DNA of 64,000 nt from an uncultured delta proteobacterium. GTDB lineage: Bacteria; Myxococcota_A; Polyangia; Polyangiales; Polyangiaceae. Shown here piece by piece: positions 1 to 64,000 of the stretch. The notes under the pieces were generated by a model. That model saw only the letters and a program-made list of their open reading frames with translations, made no database searches and was not told where the DNA came from. The translations under genes were made by a program, and so were the position numbers. Within the stretch, counting starts at the first letter, position 1. Each line of letters begins with the position of its first letter. Location: positions 4,224,001 to 4,288,000 of the forward strand of contig CAWAIF010000003.1 of NCBI GenBank assembly GCA_963782055.1. The letters run 5' to 3'.

Positions 1-29
1 GCGCGTTCGGTGGTGAACTCGCGGGGGCC

Positions 30-1349
30 CTACTCTTCTCCCCCTCTCCCTCGTAGGGAGAGGGGGCCGGGGGGTGAGGCGGGGCCGGGGGGTGAGGCGG
101 GGCCGGGGGGTGAGGCGGGGCCGGGGGGTGAGGCCATCTCCATCATCCGAGCGCGCACGTCCGTACGCCAGCGTACGTCCTCCCCGAACACGTCCCCGGA
201 GAGGAGCGAGGAGATGGAGCGTCGCAAGAACTCGTGCTTGTTCTCGGCGAAGAGGTAGCGCAGCAGCCCACCGCCGTAGAACGCGCGCACGGCCGCGAGG
301 AAGAGGTCCGCGCCGCGCTGGGTCTCGGCGTCCCACGCGGCGAAGCGCGCCGCCGACACGTCGTCCGCGGCGAGCGCGCGATCGATCGCCTCCGCCGCGC
401 ACGCGCCCCCGTGCACCGCGATGTGCGCGCCGGAGGAGAAGAGCGGGTCGATGAAGCCCCCTGCGTCCCCCACCAGCAGCCAGCCATCACCCGCGCGCCG
501 GGAGACGGAGTAGCTGAAATCGGCGGCGGCGCGCGCCGGCCACAGCCGCTGGGCCGAGGCGAGCATCTGGCGGGCGGTGGGTGACTCCGCCACCGCGGCG
601 TCCAGCATGGCGCTCGCGTCCTGCTCGCCGCCGCGCCGCGCCTGCACCCACGCGCGCGGGACCACGGCGCCCACGCTGCATCGTCCGTCCTTGAAGGGGA
701 TGAACCACAACCAACCGGACGCCGTCACCACGATGTCGATGTCACCCTCCGCGCGCCCCTCGCCGCGCGGCACGCCCCTGAAGTGCGTGTAGAATGCACA
801 TTGATCCAGGCCCGCGACGCGCGCCGCCGTGCCGGCGCGCCGGGCCAGCAGCGCCGAGCGGCCGGACGCGTCCACCACCACGCGTGCGGCGAGCGCGTGC
901 GCCTCGCCGGCGGGGTCCACCGCCTCCACGCCCGTCGCCCGGTCTCCCTCGAAGCGCGCCGAGACCGCGCTCCACCCCTGCCGCACCTCCGCACCCAGAC
1001 GCTCGGCGTGGTGGAGCAGCACCAGGTCCAGCTCGTCGCGCGGCGCCTCGAAGGAGTGATCGAACGCGGGGTCGAAGGCCGAGGTGAAGTCGAAGTGCAC
1101 CCTGCGGCCGGTGCGGTCGTCGTGGAAGCGCGCGCCGTACTTCCACAGGAAGCGCTCGCGCAGCTCTGGAAGCACCCCCAGCGTCTCGAAGGTGGAGAGC
1201 GAGCACGGCAGGAGCGACTCGCCGAGGTGGAAGCGCGGGAAGCGCTCCTTCTCCAGCAGCAGCACGCGGCGGCCGAGCTGCGCGAGGCGCGCGGCGGTGA
1301 CCGACCCGCCCGGACCTCCTCCCACGACGATGACGTCCCAGCCGGCCAC
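30..1349 (-). CDS. Flavin-dependent halogenase-like / NAD(P)/FAD-dependent oxidoreductase
   Basis: GGGPGG FAD motif, FPRFHLGESL, F-x-x-K-x-GA (halogenase-type Lys), GWLWFIP (WxWxIP), GDAGGFIDPLFSSG. Start placed at GTG 1349 inside ORF 30..1385. Confidence 0.8.
   Translation of the reverse strand: MAGWDVIVVGGGPGGSVTAARLAQLGRRVLLLEKERFPRFHLGESLLPCSLSTFETLGVLPELRERFLWKYGARFHDDRTGRRVHFDFTSAFDPAFDHSFEAPRDELDLVLLHHAERLGAEVRQGWSAVSARFEGDRATGVEAVDPAGEAHALAARVVVDASGRSALLARRAGTAARVAGLDQCAFYTHFRGVPRGEGRAEGDIDIVVTASGWLWFIPFKDGRCSVGAVVPRAWVQARRGGEQDASAMLDAAVAESPTARQMLASAQRLWPARAAADFSYSVSRRAGDGWLLVGDAGGFIDPLFSSGAHIAVHGGACAAEAIDRALAADDVSAARFAAWDAETQRGADLFLAAVRAFYGGGLLRYLFAENKHEFLRRSISSLLSGDVFGEDVRWRTDVRARMMEMASPPGPASPPGPASPPGPASPPGPLSLRGRGGEE
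40..134. repeat. REP-like hairpin plus 4 x 18-bp tandem repeat
   Basis: 12-bp stem CCCCCTCTCCCT/AGGGAGAGGGGG (40-51/55-66), then GGGGCCGGGGGGTGAGGC at 63-80, 81-98, 99-116 and 117-134. Confidence 0.9.
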
Positions 1350-1432
1350 GCCCGAAGGGTGGCAAGCGAGTGCGCGACAAGTCAAGCGCGCCGGCCTTTC
1401 CGACGGGACGTTCGTCCCTATACCCTCCGGCG

Positions 1433-2695
1433 ATGGCCGAACGCCCTCCGCGTCCGAAGGTCGTGGTCGTCGGCGCGGGCTTCGGCGGACTGCGTGTCGC
1501 CAGGAGCCTGCGCCGCGCGCCGGTGGACGTGACCGTGGTGGACAAGCGCAACCACCACCTCTTCCAGCCGCTCCTCTACCAGGTCGCCACCGCCGCGCTC
1601 TCCGCCACCGACATCGCCGCGCCCATCCGCAACGTGCTCCGCGGCTGCGACAACTGTCGCGTGCTGCTCGCCCGCGTGACGGAGATCGACGTGACCGCGC
1701 GGGAGGTGCGGACGGCGGACGGCGAGGCGATCCCCTACGACCACCTGGTGCTCGCGGTCGGGATGACCAACGGCTACTTCGGCCACGACGAGTGGCAGCG
1801 GGACGCGCCCGGGCTGAAGTCGCTGGAGGAGGCGCTGGAGATCCGCCGGCGCGTGCTGCTCGCTTACGAGAACGCCGAGCGCGCGACCGCGGAGGAGGAG
1901 CGCCGGGAGTTTCTGACCTTCGTGGTGATCGGAGGTGGCGCGACGGGTGTGGAGCTCGCCGGCGCGCTGGCGGAGATCGCCCGGCGGACCATGACCCGCA
2001 ACTTTCGCTCCTTCGACCCGGGCAGCGCGCGCGTCATCCTGCTGGAGGGCGGATCGCGCCTGCTGCCCGCCTTCCCGACCGAGCTCTCCGAGCGCGTGCG
2101 CGCCGACCTGGAGGAGCTCGGCGTGGAGGTGCGGCTGGGCGTGCGCGCGCAGGAGGTGGACGCCGAGGGCGTGCGCATCGACGGCGAGCGCGTGCGGGCG
2201 CGCACGACGCTCTGGGCAGCGGGCGTGCAGGGCGTTCCGCTCGTCAAGACGCTGGGCGTCGAGCTCGACCGGCAGGGGCGCGTCCCGGTGACGCGCCATC
2301 TGCGCGTGAAGGGGGTGGACGGCGTCTTTGCCATCGGCGACATCGCCGCCTTCGAGCAGGACGGCGAGCCCCTCCCCGGCGTCGCGCAGGTCGCGCTGCA
2401 GCAGGGCGAGTGCGTCGCGGAGAACGTGATGCACGCCGTGCGTGACGAGCCGCTGGCGCCGTTTCGCTACCACGACCTCGGCACCATGGCGACGATCGGG
2501 CGAAGCCGCGCGGTGGCGGTGCTGGGCAAGATGCGCCTCACAGGCTTCGTCGCGTGGTGCGCGTGGCTCTTCGTCCACCTCATGGCGCTGGTGGGCTTCC
2601 GCAATCGCCTGGTGGTCCTGGTGGAGTGGGCGTACGCGTACCTCAGCTACCAGCGGAGCGCGCGCATCATCCTGAACCGCGCGGTGGACGGCTGA
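1433..2695 (+). CDS. ndh: Type II NADH dehydrogenase (NDH-2)
   Basis: VVVVGAGFGG, NHHLFQPLLYQVAT, VIGGGATGVELAG, AIGD and YHDLGTMATIGR motifs. Confidence 0.9.
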   Translation: MAERPPRPKVVVVGAGFGGLRVARSLRRAPVDVTVVDKRNHHLFQPLLYQVATAALSATDIAAPIRNVLRGCDNCRVLLARVTEIDVTAREVRTADGEAIPYDHLVLAVGMTNGYFGHDEWQRDAPGLKSLEEALEIRRRVLLAYENAERATAEEERREFLTFVVIGGGATGVELAGALAEIARRTMTRNFRSFDPGSARVILLEGGSRLLPAFPTELSERVRADLEELGVEVRLGVRAQEVDAEGVRIDGERVRARTTLWAAGVQGVPLVKTLGVELDRQGRVPVTRHLRVKGVDGVFAIGDIAAFEQDGEPLPGVAQVALQQGECVAENVMHAVRDEPLAPFRYHDLGTMATIGRSRAVAVLGKMRLTGFVAWCAWLFVHLMALVGFRNRLVVLVEWAYAYLSYQRSARIILNRAVDG

Positions 2696-2780
2696 GGCTC
2701 CGGCCCCAAAGCCCTCGTGCGCGGTTCGCCGAGCCGTTGCAATCGCCGCCACACGACTTACGTGAACAAAGGTGAGACGT

Positions 2781-3602
2781 ATGGCCAGCCTGTTCGAGTT
2801 CGAGGAGGTGCGTCGCCCCGCGGTGGCGGGCACCTTCTACCCGGCCGCGCCGGAGGAGCTCGCCGCCGCGGTCGACGCCTTCCTGGCGGACGTGCCCGCC
2901 TCTGCCGGCGCGCCGCCCAAGGCCGTGGTGGTGCCGCACGCGGGCTACGTCTACTCCGGCCCCATCGCGGCCAGCGCCTACGCGGCGCTTCGTCCGCTCG
3001 CTTCGCGCGTGACCTGCGTCGTGATGGTCGGCCCGGCGCACCGCGCGCGCGTGGAGGGCCTCGCGTCTCCCGGCGCGCGCGCCCTGCGCACGCCCCTCGG
3101 CGACATCCCGGTCGATCTCGACGCGCTCGCCGCCATCCCGTCGGTGGTGTCGAGCCCACGCGCCCACGCACGCGAGCACTCGCTCGAGGTGCAGCTCCCC
3201 TTCGTGCAGCGCGTGCTGCCGCGCGCGCGCATCGTCCCGCTGGTCGTCGGCTACGCCTCGGCCGAGCACGTGGGCCGCGTGCTCGAGACGCTCTGGGGCG
3301 GCGAGGAGACGGTCGTCGTCGTGAGCTCCGACCTGTCGCACTACCTGCCATACGCCCAGGGCCGCTTGCTGGACGAGGACACCGCGCGGCGCATCGTCGC
3401 GCTGGAGGGCGGCCTCGTTGGCGAGGACGCGTGCGGCTGCGCCGGCATCAACGGCCTGCTCTGGCTGGCCCGGCGCCGCGGCCTGGAAGCCCGCGTCATC
3501 GATCTGCGCAGCTCCGGCGACACGGCGGGCTCGCGCGACGCGGTCGTCGGCTACGGCGCCTTCGGCTTCTACGAGAGGGACCCGCGTGCTCTCGCCTCGT
3601 GA
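2781..3602 (+). CDS. amrB: AmmeMemoRadiSam system protein B (MEMO1 family)
   Basis: RRPAVAGTFYP, VPHAGYVYSG, EHSLEVQLPF, SSDLSHY, VVGY. Confidence 0.9.
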   Translation: MASLFEFEEVRRPAVAGTFYPAAPEELAAAVDAFLADVPASAGAPPKAVVVPHAGYVYSGPIAASAYAALRPLASRVTCVVMVGPAHRARVEGLASPGARALRTPLGDIPVDLDALAAIPSVVSSPRAHAREHSLEVQLPFVQRVLPRARIVPLVVGYASAEHVGRVLETLWGGEETVVVVSSDLSHYLPYAQGRLLDEDTARRIVALEGGLVGEDACGCAGINGLLWLARRRGLEARVIDLRSSGDTAGSRDAVVGYGAFGFYERDPRALAS

Positions 3603-4181
3603 CGGGGCGGAGCTCGCTCGGTTCGCGCGCGCGTGCGTGCGGGAGGAGCTCGGCGGCGCGCCCGCCGCGTGGCCGACAGAGACCTGGTGCCGCGAGCCGG
3701 GCGCCAGCTTCGTCACGCTGCGGTGGCGCGAGCAGGTCGGCGGTCGGCTGCAGGGGTGCATCGGCTCGCTGGTCGCGCGGCGTCCGCTCGCGCACGACGT
3801 CGCGCACAACGCCCTCGCCGCGGCCTTCCGCGACCCGCGCGGCGCGCGCCTGAGCCTGCCCGCGCTCGACGAGCTTCATGTGGAGGTCTCGGTCCTCTCC
3901 CCGCTGGAGACGATCGACTTCGACGGGAGCGAGGACGGCGCGCTGGCCGCGCTGCGCCCCGGCGTGGACGGCGTCGTGCTCTCCTGGGGCGGGCGGCGCG
4001 GCACCTTCCTGCCCGTCATGTGGGAGCAGCTCCCCACCCCCCGCATCTTCCTGGACGAGCTGAAGCAGAAGGCGCGGCTCCCCGCGAGCTTCTGGGCGCC
4101 CGGCGTGGAGCTGCAGCGCTACACCGCGCAGAAGCTCGTCGACCCGTCGCCGCGCGCGCTCGCGAGCGAGAACGCGTCCGC

Positions 4182-4185
<4 letters not shown>
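3586..4185 (+). CDS. amrA: AmmeMemoRadiSam system protein A (AMMECR1 family)
   Basis: ASFVTL, LQGCIGSL, AAFRDPR, EVSVLSP, TFLPVMWEQL. GTG start preceded by GAGAGGG. Confidence 0.88.
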
Positions 4186-5264
<1,079 letters not shown>

Positions 5265-5376
5265 GCGAGCCCCGCCGCGGCATCGTGCCCCCCACGGGCC
5301 GTGACCGTTGCGGTGCGCGGTGATGGCGCTCTAGGCTGCGGGACTGCGCGCCGGTGCGCCGTGCGAGGAGGATCCC

Positions 5377-7452
5377 GTGGCCGCGAACATGGATACGACC
5401 TGCATCAACACCATCCGCACCCTTGCGATGGACGCCGTGCAGCAGGCGAAGTCGGGACACCCGGGCACGCCGATGGCGATGGCGCCGGTGGCCTACACCC
5501 TCTGGCAGCGCTTCCTGCGCTTCGACCCGCACGATCCCATCTGGCCCAACCGCGACCGCTTCGTCCTCTCTGCCGGTCACGCCTCCACGCTGCTGTACGC
5601 GATGCTGCACCTGACGCAGACGCGCGCGGTCAACCCGCAGTACGAGCGGCTGGGCACGGTGTCGGTGCCGCTGGAGGACCTGAAGCGCTTCCGGCAGTTC
5701 GAGAGCCGCTGCCCCGGTCACCCGGAGTACCGCTGGACGAGCGGCGTGGAGACGACGACCGGCCCGCTCGGCCAGGGCCTGGCGAACAGCGTCGGCATGG
5801 CGATCGCCGAGCGATGGATGCGCGAGCACTTCAACCGGCCCGGCTTCGACATGTTCGACTACGACGTCTACGCCCTCGCCGGCGACGGCTGCATGATGGA
5901 GGGCGTCTCCAGCGAGGCGGCCTCGCTCGCCGGGCACCTCGGGCTCTCCAACCTCTGCTGGATCTACGACAACAACCACATCACCATCGAGGGCAACACC
6001 GCCCTCGCCTTCACCGAGGACGTCGCCGCGCGCTTCATGGGCTACGGCTGGAACGTCCTGCGCGTGGGCGACGCGAACGACACCGAGCTGCTCGCGCGCG
6101 CCTTCGGCACCTTCCTCAAGACGCAGGACCGCCCGACGCTCATCGTCGTCGACTCGCACATCGCCTACGGCGCGCCCAGCAAGCAGGACACCAGCGCCGC
6201 GCACGGCGAGCCGCTGGGCGAGGAGGAGATCCGCCTCACCAAGAAGGGCTACGGCTGGCCCGAGGACGCGAAGTTCCTGGTGCCGGAGGGCGTCTACGAG
6301 CACTTCCAGAAGGGCATCGGCACGCGCGGCAAGGACGCGCGCGAGGCCTGGATGACCAAGTTCGAGGAGTACAAGAAGAAGCACCCCGAGCTGGCGGATC
6401 AGCTCTTCCGGATGCAGCACCGCCAGCTCCCCGAGCACTGGGACAAGGACATCCCCACCTTCCCCGCCGACCCTGCGGGCCTCGCCAGCCGCGACTCCTC
6501 GGGCAAGGTGCTCAACGCCCTCGCCAAGAACATCCCGTGGCTCATGGGCGGCGCGGCGGACCTGGCGCCCTCCACCAAGACACGCCTCACCTTCGAGGGC
6601 GCGGGCGACCTGCAGCCGGACACGCCCGGCGGCCGCAACATGCACTTCGGCGTGCGCGAGCACGCCATGGGCGCGGTGCTCAACGGTCTGGCGCTCTCCA
6701 AGGTGCGCGCCTTCGGCTCCGGCTTCCTCATCTTCAGCGACTACATGCGCGCGCCGGTCCGCCTGGCGGCGATCATGGAGCTGCCGGTGGTCTTCATCTT
6801 CACGCACGACTCCATCGGCGTGGGGGAGGACGGCCCGACGCACCAGCCCATCGAGCAGATCGCCTCGCTCCGCGCCATCCCCGGCCTGGTGACGCTGCGA
6901 CCGGGCGACGCCAACGAGGTCGTCGAGGCGTGGCGGTGGATCGCCGAGCAGCGCCACACCCCGGCGGTGATGGTGCTCAGCCGGCAGAAGCTGCCCACGC
7001 TCGACCGCACCAAGGTGGCGCCCGCCGCCGGCGTGCGGCACGGCGCGTACGTGCTGGCCGACGCGCCCGGCGGCAAGCCGGAGGTGATCCTCATCGGCAC
7101 CGGGAGCGAGGTTTCGCTGTGCCTCCAGGCGAAGGAGCTACTCGACAAGGAGAAGATCGCCGCGCGCGTGGTGAGCATGCCGAGCTGGGAGCTGTTCGAG
7201 GAGCAGAGCCCGGCGTACCGCGAGAGCGTGCTGCCCGACGCGGTGCGCGCGCGCGTCGCGGTGGAGCAGGCGTCCACCTTCGGGTGGGAGCGCTACGTCG
7301 GCCGCCACGGCGCCATCGTCGGCATGTCCAGCTTCGGCGCGTCGGCGCCGCTCAAGGACCTGCAGAAGAAGTTCGGCTTCTTGCCCGAGCGCGTCGCCGC
7401 GACGGCCAAGGAGCAGCTCCGCATACGGACGCAGCGGCACGAGGCGGAGTGA
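5377..7452 (+). CDS. tkt: Transketolase
   Basis: KSGHPG, NRDRFVLSAGH, GDGCMMEG, FGVREHAM, THDSIGVGEDGPTHQP. SD GAGGAGG. Confidence 0.97.
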   Translation: MAANMDTTCINTIRTLAMDAVQQAKSGHPGTPMAMAPVAYTLWQRFLRFDPHDPIWPNRDRFVLSAGHASTLLYAMLHLTQTRAVNPQYERLGTVSVPLEDLKRFRQFESRCPGHPEYRWTSGVETTTGPLGQGLANSVGMAIAERWMREHFNRPGFDMFDYDVYALAGDGCMMEGVSSEAASLAGHLGLSNLCWIYDNNHITIEGNTALAFTEDVAARFMGYGWNVLRVGDANDTELLARAFGTFLKTQDRPTLIVVDSHIAYGAPSKQDTSAAHGEPLGEEEIRLTKKGYGWPEDAKFLVPEGVYEHFQKGIGTRGKDAREAWMTKFEEYKKKHPELADQLFRMQHRQLPEHWDKDIPTFPADPAGLASRDSSGKVLNALAKNIPWLMGGAADLAPSTKTRLTFEGAGDLQPDTPGGRNMHFGVREHAMGAVLNGLALSKVRAFGSGFLIFSDYMRAPVRLAAIMELPVVFIFTHDSIGVGEDGPTHQPIEQIASLRAIPGLVTLRPGDANEVVEAWRWIAEQRHTPAVMVLSRQKLPTLDRTKVAPAAGVRHGAYVLADAPGGKPEVILIGTGSEVSLCLQAKELLDKEKIAARVVSMPSWELFEEQSPAYRESVLPDAVRARVAVEQASTFGWERYVGRHGAIVGMSSFGASAPLKDLQKKFGFLPERVAATAKEQLRIRTQRHEAE

Positions 7453-7501
7453 ATCGCGGACCCCAGACCATCCGGCGCAGCGCACGACCCGAGAGGAAGC
7501 C

Positions 7502-9070
<1,569 letters not shown>

Positions 9071-9074
9071 GCGG

Positions 9075-10940
9075 TCACTCCCAGCCGCACCTCTCCCCGG
9101 CGTTCTCCTTCTTCAGCGTCTCGAGCAGGGGCGCGTAGTAGCGCGCCATCGCGCCGACGGAGAGGTCCTCGCCGGTCGCCTCCTTCAGGACGGCGCGCCA
9201 GTCGCGCGTGTCGCCCAGCGCGAGGATGCGCCGCAGGGCGTCGCCCACCTGCTTGTTGCCGTAGTAGGTGCAGGCGTGCGGGTCGGCGTGGACGATGTCC
9301 CTGCAGAAGTGCTCGTGGAGCTGGAACTTGATGAGGGTGGCGAGGGCGTAGTCGTAGTACTGCCCCGGGTCGTCGTTGATGTGCGTCTTGGAGCACGCGT
9401 CGCAGGTGGACTCGTCGCGCGGCACCGGCGGCGCGACGCCCTGGTAGTCGGCCACGTACTTCCACCAGCGGGCGTTGAGCTCGGAGGCGGGCAGGTCGCC
9501 GGCGTAGAGGTCGCGCTCGTAATGCGACATCGTCCCGGCGGCGAAGGCGAAGAAGACCGGACCCTTCTCGAGGGCCTGGTCGAGCAGCATGGCGCTGGCG
9601 TCCAGCTTCTGCCCGGCGGGGAGCAGGCCCACCGCGCGCAGGTACGGCTCCTGCCGCACGCTCAGGGCGATGAGCTCGCCGACGCCCTCGTGGAAGGCGC
9701 GGTTGGCGCCGCGGCGCAGCACCGGCGGGACCGCGTCGTTGGCGTAGGAGAGGTAGTAGTAGATGTGCCCGAGCTCGTGGTGCGCGGTGAGGAACCAGTC
9801 CTCGCTCGGCTCGATGCTCATCAGCGAGCGCACGTCCTTCTGCAGGTCCATGTGCCAGGCGGTGGCGTGCGAGTTCTTCTTGCGCGCCTCGCCGGGCTTC
9901 ACCGGGTACAGGTCGCTGTGGTCCCAGAAGGCCTTGGGCAGCGCGGGGAAGCCCATCGACTGGTAGTAGCGCTCCGCCTGGGCCGGGAAGTACGTCGCCG
10001 GCTTCGACTTGAACAGGGCGTCGAGGTTCACCGCCGCGACGATGCCCGGCCACGACTGCGCCCAGCGGTTGCCGACCCAGTCGGCGGGGATGAGGCGGGG
10101 CTCCTTCTGGTGGTAGCGCGCGGCGAGGGTCTTGCGGGCGTAGCAGTGGAGCTGCACGAAGAGCGGGCGAAGCGTCGCGAGGGCGTCGTCGAGGAGCTTC
10201 ATCATCTCGGCCGTCGTCATGCCGTAATCGGCGATCTGCAGGGCGTAGAAGTCGCGGTACCCCAGCTCGCGGGACGTGGCGTTGCGCAGGTCGCGCAGCT
10301 CGAGGATCCCGGGGCGGAGCGGCGTGCCGATGTCCTTGGAGGCGAGCCAGGCGGTGCGGCGAGCGCCGAGATCGCGGGAGGACCGCAGGACGTCGTCGAT
10401 GTCGTTGGCGGAGGCCGTCTTGACGCACTTCGCGCCGCGCCGCCTCAGGCAGTAGACGAAGCCGTCCTGGATCTTGGACTGCCGCGCCTCGGCGGCGACG
10501 CGCCTGGCCAGAAGGGCGCGGTTGGTCGCGGGCGCGGACGCGGCGTCGAGCAGGATGACGCGGAGCTGGCGCACGGTGAGGTCGTCCAGCTCCTTGGCGT
10601 GAGCGAGCAGCTCGCGCGCGCGGCGGATGACGTAGGCGCTGCCGGTGAAGCCCGCCATCACCTGGTCGGCGCCCTCGCGCGCGCCGGCGTGCTCGTCGGA
10701 GACGTCGGTGACCGACGTCCACTCGGCGTCCTGCACCTCCGCGGTCACGTCCAGGATCACGTTGTTGTAGAATGCAAGGAACTGCCTGGCGTCCTCGGCG
10801 ACGCCGCCGGGGCCGGCGACGGCGGGTGCGGGTGCGGTGGCCGTCGAGGGACAGGGCGCCGCCGCGGGGGCGGCCGGCACGGCGGCGCAGGCGGCGAGGG
10901 CGAGCGCGAGGGGGCAGGCGGAGAGCAAGAGGCGACGCAT
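9075..10940 (-). CDS. Peptidyl-dipeptidase A (ACE-like, peptidase M2) lipoprotein
   Basis: Lipobox LAAC, HHELGHIYY zinc motif, GANRAFHEGVGE, HINDDP..YYDY. Confidence 0.9.
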   Translation of the reverse strand: MRRLLLSACPLALALAACAAVPAAPAAAPCPSTATAPAPAVAGPGGVAEDARQFLAFYNNVILDVTAEVQDAEWTSVTDVSDEHAGAREGADQVMAGFTGSAYVIRRARELLAHAKELDDLTVRQLRVILLDAASAPATNRALLARRVAAEARQSKIQDGFVYCLRRRGAKCVKTASANDIDDVLRSSRDLGARRTAWLASKDIGTPLRPGILELRDLRNATSRELGYRDFYALQIADYGMTTAEMMKLLDDALATLRPLFVQLHCYARKTLAARYHQKEPRLIPADWVGNRWAQSWPGIVAAVNLDALFKSKPATYFPAQAERYYQSMGFPALPKAFWDHSDLYPVKPGEARKKNSHATAWHMDLQKDVRSLMSIEPSEDWFLTAHHELGHIYYYLSYANDAVPPVLRRGANRAFHEGVGELIALSVRQEPYLRAVGLLPAGQKLDASAMLLDQALEKGPVFFAFAAGTMSHYERDLYAGDLPASELNARWWKYVADYQGVAPPVPRDESTCDACSKTHINDDPGQYYDYALATLIKFQLHEHFCRDIVHADPHACTYYGNKQVGDALRRILALGDTRDWRAVLKEATGEDLSVGAMARYYAPLLETLKKENAGERCGWE

Positions 10941-10974
10941 GGCAGACCACTACCGGAACCCGCGCCCCCTGCCG

Positions 10975-11272
10975 AGGGAGGAAGCCCCACCCCGAGCCCC
11001 TCCGCCCCCATCCCCGCGGAATCCCAGCGAAACGTCGGATTGCTAGCACGCTCGCACTCCGACGTTTGGGCCCGGGAGGGAGGGAGGCCCACCCCGAGGC
11101 CCCCGCCCCCATCCCCCCAGAATCCCAGCGAAACGTCCGATTGCTAGCACGCTCGCACTCCGACGTTTGGCCCCGGGAGGGAGGAAGGCCCACCCCGAAG
11201 CCCCCGCCTCCATCCCCCCAGAATCCCAGCGAAACGTCCGATTGCTAGCACGCTCGCACTCCGACGTTTGGC
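10975..11272. repeat. 3 x 101-bp intergenic tandem repeat with a hairpin core
   Basis: Core GAATCCCAGCGAAACGTCSGATTGCTAGCACGCTCGCACTCCGACGTTTGG starts at 11019, 11120 and 11221. The linkers are also near-identical. Confidence 0.92.
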
Positions 11273-11323
11273 CGCCGGGGCGGGAGGAGGGGGGGCGGGG
11301 CGCGGATTTTTGTTTGGCGAACT

Positions 11324-11338
11324 TGAAAGTGATTTTCA
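11324..11338. promoter_or_regulatory. Fur-box-like 7-1-7 inverted repeat
   Basis: TGAAAGT-G-ATTTTCA in an AT-rich patch, next to a -10-like TACGAT (11341-11346), about 50 bp upstream of a secreted-protein gene. Confidence 0.55.
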
Positions 11339-11388
11339 TTTACGATAGGGTCCTGCGCCTGCTCCCTGCGGGGATCGCAGCTCCGCCC

Positions 11389-12201
11389 ATGCGACACCTC
11401 CGAACAGGTCTTGCCCTCTCTGCCTTCGCCCTGCTGCTGCCCGCGAGCAGCTGGGCCAGCCCGCGTCCTCTGCCCTTCACCTACGGCACCGCCACCAACG
11501 GCAAGGGGGAGAGCGAGATCGAGCAGTACGTCGACCTGGTGCCCCTCTACGCCCGCGACGCGCAGACGGGCACGCCCGTGCGCTACCTCGCCTCGCAGCT
11601 CCAGACCGAGCTGGAGTACGGGCTGACCGACAGCCTGGAGCTCGGGCTCTACGTCACCGCCACGCCACACCTGGGGGATGCCTTCACGTCGTACCCGGTG
11701 CTGACGGAGGCGAACGGGTCGAAGCAGCGGCTGCGCTATCGCCTCGCCGACGAGGGCGACTGGCCCGTCGACGTCGCGGTCTACGGGGAGGTGGTGGAGA
11801 ACGAGCGCGAGTTCGAGCTGGAGGCCAAGCTCATCTTGCAGCGGCGGCTCGGCGACTGGCTGCTCGCGGGCAACCTCTCCGCGGAGTACGAGATCTACTA
11901 CGCCGGCCGGCGTGAGGTGGTGCTCGATCCCAGCCTCGGGGTCACCTACCAGGCGACGCCCTCCGTCTTCCCGGGCCTGGAGTACTGGGTGCGCGGCGAG
12001 ATCAACACGCTCGACCCCGGCGATCGCGACTTCAACGACGGGCCTCACCAGTACCTCGGCCCTACCCTGCGCGTCAGCCTCTCGCGCATGTTCATCACCG
12101 CGGGCGCGTACCTGCGACTGGACGACTTCGGGCACCACCTTCAGGTGGGCGATGCGTTCGGCGACAGCTGGTACCGCATGGTGGTGGGCATCTCGCTCTG
12201 A
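11389..12201 (+). CDS. Secreted putative outer-membrane beta-barrel protein of unknown function
   Basis: Signal peptide ending SWA, alternating amphipathic strands (ELEYGLTDSLELGLY, LEAKLILQ), C-terminus WYRMVVGISL. Confidence 0.65.
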   Translation: MRHLRTGLALSAFALLLPASSWASPRPLPFTYGTATNGKGESEIEQYVDLVPLYARDAQTGTPVRYLASQLQTELEYGLTDSLELGLYVTATPHLGDAFTSYPVLTEANGSKQRLRYRLADEGDWPVDVAVYGEVVENEREFELEAKLILQRRLGDWLLAGNLSAEYEIYYAGRREVVLDPSLGVTYQATPSVFPGLEYWVRGEINTLDPGDRDFNDGPHQYLGPTLRVSLSRMFITAGAYLRLDDFGHHLQVGDAFGDSWYRMVVGISL

Positions 12202-12277
12202 GGGGCCCCTCCCCACCGGCCCTGCGGCCTCCGAGCGCCCACCGCGTGGGCGTCGCCATCGGCTATGATGGCGCGCG

Positions 12278-14291
12278 GTGGAAGAGGATCAGCCCCCGGA
12301 CTCCGAGGAGTCGGCGGACCCCGAGGCGCCGCCCCCGGTGCCGTGCCCGTGGTGCGAGGCGGCGCTGCCCCCCGCGGAGGGGCGCGCCCCCCGCAAGTGC
12401 GAGGCGTGTGGTCGCGAGGCGGTGTTCTGCGCCAAGTACCGCATCACCGGCCTGCTCGGCCGTGGTGGCATGGGCGTCGTCTACTCCGGGGTCCGCATGA
12501 CCGACCACCGCCACGTGGCGATCAGAGATCCTCGCGCCGCCCCACGACGACGACTGGACGGCGTGGGAGCTCTTCGAGCGCTCCTGCCGCGTGCTCCAGC
12601 AGCTGCACCACAGGAGCCTCCCCCACGTCTACGCCTTCGAGCGCACCGAGACCGGACAGCTCGTGCTGGTGCGCGAGCCCATGGACGGCGGGACGCTGGA
12701 GGAGCGCATCGCCACGCTCGACGACCGCCTGTCGCTCGACGAGGTACGCCACCTGCTCGACAAGATGCTCGAGCTCCTCGTGTACCTGCAGGGGCGCGTG
12801 CCGCCGGTCATCCACCGCGACATCAAGCCGTCCAACGTCATGTTCCGCAACGAGGCGAGCTGGGAGCCGGTGCTCGTCGACTTCGACACCATCGTCTCGC
12901 GGCGCAGCGGGCTGACCATCGTCGGTACGCCCGGCTACGCGGCGCCGGAGCAGTTCGCCGCCGAGGCGTCGCCGGCCTCCGACGTCTACGGCCTGGGCGC
13001 CACCATGCTCTTCGTCGCCACCCACGTCGACGCCGACGAGCTCCCGCGCAAGGATGGTCGCTTCCACGTCCGCGACAAGCTCACCTCACTGGACGACGCG
13101 CTGGTGGACGTGCTCGAGCGCATGGTGGAGCCGGACCTCTCGCGGCGCTACGCGTCGGCGCGCGCGGTGCGCGCGGCGCTGAGCGACCTGGGTCACGTCC
13201 ACGCGCCCCCGCCGCGCCCGCCGCCCCCGGCGGAGGTCGCGCGGCGCGCGCCGGTTCCGGCGCCCACCCCATCGCGCGGGGCCGGAAAGTACATCGGCGG
13301 CGCCCTCGGGCTCCTGGTCTTCGGCCTGATCATCAAGCACCAGATCGCCGTCCGCTTCGCCGAGGCGCCCCCCCCGCCACCCTCCGCCGCCGCGGACGAC
13401 GACGCTTCGACCCCCGACGCCCGGCAGAACGCCCTCGACGATCGCGGCTGCAAGGCGCGTGACGCCGAGGCCTGCTTCAACCTCGCCCTGCGCTACGACG
13501 ATGGCACCCACGGCATCACCAAGGACTGGGCGCGCGCCGCCGCCCTCTACGACGAAGCCTGCAAGTACGGCAACGCCACCGCCTGCAACAACCTGGGCGT
13601 CGACTACAACTACGGCTACGGGGTGAAGGCGGACATGGACGCCGCCATCTCCCTGTACGGGGTGGCCTGCGACGGCGGCGACCAGCACGGATGCAACAAC
13701 CTCGGCAACGTCTACGACGACAACGCCGGCGACTCCGGAGTCCCACCCGACTACGCGCGCGCCCTCGCCATCTTCAGCGACGGGTGCGACCGCGACGACG
13801 GCCTCGCCTGCAACAACCTCGGCTGGATGAACGAGGCCGGCCACGGCACGCCCAAGGACCTGAAGAAGGCGGCCAGCCTCTACGGCCTGGCGTGCGATCA
13901 CGGCTACCTCCACGCCTGCCGCAACACCGGCCTCATGTACGAGAGCGGCCGGGGCGTGGATAAGGACGAGCGCCGCGCCGTCGCCCTCTTCCGCCGCTCG
14001 TGCGTGGACAGCGAGAAGAGCGGGTGCATCGAGCTCGGGCGCATGCTGCGTGACGGCCGGGGCACGCGGAAGGACCTCCCCGGCGCCGCCGACGCCCTCC
14101 AGACCGCCTGCGACGACGACTTCCGCGACGCGTGCGACGACCTCGGGCGGATGGTCGCCGCCGGCCAGGGCGTCCCGAAGGACCCCGCCAAGGCGCGCGA
14201 CCTCTTCCTCCAGGCCTGCCTGGGCGACACCGACGCCGGCTGCTCCGATCTCGCCAGGGCCCAGGCCCAGGACGACGCGCGAGACCCCTGA
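12278..14291 (+). CDS. Ser/Thr protein kinase with N-terminal Cys zinc ribbon, TM helix and Sel1-like repeats (frameshifted near 12525)
   Basis: Frame A has [18 protein letters not shown] and VAI. Frame B has [23 protein letters not shown] and ACNNLG repeats. Removing one G from ATCAGAGATC restores VAIK. Confidence 0.85.
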
Positions 14292-14323
14292 CGCGAGCCC
14301 CGCGCGGACCCTATAGCTGGTCC

Positions 14324-15718
<1,395 letters not shown>

Positions 15719-16261
15719 TCAGGTCACGACGCTGCTCGCCTGGGGGCCCTTGTCGCCGTCTTCCTCCACGAAGCGGACCTCGCTGCCGATGGCCAGGCGC
15801 TGGAAGGCGCCGTGGAGGACGCTGTTGCGGTGGAAGTAGACCTCGTCACCCTCCGGCGTCTCCAGGAAGCCGAAGCCCTCGTAGTGGAAGATCTTCTTCA
15901 CACGCCCGCGGCGGCGCGCCGGCTCGTGGTGCTTGACCTGCTGCCGATCCATGCGGGATTGCTCCAGCAGCAGCCGGCCCGCCTCGTCGAACACCTCGTC
16001 GATGGCGGCGTACAGGTCCTGGTGGCGAATGTCGTCGCCGGGATCGCGCTGGACGACGACCTCGTGACCGGGGATCTTCACGTCGACACGCACGCGGTAA
16101 TCCTTGCCGTGGAGGCGGTGCCGGTGTGGGCATTCGAGCGCGACGTGGCAGCTCGTGATTCTTGGGTGGAAGGTGTCGAGCTTCTGGGTGTGCTTGGTGA
16201 CGTAATCGCGAACGGGATCGGATGGGGGGATATCACGGAATGTGATCTGAACCTGTTGCAT
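15719..16261 (-). CDS. HPF/RaiA ribosome-associated protein fused to a cold-shock domain
   Basis: QITFRDIPPS...DLYAAIDEVFD (HPF); GFGFLET..EVYFHRNSV..GDKGPQAS (CSD). Confidence 0.88.
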   Translation of the reverse strand: MQQVQITFRDIPPSDPVRDYVTKHTQKLDTFHPRITSCHVALECPHRHRLHGKDYRVRVDVKIPGHEVVVQRDPGDDIRHQDLYAAIDEVFDEAGRLLLEQSRMDRQQVKHHEPARRRGRVKKIFHYEGFGFLETPEGDEVYFHRNSVLHGAFQRLAIGSEVRFVEEDGDKGPQASSVVT

Positions 16262-16273
16262 GCACACCGGGAG

Positions 16274-16289
16274 AGCAACGCGCGGGCCA
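16274..16289 (-). promoter_or_regulatory. Sigma-54 (-24/-12) promoter
   Basis: Minus strand TGGCCCG-CGCG-TTGCT, 12 nt upstream of the HPF-CSD ATG. Confidence 0.75.
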
Positions 16290-16400
16290 CGCGCCTTTCC
16301 CGGAAAATTCGCGCGTCTTGCCTGCGCGCGACGTGTCAGCGGTGCGTTCCGCTGCAAGGCATGCGCGCAACGCGTACGCGTCCACGCCGGGCGGTGGAGC

Positions 16401-16985
16401 TTAGGACGAGATCCAGCCCAGCGCCTGCAAGTCGCTGACCAGGGCGAGCGGGACGTTGTCCGGCGTGACCACGGTGATCTGACGCGCGCGCGCCGCGGCC
16501 ATCGTCCGGAGCACCCCGGCGGGCGCCGTGCTGTCGACGACGCTCTCCGCTCGCGATGCGAGATCGCGCGCGCTGGCGTCGGCGAACCGCCGACGCCAGA
16601 GGTGCTCCAGCTCCCCGCGGCGCGGGGCGAGATCCGCGTCGCACACGACGCCGACGAAGCGGCCGACCGCGTCGACCACGGGAAGCACGTGCGCGCGCAG
16701 CTCGGCGAACACGGCGGCGAGCTCGGGGGCGGCGAGATCCTCGGCCAGGCGTACGGCGCCGTTGACGAGCCGCGCCCCCACGCCCTCGTCGCCGCCCTCC
16801 ACGTCCGGCCTGCAGCGGACCGCGGCGCCCTCGCCCTCTCCGATGGACAACGTCCGCGGGCACACCACGCACTCCTCGAGCGGAAGCGTCCGACGCTTCC
16901 GCGGGCAGTACACCACCTCGCCCGTGGTGCGGCGACCCCGCCGACCCATGACGTCCAGCGTGAGGATGGGGAGTGCCCGGATCAT
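16401..16985 (-). CDS. CBS domain protein with N-terminal Cys cluster
   Basis: LPVVDAVGRFVGVVCDADL and ITVVTPDNVPLALVSDL CBS-like motifs; YCPR..CVVC..C. Start position uncertain. Confidence 0.6.
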   Translation of the reverse strand: MIRALPILTLDVMGRRGRRTTGEVVYCPRKRRTLPLEECVVCPRTLSIGEGEGAAVRCRPDVEGGDEGVGARLVNGAVRLAEDLAAPELAAVFAELRAHVLPVVDAVGRFVGVVCDADLAPRRGELEHLWRRRFADASARDLASRAESVVDSTAPAGVLRTMAAARARQITVVTPDNVPLALVSDLQALGWISS

Positions 16986-17000
16986 CCTTCGCAAGAGACG

Positions 17001-17016
17001 AGCACACCACGTGCCA
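17001..17016 (-). promoter_or_regulatory. Sigma-54 (-24/-12) promoter
   Basis: Minus strand TGGCACG-TGGT-GTGCT (GG-N10-GC), just upstream of the CBS gene. Confidence 0.65.
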
Positions 17017-17021
17017 CAGCG

Positions 17022-17051
17022 AAAAACCCGCGGGACACGGGGTCCCGCGGG
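17022..17051 (-). terminator. Intrinsic terminator after gnd
   Basis: 10-bp stem CCCGCGGGAC/GTCCCGCGGG followed by TTTTT on the minus strand. Confidence 0.75.
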
Positions 17052-17096
17052 CCTTCCGGGGTGCAGCCTTTGCGGTCGGCTGCGGCGCGTGCGCGG

Positions 17097-18107
<1,011 letters not shown>

Positions 18108-18260
18108 CCCGCGCTCCTTTTGCTTGGTGCTGTCGTTGGAGGCCGAAGGGTAAGGCGACGCGGCGGCGCCCACAAGCCACGCCTGAGGCGGGACCGGATG
18201 GTGCGCCGGCACGCCCCGGAGGCGGGGTGCGGGCCGGGCTCGCGGTGTTACCTTTCCCCC

Positions 18261-18413
18261 ATGGCCGACGACAGCAAGAAGGACGACGTGGTCGTGCACT
18301 GCCCGAAGTGCAACGCGGAGGTCAGGGTGAGCGAGCGGGAGGCGCAGGCGAAGATGGTCGTCACCTGCCCGAACGGCCACCGCGTGGAGCTGGTGCGCAG
18401 TCTCCTGGCGTGA
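18261..18413 (+). CDS. 50-aa zinc-ribbon-like microprotein
   Basis: [21 protein letters not shown]...[17 protein letters not shown]. Host-like codon usage; TACCTT 6 nt upstream. Confidence 0.7.
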
Positions 18414-18503
18414 CGGCGGCGTCTCGCGTGACGACCGCGTGACGGCTGGCGCGGGCGCGCGGGATCCGTGCGACGCGACCCGCCGCGGGGCTATGCTCCG
18501 GGC

Positions 18504-19295
18504 GTGTTCCGCTTCCTGCGCCGGCGCAAGCTCGAGGCCCTGAAGGCGCGGCCGCTCCCCGAGGCGTGGCGCGCCGTCGCCCTGCGCAACGTCCCGTACC
18601 TGCGCGACCTGCCGCCGGAGGACCTGCGCGAGCTGGAGGGGCTGATGCAGATCTTCCTCGCCGAGAAGCGGTTCGAGGGCTGCGGCGGGATGGAGATCAC
18701 CGACGAGGTGCGGGTCACGGTGGCCGCGCAGGCGTGCCTCTTGCTCCTGCACCGCGACACCGACGTCTACCCGGATCTGGTCAGCATCGTCATCTACCCG
18801 AGCGCCTTCCGCGTGCCGAGCCGGCAGCCCGCGGGCGGCGTGGTGATCGAGGGCACCAGCACCCTCGCGGGCGAGTCGTGGGCGCGCGACGTCGTGGTGC
18901 TCTCGTGGGACCACGTCGTCGCCGACGCGCGCAACCCCGCCGACGGCAAGAACGTCGTCCTGCACGAGTTCGCACACCAGCTCGACGCCGAGGAAGGGGC
19001 GATGGACGGCGCCCCGGACCTCGGCTCGGGCAAGCGCTACGGCCCGTGGGCGCGGGTGCTCGGCGCGGAGTACGAGGAGCTCGCGCGGGAGCTGCGCGAG
19101 GGGCTGCGCGGCGACATCGACACCTACGGCGCGAAGAACCCGCCGGAGTTCTTCGCCGTCGTGACCGAGGAGTTCTTCGAGAAGCCGCTCGCCCTGCGCG
19201 AGCGCCACCCCGAGCTCTACGCCCAGCTCCGCGACTTCTACCGGCAAGACCCCGCGGAGCGCCGAGCATCCAATCAAGAAAGGGACCCACGATGA
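18504..19295 (+). CDS. MtfA-family zinc peptidase (M90)
   Basis: [42 protein letters not shown]. Confidence 0.88.
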
Positions 19296-21649
19296 CCGAA
19301 CCTTCCCCGGACCTGCTCGCGCGCATGGACGCCTACTGGCGCGCCGCGAACTACCTCTCCGTCGGGCAGATCTACCTGCTGGACAACGCCCTGCTGCGCC
19401 AGCCGCTCGGCATCGAGCACGTCAAGCCGCGCCTCCTCGGTCACTGGGGGACGACCCCCGGCCTCAACTTCGTCTACGTGCACCTCAATCGCGTCATCTG
19501 CGAGCGCGACGTCTCGGTGATGTACGTGTGCGGTCCCGGCCACGGCGGCCCGGGCATGGTGGCCAACGCCTGGCTGGAGGGGACCTACAGCGAGGTCTAC
19601 CCCAACGTCTCGCTGGACGCGGAGGGCATGCAGCACCTCTTCAAGCAGTTCTCCTTCCCCGGCGGTATCCCGAGCCACGTCGCGCCGGAGACTCCGGGGT
19701 CCATCCACGAGGGGGGCGAGCTCGGGTACTCGCTGGCGCACGCGTACGGCGCGGTCTTCGACAACCCGGACCTGGTGGTCGCCTGCGTCGTGGGCGACGG
19801 CGAGGCGGAGACCGGCCCGGCCGCCACCGGGTGGCACGCCAACAAGTTCATCAACGCCGCACGGGACGGCGCGGTGCTGCCCATCCTTCACCTGAACGGC
19901 TACAAGATCGCCGGGCCCACCGTGCTCGCGCGCATCCCCGACGAGGAGCTCGGCGAGCTGATGCGCGGCTACGGCTACGACCCGGTCTTCGTCGCCGGGA
20001 GCGACCCGGAGCCCACCCACCGCGCCATGGCCTCCGCGCTGGACTACGCCTTCGAGGCGATCGACCAGATCCAGCACGCGGCCCGCAAGCGCGGCGATGC
20101 GTCGCGCCCCCGCTGGCCGATGATCGTGCTCCGCACGCCGAAGGGCTGGACCGGGCCGAAGGTGGTGGACGGCAAGCCGGTGGAGGGGACGTTCCGCGCG
20201 CACCAGGTGCCGCTCTCCGCGCTGGCCTCGCACCCCGACCACGTGCGCATGCTGGAGCAGTGGATGCGCAGCTACCGACCGGAGGAGCTGTTCGACGACG
20301 ACGGGAGCCCCCGGGCCGAGCTGCGCGCGCTGCCGCCGAAGGGGCCGCGCCGGATGAGCGCCAACCCCCACGCCAACGGCGGCGCGCTGCTGCGCGACCT
20401 GCGCATGCCCAACTTCCGCGACTACGCCGTGAGCGTCCCCTCCCCCGGCGCCGCCGTCGCCGAGGCGACGCGCGTCCAGGGCGCCCTCATCCGCGACGTG
20501 CTGACCGAGAACGCGGGCCAGAAGAACTTCCGCGTCTTCTCCCCCGACGAGACCATGTCCAACCGCTGGTCGCCCGTCTTCGAGGTGGAGACGCGCATGT
20601 CCATGGCGGAGGTGCGAGGCGACGACGAGCGCGTCTCGCACGAGGGACGCGTCATGGAGGTGCTCAGCGAGCACATGTGCCAGGGCTGGCTGGAGGGCTA
20701 CCTGCTGACGGGCCGGCACGGCTTCTTCTCCTGCTACGAGGCCTTCATCCACATCGTGGACTCCATGTTCAACCAGCACGCCAAGTGGCTGAAGACCACG
20801 CGCGCCATCCCCTGGCGGCGGCCGATCGCCTCGCTCAACTACCTGCTCACGAGCCACGTCTGGCGACAGGACCACAACGGCTTCTCGCACCAGGACCCCG
20901 GCTTCATCGATCACGTCATCAACAAGAAGGCGGAGGTGATTCGCGTCTACCTCCCGCCGGACGCCAACACGCTCCTCTCGGTGACGGACCACTGCCTGCG
21001 CAGCCGGCATTACGTCAACGTCATCGTGGCCGGCAAGCAGCCGTCGCCGCAGTGGCTGGACATCGACTCCGCCGTGCGCCACTGCGCCGCGGGGATCGGC
21101 ATCTGGGAGTGGGCTTCCAACGACGCCGGACACGAGCCGGACGTGGTGATGGCGTGCGCCGGGGACGTGCCGACCCTCGAGACGCTCGCCGCGGTCTCCA
21201 TCCTGCGGCAGAAGCTACCCGAGCTGCGGGTGCGCGTCGTGAACGTGGTGGATCTGATGAAGCTGCAGCCCACCACCGAGCACCCGCACGGCCTCTCCGA
21301 CAGAGACTTCGACGCCCTCTTCACGAAGGACAGGCCCATCATCTTCGCCTTTCACGGCTACCCCTGGCTGATCCACCGCCTCGCGTACCGCCGCACCAAC
21401 CATGCCAACCTGCACGTGCGCGGCTACAAGGAAGAGGGCACTACCACCACCCCCTTCGACATGGTCGTACGCAACGATCTGGACCGTTACCACCTCGTGG
21501 CCGATGTGGTCGACCGGGTGCCCTCGCTCGGCTCGCGCTCCGGGTACATCAAGCAGTGGGTGCACGACAAGCTGGTGGACCACGAGCAGTACGTCACCCG
21601 CTACGGGGAGGACATGCCGGAGATCCGCGACTGGCAGTGGGGGCGCTGA
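19292..21649 (+). CDS. xfp: Phosphoketolase
   Basis: [54 protein letters not shown]. Confidence 0.96.
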
Positions 21650-21918
21650 GCGGACGTGCCGAGGGCGACGCGCGTTGTGATGCGCAGATGCCCGTAGTGA
21701 TGTACCGCGCCGTACGACCATGCAGGCAGCACGCGTCTTTTTCGTCACCGGCGCGGTGTGTTTCCCCCCAAATCGCCGCAAATCGCGGTGACAAGTCCCG
21801 TTTTCGGGACACCGACGCACATTGCCTCATGATGAAAGTGCACTCCAAACGCAATGCGTGCGGCCCGCCGCGCGCGCGCCTCGCGCGATAGCGCGCTAAA
21901 CTGGCGCGCAACCGTTGC

Positions 21919-21934
21919 TGGAATGCTCGTTGCT
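21919..21934 (+). promoter_or_regulatory. Sigma-54 (-24/-12) promoter
   Basis: TGGAATG-CTCG-TTGCT about 90 bp upstream of the cytochrome-porin ATG. Confidence 0.65.
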
Positions 21935-22020
21935 CTGCCGTGGCGACATGGAAGGTGGGCACTCACGGTCGAGATTCTCTTGATCGCCGGGGTGCCGCCG
22001 AATCGACGGGAGGACGTCGC

Positions 22021-23508
22021 ATGTCGACCCACCGACGTGTACTGATCTACTTCGCGAGCGCCATCGCGGCGATGATCACCTATTTCTCCATTCAACCGGA
22101 CGCGCTCGCGGTACCGTCCTTTGCGCGCAAGTACCAGACGAGCTGCCAGACCTGTCACACCGTCTACCCGATGCTCAACTCCTTCGGCGAAGCGTTCCGC
22201 CGGGACGGTTATCGATTCCCGAGCGAGAACGGCAGCGTCGACAGCGACGTCGTGAAGGCGGACACCATCGCGCTGGGGCAGGAAGAGTACAAGAAGACCT
22301 TCCCCGACTCGGTTTGGCCCGACGTCATCACGCAGGCCGTCCCGCTCTCCGGGATGATCAACGGCGGCGTCGCGATGAACATGCCCGACTCCGACGCCAA
22401 GGCCGGCGCGGGGAATGTCTTCACCTGGGACGGCATCGTCGAGGAGGCACACCTCTTCGCGGCCGGCGCGTTCAACGACAAGCTGACGTACTTCACCCAG
22501 CTCACCTTCGCGAGCGACGGCCTGGACCTGGAGACCGGATACGTGCTCTGGAGCGACATCGTCGGTCCGCGGCACCTGGTCAACCTCTGGGCGGGGCGGA
22601 TGATGGCCCCGCAGCTCACCAGCTGGGCGCTTCATAGCTCGTACCTGAGCGACAGCTACATGCCCGCCACGTCAATCGGCGGACTCTACAGCGCATCGGG
22701 CAACGGCTTCTCGCTCGGGATGGGTCACTCCGACGGCGTGGAGGTCAACGGCATCGTCGCGCACCGCATGAGCTACGCGCTCGGCTGGCTCGCCTCGCAG
22801 CCTTCCGACGGCCTGAACCTGCCCAACGCCGAGGAGGCCTACGCGCACCTGGGCTTCAAGCTGGGAGGCATGTCTCTGGACGGTGAGGGCGCCGGCGGCG
22901 CGCACGTGACCGACCCGAAGAAGCCTTGGGCGGAGACGTCCGTCACGCTCGACCTCTTCGGCTACCACGGCCTGAGCCTCAACGACAACGGGACGGGCAT
23001 CGACGGCCCGATCGCGCAGAACGACTCGGTCAACGCCATCGGCGGCGCGCTCCGCGTGCAGATCCAGTCGCTCAACATCAACGCCGGCCTGCAGGTGGAG
23101 CACCACTCCGCGCCGTACCCCGGGAGCGCCGCGACGCCGGCCGCCCCCCCCGACCAGCCCAACGATCTGCCGGGCGCGCCGGACTTCACGTCGGGCACCG
23201 GAGTCACGCAGTACAACGAGATCAACTACGTGATCTTCCCGTGGCTCGTCCCGGGCATCCGCACCGAGTACACACACCTCGACCTGGAGGGCGGCGGCGC
23301 CGCCGGCCTGCTCCGCGTCATCCCCGGCGTGGCGATGGCGATGCGGCCCAACATCCGGCTCATCCTCACTGCAGACTTCGAGTACGCGCACGGTCTCCCG
23401 CCGACGGGGGCGTGGGACGCCGCGGGAGGCGCGATCGTCGCCCCCGACGGACAGGACAGCAAGCTCGAGGCCGAAACCGTAAACGCCACCATGAACTGGG
23501 CGTTCTGA
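22021..23508 (+). CDS. Cyc2-like fused monoheme cytochrome c-porin
   Basis: Signal peptide, then AVPSFARKYQTSCQTCHTVYPMLNSFGEAFRRDGY, a long beta-strand-rich body and C-terminal Phe (MNWAF). SD GGAGG. Confidence 0.78.
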   Translation: MSTHRRVLIYFASAIAAMITYFSIQPDALAVPSFARKYQTSCQTCHTVYPMLNSFGEAFRRDGYRFPSENGSVDSDVVKADTIALGQEEYKKTFPDSVWPDVITQAVPLSGMINGGVAMNMPDSDAKAGAGNVFTWDGIVEEAHLFAAGAFNDKLTYFTQLTFASDGLDLETGYVLWSDIVGPRHLVNLWAGRMMAPQLTSWALHSSYLSDSYMPATSIGGLYSASGNGFSLGMGHSDGVEVNGIVAHRMSYALGWLASQPSDGLNLPNAEEAYAHLGFKLGGMSLDGEGAGGAHVTDPKKPWAETSVTLDLFGYHGLSLNDNGTGIDGPIAQNDSVNAIGGALRVQIQSLNINAGLQVEHHSAPYPGSAATPAAPPDQPNDLPGAPDFTSGTGVTQYNEINYVIFPWLVPGIRTEYTHLDLEGGGAAGLLRVIPGVAMAMRPNIRLILTADFEYAHGLPPTGAWDAAGGAIVAPDGQDSKLEAETVNATMNWAF

Positions 23509-23522
23509 GAAAGGTTCCATCC

Positions 23523-24278
23523 ATGAATACGAAGTCTACTGCCGTTGCCTTGTGTCTCGTGCTCGCCGCGGCCTGCGGGGGCGAGGCAGCGTCCTCTGGA
23601 CCGCCCACCACCGGCGCCACGGCCACGCCGGTGGCCGCCACCTCCGCGCCGGCCACGACCGACGCGCCTCCGCCTGCCGTGCCCAGCGCATCCGCCGCCT
23701 CGAGCACCGCCGCGAGCACGACGCCGACGCCCGCCACCACGCCACCGCCCCCCGCAGGTAAAGCCGACATCTCCGGCACGGTGACGACCATGCCTGCCAA
23801 GGCCATCCGTGGCGGCGCGGTCGTCTACCTGGAGAACGCGCCGAAGGAGGCCGGCGTCGGCATGTCGGCCACCGTCGACAACATCCGCATGGCGTTCGTC
23901 CCGTACCTGACCGTCATCACGGCGGGCGGCACGGTCAAGTTCGCCAACAAGGACCCCTTCCCGCACAACGTCTTCTCCCCCCCGCCCAGCGGCTGGAACA
24001 TCGGCAACCTGGCGCCGCACGCGGTCAAGGAGAGGACGTTCGCCCAGCCGGGCACGCACACGCTGCTCTGCAACCTTCACCCGAACATGATCGGCTACAT
24101 CGTGGTGTCACCCTCGAGCTACTTCGTGAAGACGGACCACAAGGGGCACTACGTGCTCAAGGATGTCCCCGCCGGCACGTACAAGATCTCGGCGTGGGCG
24201 CCTCGGCTCAAGACGACCACCCAGTCCGTCACGGTGGCGGGCAGCCCGGTGACCGTCGACCTCGCGGTGCGCCGGTAG
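23523..24278 (+). CDS. Cupredoxin-domain lipoprotein with carboxypeptidase-regulatory-like domain
   Basis: Lipobox AAAC, Pro/Thr/Ala linker, PHNVFS...LLCNLHPNM (H/C/H/M type-1 Cu ligands), LKDVPAGTYKISAW. Confidence 0.82.
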   Translation: MNTKSTAVALCLVLAAACGGEAASSGPPTTGATATPVAATSAPATTDAPPPAVPSASAASSTAASTTPTPATTPPPPAGKADISGTVTTMPAKAIRGGAVVYLENAPKEAGVGMSATVDNIRMAFVPYLTVITAGGTVKFANKDPFPHNVFSPPPSGWNIGNLAPHAVKERTFAQPGTHTLLCNLHPNMIGYIVVSPSSYFVKTDHKGHYVLKDVPAGTYKISAWAPRLKTTTQSVTVAGSPVTVDLAVRR

Positions 24279-24287
24279 GAGGCACGA

Positions 24288-24800
24288 ATGAAGCGCTATC
24301 TGCTCGCCTTGGCCGTGCTCGCCACGGCCGCCTGCACGTCCGAGTCGCAGCCGGGGGACACACAACCACCCCCGCCGAACACCGCCGCGACGGTGGTCGC
24401 GCTCGCCAGCGCGACACCCCCGCCGGAGAAGGCGGCGGAGCTCCACGTGACCGTCACGGGCACCACCATGGCGTTTACTCCGACGGCGCTCACGGTCAAG
24501 GAGGGCCAGACGGTGCACCTGACCATCGAGAACAAGCTGCCGGGCGCGCTACCCCACAACTGGGCGCTCGTCATGCCCGGGACGGAGGCGCAGGTCGCGG
24601 CCGACGGCCTCACGAAGGGCGAGGCGGCCAACTACATCGCGCCCGGGCCCAACCTGCTCGCCAACACGCCGCTGGTGAAGCCCGGGAACACCGCCGACGT
24701 CACCTTCAAGGCGCCCGACGCGGGCAAGTACCCCTACATCTGCACCTTCCCCGGGCACTACCTGATGATGCACGGAGTGCTCACCGTGACCCCGCAGTGA
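24288..24800 (+). CDS. Azurin/auracyanin-like blue copper lipoprotein
   Basis: Lipobox TAAC, PHNWALV, YPYICTFPGHYLMMHG. SD AGGAGG. Confidence 0.9.
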   Translation: MKRYLLALAVLATAACTSESQPGDTQPPPPNTAATVVALASATPPPEKAAELHVTVTGTTMAFTPTALTVKEGQTVHLTIENKLPGALPHNWALVMPGTEAQVAADGLTKGEAANYIAPGPNLLANTPLVKPGNTADVTFKAPDAGKYPYICTFPGHYLMMHGVLTVTPQ

Positions 24801-24819
24801 CACGCAAGGAGCGACGACA

Positions 24820-25263
24820 ATGTCGAGACTGACTCCTCTCTTCGGGCTGCTGCTCGTGACCGCGGCCGTCGCGGGCGTCGGCGCGTGCAACGAGGTGGGC
24901 GACTGCCCCGCCGACGCCGCGACCATCCACGACGGTGACCCGTGCTCGGGCGAGGGACTGCAGTGCGCCCAGGACGTGACCTTCACCGCCTGCGACGGGA
25001 CTCAGCAGACCATCGCGTCGAGCTGCACCTGCACGGAGGGGGCGTGGTCCTGCCCCTCCGAGCCGGACTGCGACGCGGGCGGCGGTGGTGACGACGCCGG
25101 CGAGGACGCCGCCGACGCGTCCGAGGACGTGACCGCCGACGCCCCGGAGGACGTGGCCACCGACGCACCCGCTGACGCCGCGACCGACGCCCCCGCCGAC
25201 GCCGCGACCGACGCCCCCGCCGACGCCGCGACCGACGCCCCCGCCGACGCCGCGAGCGAGTGA
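24820..25263 (+). CDS. Cys-rich lipoprotein with acidic DAPADAAT repeat tail
   Basis: Lipobox VGAC, further Cys residues, repeated DAATDAPA. SD AAGGAG. Confidence 0.7.
   Translation: MSRLTPLFGLLLVTAAVAGVGACNEVGDCPADAATIHDGDPCSGEGLQCAQDVTFTACDGTQQTIASSCTCTEGAWSCPSEPDCDAGGGGDDAGEDAADASEDVTADAPEDVATDAPADAATDAPADAATDAPADAATDAPADAASE
25126..25254 (+). repeat. 24-bp coding tandem repeat
   Basis: GACGCCGCGACCGACGCCCCCGCC exact at 25174, 25198 and 25222, with degenerate copies upstream. Confidence 0.85.
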
Positions 25264-25267
25264 GCGC

Positions 25268-26248
25268 TCAGCGCCGGCGGGCGACGAGCTGGCGGTGCAT
25301 CGCCGCGGTGACGAAGGTCATGCCGTCGGCGATGCGGAACAGGGCGAGGAGCACCTCCAGCGACATCCGGACGAGGGCCGCGAAGATGGCCGACGCGAGG
25401 ATGACGACCGGCACCATCGCCAGCGCGGTGGCGACGGCGGCGCCGTCCCCGGTGGCGACCGTCGCGACCACGTGCACGACCGAGGCGAGCACCGCCACCG
25501 AGAGCAGGCCGAGCATCAGCACGTAGGTGAGCTTCACCAGCTTGGTCGCCATCACCCGCTCGAAGCCCAGGTCGAGCACCGAGTGCTTCTCCAGGAAGAT
25601 GGGCTCGTCGTCTCCCGGCTCCGGCGGCAGGGAGTCGGCGAACCACTGGGCGGTCACCGACGAGTCGTCGGGACCCGCCGGCGCGGGAGGCGGCGTCCAC
25701 GCCTCCTGCGAGGCCGGCGCCGCCTCCGGCAGCGGCATCGACGAGATCTCCTCGATCGCGTCGGCCGCGACCTCCTCCGTCCCGGAGGGCATCCGGGGCG
25801 CCGGTGCGGGCGCGGCGGCCGCGGGCGTCGCCGCCTCCGGCGCGCCGGCCGACGGGGCCACGGCGGGCGGCGGCGGGCGCTCGCTTCGCTGCACCACCAC
25901 CTTGGGCAGATCGGACGAGAGGTCCGCGGGCGCCGGGGTCTCCGGCCGGGGCACCCGCGCCGCCGGCGACGCCACCGCGTTCGGCGGCGGAGGCACCGCG
26001 GACACCGCCGGCGGGCGCAGCGTCCCGGTCCTCGCCGGCGGCGCCCCGGGCGTCTGCGACAGCGTCTCCGCGTCGGCGAGCAGCCGCTCCAGCGAGACCC
26101 ACTCGCTGGCGCCCACCCGCTGCACGAGCGTGCTCGGTTTCAGCCGCCCGATCTGCACGCCCTTGCGCAGCTTGCGCAGGCTGACCGGCTTGCTCTGGGC
26201 GTTGGTGTCGGGGTCGCGCGCAATCCAAATCTCGGCTCGCTCGTCCAT
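25268..26248 (-). CDS. DUF4282-like membrane protein with Pro-rich linker
   Basis: C-terminal DLGFERVMATKLVKLTY plus two TM helices ending EVLLALFRIAD; N-terminal GYF-like segment. Confidence 0.65.
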   Translation of the reverse strand: MDERAEIWIARDPDTNAQSKPVSLRKLRKGVQIGRLKPSTLVQRVGASEWVSLERLLADAETLSQTPGAPPARTGTLRPPAVSAVPPPPNAVASPAARVPRPETPAPADLSSDLPKVVVQRSERPPPPAVAPSAGAPEAATPAAAAPAPAPRMPSGTEEVAADAIEEISSMPLPEAAPASQEAWTPPPAPAGPDDSSVTAQWFADSLPPEPGDDEPIFLEKHSVLDLGFERVMATKLVKLTYVLMLGLLSVAVLASVVHVVATVATGDGAAVATALAMVPVVILASAIFAALVRMSLEVLLALFRIADGMTFVTAAMHRQLVARRR

Positions 26249-26302
26249 GGCGGGGAATGATACGCGCGACGCGACGCCCGCGCGGCCGTTCGTCGGCGCG
26301 CG

Positions 26303-26608
26303 CTACCGCACCAGGCTCGCCACCGCCGCCAGCTCGGCGCGCGAGCGGATGCCCAGCTTGCGAAAGACGCTCTGGAGCTGGTTGGCGACGGTGCGCACCG
26401 AGCACGTCCGCGCGCGGGCGATCTCGGCGTTGCTCTTTCCTTCCAGCGCGAGGAGCGCCACCTCCCGCTCGGCGACGGTGAGCTCGCTGGCGGCGTCCTT
26501 CTCCTCCACGTCGAAGGAGAAGATGGCGACGCTCTGCCCCTCGCCGGAGTAGGCGACGTGCAGCTCCTCGGGGGCGTCCTTGGACAGGCCGCGCTTGGGG
26601 GTGCTCAC
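26303..26608 (-). CDS. Small stand-alone LuxR-type HTH protein
   Basis: LTVAEREVALLALEGKSNAEIA..SVRTVANQLQSVFRKLGIRSR. GTGA overlap with the upstream gene. Confidence 0.85.
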   Translation of the reverse strand: MSTPKRGLSKDAPEELHVAYSGEGQSVAIFSFDVEEKDAASELTVAEREVALLALEGKSNAEIARARTCSVRTVANQLQSVFRKLGIRSRAELAAVASLVR

Positions 26609-27642
26609 TCGGCGGCCCTCTTCACGCCGGCGACGCGCGCGTTCCACGCGCGGATGAGCTCCACGCGGCTGCGGGCGCCCAGCTTGAGCGCGGCGGTCGA
26701 GAGGTGCATGGCGACGGTGGACGGCGCGATGCCCAGCTCGTACGCGATGAGCTTGTTGCCGTGGCCCTGCGCGGCGTACGCGACGACCTGCGCCTCCCGC
26801 GGGGAGAGGTCGGAGGCGTGCTCGGGGAGGCCCGGCTCGTTGCGCACGGCGACGATGTAGCGCTTGCCGTCGTGGTCGAAGTGATCGAGCAGCGACCACT
26901 GCCCGGACACGAGCGCCTTCCACGCCTCCAGCGCGGCGGGCGGGTCGGTGCGGCGGGCGGAGCCGCGCGCGCGCTGCATGCCCTTCGCCGCGTTCTCCAG
27001 CGCCTCGATCATGGCGGGGGGCGGGTCCACCGCGTGCTCCAGCTTGCCGGTGACGCTGAGCACGGCGTCGGCGTCCTCCGTGGTGGGGTGCTTGCCGCGG
27101 CGCAGGCGCATCCCCGCGGCCATGTGCGCGGCCACGCGACTCCAGGCGGAGGCCTCGCCGCGGCGTACGCCGCTCACCCGGGAGAGGGGGGCGCCGACGA
27201 GGCACCCGCGGCCGTTGGGGTCGGTGGCCGCGACGCTGAGGAAGTCGACGATGCCGAGCGGCGCGAGGAAGCGCTGGTGCACCTCCAGCTCCTGCACGCG
27301 CCGGCCCATCCGCAGGCGGCCGCTCATCGTCGAGCAGGTCGCGCGGCCGCTCACCGCTGCCGTCGCCTCCTTGATGAAGTGCGCCACCAGCTCCGACGGG
27401 GCCTCCACCTCCAGCGCGCGCAGCGCCTCGATGCCGCCGGGCGGCGTGTCCCGCGCGACGGGCGAGTGGACGTGCACCCGCTCGCCGTCCAGCTCGTAGA
27501 ACATGCCGCAGGTGCCGAGACCCTGGTCCAGGCCGGCGCGCGCGGCGCGGTCGACGATGCGCGCCAGCCAGGTGCCGTCGTCTCCCTCGAGGCGGTATGC
27601 CGCTTCGATCACACCGACCAGGTCTGATCTCGCCCCTTGCAT
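26605..27642 (-). CDS. LuxR-family transcriptional regulator
   Basis: C-terminal LSPREAQVVAYAAQGHGNKLIAYELGIAPSTV; GAF-like N-terminus. Confidence 0.85.
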   Translation of the reverse strand: MQGARSDLVGVIEAAYRLEGDDGTWLARIVDRAARAGLDQGLGTCGMFYELDGERVHVHSPVARDTPPGGIEALRALEVEAPSELVAHFIKEATAAVSGRATCSTMSGRLRMGRRVQELEVHQRFLAPLGIVDFLSVAATDPNGRGCLVGAPLSRVSGVRRGEASAWSRVAAHMAAGMRLRRGKHPTTEDADAVLSVTGKLEHAVDPPPAMIEALENAAKGMQRARGSARRTDPPAALEAWKALVSGQWSLLDHFDHDGKRYIVAVRNEPGLPEHASDLSPREAQVVAYAAQGHGNKLIAYELGIAPSTVAMHLSTAALKLGARSRVELIRAWNARVAGVKRAAE

Positions 27643-27804
27643 GTCCAGTCTCGTGGCGGTTTGGCGCACGCCGGACCCAAGCCTAACACGCCTTGGCTGA
27701 GTTGGCCGGTCGCCCGCAAGGTTGTGCGGTGCGCGGGGCGGGGCAGACGCTCGAGGCACGTCGTGGCCCTTCGCCCCGCCGATCCGTGCTACGCGTGGGC
27801 GCCT

Positions 27805-29004
27805 GTGAACGGGCAGGTCCGGGAGCTCCTCGATCTCGTCATCCGATGGGTCCACCTCATCGCCGGGATCATGTGGATCGGCAACTCCCTGCTCTTCAAC
27901 TGGCTGGACCGCAACCTGGAGAAGCCGAAGGACGCCCCCCCCGGCTACGAGGGCAAGATCTGGCTGCTGCACTCCGGCGGCTTCTACGACGTGGAGAAGA
28001 AGCTGCTCCAGCCCTCGCAGCTGCCCGAGCGGCTGCACTGGTTCAAGTGGCAGAACTTCGCCACGTGGGCGAGCGGCATCTGCCTGCTCTTCGTCGTCTA
28101 CTACTCCGGCGGCGGCGCCCTGCTGGTCGACCCTTCGGTCTCCAAGATCGGCGTGCCCATCGCGATGGTGATCGGCGTGGGCGCCATCGTCGCGTCGTGG
28201 CTCTTTTACGACTTCGTGTGGATCTCCCCGCTGTCCAAGCGCCCGGCGATCGCCTCCGCGCTCTGCTTCCTCTACGTCGGCGCGCTCGCCTTCGGGCTGA
28301 CGCACGTCCTGTCCGGCCGCGCCGCGTACATCCACGTGGGGGTGGTGCTGGGCACCATCATGACCGGCAACGTCTGGTTCGTGATCATGCCCTCGCAGCG
28401 CGAGCTCGTCGCGGCGACGAAGGAGGGACGCGAGCAGGACCCGAAGATCGGCAAGCGCGCCAAGCTGCGCAGCATCCACAACAACTACATGACCTTCCCG
28501 TTGCTCTTCATCATGGTGAGCAACCACTTCCCCAGCACCTACGGCAGCAAGCTCAACTGGCTGGTGCTGGGCGTCATCGCGGTGGGCGGCGCGACGGTGC
28601 GTCACCTGCTCAACATCCGCTTCCAGTACAAGCGGTGGCTGCCCATGACGAGCGGCGTGATCGCGGTGACGGTGACGGCGCTCTACGTGCTCACCCGACC
28701 GGAGGTCCGGCCGTCGGCGCCGGTGACGGCCGAGGCGCCGAAGGTGAGCTTCCACACCGTGCGCGGCGTGATCCACCAGCGGTGCCAGCCGTGCCACAGC
28801 GCACACCCGACCGACAGCGTGTGGAAGGTGGCGCCGGCGGGGGTGATGTTCGACTCGCCCGCGCAGATCAGGCGGATGGCGCCGCGCATCAAGGAGCGCG
28901 CGGTGGTGTCGCGCACGATGCCCCTGCAGAACAAGACGGGGATCACCCAGGCGGAGCGCGACATGATCGGCGACTGGATCGACCAGGGCGCGTCGATCCA
29001 GTAG
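27805..29004 (+). CDS. puuD: Urate hydroxylase PuuD (membrane urate oxidase with cytochrome c)
   Basis: RWVHLIAGIMWIG, LHSGGFY, LHWFKW, RSIHNNYMTFP, SNHFP, C-terminal CQPCH. Confidence 0.88.
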   Translation: MNGQVRELLDLVIRWVHLIAGIMWIGNSLLFNWLDRNLEKPKDAPPGYEGKIWLLHSGGFYDVEKKLLQPSQLPERLHWFKWQNFATWASGICLLFVVYYSGGGALLVDPSVSKIGVPIAMVIGVGAIVASWLFYDFVWISPLSKRPAIASALCFLYVGALAFGLTHVLSGRAAYIHVGVVLGTIMTGNVWFVIMPSQRELVAATKEGREQDPKIGKRAKLRSIHNNYMTFPLLFIMVSNHFPSTYGSKLNWLVLGVIAVGGATVRHLLNIRFQYKRWLPMTSGVIAVTVTALYVLTRPEVRPSAPVTAEAPKVSFHTVRGVIHQRCQPCHSAHPTDSVWKVAPAGVMFDSPAQIRRMAPRIKERAVVSRTMPLQNKTGITQAERDMIGDWIDQGASIQ

Positions 29005-29010
29005 CGACGT

Positions 29011-29556
29011 TCACCGCGACGCGCTCACGTCGGCGCGGGTGTCCCCTGCGTGGCCTGCCGACGCCACGACCCAGCCCACCGCGGTCCGGCTGACGGCGAG
29101 TAGGCAGATGAACCACGCGACGCCCACCGCGCCGACGACCACACGCGTGAGCCGCTTGCGGCGGGCCAGCACCGGCGGGCTGGACTTGCGGCGGCTGTCG
29201 CGCTCGTAGTCGGAGGGGAGGCTCTCGGCGAGGGAGCGGAAGCGCGGGCGCGCGGCGACCACGGCAGGCGGAGGCGCCGGGGACGGCGGCGGCACTTGCT
29301 CCGCGACCCCGGGCTCCGCGACGGCAGGCTCCGCGACCCCGGGCTCCGCGACGGCAGGCTCCGCGACGGCAGGCTCCGCGACGACAGGCTTCGCGACGGC
29401 GGGCTTCGCGGCGGCGGGCTTCGCGACGAGAGGAGGCGGCGGCGATGTCGCGGTCGCGGCGGCGGGCTTCGCCCGGATGGCTGCGTTCGCCGCGTTCCTT
29501 GCAGGCTGCACTTTTCTTCGGGCGTCGGGGCGTGGCACGGTCGGCTTGATGGCCAT
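29011..29556 (-). CDS. Hypothetical membrane-anchored protein with EPAVA repeats
   Basis: Low-complexity N-terminal half, RRKRL followed by a TM helix; sigma-54 motif directly upstream. Confidence 0.55.
   Translation of the reverse strand: MAIKPTVPRPDARRKVQPARNAANAAIRAKPAAATATSPPPPLVAKPAAAKPAVAKPVVAEPAVAEPAVAEPGVAEPAVAEPGVAEQVPPPSPAPPPAVVAARPRFRSLAESLPSDYERDSRRKSSPPVLARRKRLTRVVVGAVGVAWFICLLAVSRTAVGWVVASAGHAGDTRADVSASR
29298..29428. repeat. 15-bp coding tandem repeat
   Basis: About 8-9 degenerate copies of GGCTCCGCGACGGCA. Confidence 0.8.
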
Positions 29557-29568
29557 GCCCTGCTCATG

Positions 29569-29584
29569 AGCAACCTGCGGGCCA
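29569..29584 (-). promoter_or_regulatory. Sigma-54 (-24/-12) promoter
   Basis: Minus strand TGGCCCG-CAGG-TTGCT, 12 nt upstream of ATG 29556. Confidence 0.72.
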
Positions 29585-29722
29585 CGCGCGATTCACGTGG
29601 GATCCGGGCGCTCGGACCACCCGCCCCCGCGACGACCGCCCGGATGATGGTCCGTGGATCCAGTGCGTCTGCGCGAACCGAGGGGGAGGATCGTGCGCCG
29701 GAAGGCGTATGATCCGTGGCGG

Positions 29723-30943
29723 ATGTATCGCAACGACCTGGAAGCCGCCCACCGGCGAATCGAGGAGCTGGAGACCCTCCTCGGGCAGCGCCGGCCGCCC
29801 CCCCCGCGCCGGCGCGGCGTGGCGGTGGTCCTCGTCTTCCTCGCCCTCGGCGTGCTCACGTCGGTCGGGATGTTCCTCGTCGTGGCGACCGGGCGCGACG
29901 AGATGGCTCCGGCGCCCGTGGCCGTCGCCGCGTCGGCCCCTGCGCCGCCGACGGCGCCCGATGTGGGCTCGCTCTCGCACGACCCCGCCGACTCCCTGCT
30001 CAGCTTCTTCACGCCCGACGTGGACGGCGACGGCGAGGAGGATGTGGTCGCCGCCTTCCGCGAGCCGGGGATCGCGTCGCCGCGGGGGCCCCTCTACGTA
30101 CGCGCGGTGAGCGGCGCCACCTTCAAGCCCATCTGGACCGCAGGACCCTTCGGGCCCCCTTCGCCCGGCAACGAGGTGGCCGTGGTCGGCGGCACGGTGG
30201 TCGTGACGGTCGCCGACCTCGTGACCGTCCTCGCCCTGAACGACGGGCGCGTCCTGCACAAACTCAAGGCGCCGGCGGTGTCGGTGTGTCCCGCGCGCGG
30301 CCAGGAGGGCATGGCGCTACTGTCCGGCCCGAGCGCCTCCGGCTCCGCCGAATACAGCCTGCTCGACCCGCAGACCGGCGTGGTCTCCGCGCGGCCGAGC
30401 GGCACGATCTGCGATTACCTGACGAACGAGTGCCAGGTCTCCGACGAGCCGTGCATCGCCAACAGCCTGAACTTCCCCGGGCTCACGGTGCATGCCAGGG
30501 TGCACGGCTGGACCACCCTCGTCGACGGCAACCGCCGCGTCAGCTACGGCTACCTCCTCACGCCCGACGCGTCGCGCGACCACATGGTGGTCGCCGGCGG
30601 TACCAAGCCCGGCGTCAAGGCCACCTGGGAGCGTCCGGCGACGCTGGAGGACGAGCCGATCGAAGAGATCCGGAACGTCACCAACGCCCAGGGCATGATG
30701 GCCGACCTGCACGGCGACCGCTTCGTGCTGGCGTACGGCGTCGACCGCGGCTTCGCAGAGGGCGTGCGCGTGGTCGCCCGCGACGCCGACACGGGCAAGC
30801 TGCGCTGGGACGCGTGGCTGCGCGGGCTGCCCGCCAACGCGGCGCTGCGCGGGACGTCCGCGCGCGTGTACGTCCTCGCCGGCACGGTCATCCACGTCCT
30901 CGACGGCAAGACGGGCGACGTTCGCGGCGTCATCGGAGACTGA
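29723..30943 (+). CDS. Membrane-anchored PQQ/FG-GAP-like beta-propeller protein
   Basis: Short coiled coil, TM helix, DVDGDGEEDVV, ARDADTGKLRW, VLDGKTG. Confidence 0.6.
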   Translation: MYRNDLEAAHRRIEELETLLGQRRPPPPRRRGVAVVLVFLALGVLTSVGMFLVVATGRDEMAPAPVAVAASAPAPPTAPDVGSLSHDPADSLLSFFTPDVDGDGEEDVVAAFREPGIASPRGPLYVRAVSGATFKPIWTAGPFGPPSPGNEVAVVGGTVVVTVADLVTVLALNDGRVLHKLKAPAVSVCPARGQEGMALLSGPSASGSAEYSLLDPQTGVVSARPSGTICDYLTNECQVSDEPCIANSLNFPGLTVHARVHGWTTLVDGNRRVSYGYLLTPDASRDHMVVAGGTKPGVKATWERPATLEDEPIEEIRNVTNAQGMMADLHGDRFVLAYGVDRGFAEGVRVVARDADTGKLRWDAWLRGLPANAALRGTSARVYVLAGTVIHVLDGKTGDVRGVIGD

Positions 30944-30996
30944 CCTCGAGGCCGGCGACGCGATCGGCCGGGGACGAACCGCGCTATCCTGCGTCC

Positions 30997-33003
30997 ATGC
31001 TTCGCGTGCGCGTGCTTCTGGTCGCCGCGGGAGCGCTGGTGCTGGCCAACGCCCCCGCCTGCTCGTCGTCGCCCGCGCCGGAGACGCCGCTCGCCGTGCC
31101 CGCAGGCTGCGAGCCGCTCGCGGTCGACCCCGGCTCGAGGGCCGCGTGCGCGCTGCCCTTCCCATCCGACTTCTTCCGCGTCTCCGACGCGTCGACCGCC
31201 ACAGGCTTCCGCGTCGTCCTCTCCGGCGCGGCGAAGCTGACGACGCCCGACGGCGTCGACGCCGACGTCACCGGCGCCTTCCCCGCCGATGGCGCGTCGC
31301 TGCAGCCGTCCATCGGCGCGCTGCTCCCCGGGCCCATCGTGTCCGACGGGCTGCCGAACGTGCTGGACGACCCGACGCGCAGTCAGGACCTCGCGGCGAG
31401 CCCGACGCTCATCCTGCGGGCGGACACCGGCGAGGCGGTGCCGCACTACGTGGACCTGGACCCCAGGCCGGACGACCCCGCTCGCATCGAGATGGCGCTG
31501 CGGCCCTTCGTGCGCCTCGCGCCGAACACGCGCTACGTGGTGGCGGTGCGCCACGTGAAGGTGGCCGGCGGCGGAGAGGCGCCGCCCGCCGAGGGATTCC
31601 GCCGCCTGCGCGATCGCGACACGGCGCTCGACCCCTCGCTGCAGGCCATCGCGCCGCGCTTCGAGACCGACGTCTTCGGCGTGCTCGCGGCGCACGGCGT
31701 CGCCCGAGACGACCTGCAGCTCGGGTGGGACTTCACGACGGGCAGCGAGGAGCAGCCGCAGGCGGACATGCTGCACGTGCGCGAGCTCACGCTGGCGTGG
31801 CTGCAGGCGCACACGCCGAAGGTGCAGATCACCGGCGTGGACGCCGACAGCCACGGCTACTGGCGGGTGGTGCACGGCACCGTGACCGGGCCGCTCTTCA
31901 TGGACGGCCCGGACCCGGGCGCGCGGCTGTTCCGCGGGCCGGACGGCAAGGTGGCGCAGAACGGGGAGGTCGACTTCCCCTTCGAGGCGGTGATCCCGGT
32001 CACCGTGCGTGACCAGTTCGGCCCTGGCCGCGCCCTCGCCCTGGGGCACGGCTTCTTCGGCGCGATGACGGAGGTGGAGGACGGCGGCGCGACGGTCTAC
32101 ATCCCGGCGCTGCACGCGGTGACCTTCGCCATCGACTGGTGGGGCATGTCCAAGGCGGACCTGGACTCGGTCATCGCGCACATCGTCCAGTCACCCGCGC
32201 ACGGCTTCGACTTCGTCGACCGCGTCCACCAGGCGATGGCCAACTGGCTGGTGATGACGGCGGCGATGAAGGGCCCGCTGGCGAGCGAGGACGCCTTCAA
32301 GCGCCCGGCGAGCGGGCCGGGCACCGGCACCGACGGCGGCGGCAACTCCAACGCGGGCGCGCTGGTCTACGACCCGGCGCACGTCTTCTACTTCGGCGCG
32401 AGCATGGGCCACATCCTGGGCGGGACGATGGCCGCGCTCAACCCCGACGTGGAGCGCGCGGCGCTGGACGTCGGGGGCGCGGCCTGGACGCAGATGATGC
32501 CCCGCGCGAGCCCCTTCTCCAGCTTCTCCTTGTTCATCAAGAGCACGCTGAACGACGAGCTCGCGGCGCAGGCGCTGCAGGTGATGGGCGCGCGGGAGCT
32601 CGACCGCATCGACCCCGCTACCTACGCGCCGTACCTCATCGGCGCCAAGCTGCCGGGCAACCCGGACCGCAAGGTGCTGCTCCAGATCGGCATCGGCGAC
32701 GCGGGGGTACCCAACGTGGCGAGCTTCTTCCACGCGCGGGCGCTCGGGCTGTCGCAGGTGGCTCCGAACCCGGGCGCGGTGTGGGGGATCCCCGACGCCG
32801 ACGCGTCCACGCTCGGCTCGGCGCTGACGGTGTGGGACTTCGGCATCGACCCCGGCGTCTACCGGGAGCCGGTGGCGCCCGACGCCAACGCGGTGCACGA
32901 GGGGGTCCGGCGGGATCCCAAGGCCATCGCGCAGATGGACGCGTTCTTGAAGCCGGATGGGGTGGTGATCGATCCGTGCCAGGGGCCGTGCAAGGCGCAG
33001 TGA
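30997..33003 (+). CDS. Secreted lipase-like alpha/beta hydrolase lipoprotein
   Basis: Signal ending PAC, LPFPSDFF, GHGFFG, YFGASMG (GxSxG), late His (AVHE). Confidence 0.7.
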   Translation: MLRVRVLLVAAGALVLANAPACSSSPAPETPLAVPAGCEPLAVDPGSRAACALPFPSDFFRVSDASTATGFRVVLSGAAKLTTPDGVDADVTGAFPADGASLQPSIGALLPGPIVSDGLPNVLDDPTRSQDLAASPTLILRADTGEAVPHYVDLDPRPDDPARIEMALRPFVRLAPNTRYVVAVRHVKVAGGGEAPPAEGFRRLRDRDTALDPSLQAIAPRFETDVFGVLAAHGVARDDLQLGWDFTTGSEEQPQADMLHVRELTLAWLQAHTPKVQITGVDADSHGYWRVVHGTVTGPLFMDGPDPGARLFRGPDGKVAQNGEVDFPFEAVIPVTVRDQFGPGRALALGHGFFGAMTEVEDGGATVYIPALHAVTFAIDWWGMSKADLDSVIAHIVQSPAHGFDFVDRVHQAMANWLVMTAAMKGPLASEDAFKRPASGPGTGTDGGGNSNAGALVYDPAHVFYFGASMGHILGGTMAALNPDVERAALDVGGAAWTQMMPRASPFSSFSLFIKSTLNDELAAQALQVMGARELDRIDPATYAPYLIGAKLPGNPDRKVLLQIGIGDAGVPNVASFFHARALGLSQVAPNPGAVWGIPDADASTLGSALTVWDFGIDPGVYREPVAPDANAVHEGVRRDPKAIAQMDAFLKPDGVVIDPCQGPCKAQ

Positions 33004-33084
33004 ACGCCGTGGTCACCGACGCCGGGGGACAGGCCCCTCGAACCACGTTGCCCGCGACCGCGGAGCTGGGGTAATGGATCTCTC

Positions 33085-33510
33085 ATGAAGAAGCCGGCGA
33101 TCGTCTCGGACATCATGACCACCAAGGTGGTCACCATCTTCGAGGAAGAGAACCTGGTGGGGATCGACAAGGGCATGTCGATGTTCAAGTTCCGTCACCT
33201 GCCGGTGATCGACGGCGACAAGCTCATCGGACTGGTCACGCACCGCGACCTGCTTGCCGCCGCGGCGAGCAGCCTGGAGCCGGGCGGCGTCCAGAAGACG
33301 ACGCACCTGAACGAGAACTCCTTCGTGCGCGACATCATGCAGCGCGACGTGGTCACCGTGCGGCCGGACACGCCGCTGGCCGACGCCGGCAGGTTGATGT
33401 GGGACCAGAAGCTGGGGTGTTTGCCGGTCGTCGGGGAGGGCAACAAGCTCCTCGGCATCGTGACCGAGGCGGACTTCCTCCGGCTCGCGCTGGCTCTCCT
33501 CGCCGGCTGA
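33085..33510 (+). CDS. CBS domain protein
   Basis: FRHLPVIDGDKLIGLVTHRDL and GCLPVV..LLGIVTEADFL. Confidence 0.9.
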   Translation: MKKPAIVSDIMTTKVVTIFEEENLVGIDKGMSMFKFRHLPVIDGDKLIGLVTHRDLLAAAASSLEPGGVQKTTHLNENSFVRDIMQRDVVTVRPDTPLADAGRLMWDQKLGCLPVVGEGNKLLGIVTEADFLRLALALLAG

Positions 33511-33666
33511 GCGCCTCTTCCACCGGCCGACGCGCCGCTCAGAGGTGGAGGCTGCGGCTGCCTCCTCCGCCGCCACCTCGACGGCCCGGCCGCCGAGCTC
33601 GCGGATGGTGGTCGCGGGTGACCGCGTTTGGGCCCGCGGCGGCGACTCTGGTACCCTCGGCCACGG

Positions 33667-34890
33667 ATGAAGTACCTCTACGGCGACTCCGCGCCATTCC
33701 CGCTGGGCTACAACTTCCTCCTCACGCTCGAGGCGTTCATGACGGCCGCCACGCGGATCGTCGAGCTGGACACGATCGCGGGGCGGGCGCTGGGGCTCGC
33801 GCAGGAGAGCGCCCTGGTGCGGCAGCGCGGCATCGACTCGCTGGAGGTGTTCCACAACGAGCTCATGCGTGCGGTGAACGAGGCGGCGGCCGACGCGCAG
33901 CACACGAGCACTGTGGAGTACGCGCAGCGGGTGGGCGAGTTCGCCGCGCGCATCGTCGACGACTACCGGCGCGCCGCGGCGCAGACGAACGAGTCGGAGC
34001 AGACGAGCGCGCAGTCGGAGGTGCTCCGCGCGCGGGGAGAGATCCGCGCGAAGCTGGACGGCCTGTTCAAGGTGGCGCGGCTGCCGGTGCAGGAGCAGGT
34101 GATGACGCTGCGGCTCGGCGAGGGGAAGGATGCGAGCTACGACGTCTCCTGCGTGCTCACCAGCACGCACGGTATCGTGAGCACCTTCCGGCTCGGCGCG
34201 CCCGACGGCACGTCGTGGACGCGCCCGCGGCGGGTGAGCGAGCTGGCGAGCGGCATGGAGCCGAAGGTGGGGGTGAAGAAGAGCTGGCTGAAGGGGACGG
34301 TCACCGCCGAGAAGATGCGCCTGGACAACTGGATCGTCGGCGACGTGACGCTGCGTGACGACTCGGCGGAGATCGCGCTGCGCAAGAAGGCGGGGGAGCC
34401 GGACACGCTCGTGCTGCGCGTGCGGCAGGATGGCAACCGCACCGTGGTGGAGGCGGACCACCCGGGCGACACCAGCGCCGAGGCGATTGGCGGGGAGCTG
34501 GACGCCGAGGACGCCGACATGGTGGAGCGGCTGGTGCTCGCGCTGCGGGTGGACGTGAAGGAGCTGCTCCCTCACAAGGAGGAGCTGCTCGCCGCCACCA
34601 TCAACGGGGCCGACGTGCTGGGCGGCGAGCAGGTGCTGGGGCTCATCGCGCGGCTGGTGGAGATGTTCACGCCGACGGTGATCGAGATCACCCGGCGTAG
34701 CCCCAGCCCGCAGGAGCTCTCACTCAAGGCGGAGTCGGACGGCGGGCGGCGGGAGGAGCTGTACCTGCGCAAGGAGGAGCTGGTGAAGAAGCTCCAGCCG
34801 CTCAGCGCCGCCGGGCGGCAGATCTTTGCGCCGCTGGGACTGGACACGTGGGTGCCGGCGACGACAATCCGGCCGCCGCCGGTCGGCTGA
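33667..34890 (+). CDS. Hypothetical protein
   Basis: Long ORF with host codon bias, starting MKYLYGDSAPFPLGYNFL. No motif recognised. Confidence 0.7.
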   Translation: MKYLYGDSAPFPLGYNFLLTLEAFMTAATRIVELDTIAGRALGLAQESALVRQRGIDSLEVFHNELMRAVNEAAADAQHTSTVEYAQRVGEFAARIVDDYRRAAAQTNESEQTSAQSEVLRARGEIRAKLDGLFKVARLPVQEQVMTLRLGEGKDASYDVSCVLTSTHGIVSTFRLGAPDGTSWTRPRRVSELASGMEPKVGVKKSWLKGTVTAEKMRLDNWIVGDVTLRDDSAEIALRKKAGEPDTLVLRVRQDGNRTVVEADHPGDTSAEAIGGELDAEDADMVERLVLALRVDVKELLPHKEELLAATINGADVLGGEQVLGLIARLVEMFTPTVIEITRRSPSPQELSLKAESDGGRREELYLRKEELVKKLQPLSAAGRQIFAPLGLDTWVPATTIRPPPVG

Positions 34891-34986
34891 CGGCGCCTGG
34901 CGGCCGGGGGCGCGGGCGGCACGAGGCGGGCGCAAACGCGTCGCGCGAGCGGCACGCGTCGGGCGACGGCGAAGCCGCGCGGGCAC

Positions 34987-35030
34987 AAAACGACGAGACC
35001 CGGGTCGGCCACGCCGCCCGGGTCCCCTCG
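34987..35030 (-). terminator. Probable intrinsic terminator
   Basis: GACCCGGG..CCCGGGTC stem between convergent genes, with a T-tract on the minus strand. Confidence 0.5.
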
Positions 35031-35064
35031 CGCCTGGCGCCCGTGAGGGCGCCGGCTGACTGCG

Positions 35065-36261
35065 CTACTTCTTCTTCGGGGCCGGCTTCGGACCGGGCTT
35101 GCCGTGAACACCCGGCTTGCCGTGAGCGCCCGGCTTGCCATGGCCGTGAGCGCCCGGCTTGCCGCGGTCGCCCGGCTTGCCGTGGTGCATGCCTGGCGGC
35201 GGCGGCAGGAACTGATGCGCGAACTCCGCGCCGCTGCCGAACGTCCCGGCCCACGCGACCTTGCCGTCCTTGATCTTGAACAGCTCGGCCAGGTGGATGG
35301 TGCCGCTCTTGTTGCTCGCCTTCACCGGGCCCATCGGCCCCTTCATCGTGCCGGTGAGCTCCACCTCGGACACCACCCAGTCGCCGACCGGCGTCACCGT
35401 GGTCGGCGTGAGCTTGATGTCCGGGAACATCTTGGTCATGCGCGTCCACGCCTTCTTGGCGGCGTCCTTGCCGGTCGCGTCGGCGGCCTGCGTGTAGTCC
35501 GCTTCCACCACCTTGTCGGAGAGGCCCGCGAGGTACGCCTTCTCGTCCTTCTTCTCGAAGGACGCGTACCAGGCCTTGATGGCGTCGGCGTTCTTCGCCT
35601 CGTCCGGCGTGTCCTTCGCGGCCACCGCCTCCACCTCGGCGGTGGGGATCGGCTCGAGGCCGCGCGCCTTCATCTTGGGGTTCCCCTTCCCCAGCTGGTG
35701 CATCATCGTCAGGTGGTCCATGTACAGGTGCTGCTTGGAGATCAGCCCGTCGTCGTTGAACCACATGATGTCGAGGACGAACTGGCCGACCTTCTTGCCG
35801 GTGGCCTTCCCGCCCATGAACTCGCCGGTGTTCGTGCCGCTCACGAACGTCTCCTCGGCGACCATGTTGCCCTTCGTGAAGACGCGCAGCGACTTCACCC
35901 GCACATCGGGGAACGCCTTGAAGTACGCGTCCATGTCCTTCTGGATCTCGTCCTTCTTGCTCTCCTTCCACCCCATGAAGCCGGGCTCCGCCATCACGCC
36001 GTCGGGCGCGTAGAGCGCGGCGACCTTCGCGGCGTCGTGCGCCTTCCAGGCGGCGTCCATGTCCACCATCGTCTTCTTGATGAGGTCCGCCAGCGGGGCC
36101 TTGGGTGTGGCGGCGGGCGCCGCGGATGCCGAAGCGGTGGGCGCCGGCGTCGTCGCGGTGGGTGCCGCAGACGCGGCGGTGGTCACCGGCTGGGCCTCCT
36201 TCGCCCCGCCGCCGCACCCCACTGCCAGAAGAACGATTCCTCCCAACCACAGATTACGCAT
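35065..36261 (-). CDS. Lipoprotein with tandem SnoaL/ester-cyclase (NTF2-like) domains
   Basis: Lipobox AVGC, two AFPD/MFPD..GT.TG..ATGK-type repeats, HGKPG tail. Confidence 0.8.
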   Translation of the reverse strand: MRNLWLGGIVLLAVGCGGGAKEAQPVTTAASAAPTATTPAPTASASAAPAATPKAPLADLIKKTMVDMDAAWKAHDAAKVAALYAPDGVMAEPGFMGWKESKKDEIQKDMDAYFKAFPDVRVKSLRVFTKGNMVAEETFVSGTNTGEFMGGKATGKKVGQFVLDIMWFNDDGLISKQHLYMDHLTMMHQLGKGNPKMKARGLEPIPTAEVEAVAAKDTPDEAKNADAIKAWYASFEKKDEKAYLAGLSDKVVEADYTQAADATGKDAAKKAWTRMTKMFPDIKLTPTTVTPVGDWVVSEVELTGTMKGPMGPVKASNKSGTIHLAELFKIKDGKVAWAGTFGSGAEFAHQFLPPPPGMHHGKPGDRGKPGAHGHGKPGAHGKPGVHGKPGPKPAPKKK

Positions 36262-36601
36262 TGTCGACCTCGTTTTGGGGTCCGGGGGTAGGCCCCCGTT
36301 CTCGGGCGCCGTTCCGGACCACTACGTGGGGCGATGGCGTCTATCAGAACCGTGGCCCTGTCAACGGTCGTCTCGCCGGCGGCGTACCGACTGGACGGAT
36401 TGTCACCGCCCCGCATAGCGCCCGGGTCTCTCGGCCCCGCCCCTCCCTCCGCCTCCTCCCCCTGTCCCGGGACACCCCCCCAGGCCACCCATGCCACCCA
36501 CGTTTCGACGCCAGGTCATTAGCAAGCACTCGAAAGGGCCTCGAAACGTAGGGGGGGCGGGGAGGGAGAAGGGGGGCACGGGGTGTGCAGTGGGGGAGGG
36601 G

Positions 36602-37108
36602 ATGGATGCCATCATGTTCGGGCTCAAGCGGGCCTATCAGTCGACGCTCACCCTCGGGCGCGCCATTTGCTCCAAGTTTGCGTCGGGGCTCACGCCGGCG
36701 CGGCTGGACATGATGTACGCGGTTCACGACAACGCGATGAACTACGTGACGCAGATGAAGCTGCGCCGGCTGCTCGGGGTGTCGCGGCCGACGGTCAGTC
36801 GCATGTTGAAATCGCTCGAGGAGCTGGGATGGGTGGAGCGCGGCCCGGGGCCGCACCTGGACAGGCGGACCCGCAAGGTGCGGCTCACCGAGCGGGGCGT
36901 CGCGCTGCTCAAGCGCGTGCTCGCCGCCGTCCTCGCCACCGACATGGTGAAGTTCATCGTCGACACCTCGCTCTCGATGGGGAGGTTCTGGGACGCCGGC
37001 CGCTGTCTGGTGGAGCGCGACCGCACCGAGGGCATCCTGCGGCGCATACGGCACGACTTCGGCGACACCGCGAGCATCGAGTACCCGTGGGACCACCCCG
37101 ACGACTGA
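36602..37108 (+). CDS. MarR-family transcriptional regulator
   Basis: LGVSRPTVSRMLKSLEELGWVER..DRRTRKVRLTERG. Confidence 0.85.
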   Translation: MDAIMFGLKRAYQSTLTLGRAICSKFASGLTPARLDMMYAVHDNAMNYVTQMKLRRLLGVSRPTVSRMLKSLEELGWVERGPGPHLDRRTRKVRLTERGVALLKRVLAAVLATDMVKFIVDTSLSMGRFWDAGRCLVERDRTEGILRRIRHDFGDTASIEYPWDHPDD

Positions 37109-37145
37109 CGCGGCGCACGGCCGCGCAACGTCAGGTGCCCGGGCG

Positions 37146-39137
37146 TCAATGCTGGGCGATGCGCTGATCGCAGGGCTTGGCGTTCTCGTCCTGACCCCGG
37201 CCGGGGATGCGAGTGGGATCCTCGTTCATCGCGCGGCCCGCCCGCTCGATCTTGTTGACGATGAGCCGGTCCAGGTTGCCGGAGGTGTAGTCGCTCTGCG
37301 TACCCCCACAGCTCGCGACCGGGTCGCCGCCACCCGTCGACTGGGGGCCAGCCCCGCCGCGCAGGACGAACATCTCGGTGCCCCCGGTGTACTGCGCGAT
37401 CTGCCGGAAGACGACCTGGCCGAGCTCGTCCATGCCGGAGGCCGCGATGGTGTAGACCTGCACGCCGGCGTGCGCGGCGGCCTGCGCGTCACGCGCGTAG
37501 CCAGGCTCGTCCTTGTAGTCGAGGTGCGGCGGCGCATCACCGATGACGAAGAGCAGACGCGCGCTCGCATCCGGACGCCACGCGAGGCCGGTGAGCGCGT
37601 CGTGGATGCCGCGGTTGACGTCCTCCGGCATGTCGCCGCCGCCGCCGGCCGAGAGCGCCGACACGATGCCGGTGAAGCGCTGCACATCGCCGGTCATGCC
37701 GAAGACGCGCGTGACGTAGGCGTCGCTGCGATCGCGGTACTCCACGAGCCCCACGTGCACGCCGGTGAGCGAGGCGGCCACGCGGCGCAGCGTCGCCTGC
37801 ACGGCCGTGATCTCCTCGCCCATCGATCCCGTCGTATCCAGCGCGAAGGCCACGTCCACGCTGGCGCCGCCGAGATCGCGCGGCTCCTTGCCGTCGAGCA
37901 GCACGACGCCGTCCGCCGTGGCGGCGGAGAACTGCGCGCTCGCCACATTGCCGCCGCATCGCGCGGTGGCAGCGAGCTTGTCGCCGCGCAGGCCCTCGGC
38001 GCGCGGAAAGAGGAGGGCGCGCCCGCTCGCCATGGTCTTGAGCGTGGTGGTCTTGCCCGACGCGTCCGCCACCGTGACCGCGCAGTTGGGAATGGGCTTC
38101 CCCTTCACGTCGCGCACCACGAGGAACTGCCGGTGCGTCACGTCGAGCGGCGTGATGCCGAGACCGCGGGAGGAGGCCAGCAGCTTCTGGAACTCGCTGT
38201 AGTTGGCGTTGTCGTCCCACTCGCCGGCGCGTACCGGACCGCTGGCGAAGTGCCCGCGAGGCCCGCCGCCTGACCGGCCGAAGCCGGTGGCGGCCGCGCC
38301 CGCGCCGTGGCCGATGGTGCCCACGGCGCCCAGCCCGATGCCCTCTCCGTGCCCGCCGCCGCCCTCGCCCGTCGCGCCGGCGACGCCCAGGCTGCCCGAC
38401 CCGAACGCGTCGGCCGCGCTGCTGCCCGACAGCAATCCCTTCGCGGCCTTCTTGGCGCCGTCTCCGTCACCGAGTGGGTCTGCCTTCACCCCGGTCGCGC
38501 CGATGGCCGAGACCAGGCCGATCACGCCCCACTCCGACGCTTCGCGATGACCCACCCCGCGCTCCGTCCTGGCGTCGGCCACTGCGTCCGCGTGGCGATG
38601 TCCCGCGGCGGAGGGGTCCACGCCTCCTTCCTCACCCTTCGCGCGAGCGCCGGTGCTCGTGGCCTCCCCGGCCACCGCCGACGTGGACCTGCGCGCGGAC
38701 GCCGCGGCGCCGTCGCCGTCGATCGCGCCGGAGCGACCACCCTCGTCCGCGCGGGAGGCGACCAGGTAGTGCCGCATCAGCTCCAGGTGGTCCCGCGCCT
38801 CCGCCGACTCGTCCCGCGGCGCCTGGCTGGCCGCGACCAGCGCACCCGTGTGCGCGGCGAGCGACGCGGTGATCAGCCCGAGCAGCGGGAGCACATCCAC
38901 GATGCGCCCCGCCCGCGCGAAGCCCTCCGCCCGGCACACCGCCAGCGTGAGGTCCCCGCTCCGTACGACCCCCTGCCCTGCCCCCTCGAATCCCGCGGGA
39001 ACGCACACCACCCCCCGCTCGTCCACCACGCGATCCCCGCCCGCGCCAGCCAGCACGTCACCCAGCCGCACCGGCGTGCGCAGGCGTCCGGAGAAGAGCA
39101 CCGAGTCGTTCCACGTCGCGACCACGTCAACCAGCAT
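37146..39137 (-). CDS. Membrane-anchored von Willebrand factor A domain protein
   Basis: DVAFALDTTGSM (MIDAS), GGGDMPED, IGDAPPH; Gly-rich GEGIGLGAVGTIGHGAG linker. Confidence 0.8.
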   Translation of the reverse strand: MLVDVVATWNDSVLFSGRLRTPVRLGDVLAGAGGDRVVDERGVVCVPAGFEGAGQGVVRSGDLTLAVCRAEGFARAGRIVDVLPLLGLITASLAAHTGALVAASQAPRDESAEARDHLELMRHYLVASRADEGGRSGAIDGDGAAASARRSTSAVAGEATSTGARAKGEEGGVDPSAAGHRHADAVADARTERGVGHREASEWGVIGLVSAIGATGVKADPLGDGDGAKKAAKGLLSGSSAADAFGSGSLGVAGATGEGGGGHGEGIGLGAVGTIGHGAGAAATGFGRSGGGPRGHFASGPVRAGEWDDNANYSEFQKLLASSRGLGITPLDVTHRQFLVVRDVKGKPIPNCAVTVADASGKTTTLKTMASGRALLFPRAEGLRGDKLAATARCGGNVASAQFSAATADGVVLLDGKEPRDLGGASVDVAFALDTTGSMGEEITAVQATLRRVAASLTGVHVGLVEYRDRSDAYVTRVFGMTGDVQRFTGIVSALSAGGGGDMPEDVNRGIHDALTGLAWRPDASARLLFVIGDAPPHLDYKDEPGYARDAQAAAHAGVQVYTIAASGMDELGQVVFRQIAQYTGGTEMFVLRGGAGPQSTGGGDPVASCGGTQSDYTSGNLDRLIVNKIERAGRAMNEDPTRIPGRGQDENAKPCDQRIAQH

Positions 39138-39178
39138 GTCGGATGGACAGTACCGGGCATCCGAAGGTTCCGCAGACC

Positions 39179-40162
39179 TCAGGACATGAAGATCCCCGCC
39201 ACCGCGTCCCGCGCGGCGGCGAAGCGCTCCTCCCAGGTGCCACGCACCACCAGCACCTGCCGCCCGCGCGCCGCGAGCTCCGCGAGGCCCCGCGCGTGGA
39301 ACTCCGCGCGGTCGGCCGGACGGTAGCGCACCGGGTCGGGGACGAAGGGCACGTCCACGTCGGGCACGATCGTCAGATCATAGCGGAGCGCGTCCGCCTC
39401 CTCGCGCACCCAGGCCGGGCACGACCCGAACAGCAGCTCCGACCACATCACGGTGGCCAGCACGTCGGTGTCGCAGACCAGCACCCGGTTCGCGAGGCGC
39501 GCCAGCGCCTCCTCCGACGCGAGCTGCCCCCGCGCGATGCGCTCCATGTCTTCCGCCTCCATAGCCCCGCCGCGTGGCTCCAGCAACGTGCGCGCGTACT
39601 CCGGCACCGCCACCGTGCCCAGCTCCTCCGCCAGCCGGCGCGCCAGCGTCGTCTTGCCCGTCGACTCCGCGCCGAACACGCACACCCGCTTGACGAAATA
39701 CGGCCGCACGCACCCCGGCAGGAACCGCCAGTGCGTCCACGGGTCCTGACGGATCGCCGTCGCGCTCACGGGCACCACCTCTCGCGCGACGTCGACCGGC
39801 ACCCACTCCGCCCCGAGCTCCGCCGCCAGCCGCTCCCCGTACGGCTCCGACGCGAACACGACGTCCGGCGGCGCGGGCAGCACCCGCAGCAGGCTCTCCC
39901 GCCAGATCTCCCAGAAGCGCGGGTGCTCGTGCGGCTCCTGCGGGTTCTCGTCGGTGAGGTGCACCACGCGCGCGTCGGGGAACAGCTCGCGCATCCACCC
40001 GAAGCGCAGCGCCCCCGGGATGGGCTCCCGCGCGAGCGTCCCCACCACCACCGTGAGGTCGTCGACGTACGCCCGCGCGAAGTCCACCAGGTGCACGTGC
40101 CCCGCGTGCGGCGGCATGAACTTGCCGAGCACCATCCCGCGACCGCGCCGGCGCCCGCTCAT
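39179..40162 (-). CDS. nadR: NadR-type NMN adenylyltransferase / ribosylnicotinamide kinase (no HTH)
   Basis: GKFMPPHAGH (HxGH), VFASEPYG, VSATAIR, FGAESTGKTTL (P-loop), VPEYAR, VCDTD. Confidence 0.88.
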   Translation of the reverse strand: MSGRRRGRGMVLGKFMPPHAGHVHLVDFARAYVDDLTVVVGTLAREPIPGALRFGWMRELFPDARVVHLTDENPQEPHEHPRFWEIWRESLLRVLPAPPDVVFASEPYGERLAAELGAEWVPVDVAREVVPVSATAIRQDPWTHWRFLPGCVRPYFVKRVCVFGAESTGKTTLARRLAEELGTVAVPEYARTLLEPRGGAMEAEDMERIARGQLASEEALARLANRVLVCDTDVLATVMWSELLFGSCPAWVREEADALRYDLTIVPDVDVPFVPDPVRYRPADRAEFHARGLAELAARGRQVLVVRGTWEERFAAARDAVAGIFMS

Positions 40163-43026
40163 GCGGCCCCCAGCGCGCGGCGCACGTAGAGCCGCAGCAG
40201 CTCCGGCGACGCCTCCGGACACACGATGCCGCTGCCGGCCAGCGCGGCGATGGCGCGCTCCGTCCCGAACGTCGCGCCCGTCGCCTGGAACAGGTCCACC
40301 GTGCGGTAGCGCTCGGGACGCGCCCCCGAGAGCGCGCGGCCCAGCGCCACGAACGCCGCGGCGTCCTCCTCGGCCTCGCCGCGCCGCAGCGCCGCCACCC
40401 GCGCGCGCCACGCCGCTTCCCCCACCGCGCGGGCGGGCGCGCCCTCCGCCGCCATCGCCGCGAGCAGCGCGTCGAGCGTCGCCCCGTGAGGGCTCGCCAC
40501 GTGCAGCGCGCACGTCCCCGCCGGCGGCGCCGCGACCACGTGCGCCACCGCGGCCGCGGCGAAGTCCACCGGCGTCACGTCGAAGCGCAGCCCCGCGCGC
40601 AGCGCCGCCGCCGGCACGCACCCCGCGCGCGCGGTGCCCCGCACGAACATCCCGAGCAGGTCTCGCGCCGGCGCGTGACCCGTGCGCGAGTCCCCGGTCA
40701 CCAGCCCGAGGCGATGCACCACGACCGGGCCCAGCCGCGCCCCCGCCGCGCGCGCGACCTCCTCCGCCCCCCACTTGCTCTGGGCGTAGCCGCCGTGCAC
40801 CGCGCGCGCCTCGCGCAGGTCGTCGTCCTCCACGTGCGCGCCGCGCGGACAATCGCTCGCCACGAACACCGAGAGCGTCGAGACGTGGTGCAGGCGCTTC
40901 GGCCGGCCCTCAGCGAGCAGCCGCGCCACCTCCGCCGTGCCGCCCACGTTCGCCGCGCGCAGGCGCTCGTACGGCCACACGAGGTGCACCACCGCGCCGG
41001 CGTGCACGATGGCGTCCACCTCGCGCGCCGCCGCCGACCACTCCGCCTCGCGCAGCCCGAGTCGCGGGCGCTCCAGGTCCCCGACCAGCACGCCCAGCCG
41101 CGCGCGCTGCTCCGCCCCCGGCGTCATGCCGTGCGCGGCCATCGCGGCGAGCACCCGGTCGCGCGCGTGCGACGCGTCGCGCCCGCGCGCCAGGCAGCGC
41201 ACCCGCGCGCCCGTCCGGTCGAGGAGCGTGGCCACCAGCCGCGCGCCGAAGAAGCCCGTCGCGCCCGTCACCAGCACCGTGCCCGGCGCGCCCGCCGTCG
41301 CCGCGCGGAACGCGCCCGTGCGAAGAGGCCCCATCGCCCGCGCCGCGTCGCGCCGCAGCTCCTGCGCGCCGCGCGCGTCGTCCGATCGCGCGCGCAGCAT
41401 CGCGCGCGCCGTGCGCCCCTCGACGATGGCGGGCGGCGAGACGATCAGACCTCGCGCCTCCGCCGCCGCGGCGAGCTCCAGCACCGCCATCGAGTCGGCG
41501 CCCAGGGCGAAGAAGTCCGCCTCCGGGTCCACCGCCGCGAGGCGCAGCACCTCGGCGATCGCCGCGCACAGCGCGACCTCCGCGGGATCCCGCGGCGTCG
41601 TGGTCGCCGGCAGCGCTTCGCCCGCCGCCGGCCGCAGGTCCACCAGACGCGGCAGGTCCACCTTCCCCGCCGGGGTGCGCGGCAGCGCCTCGCACGCCAC
41701 CCACCGCGCCGGCACCATCCACGCCGGCAGCGTCGCGCCGAGGTGCTCGCGCAGCGCCTCCGCGGGCGCCTCGCCCGCGACGAAGGCGGTGAGCACCCGC
41801 CCCTCGGGCACCACCGCGCACTCCCGCACCGCGGGGTGCTCCAGCAGCTTCGCCTCGATCTCCTCCGGCTCCACCCGCCGGCCGGCGAGCTTCACCTGCC
41901 GGTCCAGCCGCCCGAGAAACACCGGCCCCGCCGCCCCGCGCCGCACCCGGTCGCCGGTGCGGTACCAGCGCTCGCCCTCGCGCACGACGAAGCGCCCGGC
42001 GGTGAGCTCCGGGCGCAGCAGGTAGCCGCGCGCCAGACCGGGTCCGGCAATCCACAGCTCGCCCTCCTCCCCCTCCGCGACCTCCCGCAGCGCGCGGTCG
42101 ACCACCTCGAGGCGCGCGCCGCCGATCGCCTCCCCCAGCCGCGGCTCGTTCCAGGTCGTGTCGCACACGCACCCGCTGGCGCAGATGGTCGCCTCCGTGG
42201 GCCCGTAGACGTTGACCACGCGCACCCGCGCGGCGAGCCGGCGCACCGCGTCCGGCGGACACACCTCGCCCCCCACCACGATCGACCGCAGCCCCGGCGG
42301 AAGCGCGCACCGCGCAAGCAGCGCCGCCACCGCCGGCGGCAGATCGGCGTGAGTGACGCCCAGCTCCCCCATCCGCCGCGCGAGCGCCGCGGGCGCCAGC
42401 TCGCCCGCCCCCCCGTCGATCACCAGCGTGCCGCCCGCGAGCAGCACCGTCCCCACGTCGGAGATGGAGGCGTCGAAGCCGGGCGAGAGCACCCAGAGCG
42501 CCCGCGTCGAGGCGTCGACGCCGAAGAGGCGCACCTGATCGTCGAGCACCCCGAGCAGGCCCCGATGCTCCACCAGCACCCCCTTCGGCGCGCCGCTCGT
42601 TCCGGAGGTGTAGACCACGTAGGCGAGGTCGCCGTCCGCCCCCACCTCGTTGCCCGCCGCCTCGTGCGGCGCCCCGTCCGGACCCGCCGCGCCACGCATG
42701 CGCATCCACGCCGCGTCGATGACCGCGCCCGCCCGCGCGTCCTGCAGCATCCAGCGCGCCCGCGCCTCCGGCAGCGCACAGTCCACCGGCAAGAACGCGG
42801 CGCGCGCGTACCAGGCGCCGAGCATGGCCGCCACCAGGTCCGCCGAGCGCGGCAGTCGCAGCGCCACCACGTCCTCTCTCCCCGCGCCGACCGCGCGCAG
42901 GCCCACCGCCACCGCGAGCGCGCGCCGCCGCAGCTCGGCGTAGCTCACCCGCACGCCGTCCTGCTCCACGGCCGCGAGCGCGCCGCGCTCCCGCGCCACG
43001 GCCTCGAAGCGCGCGACGAAGGTCAC
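40159..43026 (-). CDS. NRPS-like adenylation-thiolation-thioester reductase (A-T-R)
   Basis: A domain: LAYVVYTSGTSGAPKGV, FDAS, YGPTE, YRTGD, PAGKVD. T domain: FFALGADS. R domain: VTGATGFFG, GYAQSKW. Confidence 0.92.
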   Translation of the reverse strand: MTFVARFEAVARERGALAAVEQDGVRVSYAELRRRALAVAVGLRAVGAGREDVVALRLPRSADLVAAMLGAWYARAAFLPVDCALPEARARWMLQDARAGAVIDAAWMRMRGAAGPDGAPHEAAGNEVGADGDLAYVVYTSGTSGAPKGVLVEHRGLLGVLDDQVRLFGVDASTRALWVLSPGFDASISDVGTVLLAGGTLVIDGGAGELAPAALARRMGELGVTHADLPPAVAALLARCALPPGLRSIVVGGEVCPPDAVRRLAARVRVVNVYGPTEATICASGCVCDTTWNEPRLGEAIGGARLEVVDRALREVAEGEEGELWIAGPGLARGYLLRPELTAGRFVVREGERWYRTGDRVRRGAAGPVFLGRLDRQVKLAGRRVEPEEIEAKLLEHPAVRECAVVPEGRVLTAFVAGEAPAEALREHLGATLPAWMVPARWVACEALPRTPAGKVDLPRLVDLRPAAGEALPATTTPRDPAEVALCAAIAEVLRLAAVDPEADFFALGADSMAVLELAAAAEARGLIVSPPAIVEGRTARAMLRARSDDARGAQELRRDAARAMGPLRTGAFRAATAGAPGTVLVTGATGFFGARLVATLLDRTGARVRCLARGRDASHARDRVLAAMAAHGMTPGAEQRARLGVLVGDLERPRLGLREAEWSAAAREVDAIVHAGAVVHLVWPYERLRAANVGGTAEVARLLAEGRPKRLHHVSTLSVFVASDCPRGAHVEDDDLREARAVHGGYAQSKWGAEEVARAAGARLGPVVVHRLGLVTGDSRTGHAPARDLLGMFVRGTARAGCVPAAALRAGLRFDVTPVDFAAAAVAHVVAAPPAGTCALHVASPHGATLDALLAAMAAEGAPARAVGEAAWRARVAALRRGEAEEDAAAFVALGRALSGARPERYRTVDLFQATGATFGTERAIAALAGSGIVCPEASPELLRLYVRRALGAA

Positions 43027-43817
43027 CGCGGCACCTCGTAGTCCTCCAGCGTGGAGCCGCGCGAGCGGTTGTCCTCGTCCGGCGCGCCCAGGCCCGCGGC
43101 GTGATCCCCCAGGTGGACCACGCGCACGTCGATCGAGAAGCGCGTCCGCCCGCTGTCGTGGGCGCGCGTGGCGTGCAGATGCGCGGCGGAGAAGAGCACC
43201 AGCTCCCCCGCGCTTGCGGCGATGGGCATCCCCTCGTCGGGCGGCGACCCGAGCAGCCGCGGGTAGGGCGCGTCCGGAGCGGGCCGCGGGTTCTGGAAGC
43301 CCACACCGGCGCGCCACGCCGCGTAGTCGAAGGACGCCGAGTCGTTGGGCACCGCGCACCCGAAGGCGCCCGTGTGGATCACGAACGTCTCCTCCGCCCG
43401 CGCGTCGAGGAGCGGCGTCCACACGTTGATCTGCGCGCGCGGGTTGGCGTACCAGGTGTCGCGGTGCGCGTGGTAGGCCGGCGCCGCGGCCGCCACGCGA
43501 TGCCCGCCGCTCGGCACGACGCGCAGGCGCGGCGTGTCCACCGCGTGCTCCGCCGGGTCGATCCCGGCGGCCACCAGCGCCGCACGCACCGCCTCGCGCA
43601 CCTGCGCGTCCGCCGCGATCTCCCCCCGCAGCGCGGTGACGCGCTCGAACAGCGCGGCAGGCGAGAGGCGCTCGTGCACCGTCGAGAGCGGCAGCGCCCC
43701 GGAGAAGGCGCGCTCCGCCCGCGCCACCAGCAGCTCCGCGAGCGCCCGGCTCTGCGCCGACGCCGCGACGCGCACCACCTCCCCGCGGTAGAGCGCTCGC
43801 CGCCGCTCGGCGCTCAC
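43023..43817 (-). CDS. Putative Fe(II)/2-oxoglutarate (PhyH-like) dioxygenase
   Basis: HRDTWY (HxD), INVWTPL, distal FSAAHLH, RFSIDVR. Confidence 0.65.
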   Translation of the reverse strand: MSAERRRALYRGEVVRVAASAQSRALAELLVARAERAFSGALPLSTVHERLSPAALFERVTALRGEIAADAQVREAVRAALVAAGIDPAEHAVDTPRLRVVPSGGHRVAAAAPAYHAHRDTWYANPRAQINVWTPLLDARAEETFVIHTGAFGCAVPNDSASFDYAAWRAGVGFQNPRPAPDAPYPRLLGSPPDEGMPIAASAGELVLFSAAHLHATRAHDSGRTRFSIDVRVVHLGDHAAGLGAPDEDNRSRGSTLEDYEVPR

Positions 43818-44578
43818 GACGGCCTCCGCGCCAGCGCGATGCACCGCTCGCTCTCCAGCGTCAGCGGCTCGCACCGCAGGCTCCCGGCGAGCTCCACCTC
43901 CCCGAACCCCGCCTCCTCCAGCAGCCGCACGATCTCGTGCGGGGCGTAGAGCCGGGTGGAGCCGCGCCGCGCGATCCGCTCGCCCGAGGGCATCTCGTAG
44001 GTCCAGGTCTGGTCCAGCGTGCCGCGCCGCAGGTCGAGCGAGGACTCGCGCACCACCCGCACCTCCCCCGCAGGCACGACGTGGCGCGAGATCATCACCG
44101 GCGCGAAGCGCGCGAGCACGCCGGGCACGTTGGGGTAGTCCAGCGCGAAGCAGCCGCCGGGGCGCAGCGAGTCGTGCGCGGCCCGCAGCATCGCCACGTT
44201 ACGCGCGTCGCTCTCGGCGTGGCCGAAGCTCGTCGCCCAGTTGAAGGCGCCGTCGCAGGGCTCGGGCGCCACGAAGCGCTCGGCGTCGCCGTGGGCGATC
44301 GCGCAGCGGACCCCCGCGTCCCCCGCCGCCGCGCGCGCCCGCCGCACGTACTCCGCCGACTGGTCCACGCCCACGACGAAGACGCCTCGCCGCGCGAGCG
44401 GCACCGCCAGCCGCCCGACGCCGCAGCCCTGATCGAGCACGCGCGAGCCCGCGCCCGCGCCGAGCACCCCCACCAGGAAGGCGACCGTCGCGTCCACCGT
44501 CTCGGCGTGGAGCGTCTCCAGGACCACGTCGGCGAACACGTCGTCGTAGAACGCCGGCCACCAGTCCCGCGCGTTCAC
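43814..44578 (-). CDS. Class I SAM-dependent methyltransferase
   Basis: RVLDQGCGVGR, VGVDQS, TSFGH, LRPGG. Confidence 0.9.
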   Translation of the reverse strand: MNARDWWPAFYDDVFADVVLETLHAETVDATVAFLVGVLGAGAGSRVLDQGCGVGRLAVPLARRGVFVVGVDQSAEYVRRARAAAGDAGVRCAIAHGDAERFVAPEPCDGAFNWATSFGHAESDARNVAMLRAAHDSLRPGGCFALDYPNVPGVLARFAPVMISRHVVPAGEVRVVRESSLDLRRGTLDQTWTYEMPSGERIARRGSTRLYAPHEIVRLLEEAGFGEVELAGSLRCEPLTLESERCIALARRPS

Positions 44579-46470
44579 GAGGCCCCCAGGCGGTAGCGCG
44601 CCTCGAGGAGGCTCGCCGAGAGCACCATCATCAGCGCGGGGTCCCACGCGTGCCGCTCGGCGGGCGAGAGCGCGTCCAGCCCCTCGAGCCGACGCACGAC
44701 GGCCGCCCTGTCGAACGCGGGCGGCAGCGAGGGTCCTCGCAGCACGTCGTCGGCCAGCGCGCGGGCGGCCGAGCCGGCGCGCCAGAGCGGGGGCGCCATG
44801 AAGGGGTGCTTGCGCCGGCGCACCACCGCCTCGGGCAGCAGCGGCGCCATCGCCTCGCGCAGCACGTGCTTCTCCACCTCCCCGGCGATCTTCACCTCGG
44901 TGGGGAGCGTCCGCACGAAGGCGAACAGCTCGTGGTCGAGCATGGGGAGGCGCCCCTCCACCGAGTGCGCCATCTCCATTCCATCCCCCAGCGTCCGGAG
45001 GATGTAGCCGGCGAGGGCGAGCTTGGTCCACGTGTACGCGGCCTGGTCGACCCGGTCCCGCCCCGCGAGCTGCGCCGGATCGAAGGACGCGACCATCTGC
45101 GCGTACGGGTCCCCCGCCGCGTGGGCGCGCAGGAACCCGGGCGCCGCCAGCGACGTCACCCGCCTGCCCAGCGCCGCCTTCGCCTCCATCCAGCTCGGCA
45201 CGAAGCCGAGGGCGGAGCGCACCGCGTCCAGCGGAAGCCCCTCGCCCACCGGCATCATGATCCCCGCCGACGCGCCGTTCGCCGCGGCGAGGCGCGCCAC
45301 GCGATCGGCCCCCGCCCCGGCGGCGAGCAGGCCGTCGCGCCGGAAGTGCGGGTAGCCAGCGAGGACCTCGTCGGCGCCCTCCCCCGTCATCACCACACGA
45401 AAGCCCGCGTCGCGCACCGCGCGGCTGAGCAGGAACTTCGCGGCGGCGTGGGCGTTGACCACCAGCCCCTCACCGTGGGCGATCGCGTCGGGCAGGGCGC
45501 GCGCCAGGTCCTGCTGCGACGCGCGCACGGTGATCAGGCGCGCCCCCAGGCGGTCCGCCGTCTGCTGCGCCAGGCCGAGCTCGTCGTAGTCGTCGTGGTC
45601 GAAGGAGACGGTGAAGCAGGTGATCGGCCCGCGCGCCCGCCGCGCGGCGAGCGCCGCCACCGCGCTGGAATCCAGGCCGCCGCTCAGCTGGAAGGCGACG
45701 GGCACGTCGGCGCGCATCCGCAGGCGCACCGCCTCGTCCAGCCGCTCGCCGAGCGCCGAGGCCACCTCCGGCGGCGCCAGCTTCTCCTCCGCGCGCGGGA
45801 CATCCAGGTCCCACCAGCGCGCGGTGCGCACGCCGGCGGAGGTGGCGGTGAGCATCGTCCCCGGCGGCACCTGCCGCACGCCCTCGAAGAGGGTGCGGTC
45901 TTCTTGCGTGTATTGTGCATGCATCGCGAAGGCGAGCGCGGCGGCGTCCCATCGCGCGGGCACGCCCATCGCGAAGAGGGCCTTGGCCTCCGAGGCGACG
46001 AGCAGCGCGCCCCCCGCCCGTGCGTACACCAGCGGCCGCACGCCGAAGCGGTCACGGGCGCAGAAGAGGCGGCGCGCGCGCGCGTCCCACAGCGCGAAGG
46101 CGAACTCCCCGCGCAGGTGCCGCAGGCAGTCCTCCCCGTGCTCCTCGTAGAGGTGCAGCAGGATCTCCGAGTCGCTCCGCGTCCGGAAGCGGTGGCCGCG
46201 GCGCTCCAGGTCTGCGCGGATGCGCGCGTCGTCGTAGAGCTCGCCGGTGACGACGGCGACGACCGCACCATCCTCGCTCGCCAGAGGCTGCGCGCCGCCG
46301 GCGGGGTCCACGATGGCGAGCCGCACGTGGCCGAGCGCCGCCTCCCCGCCCGGCGCCGTCCACACGCCACGCCCGTCCGGCCCGCGGTGGACGAGGGCCT
46401 CCAGGCCGCGCTCCACGCGCGCGGCGCACACCGGCGCCTCCGGCGAGAAGAGGGCGACGAGGCCGCACAT
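44575..46470 (-). CDS. asnB: Asparagine synthetase-like glutamine amidotransferase
   Basis: N-terminal MCG, HRGPD, RDRFGVRPL, LSGGLDSS, TGEGADE, EGRLPMLD. Confidence 0.92.
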   Translation of the reverse strand: MCGLVALFSPEAPVCAARVERGLEALVHRGPDGRGVWTAPGGEAALGHVRLAIVDPAGGAQPLASEDGAVVAVVTGELYDDARIRADLERRGHRFRTRSDSEILLHLYEEHGEDCLRHLRGEFAFALWDARARRLFCARDRFGVRPLVYARAGGALLVASEAKALFAMGVPARWDAAALAFAMHAQYTQEDRTLFEGVRQVPPGTMLTATSAGVRTARWWDLDVPRAEEKLAPPEVASALGERLDEAVRLRMRADVPVAFQLSGGLDSSAVAALAARRARGPITCFTVSFDHDDYDELGLAQQTADRLGARLITVRASQQDLARALPDAIAHGEGLVVNAHAAAKFLLSRAVRDAGFRVVMTGEGADEVLAGYPHFRRDGLLAAGAGADRVARLAAANGASAGIMMPVGEGLPLDAVRSALGFVPSWMEAKAALGRRVTSLAAPGFLRAHAAGDPYAQMVASFDPAQLAGRDRVDQAAYTWTKLALAGYILRTLGDGMEMAHSVEGRLPMLDHELFAFVRTLPTEVKIAGEVEKHVLREAMAPLLPEAVVRRRKHPFMAPPLWRAGSAARALADDVLRGPSLPPAFDRAAVVRRLEGLDALSPAERHAWDPALMMVLSASLLEARYRLGAS

Positions 46471-46471
46471 C

Positions 46472-47401
46472 TCAGTCCGCGCGCTCCGGGCCGGCGTCGA
46501 TGCGAAGGAAGACCTTGCGCGCCTCGCTCGCGCGGGCGGCCGCGAAGGCGCGGCGATGATCGCCCAGCGCGAAGGTCTCGCCGAGCAGATCGGACACGTC
46601 GACGCGACCGGTGGCCAGCCAGGCCACCGCCTCCTCGAAGGAGCCGTAGCTCACCGCGCGCAGGACGAGGTCCTTGCGCACGGCGAGGCCCACGTCCAGC
46701 GGCACCGGCGTGTGCGAGCGGCTCTTGAGCACCAGCGTGCCGCCCGGACGCAGGGCGCGGAGCATCGCGTCCATCGCCCGCGCGTCGGCCACCGACTCCA
46801 CGACCCAGTCCAGGCCCGGCGGCAGCGGACGGGCCGGGTCGCATGCGGGCACGTCCCCGAACCCGGCGGCGGCGAGCACGCGCACGATCAAGGTGGGGAT
46901 ACGGCCGGTGCCCACCACCGCGCCCCGCCCGCCGAGGTCCAGGCCGGCGCGCAGGACGCCGAGCGCCGCGGCGAGCGGCTCGGTGTACGCGGCCAGGCGG
47001 AAGGGCAGCGCCGGGGGCACCAGCAGCACCGCGCGGGCGGGCACGCGCAGGGCGCCGGCGAAGGCGCCGTCGCGGTCCACGCCGAGCAGCGCCGGGGACG
47101 CGCACCGCTCCCCGCGCGTGCACTCCACGCACGCGCCGCACGGCACCGAGGGGACGACCGTCACGCGATCGCCCGGGCGCAGGGGCGCCGCCGCCGCGCC
47201 CACCTGGGTCACGGTGCCGGCGAGCTCGTGCCCCAGCACCACCGGGTCGGCCGACGGGAGCAGGCCGTCGGCGACGTAGAGATCGGTGCGACAGATGCCG
47301 GCCACCGCGACGTCGATCACGACGTCGTCGCTCGCGACCGGCGCGAGCGGCGGCACGGTGCGCAGCGACACCTCACCTGCCTGTTTGACGAGAGCGTGCA
47401 T
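46472..47401 (-). CDS. Zinc-dependent (MDR) alcohol dehydrogenase
   Basis: GICRTD, GHE, CGACVEC..C, EPLA, VVGTGRI. Confidence 0.9.
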   Translation of the reverse strand: MHALVKQAGEVSLRTVPPLAPVASDDVVIDVAVAGICRTDLYVADGLLPSADPVVLGHELAGTVTQVGAAAAPLRPGDRVTVVPSVPCGACVECTRGERCASPALLGVDRDGAFAGALRVPARAVLLVPPALPFRLAAYTEPLAAALGVLRAGLDLGGRGAVVGTGRIPTLIVRVLAAAGFGDVPACDPARPLPPGLDWVVESVADARAMDAMLRALRPGGTLVLKSRSHTPVPLDVGLAVRKDLVLRAVSYGSFEEAVAWLATGRVDVSDLLGETFALGDHRRAFAAARASEARKVFLRIDAGPERAD

Positions 47402-47478
47402 GGGACCTTGCTCCTCCAGAAGCCCAGGATCGGGCCAGGCATTCCCGCCTGGGAAGGGACGGCTCGCCGATTCGGTAG

Positions 47479-47499
47479 ATAGAGTTATAATGACTCTTT
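47479..47499. promoter_or_regulatory. NrtR-like operator (21-bp palindrome, GT-N7-AC core)
   Basis: ATAGAGTTATAATGACTCTTT, an AT-rich island about 78 bp upstream of the operon that ends in nadR. Confidence 0.62.
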
Positions 47500-47542
47500 A
47501 GGCCCACGCAAGGCCCCCTCCGTCGGCGCGCCCGGGCGCGCG

Positions 47543-47980
47543 TCACCCGGTGGGCTCCACCTTCACGTTCACGTCCACGCCGGCGCGCACGCTCTGGGTC
47601 ACCACGCAGAAGTCCTCGAAGGTCCCGAGGCACTTGTGCAGCGCCGCGTCGTCGGCGGCGACGCCCGGGCGGATGACGACGTCGACCTTGCCCACGCGCA
47701 GCCGCTTCTCCTCGTTGCGCACCATCTCCACGTGCACGTCCGACTTCAGGTCGGTGAGCGTGACCCCGGCGCGCTTGAGGCAGAACAGGAGGCTCGCCGA
47801 CAGGCAGTCGCCGATCGCGGCCGCGAGCAGCCGCGCGGGGTTGGGGCCACGGTCCTGACCGAGGGGGGGCGGCTCGTCGAGGGTGAGCTCGGCGTAGGTG
47901 TCCTTGTCGAAGCGGACCCGAAACTCGAAGTCGTCGACCTGCTCGATGTGAAGGTCGAAGTGACCGGCGGGGGTTGTCAT
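47543..47980 (-). CDS. OsmC family protein
   Basis: DEPPPLG..GPNPARLLAAAIGDCL..FEDFCVVTQSV. Confidence 0.88.
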   Translation of the reverse strand: MTTPAGHFDLHIEQVDDFEFRVRFDKDTYAELTLDEPPPLGQDRGPNPARLLAAAIGDCLSASLLFCLKRAGVTLTDLKSDVHVEMVRNEEKRLRVGKVDVVIRPGVAADDAALHKCLGTFEDFCVVTQSVRAGVDVNVKVEPTG

Positions 47981-48143
47981 GCAACAAGCGTAGCCGAAGC
48001 CGTCACTGCCAGACCAACGGCGAGGCCGCCGCGTCCGGCGGGTTGGGGCCGTGCGCCCCCGTCCGGGCAAGAGGCTGCGGGGCGCGGCGTTTCGTTGTAC
48101 GATGCACACAGGTGGGAATCACCCACGGGGCCCGGAGGGCACC

Positions 48144-48989
48144 ATGATCCTGAAGAACGGCGTCCTTGGCACCGCGCTCGCCCTCCTCGTCGTGACGAGC
48201 TGCGCGAGGGGCAAGTCGGTGGCTGACACGTCCGGCTCTGACGGCGGCTCCACCACGGACGGCGGCGTGATCCCGGATGGTGCTCTGCCGTGCACCGGCT
48301 CCTGCAACGGCGACGAGGACGGCGACGGCGTGCCCGACGGGACGGACAAGTGCCCCGGGACCCCCAAGAACGCGAAGGTCAACAAGGACGGCTGCGCCGA
48401 CTCGCAGCTCAAGCCAAAGCTCGAGCCCAACTTCCCCCCGTACGGCCTCACGTGGACGCCCACCGGCAGCCTCGGCCGGGCGGGCGGACTGACGTGGACG
48501 TACACCGGCATCGACCGTGGCGACCTCTTCCACATCTACTGGATCGTCTGCGACGATCCGGCCGACCCGTGCGGCCTCTCGCTCGACGGGCCGATCGACG
48601 CGCCGGGGGAGAGCTGGGCCTACAGCGCGGGGGACTCGGATCTCCCCAACGGCAAGCTGGTCTTCACCAACACGACCAACATCCTCCTCGCCGACTCGAG
48701 CAAGGTGCCCCTCAGCGGCCGGCTGACGGTGACGATCGTCGACGCCAGCGACGCGCCCATCCCCTTCGTCGACGTGGGCACGCTCGGCGTGACGGCGCGC
48801 GACGGCCAGTACGGCGCCGAGATCACCGGCACCGGCTACAAGGTGACGGCGCTCGCCGAGGTGGAGGACAGCAACACGTCCACGTGGACGCCGTACGACG
48901 ACTACTACGACGCCGCCCCGACGGCCGACACCGGCGACGCCGGCGGGAACGTGTACGTCTCCTTCGGCGCGTCGTTCTACGACAAGTGA
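48144..48989 (+). CDS. Secreted lipoprotein with thrombospondin type-3-like repeat
   Basis: Lipobox VTSC, DEDGDGVPDGTDKCPGT..DGC. SD GGAGG. Confidence 0.7.
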   Translation: MILKNGVLGTALALLVVTSCARGKSVADTSGSDGGSTTDGGVIPDGALPCTGSCNGDEDGDGVPDGTDKCPGTPKNAKVNKDGCADSQLKPKLEPNFPPYGLTWTPTGSLGRAGGLTWTYTGIDRGDLFHIYWIVCDDPADPCGLSLDGPIDAPGESWAYSAGDSDLPNGKLVFTNTTNILLADSSKVPLSGRLTVTIVDASDAPIPFVDVGTLGVTARDGQYGAEITGTGYKVTALAEVEDSNTSTWTPYDDYYDAAPTADTGDAGGNVYVSFGASFYDK

Positions 48990-51900
48990 AGGCAGGCCTC
49001 CGCGTTTGGGCTGGAGCGCTCCTGGTGCTCGCGGCGTCGAGCTGTGGCGCCCCGCCGGGGCGTTCGTCGAGGGCGCCTCACGCGGGCGCTGCTGCGGAGG
49101 CCGGGTCGTCCTCTCCGAACTGCCCGACGGCTCCGCGCGCCGTCGTGGGGGCCGACCCCGGCGCGACCGAGATCCTCGACACCGCACACTCGGCGGGGGC
49201 CCGCGGCGCGGTCTCGCCGACCGGGACGCTCGCCACGCAGTCGTCCGACGGCACCATCCGTCTCTGGAACGTGCACTCGCGCAAGCTGCTCCGGTCCTTC
49301 CACTTCGACGTGACGAGACGGTTCGGCGGGGACCTGGCTTGGACGGCGGCCGGCGATCGCTTCGTCGCGGCCGTCGACGGGGGCCTCGTCACCTTCGGGC
49401 TCGACGGGTCGCGCGTCGCGACAGCCGGCGTCACCGTCGCGGTGCGCTCCACCGGCGACGCGGACGCCCCGTTCGTCACGGCGGGTGCAGTCCCCGGTCC
49501 CATCCGGGCCCTCGATGCCCATCTCGCGCCGCGCTTCGCGTTCGGTCCCCCCGCCGACGCCGGTCCGACGCAATCCGCGGTCTTCGAGGACGACTCGCCA
49601 CGCGGCCGCTGGGTGGCGCAGGCGCACGAGAAGGGCCTGGTGGTCTGGCCGGTCGCGGGCAAGGGCGGCCACGCGCACGTGCTCCCGCTGCCGGCGAGGG
49701 CGGTCGGCGGCGCCTTCGCGGTGCAGCCAGGCGGGGACGTCGCGGTCTACGCGTACGACGAGCTGGTCCGCCCGCACCGACGGGCGGACGGCGGCGTCGA
49801 GCCCGCCACGTGGCTCACGCACGCCTTCGTCGTGGACCTCAGGCACGATCAGCCGCCGGTCGAGCTTCCCAACCTTCGCGGCGTCGTGCCGGACGCGCTC
49901 GCGGTCTCCCCCGACGGGCACACCGCGGTCCTGGGCGCCTCGTCGACGTCGGCGTCGGATGCGGTGGGGCTCGCCGCGTGGGACCTCTCGACGCGGACCC
50001 TCCGGTGGACGCAGCGGCTGTCCGATCTCGACGCCGAGCTCGCTCGCGACCTTGCCGGGGCCAATCGCTCCGTTCAGCAGCTCGTGTTCGCGCCCGACGG
50101 GCGCACCGTCGTGGCGATGCTCGATGCCGGCACGATGCTGCAGCTCGAGACGTCGACGGGCATCTCGCTCGGGCAGTTCGGCCACCCCATCCAGGCCGCA
50201 CGCGACCTCGCATTCCTCGGGGAAGATCGGCTCATCGCGACCTCGTCCGGCGCGCTCGCCGACTGGTCACTCCCGGCGGGACGCGTGTCGCACCAGCCCC
50301 ACCAGCCCTCCGACCTTCCCCCGTTCGTGCAGGGCGACACGATGTTCACCGTCCGCTTGCCCAAGCTCTCGCCCACGACTCCGCTGTGCCCGCCGGACCA
50401 CGCGCCGCTGGCCGTCGAGCGGCACACGCTGGACACGGACGAGCCGCGCTCCAGCTCGAAGTGGCTCGCGCTCGTGAAGCCGTCGGCCGCCTGGCCCGCC
50501 ACGAAGTGGCGGACGCTGTACTGCGTACCGCTCGGGGGCGGCGATGCGCCGGGCGCGGTGCAGCCCACCTGGAAGCGCGACAACCCGATCGAGGCCTGGG
50601 ACCCCTCTCGCGGGCTCGTCATCGTTCCGTGGGGGGCGGCGAAGGATCCACTCGGCGCGACGCCCCGCGCGGTCGTGGAGATCGCCACCGGGCGCAGCGT
50701 CGTGCTCCGGGGGTCCGCGGGCAGCATGCTCGACCCCCTGCACCCGTTCTTCGTGGCGGGAGGCTCGTTGGTCGCGGCGATCGTGCGCGTGCCGACGCAG
50801 ACCATGAGCGGGCTCTACGTGTGGGACGCGAAGACCGGGGCGCTGGTGATCAAGGGGTTCCGCTTCGGCACCGGCCCCACGACGGCCGTCGTGCCGGACG
50901 AGCCCGAACTGACGGCGGTGGCGGTCTCCGACGACGGCTCCACCCTCGCCGCCGCGTACCGGCGCAAGCTCGCCATCCTGACGCCGCGTCACCCGGACCG
51001 GCGCGTCGACGTCTCGCTCGACCGTGAGGCCACCGCCCTGGCGGTCTCCCGGGACGCGAAGACCGTCTTCGTGGGCACGCTGGATGGCGACCTGCTCGTC
51101 GTTCGCGATGGCCGCGTCGTGTCCCACGTCCGCGGCACCGGCGGAGGTTACGTCACCGCGCTCGCGGCGTCCCCGGGGGCCGGCGTCGTCGCCGCCGCCA
51201 CGACCGATGGGGCGATTCGCGTGTTCGACGCCGAAGCCGCGCGGCTTCGCGGCACCCTGGCGACCTTCCAGGACGACGAGTTCGTGGCCCTCACGCCGGG
51301 AGGCGCGTACTCGGGGACACGCGAGGTCGCCGACCGCGTGGGGTGGGTGTTCGACCGCCCGCTGGAGCGCTTCGGGTTCGAGCAGTTCTCCGCCGCGTTC
51401 GACTCACCCACTCTGGTGCGCCGGCGTCTGGCAGGCGAGGCGGTGGACGTCTCGGCGACCGTGGAGAGGCCGCCGACGGTGACGCTCACCCCCCCGGCCT
51501 CCCGCATCGTCTCGACGCGGAGCGCACGCCTGCACGTGCACGTCGGCTCCGCCGCGCGCGTCGACACCGTCCGCGCCTTCGTGGAAGGGCGGTTCGCCGC
51601 GGAGAAGGCCGTCTGCGCGCCGACCGGCGACGTGGACCTCGACGTCCCGCTGCTCTCGGGACGCAACCGCGTGAGCGTCATCGCCTTCGACGCCGAGGGC
51701 TACGCGTCCAATCCCGCCGTCGTCGACCTCGAAGCGCGCGTCCCGAATGCCCCGAAGCCGGACGTGTGGGTGATCTCGGTCGGCGTGAGCCGGTACCCGA
51801 ACGTCCCCGGCGGGGACCTGCCGGCGGCGAGCGGGGATGCGCGGGCCGTCGCCCGAGCGCTCTCCGGCCTGGCAGGGTCCGGCTACGCGAAGGCGCACGT

Positions 51901-52528
51901 GACGACGCTGACCGACGACCAGGCGTCACCCGACGCGATCCGCGCCGCGCTCGCGCGGCTCTCCCGGATGTCGCGCGACGACGTCGCCTTCGTCTTCCTG
52001 GCCGGCCACGGGCTCGCGCTCGGTCCCGGCGCCATGGTGTTCGCCACGGGCCGCGTCCGGTGGGACGTGCAGAAGAGAGGCCTGACGCGCGAGTCCATCG
52101 CCGGGGCGACGCTGGACTGGAACGACATGGCGGCGGCGGTCGGCCACGCGCCCGGTCGCGTGGTGATCCTCCTCGACGCGTGCCACTCCGGAAACGTGAC
52201 GCAGTCGCTGGTGGTGCCCAACGAGAGCCTGGCCGACTCGCTCGTCCGTGAGCACCGCGCGGGCGCCATCGTCTTCTCCGCCGCGAAAGGCCGCCAGTTC
52301 AGCCTGGAGGACCCGGTGTCGAAGCGAGGCTTCTTCGCCGGCGCGTTGCTCGCCTCCCTGAGGAGCGCGACGACCGACAGGGACCACGACGGCTTCGTGG
52401 AGCTCGGCGAGCTGCTGGACGAGACGACCCGCCGCGTCGCGCTCCGGACCGCGGGCAAGCAGACGCCGTTCATCGCGCGCCGCGAGCTCTTCGGCGACTT
52501 CGTCGTCGCCCCCGTCGCCCCGCCGTGA
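48986..52528 (+). CDS. WD40 beta-propeller / caspase-like (peptidase C14) lipoprotein
   Basis: Signal ending ASSC, DGTIRLWN and DGAIRVFD WD repeats, FLAGHG and LLDACHSG catalytic dyad, DRDHDGFVELGEL. Confidence 0.85.
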   Translation: MKAGLRVWAGALLVLAASSCGAPPGRSSRAPHAGAAAEAGSSSPNCPTAPRAVVGADPGATEILDTAHSAGARGAVSPTGTLATQSSDGTIRLWNVHSRKLLRSFHFDVTRRFGGDLAWTAAGDRFVAAVDGGLVTFGLDGSRVATAGVTVAVRSTGDADAPFVTAGAVPGPIRALDAHLAPRFAFGPPADAGPTQSAVFEDDSPRGRWVAQAHEKGLVVWPVAGKGGHAHVLPLPARAVGGAFAVQPGGDVAVYAYDELVRPHRRADGGVEPATWLTHAFVVDLRHDQPPVELPNLRGVVPDALAVSPDGHTAVLGASSTSASDAVGLAAWDLSTRTLRWTQRLSDLDAELARDLAGANRSVQQLVFAPDGRTVVAMLDAGTMLQLETSTGISLGQFGHPIQAARDLAFLGEDRLIATSSGALADWSLPAGRVSHQPHQPSDLPPFVQGDTMFTVRLPKLSPTTPLCPPDHAPLAVERHTLDTDEPRSSSKWLALVKPSAAWPATKWRTLYCVPLGGGDAPGAVQPTWKRDNPIEAWDPSRGLVIVPWGAAKDPLGATPRAVVEIATGRSVVLRGSAGSMLDPLHPFFVAGGSLVAAIVRVPTQTMSGLYVWDAKTGALVIKGFRFGTGPTTAVVPDEPELTAVAVSDDGSTLAAAYRRKLAILTPRHPDRRVDVSLDREATALAVSRDAKTVFVGTLDGDLLVVRDGRVVSHVRGTGGGYVTALAASPGAGVVAAATTDGAIRVFDAEAARLRGTLATFQDDEFVALTPGGAYSGTREVADRVGWVFDRPLERFGFEQFSAAFDSPTLVRRRLAGEAVDVSATVERPPTVTLTPPASRIVSTRSARLHVHVGSAARVDTVRAFVEGRFAAEKAVCAPTGDVDLDVPLLSGRNRVSVIAFDAEGYASNPAVVDLEARVPNAPKPDVWVISVGVSRYPNVPGGDLPAASGDARAVARALSGLAGSGYAKAHVTTLTDDQASPDAIRAALARLSRMSRDDVAFVFLAGHGLALGPGAMVFATGRVRWDVQKRGLTRESIAGATLDWNDMAAAVGHAPGRVVILLDACHSGNVTQSLVVPNESLADSLVREHRAGAIVFSAAKGRQFSLEDPVSKRGFFAGALLASLRSATTDRDHDGFVELGELLDETTRRVALRTAGKQTPFIARRELFGDFVVAPVAPP

Positions 52529-52605
52529 CCCCACCGGAGCCCGCGCCGGTCGTCAAGCGGGGGTAGACGCTCGCGCGCGGCGACCCCAGTGCTTATGGTC
52601 GCCCT

Positions 52606-54375
52606 GTGACCACCTCAGGCCACCCCCCCGTCGACCTCGCCGCGATCGCCCGAGCCATCCTCGACGGCTTCGACAAGCACTACCGCATTTTCCGCGCCAT
52701 CAGCGCCGGGGCCAAGAGCCGGTTCGAGCACGCCGACTGGGCGGCGGTGCAGCGCGCGCGCATCGAGCGCATCGACATGTACGACCAGCGGGTGCGCGAG
52801 GCCGTGGTCGTCCTGGCGGAGCGCCACGGCGAGACGCTCGGCGACGCGGTCTGGCCGGGCATCAAGCAGGCCTACATCGCGCTCCTGGTGAACCACCAGC
52901 AGCCCGAGCTGGCCGAGACCTTCTTCAACTCCGTCGCCTGCCGGGTGCTCGCGCGCACCTATTACACCAACCGCCACATCTTCTGGCGGCCTGCGATGTC
53001 CACCGAGCACATCGCGTCCCACCAGAAGACCTACCGCTCCTACTACCCGGCGCGCGAGGGCGTGCGCGCGATGATGCGCGCCATCGTCGCCGACCTCGGG
53101 CTCTCGAGGGAGTGGGAGGACCTCCGCCGCGACATCGCCGCGGTGATCCGCGCGATGTCGGCCTTCCTCCCGCGGCCGATGGTGGTGCAGCCCAACATCC
53201 AGGTGCAGGTGCTGTCCTCGCTCTTCTACCGGAACCAGGCGGCGTACCTGGTCGGCCGCGTGATCAACGGCAACGAGCGCACACCCTTCGCGGTGCCGAT
53301 CCGGCACGACGGGGAGGGGCGGCTCTACCTCGACGCGCTGCTGCTGCAGCGGGTCGAGCTCGGCGCGCTCTTCTCCCTCGCCCGCGCCTACTTCATGGTG
53401 GACATGGAGGTGCCGTCGGCCTTCGTCCACTTCCTCCAGTCGATCTTCCCCGAGAAGCCCGCCGCCGAGCTCTACACCGCGATCGGGCTGCACAAGCAGG
53501 GCAAGACGCTCTTTTACCGCGACATGGCCGAGCACCTGGAGCACTCGTTCGACCGCTTCGTCGCCGCGCCGGGCGTGCCGGGCATGGTGATGACGGTCTT
53601 CACGCTCCCCTCCTTCCCCTTCGTCTTCAAGCTGATCCGGGATCGCTTCGACGCGCCGAAGGACCTCGAGCGGGCGCAGGTGGTGGCGCAGTATCGCTTC
53701 GTCAAGCTGCACGACCGCGCCGGGCGGATGGCCGACACCCTCGAGTTCAGCGACGTGGCCCTGCCCATCTGGCGCTTCTCCGCCGAGCTGCTGGCGGAGC
53801 TCGAGGCGAAGGCGCCGAAGATGCTCGAGCGCGACGGCGACCACCTCGTCATCAAGCACGTCTACATCGAGCGCCGGCTCACCCCGCTGGACGTCCACCT
53901 CGCCCAGGCGAAGAACGAGGAGCAGGTGCGGCACGGGCTGCGGGAGTACGGCAACTGCCTGCGCGAGCTGGCCTACGCCGGGATCTTCCCCGGCGACATG
54001 CTGCTCAAGAACTTCGGCGTCACCCGGTACGGGCGGGTCGTCTTCTACGACTACGACGAGCTCTCCGAGCTCTCACGCGTGAACTTCCGCCGCATGCCCG
54101 CCCCCACCACCGACGAGCAAGAGTGCGCCGGCGAGCCGTGGTTCTACGTCGGCCCGAACGACGTCTTCCCCGAGGAACTCCCCACCTTCGTCTTCCCCCA
54201 CGCGCGCTGGCGGGAGATCTTCGAGCAGGAGCACCCCGACCTCTTCACGGCCGACTTCTGGATCGAGACGCAGCGGAGGGTGGCGGCGGGCGAGCAGATC
54301 GCCATGTTCCCCTACCCGCCCGAGCGCTGCTTCCCGCACGCGCACCGGAGGGCGCGGGGAGAAGGCACGCGGTGA
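52606..54375 (+). CDS. aceK: Isocitrate dehydrogenase kinase/phosphatase
   Basis: AETFFNSV, KQGKT, APGVPGMVM, IFPGDMLLKNFGVTR, VFYDYDE. Confidence 0.95.
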   Translation: MTTSGHPPVDLAAIARAILDGFDKHYRIFRAISAGAKSRFEHADWAAVQRARIERIDMYDQRVREAVVVLAERHGETLGDAVWPGIKQAYIALLVNHQQPELAETFFNSVACRVLARTYYTNRHIFWRPAMSTEHIASHQKTYRSYYPAREGVRAMMRAIVADLGLSREWEDLRRDIAAVIRAMSAFLPRPMVVQPNIQVQVLSSLFYRNQAAYLVGRVINGNERTPFAVPIRHDGEGRLYLDALLLQRVELGALFSLARAYFMVDMEVPSAFVHFLQSIFPEKPAAELYTAIGLHKQGKTLFYRDMAEHLEHSFDRFVAAPGVPGMVMTVFTLPSFPFVFKLIRDRFDAPKDLERAQVVAQYRFVKLHDRAGRMADTLEFSDVALPIWRFSAELLAELEAKAPKMLERDGDHLVIKHVYIERRLTPLDVHLAQAKNEEQVRHGLREYGNCLRELAYAGIFPGDMLLKNFGVTRYGRVVFYDYDELSELSRVNFRRMPAPTTDEQECAGEPWFYVGPNDVFPEELPTFVFPHARWREIFEQEHPDLFTADFWIETQRRVAAGEQIAMFPYPPERCFPHAHRRARGEGTR

Positions 54376-54461
54376 CCGCTCAATCGCCAGGGGGTGCTCC
54401 CGCCGGTGGCCACCGCCGCCCTCTTGCGCGCCCGGCGCCACCTCGGCAAGACTCCGGTCCC

Positions 54462-55799
54462 ATGCGCCGCGCACTCGCCGCTCCGATCCTCCTGCTCTTC
54501 CTCTTCGCGCTCGCCTGTGACAGGCGCAGTGCCCCGGCGCACGGGGCGCCCGCCGCACCGGATGCCTCCGCCTCGACGGGCGCCGCTCCGACGACCTCCC
54601 CGTCGACGTCGGCGTCCACCGCGGCCAGCTCGCGACCCGCCGTGCCGATGCCGCCGCCGAGCGAGACGGCGCCGCTCGCGAAGGCGAGCAACGCCTTCGC
54701 CTTCGCGCTCTACGATCAGGTCCGGTCGCGGCAGGGCAACCTCGCCATGTCGCCCGCGAGCGTCTCGTGCGCGGTGGCGATGAGCTACGGCGGGGCGCGC
54801 GGGGAGACGGCCGCCGAGATCCGCAAGGCGCTCCGCTTCACCGGCGACCCTGCCGCCGTGATGAGCAGCTGGGGCAAGCTCGCGCGCGCGCTCTCCAGCG
54901 CCGGCCGTCCGGTGACGTCGACCATCGCCAGTCGCCTCTTCGGCGAGGCGTCCTTCCACTTCGAGGAGGCGTACCTCGATCGGACGCGCGTCGCGTTCGG
55001 CTCCGAGCTCGAACGGGTGGACCTCGCGCACGCGCCGGAGCGGGCGCGCGCGCACATCAACGGCTGGGTCGACGGACAGACTCACGGCCGGATCAAGGAC
55101 CTCATCCCCGCGCGCGCCCTGACGCCCCAGACCCGGCTCGTGCTGGTCAATGCGTTCTACTTCCTCGCGAGGTGGGCCCATCCGTTCGACGGAGGCGCGA
55201 CGCGCGACGAGCCCTTCACCCTCGCGACGAGCGCGAAGAAGAAGACCCCGATGATGCACGAGCGCACCACCGTGTCGTACGCGAAGGTGCCCGGCGCGGC
55301 GCTCGTCGCGCTCCCCTACCAGGACGACGTCGCGTCGCTGCTCATCGTCCTGCCGGACCAGGTGGGCGGGATCGCGTCGCTCGAGGGCTCGCTCGCGACC
55401 AACCTGGAGGGCTGGCGCGCCAGGATGACGTCGCAGCTCGTGGACGTGACGCTGCCCCGCTTCGAGATGAATCCGGACACGCTGGCGCTCGCACCCGTCC
55501 TCCGTGCGCTCGGCATGCGCACCGCCTTCGACCGCGCGAAGGCCGACTTCACCGGCATCGCGAACCCGCCCGATCCGAAGGAGCGCCTCGCGATCGACGC
55601 CATCTTCCACAAGGCGTTCGTGAAGGTGGACGAGGTGGGCACCGAGGCCGCCGCGGCGACGGGGCTGTTGATGGCGCCCGCCGGCATCGGCGTCGCGCCG
55701 AAGCCGGTGAAGTTCGTCGCGGACCATCCGTTCTTCTTCGCGATCGTCGATCACGCGACGGGGTTGATCCTGCTCGACGGGCGCCTCGCCGAGCCCTGA
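54462..55799 (+). CDS. Serpin (lipoprotein)
   Basis: Lipobox ALAC, SPASV, GARGETA, LVNAFYF..W, VDEVGTEAAAAT hinge, FVADHPF. Confidence 0.92.
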   Translation: MRRALAAPILLLFLFALACDRRSAPAHGAPAAPDASASTGAAPTTSPSTSASTAASSRPAVPMPPPSETAPLAKASNAFAFALYDQVRSRQGNLAMSPASVSCAVAMSYGGARGETAAEIRKALRFTGDPAAVMSSWGKLARALSSAGRPVTSTIASRLFGEASFHFEEAYLDRTRVAFGSELERVDLAHAPERARAHINGWVDGQTHGRIKDLIPARALTPQTRLVLVNAFYFLARWAHPFDGGATRDEPFTLATSAKKKTPMMHERTTVSYAKVPGAALVALPYQDDVASLLIVLPDQVGGIASLEGSLATNLEGWRARMTSQLVDVTLPRFEMNPDTLALAPVLRALGMRTAFDRAKADFTGIANPPDPKERLAIDAIFHKAFVKVDEVGTEAAAATGLLMAPAGIGVAPKPVKFVADHPFFFAIVDHATGLILLDGRLAEP

Positions 55800-55840
55800 T
55801 CGGCGGCGCAGGCCGGGCGCGCCGCGCGTATCCTGACCCG

Positions 55841-57697
55841 GTGAGCGGCATGGACCTCGTCAGCGCCTGGGCGCTCCTCCTGCTCGCGCTGATCGTGCTG
55901 GTTCGCGGGGCGCGCGGCGCGGGCTGGGCGCGCTGGGCGCTCGGCGCCGGGGTCCTCGCCGTCGTCGCCGGGGCCTTCGCCGTCCGCCCGCGGGCGCGGC
56001 CGGCGCGCGCGGATCCGGACACGCCGGCGCGCACGACACCGGGGGAGTACGTCTCGTCGGCGGCGTGCCGGAGCTGCCATCCGTCGGAGTACGCGAGCTG
56101 GCACCGCAGCTTCCACCGCACCATGACGCAGGAGCCCGGTCCGGCGATGGTGGGAGCGCCCGTCTTCGGCAGCGACGCCCCCGCCGGTGCGCCCGCGCGG
56201 CTGGAGGCGCGCGACGGCGCGGTGTGGGCGACCTACGAGGACCCGGACGCGACGCCGGGGCTCGCGGCCGAGGCGGGCGGGAGCGCGCCGCGCATCACCC
56301 GCCGGGTGGTGCTCGCCACCGGCTCCCACCACTACCAGGGCTACTGGACCAGCGGCCCGCGCCCCGGGGAGCTCGCGATGCTTCCGTGGGTTTACCTCGT
56401 CGCGGAGGAGCGCTGGATCCTCCGGCGCGACGCGTTCGTGCAGCCGCCGGACGCGCCGCAGCACGACGTGCACTGGAGCTCCAACTGCATCCAGTGCCAC
56501 GCCACCGCCGGCCGCCCCGGCTACGATCCCGACGGCGCCCCCGGCTCCCCCGTCCGCAGCGAGGTCGTCGAGCTCGGGATCGCGTGCGAGGCGTGCCACG
56601 GCCCCGGCGGCGCGCACGTGCGCAAGCACCGCAGCCCGCTCGAGCGCTACGAGGCGCGCGGCCTGCCTGACCCATCCATCGTCGACCCCGCGCGCCTCTC
56701 GCCGGCGAAGGCCTCCGCCCTCTGCGGGCAGTGCCACGCCTACGCGTACCCCAAGGACGAGGACGACTGGTGGCGCCGCGGCTACACGCGGAGCTTCCGC
56801 CCCGGCCAGAGGCTGGACGCCTCGCGCACGGTGCTCTCTCTCGACGACCTGGACCGCCCCGGCGCGCCGTGGCTGGACGCCAGCGCCCGCAGCATCTTCT
56901 GGTCGGACGGCGCCATCCGGGTCGGCGGCCGCGAGTACAACGCCCTCACGGCGTCGCGGTGCTTCGCCGGAGGCCACGGCGATCGCAAGCTCTCCTGCCT
57001 CTCCTGCCACTCGATGCACGATCACGAGCGCGGGCGCGTCGACCCGGTGCATCAGGTCACGCCGGGCAAGGACGGCGACGGCGCCTGCGCCGGGTGCCAC
57101 GCCGACGTCGTGGCGAGGGGCGAGGCGCACACCCACCACGCGCCCGGGTCCGCCGGCGCCGCGTGCATGGGCTGCCACATGCCGCGGACCACCTACGCGT
57201 TGCTCGGGGCGATGCGCTCGCACCGCATCGACAGCCCGAGCGTGGCGGTCGCCCTCGCCACGGGCCGACCCACCGCGTGCAACCTCTGCCACGTCGACCG
57301 CACCCTCGCGTGGACGGAGGACCGCCTGGCCGCGTGGTACGGCCAGCCGCGGCACACGCTCGACGCGCGCGACAGGACGGTGTCCGCCACGGTCCGCGCC
57401 GCGCTCCAGGGCGACGCCGCGCAGCGCGCCATCGCCGCCTTCGCGCTCGGCACCCCCGAGGCCCGCGCGGCCTCCGGCGGCGCGTGGGAGGCGCCGGTCC
57501 TGGCGGCCCTGACCTCCGACCCCTACGCCGCGGTACGCGCGGTCGCCGCTCGCAGCGCGCGCGCCCTCGCCGGCGCGGGCGGCGCCCCGCACGATCCGGC
57601 CGCCGTGCTCGAGGGGGCGGGCGGAGCCCCCGATCCGGCGGCGCTGCACGCAATCCTTGTCGACCGCGACGATCGCGCGGTTACCATCTCGGAGTGA
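55841..57697 (+). CDS. Membrane-anchored multiheme (8 x CxxCH) cytochrome c with C-terminal HEAT-like segment
   Basis: CRSCH, CIQCH, CEACH, CGQCH, CLSCH, CAGCH, CMGCH, CNLCH. Start at GTG 55841 or ATG 55850. Confidence 0.88.
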   Translation: MSGMDLVSAWALLLLALIVLVRGARGAGWARWALGAGVLAVVAGAFAVRPRARPARADPDTPARTTPGEYVSSAACRSCHPSEYASWHRSFHRTMTQEPGPAMVGAPVFGSDAPAGAPARLEARDGAVWATYEDPDATPGLAAEAGGSAPRITRRVVLATGSHHYQGYWTSGPRPGELAMLPWVYLVAEERWILRRDAFVQPPDAPQHDVHWSSNCIQCHATAGRPGYDPDGAPGSPVRSEVVELGIACEACHGPGGAHVRKHRSPLERYEARGLPDPSIVDPARLSPAKASALCGQCHAYAYPKDEDDWWRRGYTRSFRPGQRLDASRTVLSLDDLDRPGAPWLDASARSIFWSDGAIRVGGREYNALTASRCFAGGHGDRKLSCLSCHSMHDHERGRVDPVHQVTPGKDGDGACAGCHADVVARGEAHTHHAPGSAGAACMGCHMPRTTYALLGAMRSHRIDSPSVAVALATGRPTACNLCHVDRTLAWTEDRLAAWYGQPRHTLDARDRTVSATVRAALQGDAAQRAIAAFALGTPEARAASGGAWEAPVLAALTSDPYAAVRAVAARSARALAGAGGAPHDPAAVLEGAGGAPDPAALHAILVDRDDRAVTISE

Positions 57698-58122
57698 CGC
57701 GAGAGGACACCGACGACGCCGCGCGGGTCGCCACCCGCCACCTGCGCGCGGGCTTCGGCGGCCTGCTGGTGTTCCTGCTGCTGGGGGCGGTGCTGGAGGG
57801 CCTCTTCGCCTTCAAGGTGGGCGGCTACCTGGACGCCGGCAACGAGACGCGGCGGCTGTTGCTGCGGCTCGCCCACGCCCACGGCACCCTGGTGGCGATC
57901 GTCAACGTGCTCTTCGCGCTGGTCGCCGGGAGGGTGCCGGGGCGCGCCCGGCGGCTCGCCTCCGGATCGCTGCTCGCCGCGCTGGTGCTGCTCCCGGGCG
58001 GCTTCTTCTTCGGAGGCCTCTTCGTCCACGGGGGCGATCCCGGCATGGCGGCGGCCCTGGCGCCTGCAGGTGCTCTGGCCCTTGCGGTGGGCATCGGCGC
58101 CGTCGCCGCCCGGGTGCGCTGA
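57694..58122 (+). CDS. Small multi-TM membrane protein
   Basis: About 4 hydrophobic helices, RLAHAHGTL. GTGA overlap with the cytochrome gene. Confidence 0.72.
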   Translation: MTREDTDDAARVATRHLRAGFGGLLVFLLLGAVLEGLFAFKVGGYLDAGNETRRLLLRLAHAHGTLVAIVNVLFALVAGRVPGRARRLASGSLLAALVLLPGGFFFGGLFVHGGDPGMAAALAPAGALALAVGIGAVAARVR

Positions 58123-58152
58123 CCGCAAGCAAGCTGACGATCGGGCGATTGG

Positions 58153-59118
58153 TCAGGGGGCCTTCTCGGCCACGAACAGGTCCAGCTGCCCGTTCCTGTT
58201 GGATTCCATGTAGAGCCGACAGCCGTCGGCGGAGAGCCAGTTGGCCCGCTCGTCGCTCGCGCTGTTGAGTTCCATCGCGTTGGACAGCGGACCGAAGGCC
58301 TCCGCGGTGGAGTCCCGGTGGGCGAGGAAGATGTCCGCCTTGCCCGCCGATGCCAGGTCGGTCCGGCGGGAGCTCACGTAGGCCCACAGCCCGTCGCTGG
58401 AGATGACGACGCCGTCGTCATCCTCCGGCGAGGAGAGGTCGGGCACCGGCATGGGAGCCCCCAGGCCCGCGTCTCCCGCACCCGCCCGCCAGACGCTCAG
58501 CGATCCGCCGCGGGCGGAGACGAAGTACAGGCTCCCGTCCGCGGCGGGGAAGGGCGCGACGTCGGTCGTCGGCGACTGCAGCAGTGCGGGGAGCTGGAAG
58601 CCGGTGCCGAAGGCGTCGCCGGGCGCCTGCCGTGTCGCCTCGAACAGGTCGTAGCCGGAGCCCCCGCCGGAGCCGGAGAAGTACAGGACGAGGCCGTCGC
58701 CAGTGACGCCGGGGTCCACCGGGTGGTTCGGGTCGACGCCCTGCTCCAGGGTCGGCGTGCCGAAGGCGTCGGTGCGGCTCGCACGCACCGCGTGCATGAC
58801 GTGAGCGGCGCTGCCGGCGTCGCCGGCCGGCACGGTGGTGCCGTACCACAGCTCCAGCTCGTCCGTGGTGAGCGACTGCTTGAACTCGTCGTGGACGTCG
58901 TTCAGCTCGGCCATGGGGACGAGCGACGTGAAGGGCTTCGCCGGATCGCACGCGAGGGTGGAGGAGGCCTCCGGCGCCGCATCGCCTCCCCCACTGTCGC
59001 CCCCAACGCCGCCCCCATCCTGCGGGCCCAGGCCATCGAGCGAGACCAGCAGCGAGCAGCCCGCCACGGCGACGGCGAGGCCGACCAGGGCGAAGAATGG
59101 TCCGACGGAACGCCGCAC
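58153..59118 (-). CDS. PD40/WD40-like beta-propeller lipoprotein
   Basis: Lipobox VAGC; repeats DGLVLYFS, DGSLYFVS, DGLWAYVSS, DGCRLYMESNR. Confidence 0.78.
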   Translation of the reverse strand: MRRSVGPFFALVGLAVAVAGCSLLVSLDGLGPQDGGGVGGDSGGGDAAPEASSTLACDPAKPFTSLVPMAELNDVHDEFKQSLTTDELELWYGTTVPAGDAGSAAHVMHAVRASRTDAFGTPTLEQGVDPNHPVDPGVTGDGLVLYFSGSGGGSGYDLFEATRQAPGDAFGTGFQLPALLQSPTTDVAPFPAADGSLYFVSARGGSLSVWRAGAGDAGLGAPMPVPDLSSPEDDDGVVISSDGLWAYVSSRRTDLASAGKADIFLAHRDSTAEAFGPLSNAMELNSASDERANWLSADGCRLYMESNRNGQLDLFVAEKAP

Positions 59119-59206
59119 GATGCCGCAGCATACCGCGACGCCCGCGGCGGCGTCACGGACGTGTGACCCGCCGCGTCGGCGCGTCGTGCGCTATGTTGAT
59201 GCTCGC

Positions 59207-62200
59207 GTGACGCTCGTCGGCGACCGGTTCGAAATCCTCTCCCTCGCCGGCACGGGCGGCATGGGCCGCGTGTTCCGTGCGCGCGACGCGCAGGGCGGGG
59301 CGCTCGTCGCGCTCAAGATGCTGCGCGAGGACGCCGAGCCCGACGCGCTCTCCCGCTTCGCGCGCGAGAGCGAGGCGCTCGCGCGGCTGGAGCACCCCGG
59401 CATCGTCCGCCACGTGGCCCACGGCAAGACGCGCCAGGGCGTGCCCTACCTGGCGATGGAGTGGGTGGAGGGCGAGGAGCTGCGCCTGCGGCTGAAGCGC
59501 GAGGGCTCGCTCGACCCCGATCAGGTCGTCGTGCTGGCGCGCAAGCTCTCGGAGGCGCTGGCGCACGCCCACGCGCGCGGGATCATGCACCGCGACGTCA
59601 AGCCGTCCAACGTCATCCTGCGCGGCGACGACCTGGCGACGGCGGTGCTCGTCGACTTCGGCCTGGCGCGCACCGGCACCGACGATTCTCACGCGCACCG
59701 GCATGCTCGTCGGCACCCCGACGTACATGGCGCCGGAGCAGGTGCGCGGCGACGGCATCACCCCCGCGGTGGACGTCTTCGCGCTCGGGTGCGTGATGTA
59801 CCAGACGCTCACCGGCGTCACGCCCTTCGCCGCCAACGGCACCACCGCCGTGCTGGCGCGCCTCCTCTTCGACGAGCACGTGCCGCTCGCGCGGCTGATG
59901 CCCATGTTGCCCGCCGCCCTCTCCGATCTCATCGGGGCGATGCTGGTCAAGGTCGTCGCCGCGCGCCCGTCGATGGCCGACGTCGCCGCAGCGCTGGACA
60001 GCCTGGGCGCGTCGGTGCCGGCGGTGCGCCTGCCCGAGCCGCCGCGGCTGAGCGCCGCCGAGCAGCGCGTGGTGAGCGTCATCCTGGCCGGCGCCGCCGA
60101 GGAGGCGGCACCCGACGAGGACGACACTCTGCGCCACGCCGGGGCCGATCTGGGGGACGCGGACGTCGCCCGCCTGCGCGCCATCGCCGCGCGCTTCGGC
60201 GCCGAGCTCACGCCGCTCCCCAACGGCGCGCTCGTCGCGGTGCTCACCACCAGGGACGCCGCGACCGATCTCGCCGCGCGCGCGGCGGAGTGCGCGCTGG
60301 AGCTCAAGCGCGAGCTCGCCACCACGCCCATCGGGCTGGCGACCGGGCGCGCGCAGACCGACGACGAGGGGGTGCCCATCGGCGAGGCGATCGACCGCGC
60401 GGCGGCGCTCGTCCCCTACCCGAGCGACGCGGTGCGCATCGACGAGGTCACCGCCGGCCTGCTGGGCACGCGCTTCGTGCGGCAGGCCGGGCCCGAGGGC
60501 ACGCTCCTCCGGCGACGCAGCGTCGGCTCCGACCCCGTGCGCACCCTGCTCGGCCGGCCGACGCCGTGCGTGGGCCGCGACGCCGAGCTGGCCACGCTGC
60601 AGGGCGTGGTGGCGCAATCGGCGAGCGAGTCGGTGGCGCGCGTCGTGCTGGTGACCGGCCCCGCGGGCACCGGCAAGTCGCGCATCCGCCAGGAGCTGAT
60701 GGTCCGCGCGCGCGCGGCCAGCGCCGACACCGCGCTCTGGATCGCCCGCGGCGACTCCGTCGGCGGCGGCGCCCCCTTCGGCATGCTCGCCCAGGTGATC
60801 CGGCGCGAGGCGGGCGTGCTGGAGGGCGAGTCGGCCGAGGAGAGCCGCGCCAAGCTGCTGGCGCGCACCGCCCGCGACCTGCCCGCCCAGGACGCCCGGC
60901 GCGTCGCCACCTTCCTCGGCGAGGTCATCGGCGCGCGCTTCGACGACGACGACGACGTGCAGCTCCGCGCCGCCCGCAACGACCCGCGGCTCATGGGCGA
61001 CCAGATGCAGCGCGCCTTCGTCGACTTCGTCGAGTCGGAGTGCCGGCAGCGCCCTGTCCTGCTCGTGCTGGAGGACCTGCAGTGGGGCGATCAGCCGACG
61101 GTCGCCGCCGTCGACGCGGCGCTGCGCGTGCTCGAGGAGTGCCCGTTCGCCGTCGTGGCGCTCGGCCGCCCGGAGGTGGCCGAGATCTTCCCCGACCTGT
61201 GGAGCCAGCGCGGGGTGCTTCCCCTCCCCCTCTCCCCCCTCCCCCGGCGCGCGGCGGCGCGGCTGGTGCGCGCGGTGCTGGACGATTCCACGCCGGACGA
61301 CGTGGTCGCCGGCCTCGTCGAGAAGGCTGCGGGCAACGTCTTCTTCCTGGAAGAGCTGCTGCGCGCGCAGGCGGAGGGCCACGGCGCGGAGGTGCCGCCG
61401 ACGGTCGTGGCGATGGTGCAGAGCCGCCTGGGCGCGCTGGAGCCGGAGGCGCGGCGGGTGCTCCGCGCGGCGAGCGTCGTGGGCGAGACCTTCTGGCGCG
61501 GGAGCGTGCGAGCGCTGCTCGGTGACGACGCCGGCGCCGCCGACCGCTGGCTGGACGAGCTGGTGCAGCGCGAGGTGCTCACGCGGCGCACGCGCAGCCG
61601 CGTCGCCCACGACGTGGAGTACGTCTTCCGCCACGCGCTGGTGCGCGAGGGCGCCTACGCCATGCTGACCGACGCCGACCGCTCCCTCGGCCACCGCCTC
61701 GCCGCCGAGTGGCTGGAGGCGGGCGGGCAGACCTCCGCGCTCGTCGTCGCCGCGCACTACGAGCGCGCCGGGGAGAGCGCGCGTGCGGCGGTCGCGTACC
61801 TGCGCGCCGCCGAGCAGGCGCTGGAGAGCAACGACCTCGCAGGCGCCATCGACCACGCCGAGCGCGGCGTCGCCCTGGGCGCCACCGGCGAGCTGCTCGG
61901 CTCGCTACGCAACGTGCAGGCGAACGCCCACCACTGGCGTGGCGAGACGGAGAAGATGCAGGCGGCCGCGGCGGAGACGGTGAACCTGCTCCCGCACGAC
62001 GACGCCCGCTGGGCCGAGGCGATGGGCCTGCTCGCCGTCGCCAAGCAGCGCCTCGGGCACTCGGAGGACCTGACCTCCGTCGCCGACAGCCTCTACCGCA
62101 TGCTCTCGGCGGCGCGGGGCAACCTCGCCCTGGCGCGCGCAGGCGGGCGCATCGCGTCGCTGCTCTTCTTCGCCGGCAAGCAGGAGCCCGCAGCGGCCAT

Positions 62201-63041
62201 GCTGGACGCCGCGGAGAAGGCCGCGCGCGGCGGGGGCGCCGACGTCGAGGCGCGCATCCACCAGGCGCGGGCCCCGCACGCGCGGCAGGCGGGGCGCCCG
62301 GCGGAGGCGCTGGCGCACGCGGAGGCGGCGGAGACGGCGTACCGGGTGGCGGGCGATCTGCGCAACGCCTGCCACATGACCGGCGTGCGCGGCTTCGCCC
62401 TCTCCGAGCTGGGCGCCTACCGCCGCGCGGAGACGGTGCTGCTGGAGGCCCTGGCCACCGCCGAGCGTCTGGGGCTCGCCACGGTCGCGGCCACCGCGCG
62501 CGCCAACCTCGCCGTGGTCTACCTGCACCTCGGCCGCCACCGCGAGGCGGAGGCGACAGTGCGCGCCGCCATCCAGGCCGTCGTGTCCAGCGACCGCCGG
62601 CACGAGGGGGCCTCGCGCGCGTACCTGGCGATGATCCTGCGCGACGCCGGCCGGCTCGACGAGGCGGAGCGCGAGGCGCGGCGGGGCCTGGTGCTGCTGG
62701 AGGCCGCGCTCGCCCTGCGGCCCCTCGCCGGCGCGGTGCTCGCGACGGTGCTGCTCGCCGGCGGCCGGGTGGAGGAGGCCCTCGCCGTCGCGCAGTCGGC
62801 GATGCGCGAGGCGGACGAGAGCGTCAACGTGGAGGAGGGCGACGCGCTGTTGCGGCTCACCCTCGCCCGCTCCCTCTTCGCGACCGGCCACCGGGACGAG
62901 GCGCGCTCGGTCATCCACGCCGCGCGCGACCGCCTCCTCGCCCGCGCCCGCACCATCACGCTGCCGGAGCTACGGCGGACGTTTCTGGGGAACGTGCCGG
63001 AGCACGCGAAGACGTTGGAGCTGGCGGTGGAGTGGGGGTGA
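59207..63041 (+). CDS. Ser/Thr kinase - AAA ATPase - TPR protein (frameshifted near 59687)
   Basis: Frame A has GTGGMG, VALK, HRDVKPSN and DFGLAR. Frame B has LTRTGMLVGTPTYMAPE, GPAGTGKS, LEDLQW and TPR-like helices. Confidence 0.88.
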
Positions 63042-63292
63042 TGGGGGGGCCCCCTCCCGGCGCCATGCTCGGGCTCGTGCTCGCCTGCGCGCAGGCCCAC
63101 GGTGAGGAGCGGGGGCAGCGCGGTGGGCCTGCACGCAGGCTTGCGCGCGAGCCCTGCGCGTGGCGCCCCTCCCCTCGATGTCGCGCTCGCGCGCGCCATC
63201 GGGGAGGCTGTTGTGCTGCACGGGGCGGACCTCTGCGCGGGGAACGAGGGGGACAGGCCCTCCCTCCGATTCTCCGAACGCGTGTGGGCGTC

Positions 63293-63433
63293 GCGAGGGG
63301 GCTTCGTGCGGTGCCACGCCAAGCCGGCGGAAGGATCGCGCCAGCCTTCCTGGTGCGCGTGCGGGATGCGTCACTGCGGCTGTCACGCTCCTTCCGCCAT
63401 GGGAGGGCATGGCACCGCACGAAGCCCCCTCGC
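63293..63433. repeat. 28-bp inverted repeat (27/28 match)
   Basis: GCGAGGGGGCTTCGTGCGGTGCCACGCC (63293-63320) versus GGCATGGCACCGCACGAAGCCCCCTCGC (63406-63433). Confidence 0.9.
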
Positions 63434-63776
63434 TCTTTCTCCTTCACACGTATGCGCGCTCGATGCGCCGGCAGGGCACGCGGTCGGAGCAGATGATGTG
63501 GCTGGCGCTCAAGGGGCGGCGGCTTTGCGGGGTGAAGTTCAGGCGGCAGCACGTGCTGGGGGGCAGCTACATCGTGGACTTCGTGGCGCTGAGCGAGCGG
63601 CTGGTGGTGGAGGTGGACGGGGGGTGCACCGGGAGCCGGAGCGGGCGGCGGCGGATGCGGCGCGGCAGCGGGTGCTGGAGAAGCTCGGGTACCGGGTGCT
63701 GCGGGTGGCGGCGGAGCTCGTCGAGCGGGACGTGGGCGCCGCGCTCGCACGGGTGCGCGCGGCGCTCGGACGGTGA
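63409..63776 (+). pseudogene. DUF559 / Vsr-like endonuclease, frameshifted in a G-run
   Basis: ARSMRRQGTRSEQMMWLALK..KFRRQHVL..YIVDF..LVVEVDGG continues in another frame as VHREPER..DAARQRVLEKLGYRVLR. One G is missing at 63619-63624. Confidence 0.8.
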
Positions 63777-63802
63777 GCGGGGCGGCGGCTGGCCGAGGGG
63801 GC

Positions 63803-63839
63803 CCGCCAATATTGGCGGCTCACGCCGCCAATATTGGCG
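63803..63839. repeat. Tandem palindromes CGCCAATATTGGCG x2
   Basis: Perfect palindromes at 63803-63818 and 63826-63839, 22-bp period. Confidence 0.85.
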
Positions 63840-64000
63840 AGAAGCGGACCTGACGTTGGTGTGGTCCTCGGCTTCCTTCCGGTGTGGGTGCTGGGCGTGG
63901 TGGACTTCCACGGCAGCCGGCTCATGGCGCTCGAGGTGCTGGCGCGGCCGAGCGCGGCGAAGGTGACCGGCGCGATGGCGCGCGCGTTCGACGCGCACCG
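63835..64000 (+). mobile_element. Fragment of an rve/DDE integrase-core transposase (frameshifted, runs off the window)
   Basis: W-R-E-A-D-L-T-L-V-W, then after a 1-nt shift at about 63864 VLGFLPVWVLGVVDFHGSRLMALEVLARPSAAKVTGAMARAFDAH. This matches the WxxDxT..vvDxxSR pattern. Confidence 0.55.

Follow-up and report, generated by a model that had tools for sequence, protein, structure and literature searches.

A conserved six-gene cassette that joins an NRPS-like reductase to NadR downstream of a predicted NrtR operator

Six minus-strand genes form one operon in the window, by which we mean the whole 64,000-nucleotide stretch of DNA that was analyzed. In order, they encode a Zn-dependent medium-chain dehydrogenase resembling threonine and polyol dehydrogenases (Zn-ADH; 46472-47401, 309 aa), an AsnB-type glutamine-hydrolyzing amidotransferase (44575-46470, 631 aa), a class I SAM-dependent methyltransferase (MTase; 43814-44578, 254 aa), a PhyH-like Fe(II)/2-oxoglutarate dioxygenase (Diox; 43023-43817, 264 aa), a single-module NRPS-like protein with adenylation, thiolation and thioester reductase domains (A-T-R; 40159-43026, 955 aa) and an HTH-less NadR with NMN adenylyltransferase and ribosylnicotinamide kinase (AAA_28) domains (39179-40162, 327 aa). 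Read directly, the junctions consist of a 1-nt gap between the ADH stop codon and the AsnB ATG, followed by four 4-nt overlaps (GTGA, GTGA, GTGA and ATGA). The MTase, Diox and A-T-R genes have predicted GTG starts, which were picked for these overlaps and for agreement with the N-termini of homologues. The six-gene operon had been proposed in an initial annotation, with which the re-read junctions agree, and its six family assignments are upheld by Pfam and NCBIfam profile matches. Our literature search found no paper on the six-gene cassette.

The Zn-ADH gene has a GGAGGAG ribosome-binding site 5′ of its start. Its product matches Pfam ADH_N (1.7e-22) and scores 112 bits with the NCBIfam model of L-threonine 3-dehydrogenase, under the cut-off of 380; the nearest solved structures are 4ej6 and the TDH 2dq4. 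AsnB contains the N-terminal MCG nucleophile, the SGGLDSS PP-loop and the Pfam domains Asn_synthase and GATase_7. It scores 427 bits with TIGR01536, over the cut-off of 267, and its nearest solved structure is 7ylz, a hydroxyamidotransferase. The segment ‘ietydvttirast’ of E. coli AsnB aligns with ‘geglvvnahaa’ in the cassette protein; we take the residues of this segment to have roles in the aspartate site. The MTase matches Pfam Methyltransf_25, 23, 31 and 11 and is an optional cassette member. It is absent from the cassette in 3 of 8 cassette-bearing loci of relatives and in several loci of the wider survey, and no orthologue was found elsewhere in the genome in any of the five MTase-less genomes searched.

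Conserved residues and structural comparisons indicate that Diox is a distinct PhyH-like family of Fe(II)/2-oxoglutarate dioxygenases. The residues H118-x-D120...H215 and R226-x-S228 are invariant across 74 sequences. Using an AlphaFold model (pLDDT 94), Foldseek matched only PhyH-like oxygenases, with TM scores of 0.4-0.5 and at most 18% identity, and the Pfam PhyH score is 21.3 bits, under the cut-off of 22. Public sources label the family only as ‘hypothetical’ or ‘phytanoyl-CoA dioxygenase family’.

The A-T-R protein passes the cut-offs of TIGR01733 (329 bits, cut-off 317) and TIGR01746 (268 bits, cut-off 213) and has a PP-binding domain, and the domain search found no condensation domain in its 955 aa. 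It shares its domain order and thioester reductase motifs with Lys2, MxcG (myxochelin), the terminal module of AusA and the CARs. As with these enzymes, it is expected to release an aldehyde (or alcohol) able to cyclize. However, the protein falls far under every equivalog cut-off: the best whole-length model, MxcG, gives 480 (cut-off 2300), Lys2 261 (cut-off 1030) and CAR 156 (cut-off 1300). A distinctive, conserved pocket code and the coupling to NadR set it apart from known stand-alone A-T-R reductases. At what we presume to be the ten pocket positions it reads DASDVGVICK, and DASD[VI]GV[IV]CK is kept in 42 of 48 homologues.

The cassette NadR, the sole NadR-family gene of this genome, begins at its HxGH motif (GKFMPPHAGH) and has the P-loop GAESTGKTT. 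Because the enterobacterial NadR model matches it only from profile position 64 onward, the protein lacks the HTH, as had been stated earlier. It scores 292 bits over its full length with TIGR01526, under the cut-off of 341, and the solved NadR structures 8x7f (1.3e-36) and 1lw7 match it with both domains and their motifs covered. It is 54-62% identical to non-cassette NadR proteins of the same phylum, most of which adjoin pnuC, and in a quick tree the non-cassette genes, mostly PnuC-linked, nest within the cassette NadR radiation. By these features, the protein appears to be an ordinary NR kinase/NMN adenylyltransferase.

Contigs from one genome per species contain at least 547 relatives of the Diox family. 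Among the best 80 Diox loci, 53 contain at least four cassette genes, 22 have the window's complete gene order and 7 have the order ADH-AsnB-ATR-NadR-MT-Diox. The hosts belong to Myxococcota, Planctomycetota, Verrucomicrobiota, Acidobacteriota, Actinomycetota (Nocardia), Pseudomonadota, Lentisphaera and others. In every cassette locus compared, the ADH gene adjoins that of AsnB. The initial annotation's pairing of nadR with the A-T-R gene recurs: NadR lies directly 3′ of A-T-R in 51 of the 62 loci with an A-T-R match, and three loci (L044, L063 and L071) have room after A-T-R but no NadR. NadR is also the best conserved cassette protein (50-68% identity). Where Diox-ATR-NadR stands alone, ADH-AsnB(-MT) occurs elsewhere in 4 of 5 genomes.

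In the flanks of the 53 cassette loci, no extra gene family is common to more than six, and no conserved gene for transport, resistance or cluster-specific regulation is present. Some loci have neighbors related to NAD metabolism. One (L050) has the order nrtR, ADP-ribosylglycohydrolase, NAPRTase, isochorismatase-family gene (possibly a nicotinamidase) and cassette; another (L075) has ADP-ribosylglycohydrolase and NAPRTase genes after the cassette, and NadM-like genes lie 3′ of it in three Acetobacteraceae loci. The distribution is patchy, with a Diox match in 10 of 61 relatives, and the tree is at odds with taxonomy, which suggests horizontal transfer. We read the cassette, which occurs in many phyla, as self-contained and horizontally spread.

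Upstream of the operon lies a 21-bp palindrome, AAAGAGTcattataACTCTAT (47479..47499; inner part AGAGTcattataACTCT, 47481-47497), with a GT-N7-AC core. It is located 88 nt 5′ of the ADH ATG and 43 nt past the stop codon of the upstream OsmC gene. It overlaps a possible -10 box (TATAAC), although a consensus promoter scan of this region found no promoter. A repeat search with a 6-nt seed did not list the palindrome, whose arm falls short of that length. The bare GT-N7-AC pattern is too weak to be meaningful. The extended palindrome occurs once in the 7.58-Mb genome, versus zero for a reversed-pattern control. All 21 bp are unchanged in two genomes of the same genus, where the aligned pieces of the cassette proteins show only 43-81% identity.

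NrtR is a Nudix-type repressor that leaves DNA when its effector, the NAD breakdown product ADP-ribose, rises, and its hallmark site is a palindrome of 21 bp around GT-N7-AC (available text of PMC2330246). The motif G[AT]GT-N7-AC[AT]C has 15 matches in 38 regions upstream of ADH (13 of 38 loci), versus 0.3 expected, an approximately 50-fold enrichment 5′ of cassette copies; there are 40 matches in all across the 80 loci (1.32 Mb). The exact motif is absent from 25 of the 38 ADH-first loci and was not found 5′ of split modules, and further cassette loci have near-matches. In four other genomes (L046, L051, L050 and L016), an nrtR gene (NUDIX + NrtR_WHD) directly adjoins the cassette. This genome encodes two NrtR genes. 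An operator matrix built from 18 sites of other genomes finds three sites above 20 bits here and none in the reversed genome. The top-scoring site is that of the cassette; the others precede an operon with a NAPRTase-like gene, a gene for a 323-aa protein and nrtR-A, and one more operon. NrtR is present in all nine cassette carriers among the 61 relatives, versus 29 of the 61 overall. Across the 61 relatives, the divergent NAPRTase-like gene of the nrtR-A operon is found only in this genome, G001, G006 and the non-carrier G031. An NrtR-like operator had been suggested previously; the motif enrichment, the adjacent nrtR genes and the site of the same kind at the nrtR operon of this genome all point to the palindrome as a predicted NrtR operator.

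Known NrtR regulons cover nadABC, pncAB, nadDE and prs-nadV, as in pncB-nrtR-pncA of Blastopirellula, and NrtR-family regulators also control non-NAD genes, for example for pentose utilization (available text of PMC2330246). The cassette shares with these regulons the palindrome 5′ of the operon and, in some genomes, an adjacent nrtR, and this genome's NAPRTase-like/nrtR operon has the same type of site. By contrast, the five upstream cassette enzymes lie outside any known NAD pathway, and NrtR binding here is predicted. The regulon descriptions in the available text of PMC2330246 do not mention an NRPS-like gene.

The cassette also resembles the pnuC-nadR riboside salvage operon (salvage III), which has the same kind of HTH-less bifunctional NadR and the same type of regulator. 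Such operons are NrtR-regulated in some streptococci (available text of PMC2330246), and the phage NARP3 carries a PnuC and NadR-like pair (available text of PMC13464706). In the cassette, however, NadR is partnered not by PnuC but by a five-enzyme amino-acid-modifying line. NadR-family genes occur in exactly the nine cassette carriers among the 61 relatives, always at the cassette. The phylum sample comprises 401 genomes, of which 41 encode NadR. Among these, 25 have PnuC, usually encoded directly beside NadR in the pairs with coordinates compared, and 14 of the 16 without PnuC have Diox. PnuC was not found in this genome, nor in 14 of the 18 genomes of the phylum sample that hold both NadR and Diox. 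NadR thus almost always accompanies PnuC or the cassette across the 401 genomes, which are related rather than independent and include many incomplete MAGs.

Computation supports the operon anatomy, its conservation, the link to NrtR and NAD salvage, the ordinary features of NadR and the PnuC-or-cassette pattern, and we consider it very probable that this is a conserved, NrtR-controlled, NAD-linked cassette. An earlier idea was that the cassette replaces a missing de novo route. This idea is not supported: nadA, nadC, nadE and a NadD-like gene are all present here, and NadA is found in all nine carriers. Since carriers keep nadA, the cassette is no substitute for de novo NAD synthesis, and with the standard pathway in place they have no obvious need of it for NAD.

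Given that PnuC was not found in cassette genomes and that five enzymes stand in its place, we tentatively propose that the cassette supplies the substrate of NadR or an NAD precursor. With similar reserve, we suggest that the five other enzymes make this substrate, or a pyridine-type precursor, from one amino acid. NrtR would bind the palindrome over the promoter, and NAD consumption would switch the operon on. The starting material would be one alpha-amino acid, the same across lineages. AsnB would amidate a carboxylate, the Fe/2OG enzyme would hydroxylate, the Zn-dehydrogenase would oxidize and, in some lineages, the MTase would methylate. The A-T-R enzyme would reduce the activated carboxyl to an aldehyde, which might cyclize to a nicotinamide-type carboxamide N-heterocycle or directly to the NadR substrate. 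NadR would then trap the product by phosphorylation and adenylylate it to NAD or a close relative. Ribosylation, if needed, might be helped by host or co-regulated phosphoribosyltransferases; the conserved cassette has no ribosyl- or phosphoribosyltransferase.

The reaction order, the starting amino acid, the way the ring closes and the final product are all inferred. The enzymes may build a pyridine or piperideine carboxamide, or an NAD analogue, as the initial annotation suggested. With the five cassette enzymes, we could not devise a persuasive path to nicotinamide or its riboside that starts from a proteinogenic amino acid. Pyridine rings can arise when an amino acid derivative that is oxidized beside its amine combines with a carbonyl partner. 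The proposed route shares this concept with the quinolinate pathway (NadB/NadA/NadC), whose NadA and NadC are already present in this genome and in the carriers, and with the PdxA/PdxJ logic of vitamin B6. The cassette has no sequence relation to either, and its ring formation is conjectural.

A less probable reading is an ordinary NRPS-like specialized-metabolite cluster, whose amino-aldehyde product (a pyrazine, pyrazinone or cyclic imine) would be unrelated to pyridine nucleotides. NadR would serve only to maintain NAD(P)H, and production would be gated on NAD status by NrtR. Small natural-product clusters typically combine A-T-R with AsnB, MTase and Fe/2OG tailoring, as here. The MxcG match (though far under its cut-off), the patchy spread, the suggested horizontal transfer and the ability of carriers to do without the cassette for NAD also fit. 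Against this, the 53 loci lack a conserved transporter, resistance gene or cluster-specific regulator. This reading also leaves unexplained why NadR is conserved better than any other protein of the set, why it is translationally coupled to A-T-R in 51 of 62 loci, why it keeps company with either PnuC or the cassette, and why the cassette is joined by genes of pncA/pncB type and by ADP-ribosylglycohydrolase and NadM-like genes.

It is improbable that the product is a look-alike of nicotinamide or NAD, either an antimetabolite or an NAD-sparing inhibitor of NAD-consuming enzymes under an ADP-ribose signal, with NadR as activating enzyme or compensating supply. The initial annotation had named such a product as its second option. 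A carboxamide, which AsnB could make, is the recognition element in nicotinamide mimics. The predicted NrtR control would turn the operon on while NAD is cleaved, given the effector in the available text of PMC2330246. However, the 53 loci have no conserved gene for export or immunity, NadR has no sign of altered specificity, and a self-poisoning dinucleotide, produced under the repressor that also governs salvage genes, is hard to square with NAPRTase and isochorismatase-family genes in the cassette operon. That PnuC and the cassette complement each other across NadR-bearing genomes likewise favors a supplier of NadR's substrate over an antimetabolite.

Two further readings are very unlikely. 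In one, the A-T-R product is itself the substrate of NadR: reduced by four electrons to an amino alcohol, it would be phosphorylated by the kinase domain and ADP-linked by the adenylyltransferase domain, analogous to CDP-choline or ADP-heptose activation. HxGH-class bifunctional kinase/nucleotidyltransferases do activate alcohols in other pathways, and the two genes are adjacent and overlapping in the 51 loci; however, NadR keeps the motifs of both domains, its close non-cassette homologues (54-62% identity) nest within the cassette radiation, and no transferase for an ADP-activated donor is conserved nearby. In the other, nicotinate riboside or mononucleotide would be the amidation substrate of the AsnB homologue and NadR would complete NAD, bypassing NadD and NadE, with the remaining enzymes unrelated or accessory; Francisella NMN synthetase, a NadE-type enzyme, performs such an amidation, the AsnB synthetase domain shares acyl-adenylate and ammonia chemistry with NAD synthetase, the presumed aspartate-site segment differs from that of E. 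coli AsnB and NAPRTase genes lie with the cassette or share its predicted regulation, but AsnB always pairs with the dehydrogenase rather than NadR, the equally conserved A-T-R, dioxygenase and dehydrogenase are left without a role, and this genome already has NadE and a NadD-like gene.

Our tentative preference remains the proposal that the cassette supplies NadR, by which NAD synthesis may gain a new precursor.

The cassette consists of six consecutive minus-strand genes running, first to last, from 47401 to 39179. Pfam and NCBIfam scans assign them to a Zn-dependent medium-chain dehydrogenase (Zn-ADH, 309 aa), an AsnB-type glutamine amidotransferase (631 aa), a class I methyltransferase (254 aa), an Fe/2OG dioxygenase (264 aa), an A-T-R (adenylation-thiolation-reductase) enzyme (955 aa) and a NadR without the HTH domain (327 aa). 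The G+C content of the window is 70-79%, with 77% in the cassette versus 72% in the remainder; the genome, here G000, measures 7.58 Mb, and the cassette is on its contig C3. In the sequence, the first junction reads stop-G-ATG, followed by GTGA, GTGA, GTGA and ATGA. The three GTG starts are inferred, because they were picked from the overlaps and from the N-termini of homologues.

The genes flanking the cassette are unrelated to it and show no conservation with it in other genomes. Upstream is an OsmC gene, and 2 nt past its stop, between OsmC and the predicted operator discussed below, there is a perfect 16-bp G+C palindrome, GCGCGCCCGGGCGCGC, at 47526-47541, which may be a T-less terminator hairpin separating OsmC from the cassette. 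The divergent upstream neighbour encodes a 1412-aa WD40/beta-propeller protein with a C-terminal caspase domain (Peptidase_C14; 48290-52528, plus strand), and is followed by AceK, the isocitrate dehydrogenase kinase/phosphatase (52606-54375, plus strand). On the other side, a gene for a 663-aa vWA-domain protein (37146-39137, minus strand) begins 41 nt past the NadR stop, and these 41 nt contain no terminator-like site. It lies 3′ of the cassette in the same genus only and is no part of the cassette elsewhere, and could be co-transcribed with it in this genus.

The gene set is conserved well beyond this genus. Searching 61 related genomes with the dioxygenase, we found it in 10, and of 9 loci retrieved around these matches, 8 have the same cassette genes in the same order, with the methyltransferase absent from 3 of the 8. 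An alignment of 7 dioxygenase sequences, scanned against one genome per species, yielded at least 547 relatives. Among the best 80 of these at least 547 loci, the full order of the window occurs in 22, the order ADH-AsnB-ATR-NadR-MT-Diox in 7 and the dioxygenase by itself in 11; the remaining loci mostly have these same blocks, interrupted by contig ends. According to record titles, cassette loci belong to Myxococcota, Planctomycetota, Verrucomicrobiota, Acidobacteriota, Nocardia, Pseudomonadota, Lentisphaera, Vulcanimicrobiota and others.

Three blocks are kept together: Zn-ADH with AsnB, the methyltransferase with the dioxygenase, and A-T-R with NadR. Within the best 80 of the at least 547 loci, NadR lies directly downstream of A-T-R in 51 of the 62 with an A-T-R match. 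The other 11 divide into 7 that are not judgeable, 1 interrupted by a RhuM gene and 3 (L044, L063 and L071) in which NadR was not found after A-T-R despite room for it. The RhuM-family gene is at 7068-8135 (plus strand) of L089, a Verrucomicrobiota locus. Where the dioxygenase, A-T-R and NadR form a lone group, the Zn-ADH and AsnB genes, with or without the methyltransferase, are located elsewhere in 4/5 genomes. Further partner genes, for instance for transport, group transfer or regulation, were not found: no family is common to more than 6 of 53 cassette loci. ORFs in unusual gaps within cassettes gave no clue to function: they showed no Pfam family, a STAS protein or the RhuM insertion. 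The sole recurring flanking gene family is nrtR.

Two further sets of loci deserve mention. Four Acetobacteraceae MAG loci (L058, L062, L066 and L072) have a divergent arrangement, with the methyltransferase and dioxygenase on one strand and A-T-R and NadR on the other, and their proteins are 34-41% identical to those of the window. At three loci of relatives (L019 in G001, L021 in G049 and L017 in G022), several cassette genes match in 2-3 pieces or contain stops, which could mean either that the cassette is decaying there or that the long-read or MAG assemblies contain indel errors.

A 21-bp palindrome, AAAGAGTcattataACTCTAT, occupies 47479-47499 and lies 88 nt ahead of the cassette's first ATG; it is a predicted NrtR-type operator. 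Rodionov et al. 2008 (PMC2330246) give the NrtR site as a palindrome of 21 bp with GT-N7-AC at its core, and include nadR-pnuC, pncAB and pncB-nrtR-pncA among NrtR targets. The 17-nt core of our palindrome is unique in G000, and all 21 bases are kept in two genomes of the same genus despite diverged flanks and proteins. Other phyla repeatedly show this design ahead of the gene that opens the cassette. The motif G[AT]GT-N7-AC[AT]C has 15 matches in 38 ADH-upstream windows of 260 nt each, versus 0.3 expected from the locus-wide rate, and 40 matches overall in 80 loci (1.32 Mb). The exact motif is present in 13 of the 38 ADH-upstream loci, so it is not universal, and additional loci have versions with one mismatch. 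A promoter consensus scan upstream of the cassette found none; a possible promoter, TTGCGT, 16 nt, TATAAC, would place its -10 box inside the operator.

Genes for the presumed regulator accompany the cassette. At four loci (L046, L051, L050 and L016), the cassette has nrtR (NUDIX + NrtR_WHD) immediately upstream or in divergent orientation to it. Two NrtR genes are present in G000, and in both of them NUDIX and NrtR_WHD score above their cut-offs. One of them, NrtR-A, is 64% identical to the cassette-adjacent NrtR of L046. It is encoded by the last gene (4749-5480, minus strand) of an operon at locus L112 (G000:C3:3684000-3694000), together with a 323-aa protein of no Pfam or NCBIfam family (5480-6451, minus strand) and a divergent NAPRTase-like gene (6448-7881, minus strand; TIGR01513 120 bits versus 297, no Pfam match). 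About 50 nt upstream of this operon is the site AAAAAGTcttgacgACTCTTT. The 323-aa protein recurs beside nrtR in several relatives (14/61 genomes), and the NAPRTase-like gene is found in G000, G001, G006 and G031 only among the 61. The second NrtR paralogue, at 4548-5402 (plus strand) of locus L113 (G000:C3:55000-65000), is flanked on one side by the gene of a 451-aa protein without a known family (3179-4534, plus strand) and on the other by a more typical NAPRTase (5409-6842, plus strand); a GT-N7-AC palindrome was not seen in the 160 nt read upstream there.

We built a position matrix for NrtR-type sites from 18 sites, all from other genomes. Applied to G000, it gives three matches above 20 bits, and none in the reversed genome: the cassette site (31.7 bits), a site on contig C2 (24.8 bits) and the site of the nrtR-A operon (24.1 bits). 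The initial annotation had proposed an NrtR-like operator, and this prediction is backed by the 21-bp GT-N7-AC site, by the NrtR that the genome encodes and by the matching site at the nrtR-A operon. The match on C2 (locus L115, G000:C2:391500-401500) is a tandem palindrome pair at about 4954-5000, directly upstream of an operon whose plus-strand genes encode a DnaJ-like/protein-kinase-like protein (4999-6183), a 365-aa protein of no family (6027-7124) and an adenylosuccinate-synthetase-like (PurA/PurZ-like) protein (7063-8178). This operon may be a further member of the cassette's predicted NrtR regulon.

The initial annotation had also raised the question of whether cassette carriers encode nrtR: among the 61 relatives, all 9 carriers do, compared with 29/61 overall. 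Within the genus, 3 carriers have two NrtR copies and 4 non-carriers have one. These co-occurrences are suggestive only, because the genomes are kin.

Further NAD-related genes adjoin the cassette in other lineages. An Akkermansiaceae MAG locus (L050) contains a string of two operator sites, nrtR, an ADP-ribosylglycohydrolase, an NAPRTase, an isochorismatase-family gene that is possibly a nicotinamidase, and the six cassette genes. At L075, the cassette is followed by an operator site, an ADP-ribosylglycohydrolase and an NAPRTase. A NadM-like gene (adenylyltransferase + Nudix) occurs nearby in three of the four Acetobacteraceae loci with the divergent arrangement.

The NadR of the cassette has the features of an orthodox enzyme. 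It aligns to the solved NadR structures 8x7f and 1lw7 over residues 9-296, with both domains in one chain, and has the motifs GKFMPPHAGH (HxGH), SATAIR (SxTxxR), GAESTGKTT (Walker A) and CDTD (Walker B). The N-terminal HTH is absent: the NF005988 alignment starts at position 64 of the profile, and just 8 residues precede HxGH in the protein. Its TIGR01526 score of 292 bits is below the cut-off of 341. High-scoring non-cassette NadR genes, several of which adjoin pnuC, likewise score below it (258-302 bits), and the cut-off therefore seems tuned to other lineages. An extract of the paper on L. lactis NadR (PMC7221760) gives no contacts to NR in the canonical site. The cassette protein is predicted to catalyse NR -> NMN -> NAD, which is supported indirectly by its relatedness to PnuC-linked genes. 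The six closest non-cassette NadR genes that were fetched are 54-62% identical to it, and PnuC, the NR importer, directly adjoins 5 of the 6. At loci L124-L126, PnuC is directly beside NadR. In a quick tree, non-cassette NadR proteins nest within the cassette NadR radiation (48-row clade, SH-aLRT 95). The tree mixes phyla, for example by grouping Nocardia with Polyangiaceae and Propionivibrio with Prosthecobacter, and this mixing fits horizontal transfer.

PnuC and the cassette appear to be exchangeable partners of NadR. The cassette copy is the only NadR-family gene in G000, where PnuC was not found, and of the 61 relatives, just the 9 that carry the cassette have NadR-family genes, always at the cassette. 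A sample of 401 genomes of the phylum has NadR in 41, the dioxygenase in 23 and PnuC above cut-off in 30; these are related genomes, many of them incomplete MAGs, and absence here means ‘not found’. PnuC was found in 4 of the 18 genomes with both NadR and the dioxygenase (not found in 14), and in 21 of the 23 with NadR and no dioxygenase (not found in 2). Put differently, 14 of the 16 NadR genomes without PnuC have the cassette dioxygenase. In the 4 genomes with all three genes, PnuC adjoins NadR and the dioxygenase is on a different contig.

The other five enzymes were compared with known families. Zn-ADH scores 112 bits against the L-threonine 3-dehydrogenase equivalog, whose cut-off is 380, and it is classed no further than a Zn-dependent medium-chain dehydrogenase. 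The AsnB homologue scores above the AsnB-type threshold (TIGR01536, 427 bits versus 267) and has the N-terminal Cys nucleophile (MCG...) and the PP-loop LSGGLDSS. In an alignment to 1ct9, the E. coli segment associated with aspartate, which we take to comprise the residues needed for aspartyl-AMP formation or aspartate binding, is not conserved. The methyltransferase is an optional member, and 5/5 genomes with cassettes lacking it have no orthologue elsewhere (best matches 31-36% identity). We considered the idea that the methyl carbon becomes a ring atom (glutamate plus C1 giving the C6 skeleton of nicotinate), and rejected it because the gene is absent from many cassettes and has no orthologue elsewhere in these genomes.

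In the dioxygenase, H118, D120 and H215 (the iron triad), R226 (2OG) and S228 are invariant in 74 sequences. Its predicted model (pLDDT 94) has PhyH-type oxygenases as Foldseek matches (probability 1.00, TM 0.4-0.5), which are remote and act on many substrate types, in agreement with a double-stranded beta-helix fold. Its score against PF05721, 21.3 bits, is under the gathering score of 22, and a search with the 7-sequence profile yielded no solved relative at E < 0.5. It is a separate family, and public sources give it generic names only.

The A-T-R enzyme has adenylation (TIGR01733, 329 bits versus 317), PP-binding and reductase (TIGR01746, 268 versus 213) domains and no condensation domain. 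Residues S512, G591, G594, Y747 and K751, corresponding to the carrier Ser and the reductase GxxGxxG and YxxxK motifs, are invariant in 42 sequences. It is far under every cut-off of the characterised equivalogs MxcG, AusA, Lys2 and CAR. The ten pocket positions of the A-domain read DASD[VI]GV[IV]CK in 42 of 48 homologues, and all lineages should therefore activate the same amino acid. The code presumably resembles published codes for activation of glutamine/glutamate, tyrosine and lysine.

Together, the computational results support one operon that is conserved as a unit, with an NrtR-type operator and NAD salvage neighbours, and an orthodox NadR that in these lineages is otherwise partnered only by the NR importer. 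We are confident that the cassette is an NrtR-controlled, NAD-linked and conserved unit. As to its function, we tentatively propose, at a strength somewhat short of probable, that the five other enzymes feed NadR's substrate or an NAD precursor. NrtR would repress the cassette until ADP-ribose rises. The five enzymes would start from one alpha-amino acid, with amidation by AsnB, hydroxylation by the Fe/2OG enzyme, oxidation by the Zn-dehydrogenase and thioester reduction by A-T-R. The last step would release a reactive amino aldehyde that cyclises, and NadR would trap the product, or a riboside formed from it, in nucleotide form before adenylylating it. The conserved cassette includes no ribosyltransferase, and a route to the nicotinamide ring is not obvious.

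The cassette might instead make an ordinary NRPS-like metabolite with NadR as a helper, which we consider rather unlikely. It is unlikely that the cassette is a third, categorically new bacterial route to pyridine nucleotide, via an NRPS-like reductase line from a single amino acid. That line would itself build a nicotinamide-type ring or riboside and pass it straight to NadR, as an emergency NAD supply under the ADP-ribose sensor NrtR, independent of quinolinate and of any vitamin from outside. A nicotinamide or NAD look-alike as the product is quite unlikely. Action of NadR on an amino alcohol is very improbable, and we give just as little weight to a salvage shortcut based on AsnB. We reject the idea that the cassette stands in for a missing de novo pathway: nadA, nadC, a NadD-like gene, two matches to NadE and two genes of NAPRTase type all occur in G000, and 55/61 relatives have NadA, every cassette carrier (9/9) among them.

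All parts of the cassette are from known families, its regulatory design is that of a known type of NrtR regulon, and with NadR it ends in a step already known from salvage III. Its novelty lies in the combination of genes and in the apparent swap with PnuC, which make it an NAD operon under NrtR control whose content is without precedent. A literature search of limited coverage found nothing on this gene set. The cassette is directly testable, because it is small, self-contained and found in cultured strains, which by record title include Acanthopleuribacter pedis KCTC 12899, Stieleria magnilauensis and Archangium lipolyticum.

Few parts of bacterial metabolism are regarded as more completely mapped than NAD synthesis. 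In the present case, a set of six genes without an assigned pathway appears to be tied to the NAD regulon in at least 8 phyla. The cassette itself carries the predicted last two NAD-forming activities, and it appears to replace PnuC, which imports the vitamin. Should its product be a nicotinamide look-alike, this would represent a new class of NAD-directed natural product. If, as we tentatively favour, the cassette supplies an NAD precursor, it would be a new entry into a textbook pathway and a new role in primary metabolism for NRPS-like reductases, with a bearing on predictions of auxotrophy.
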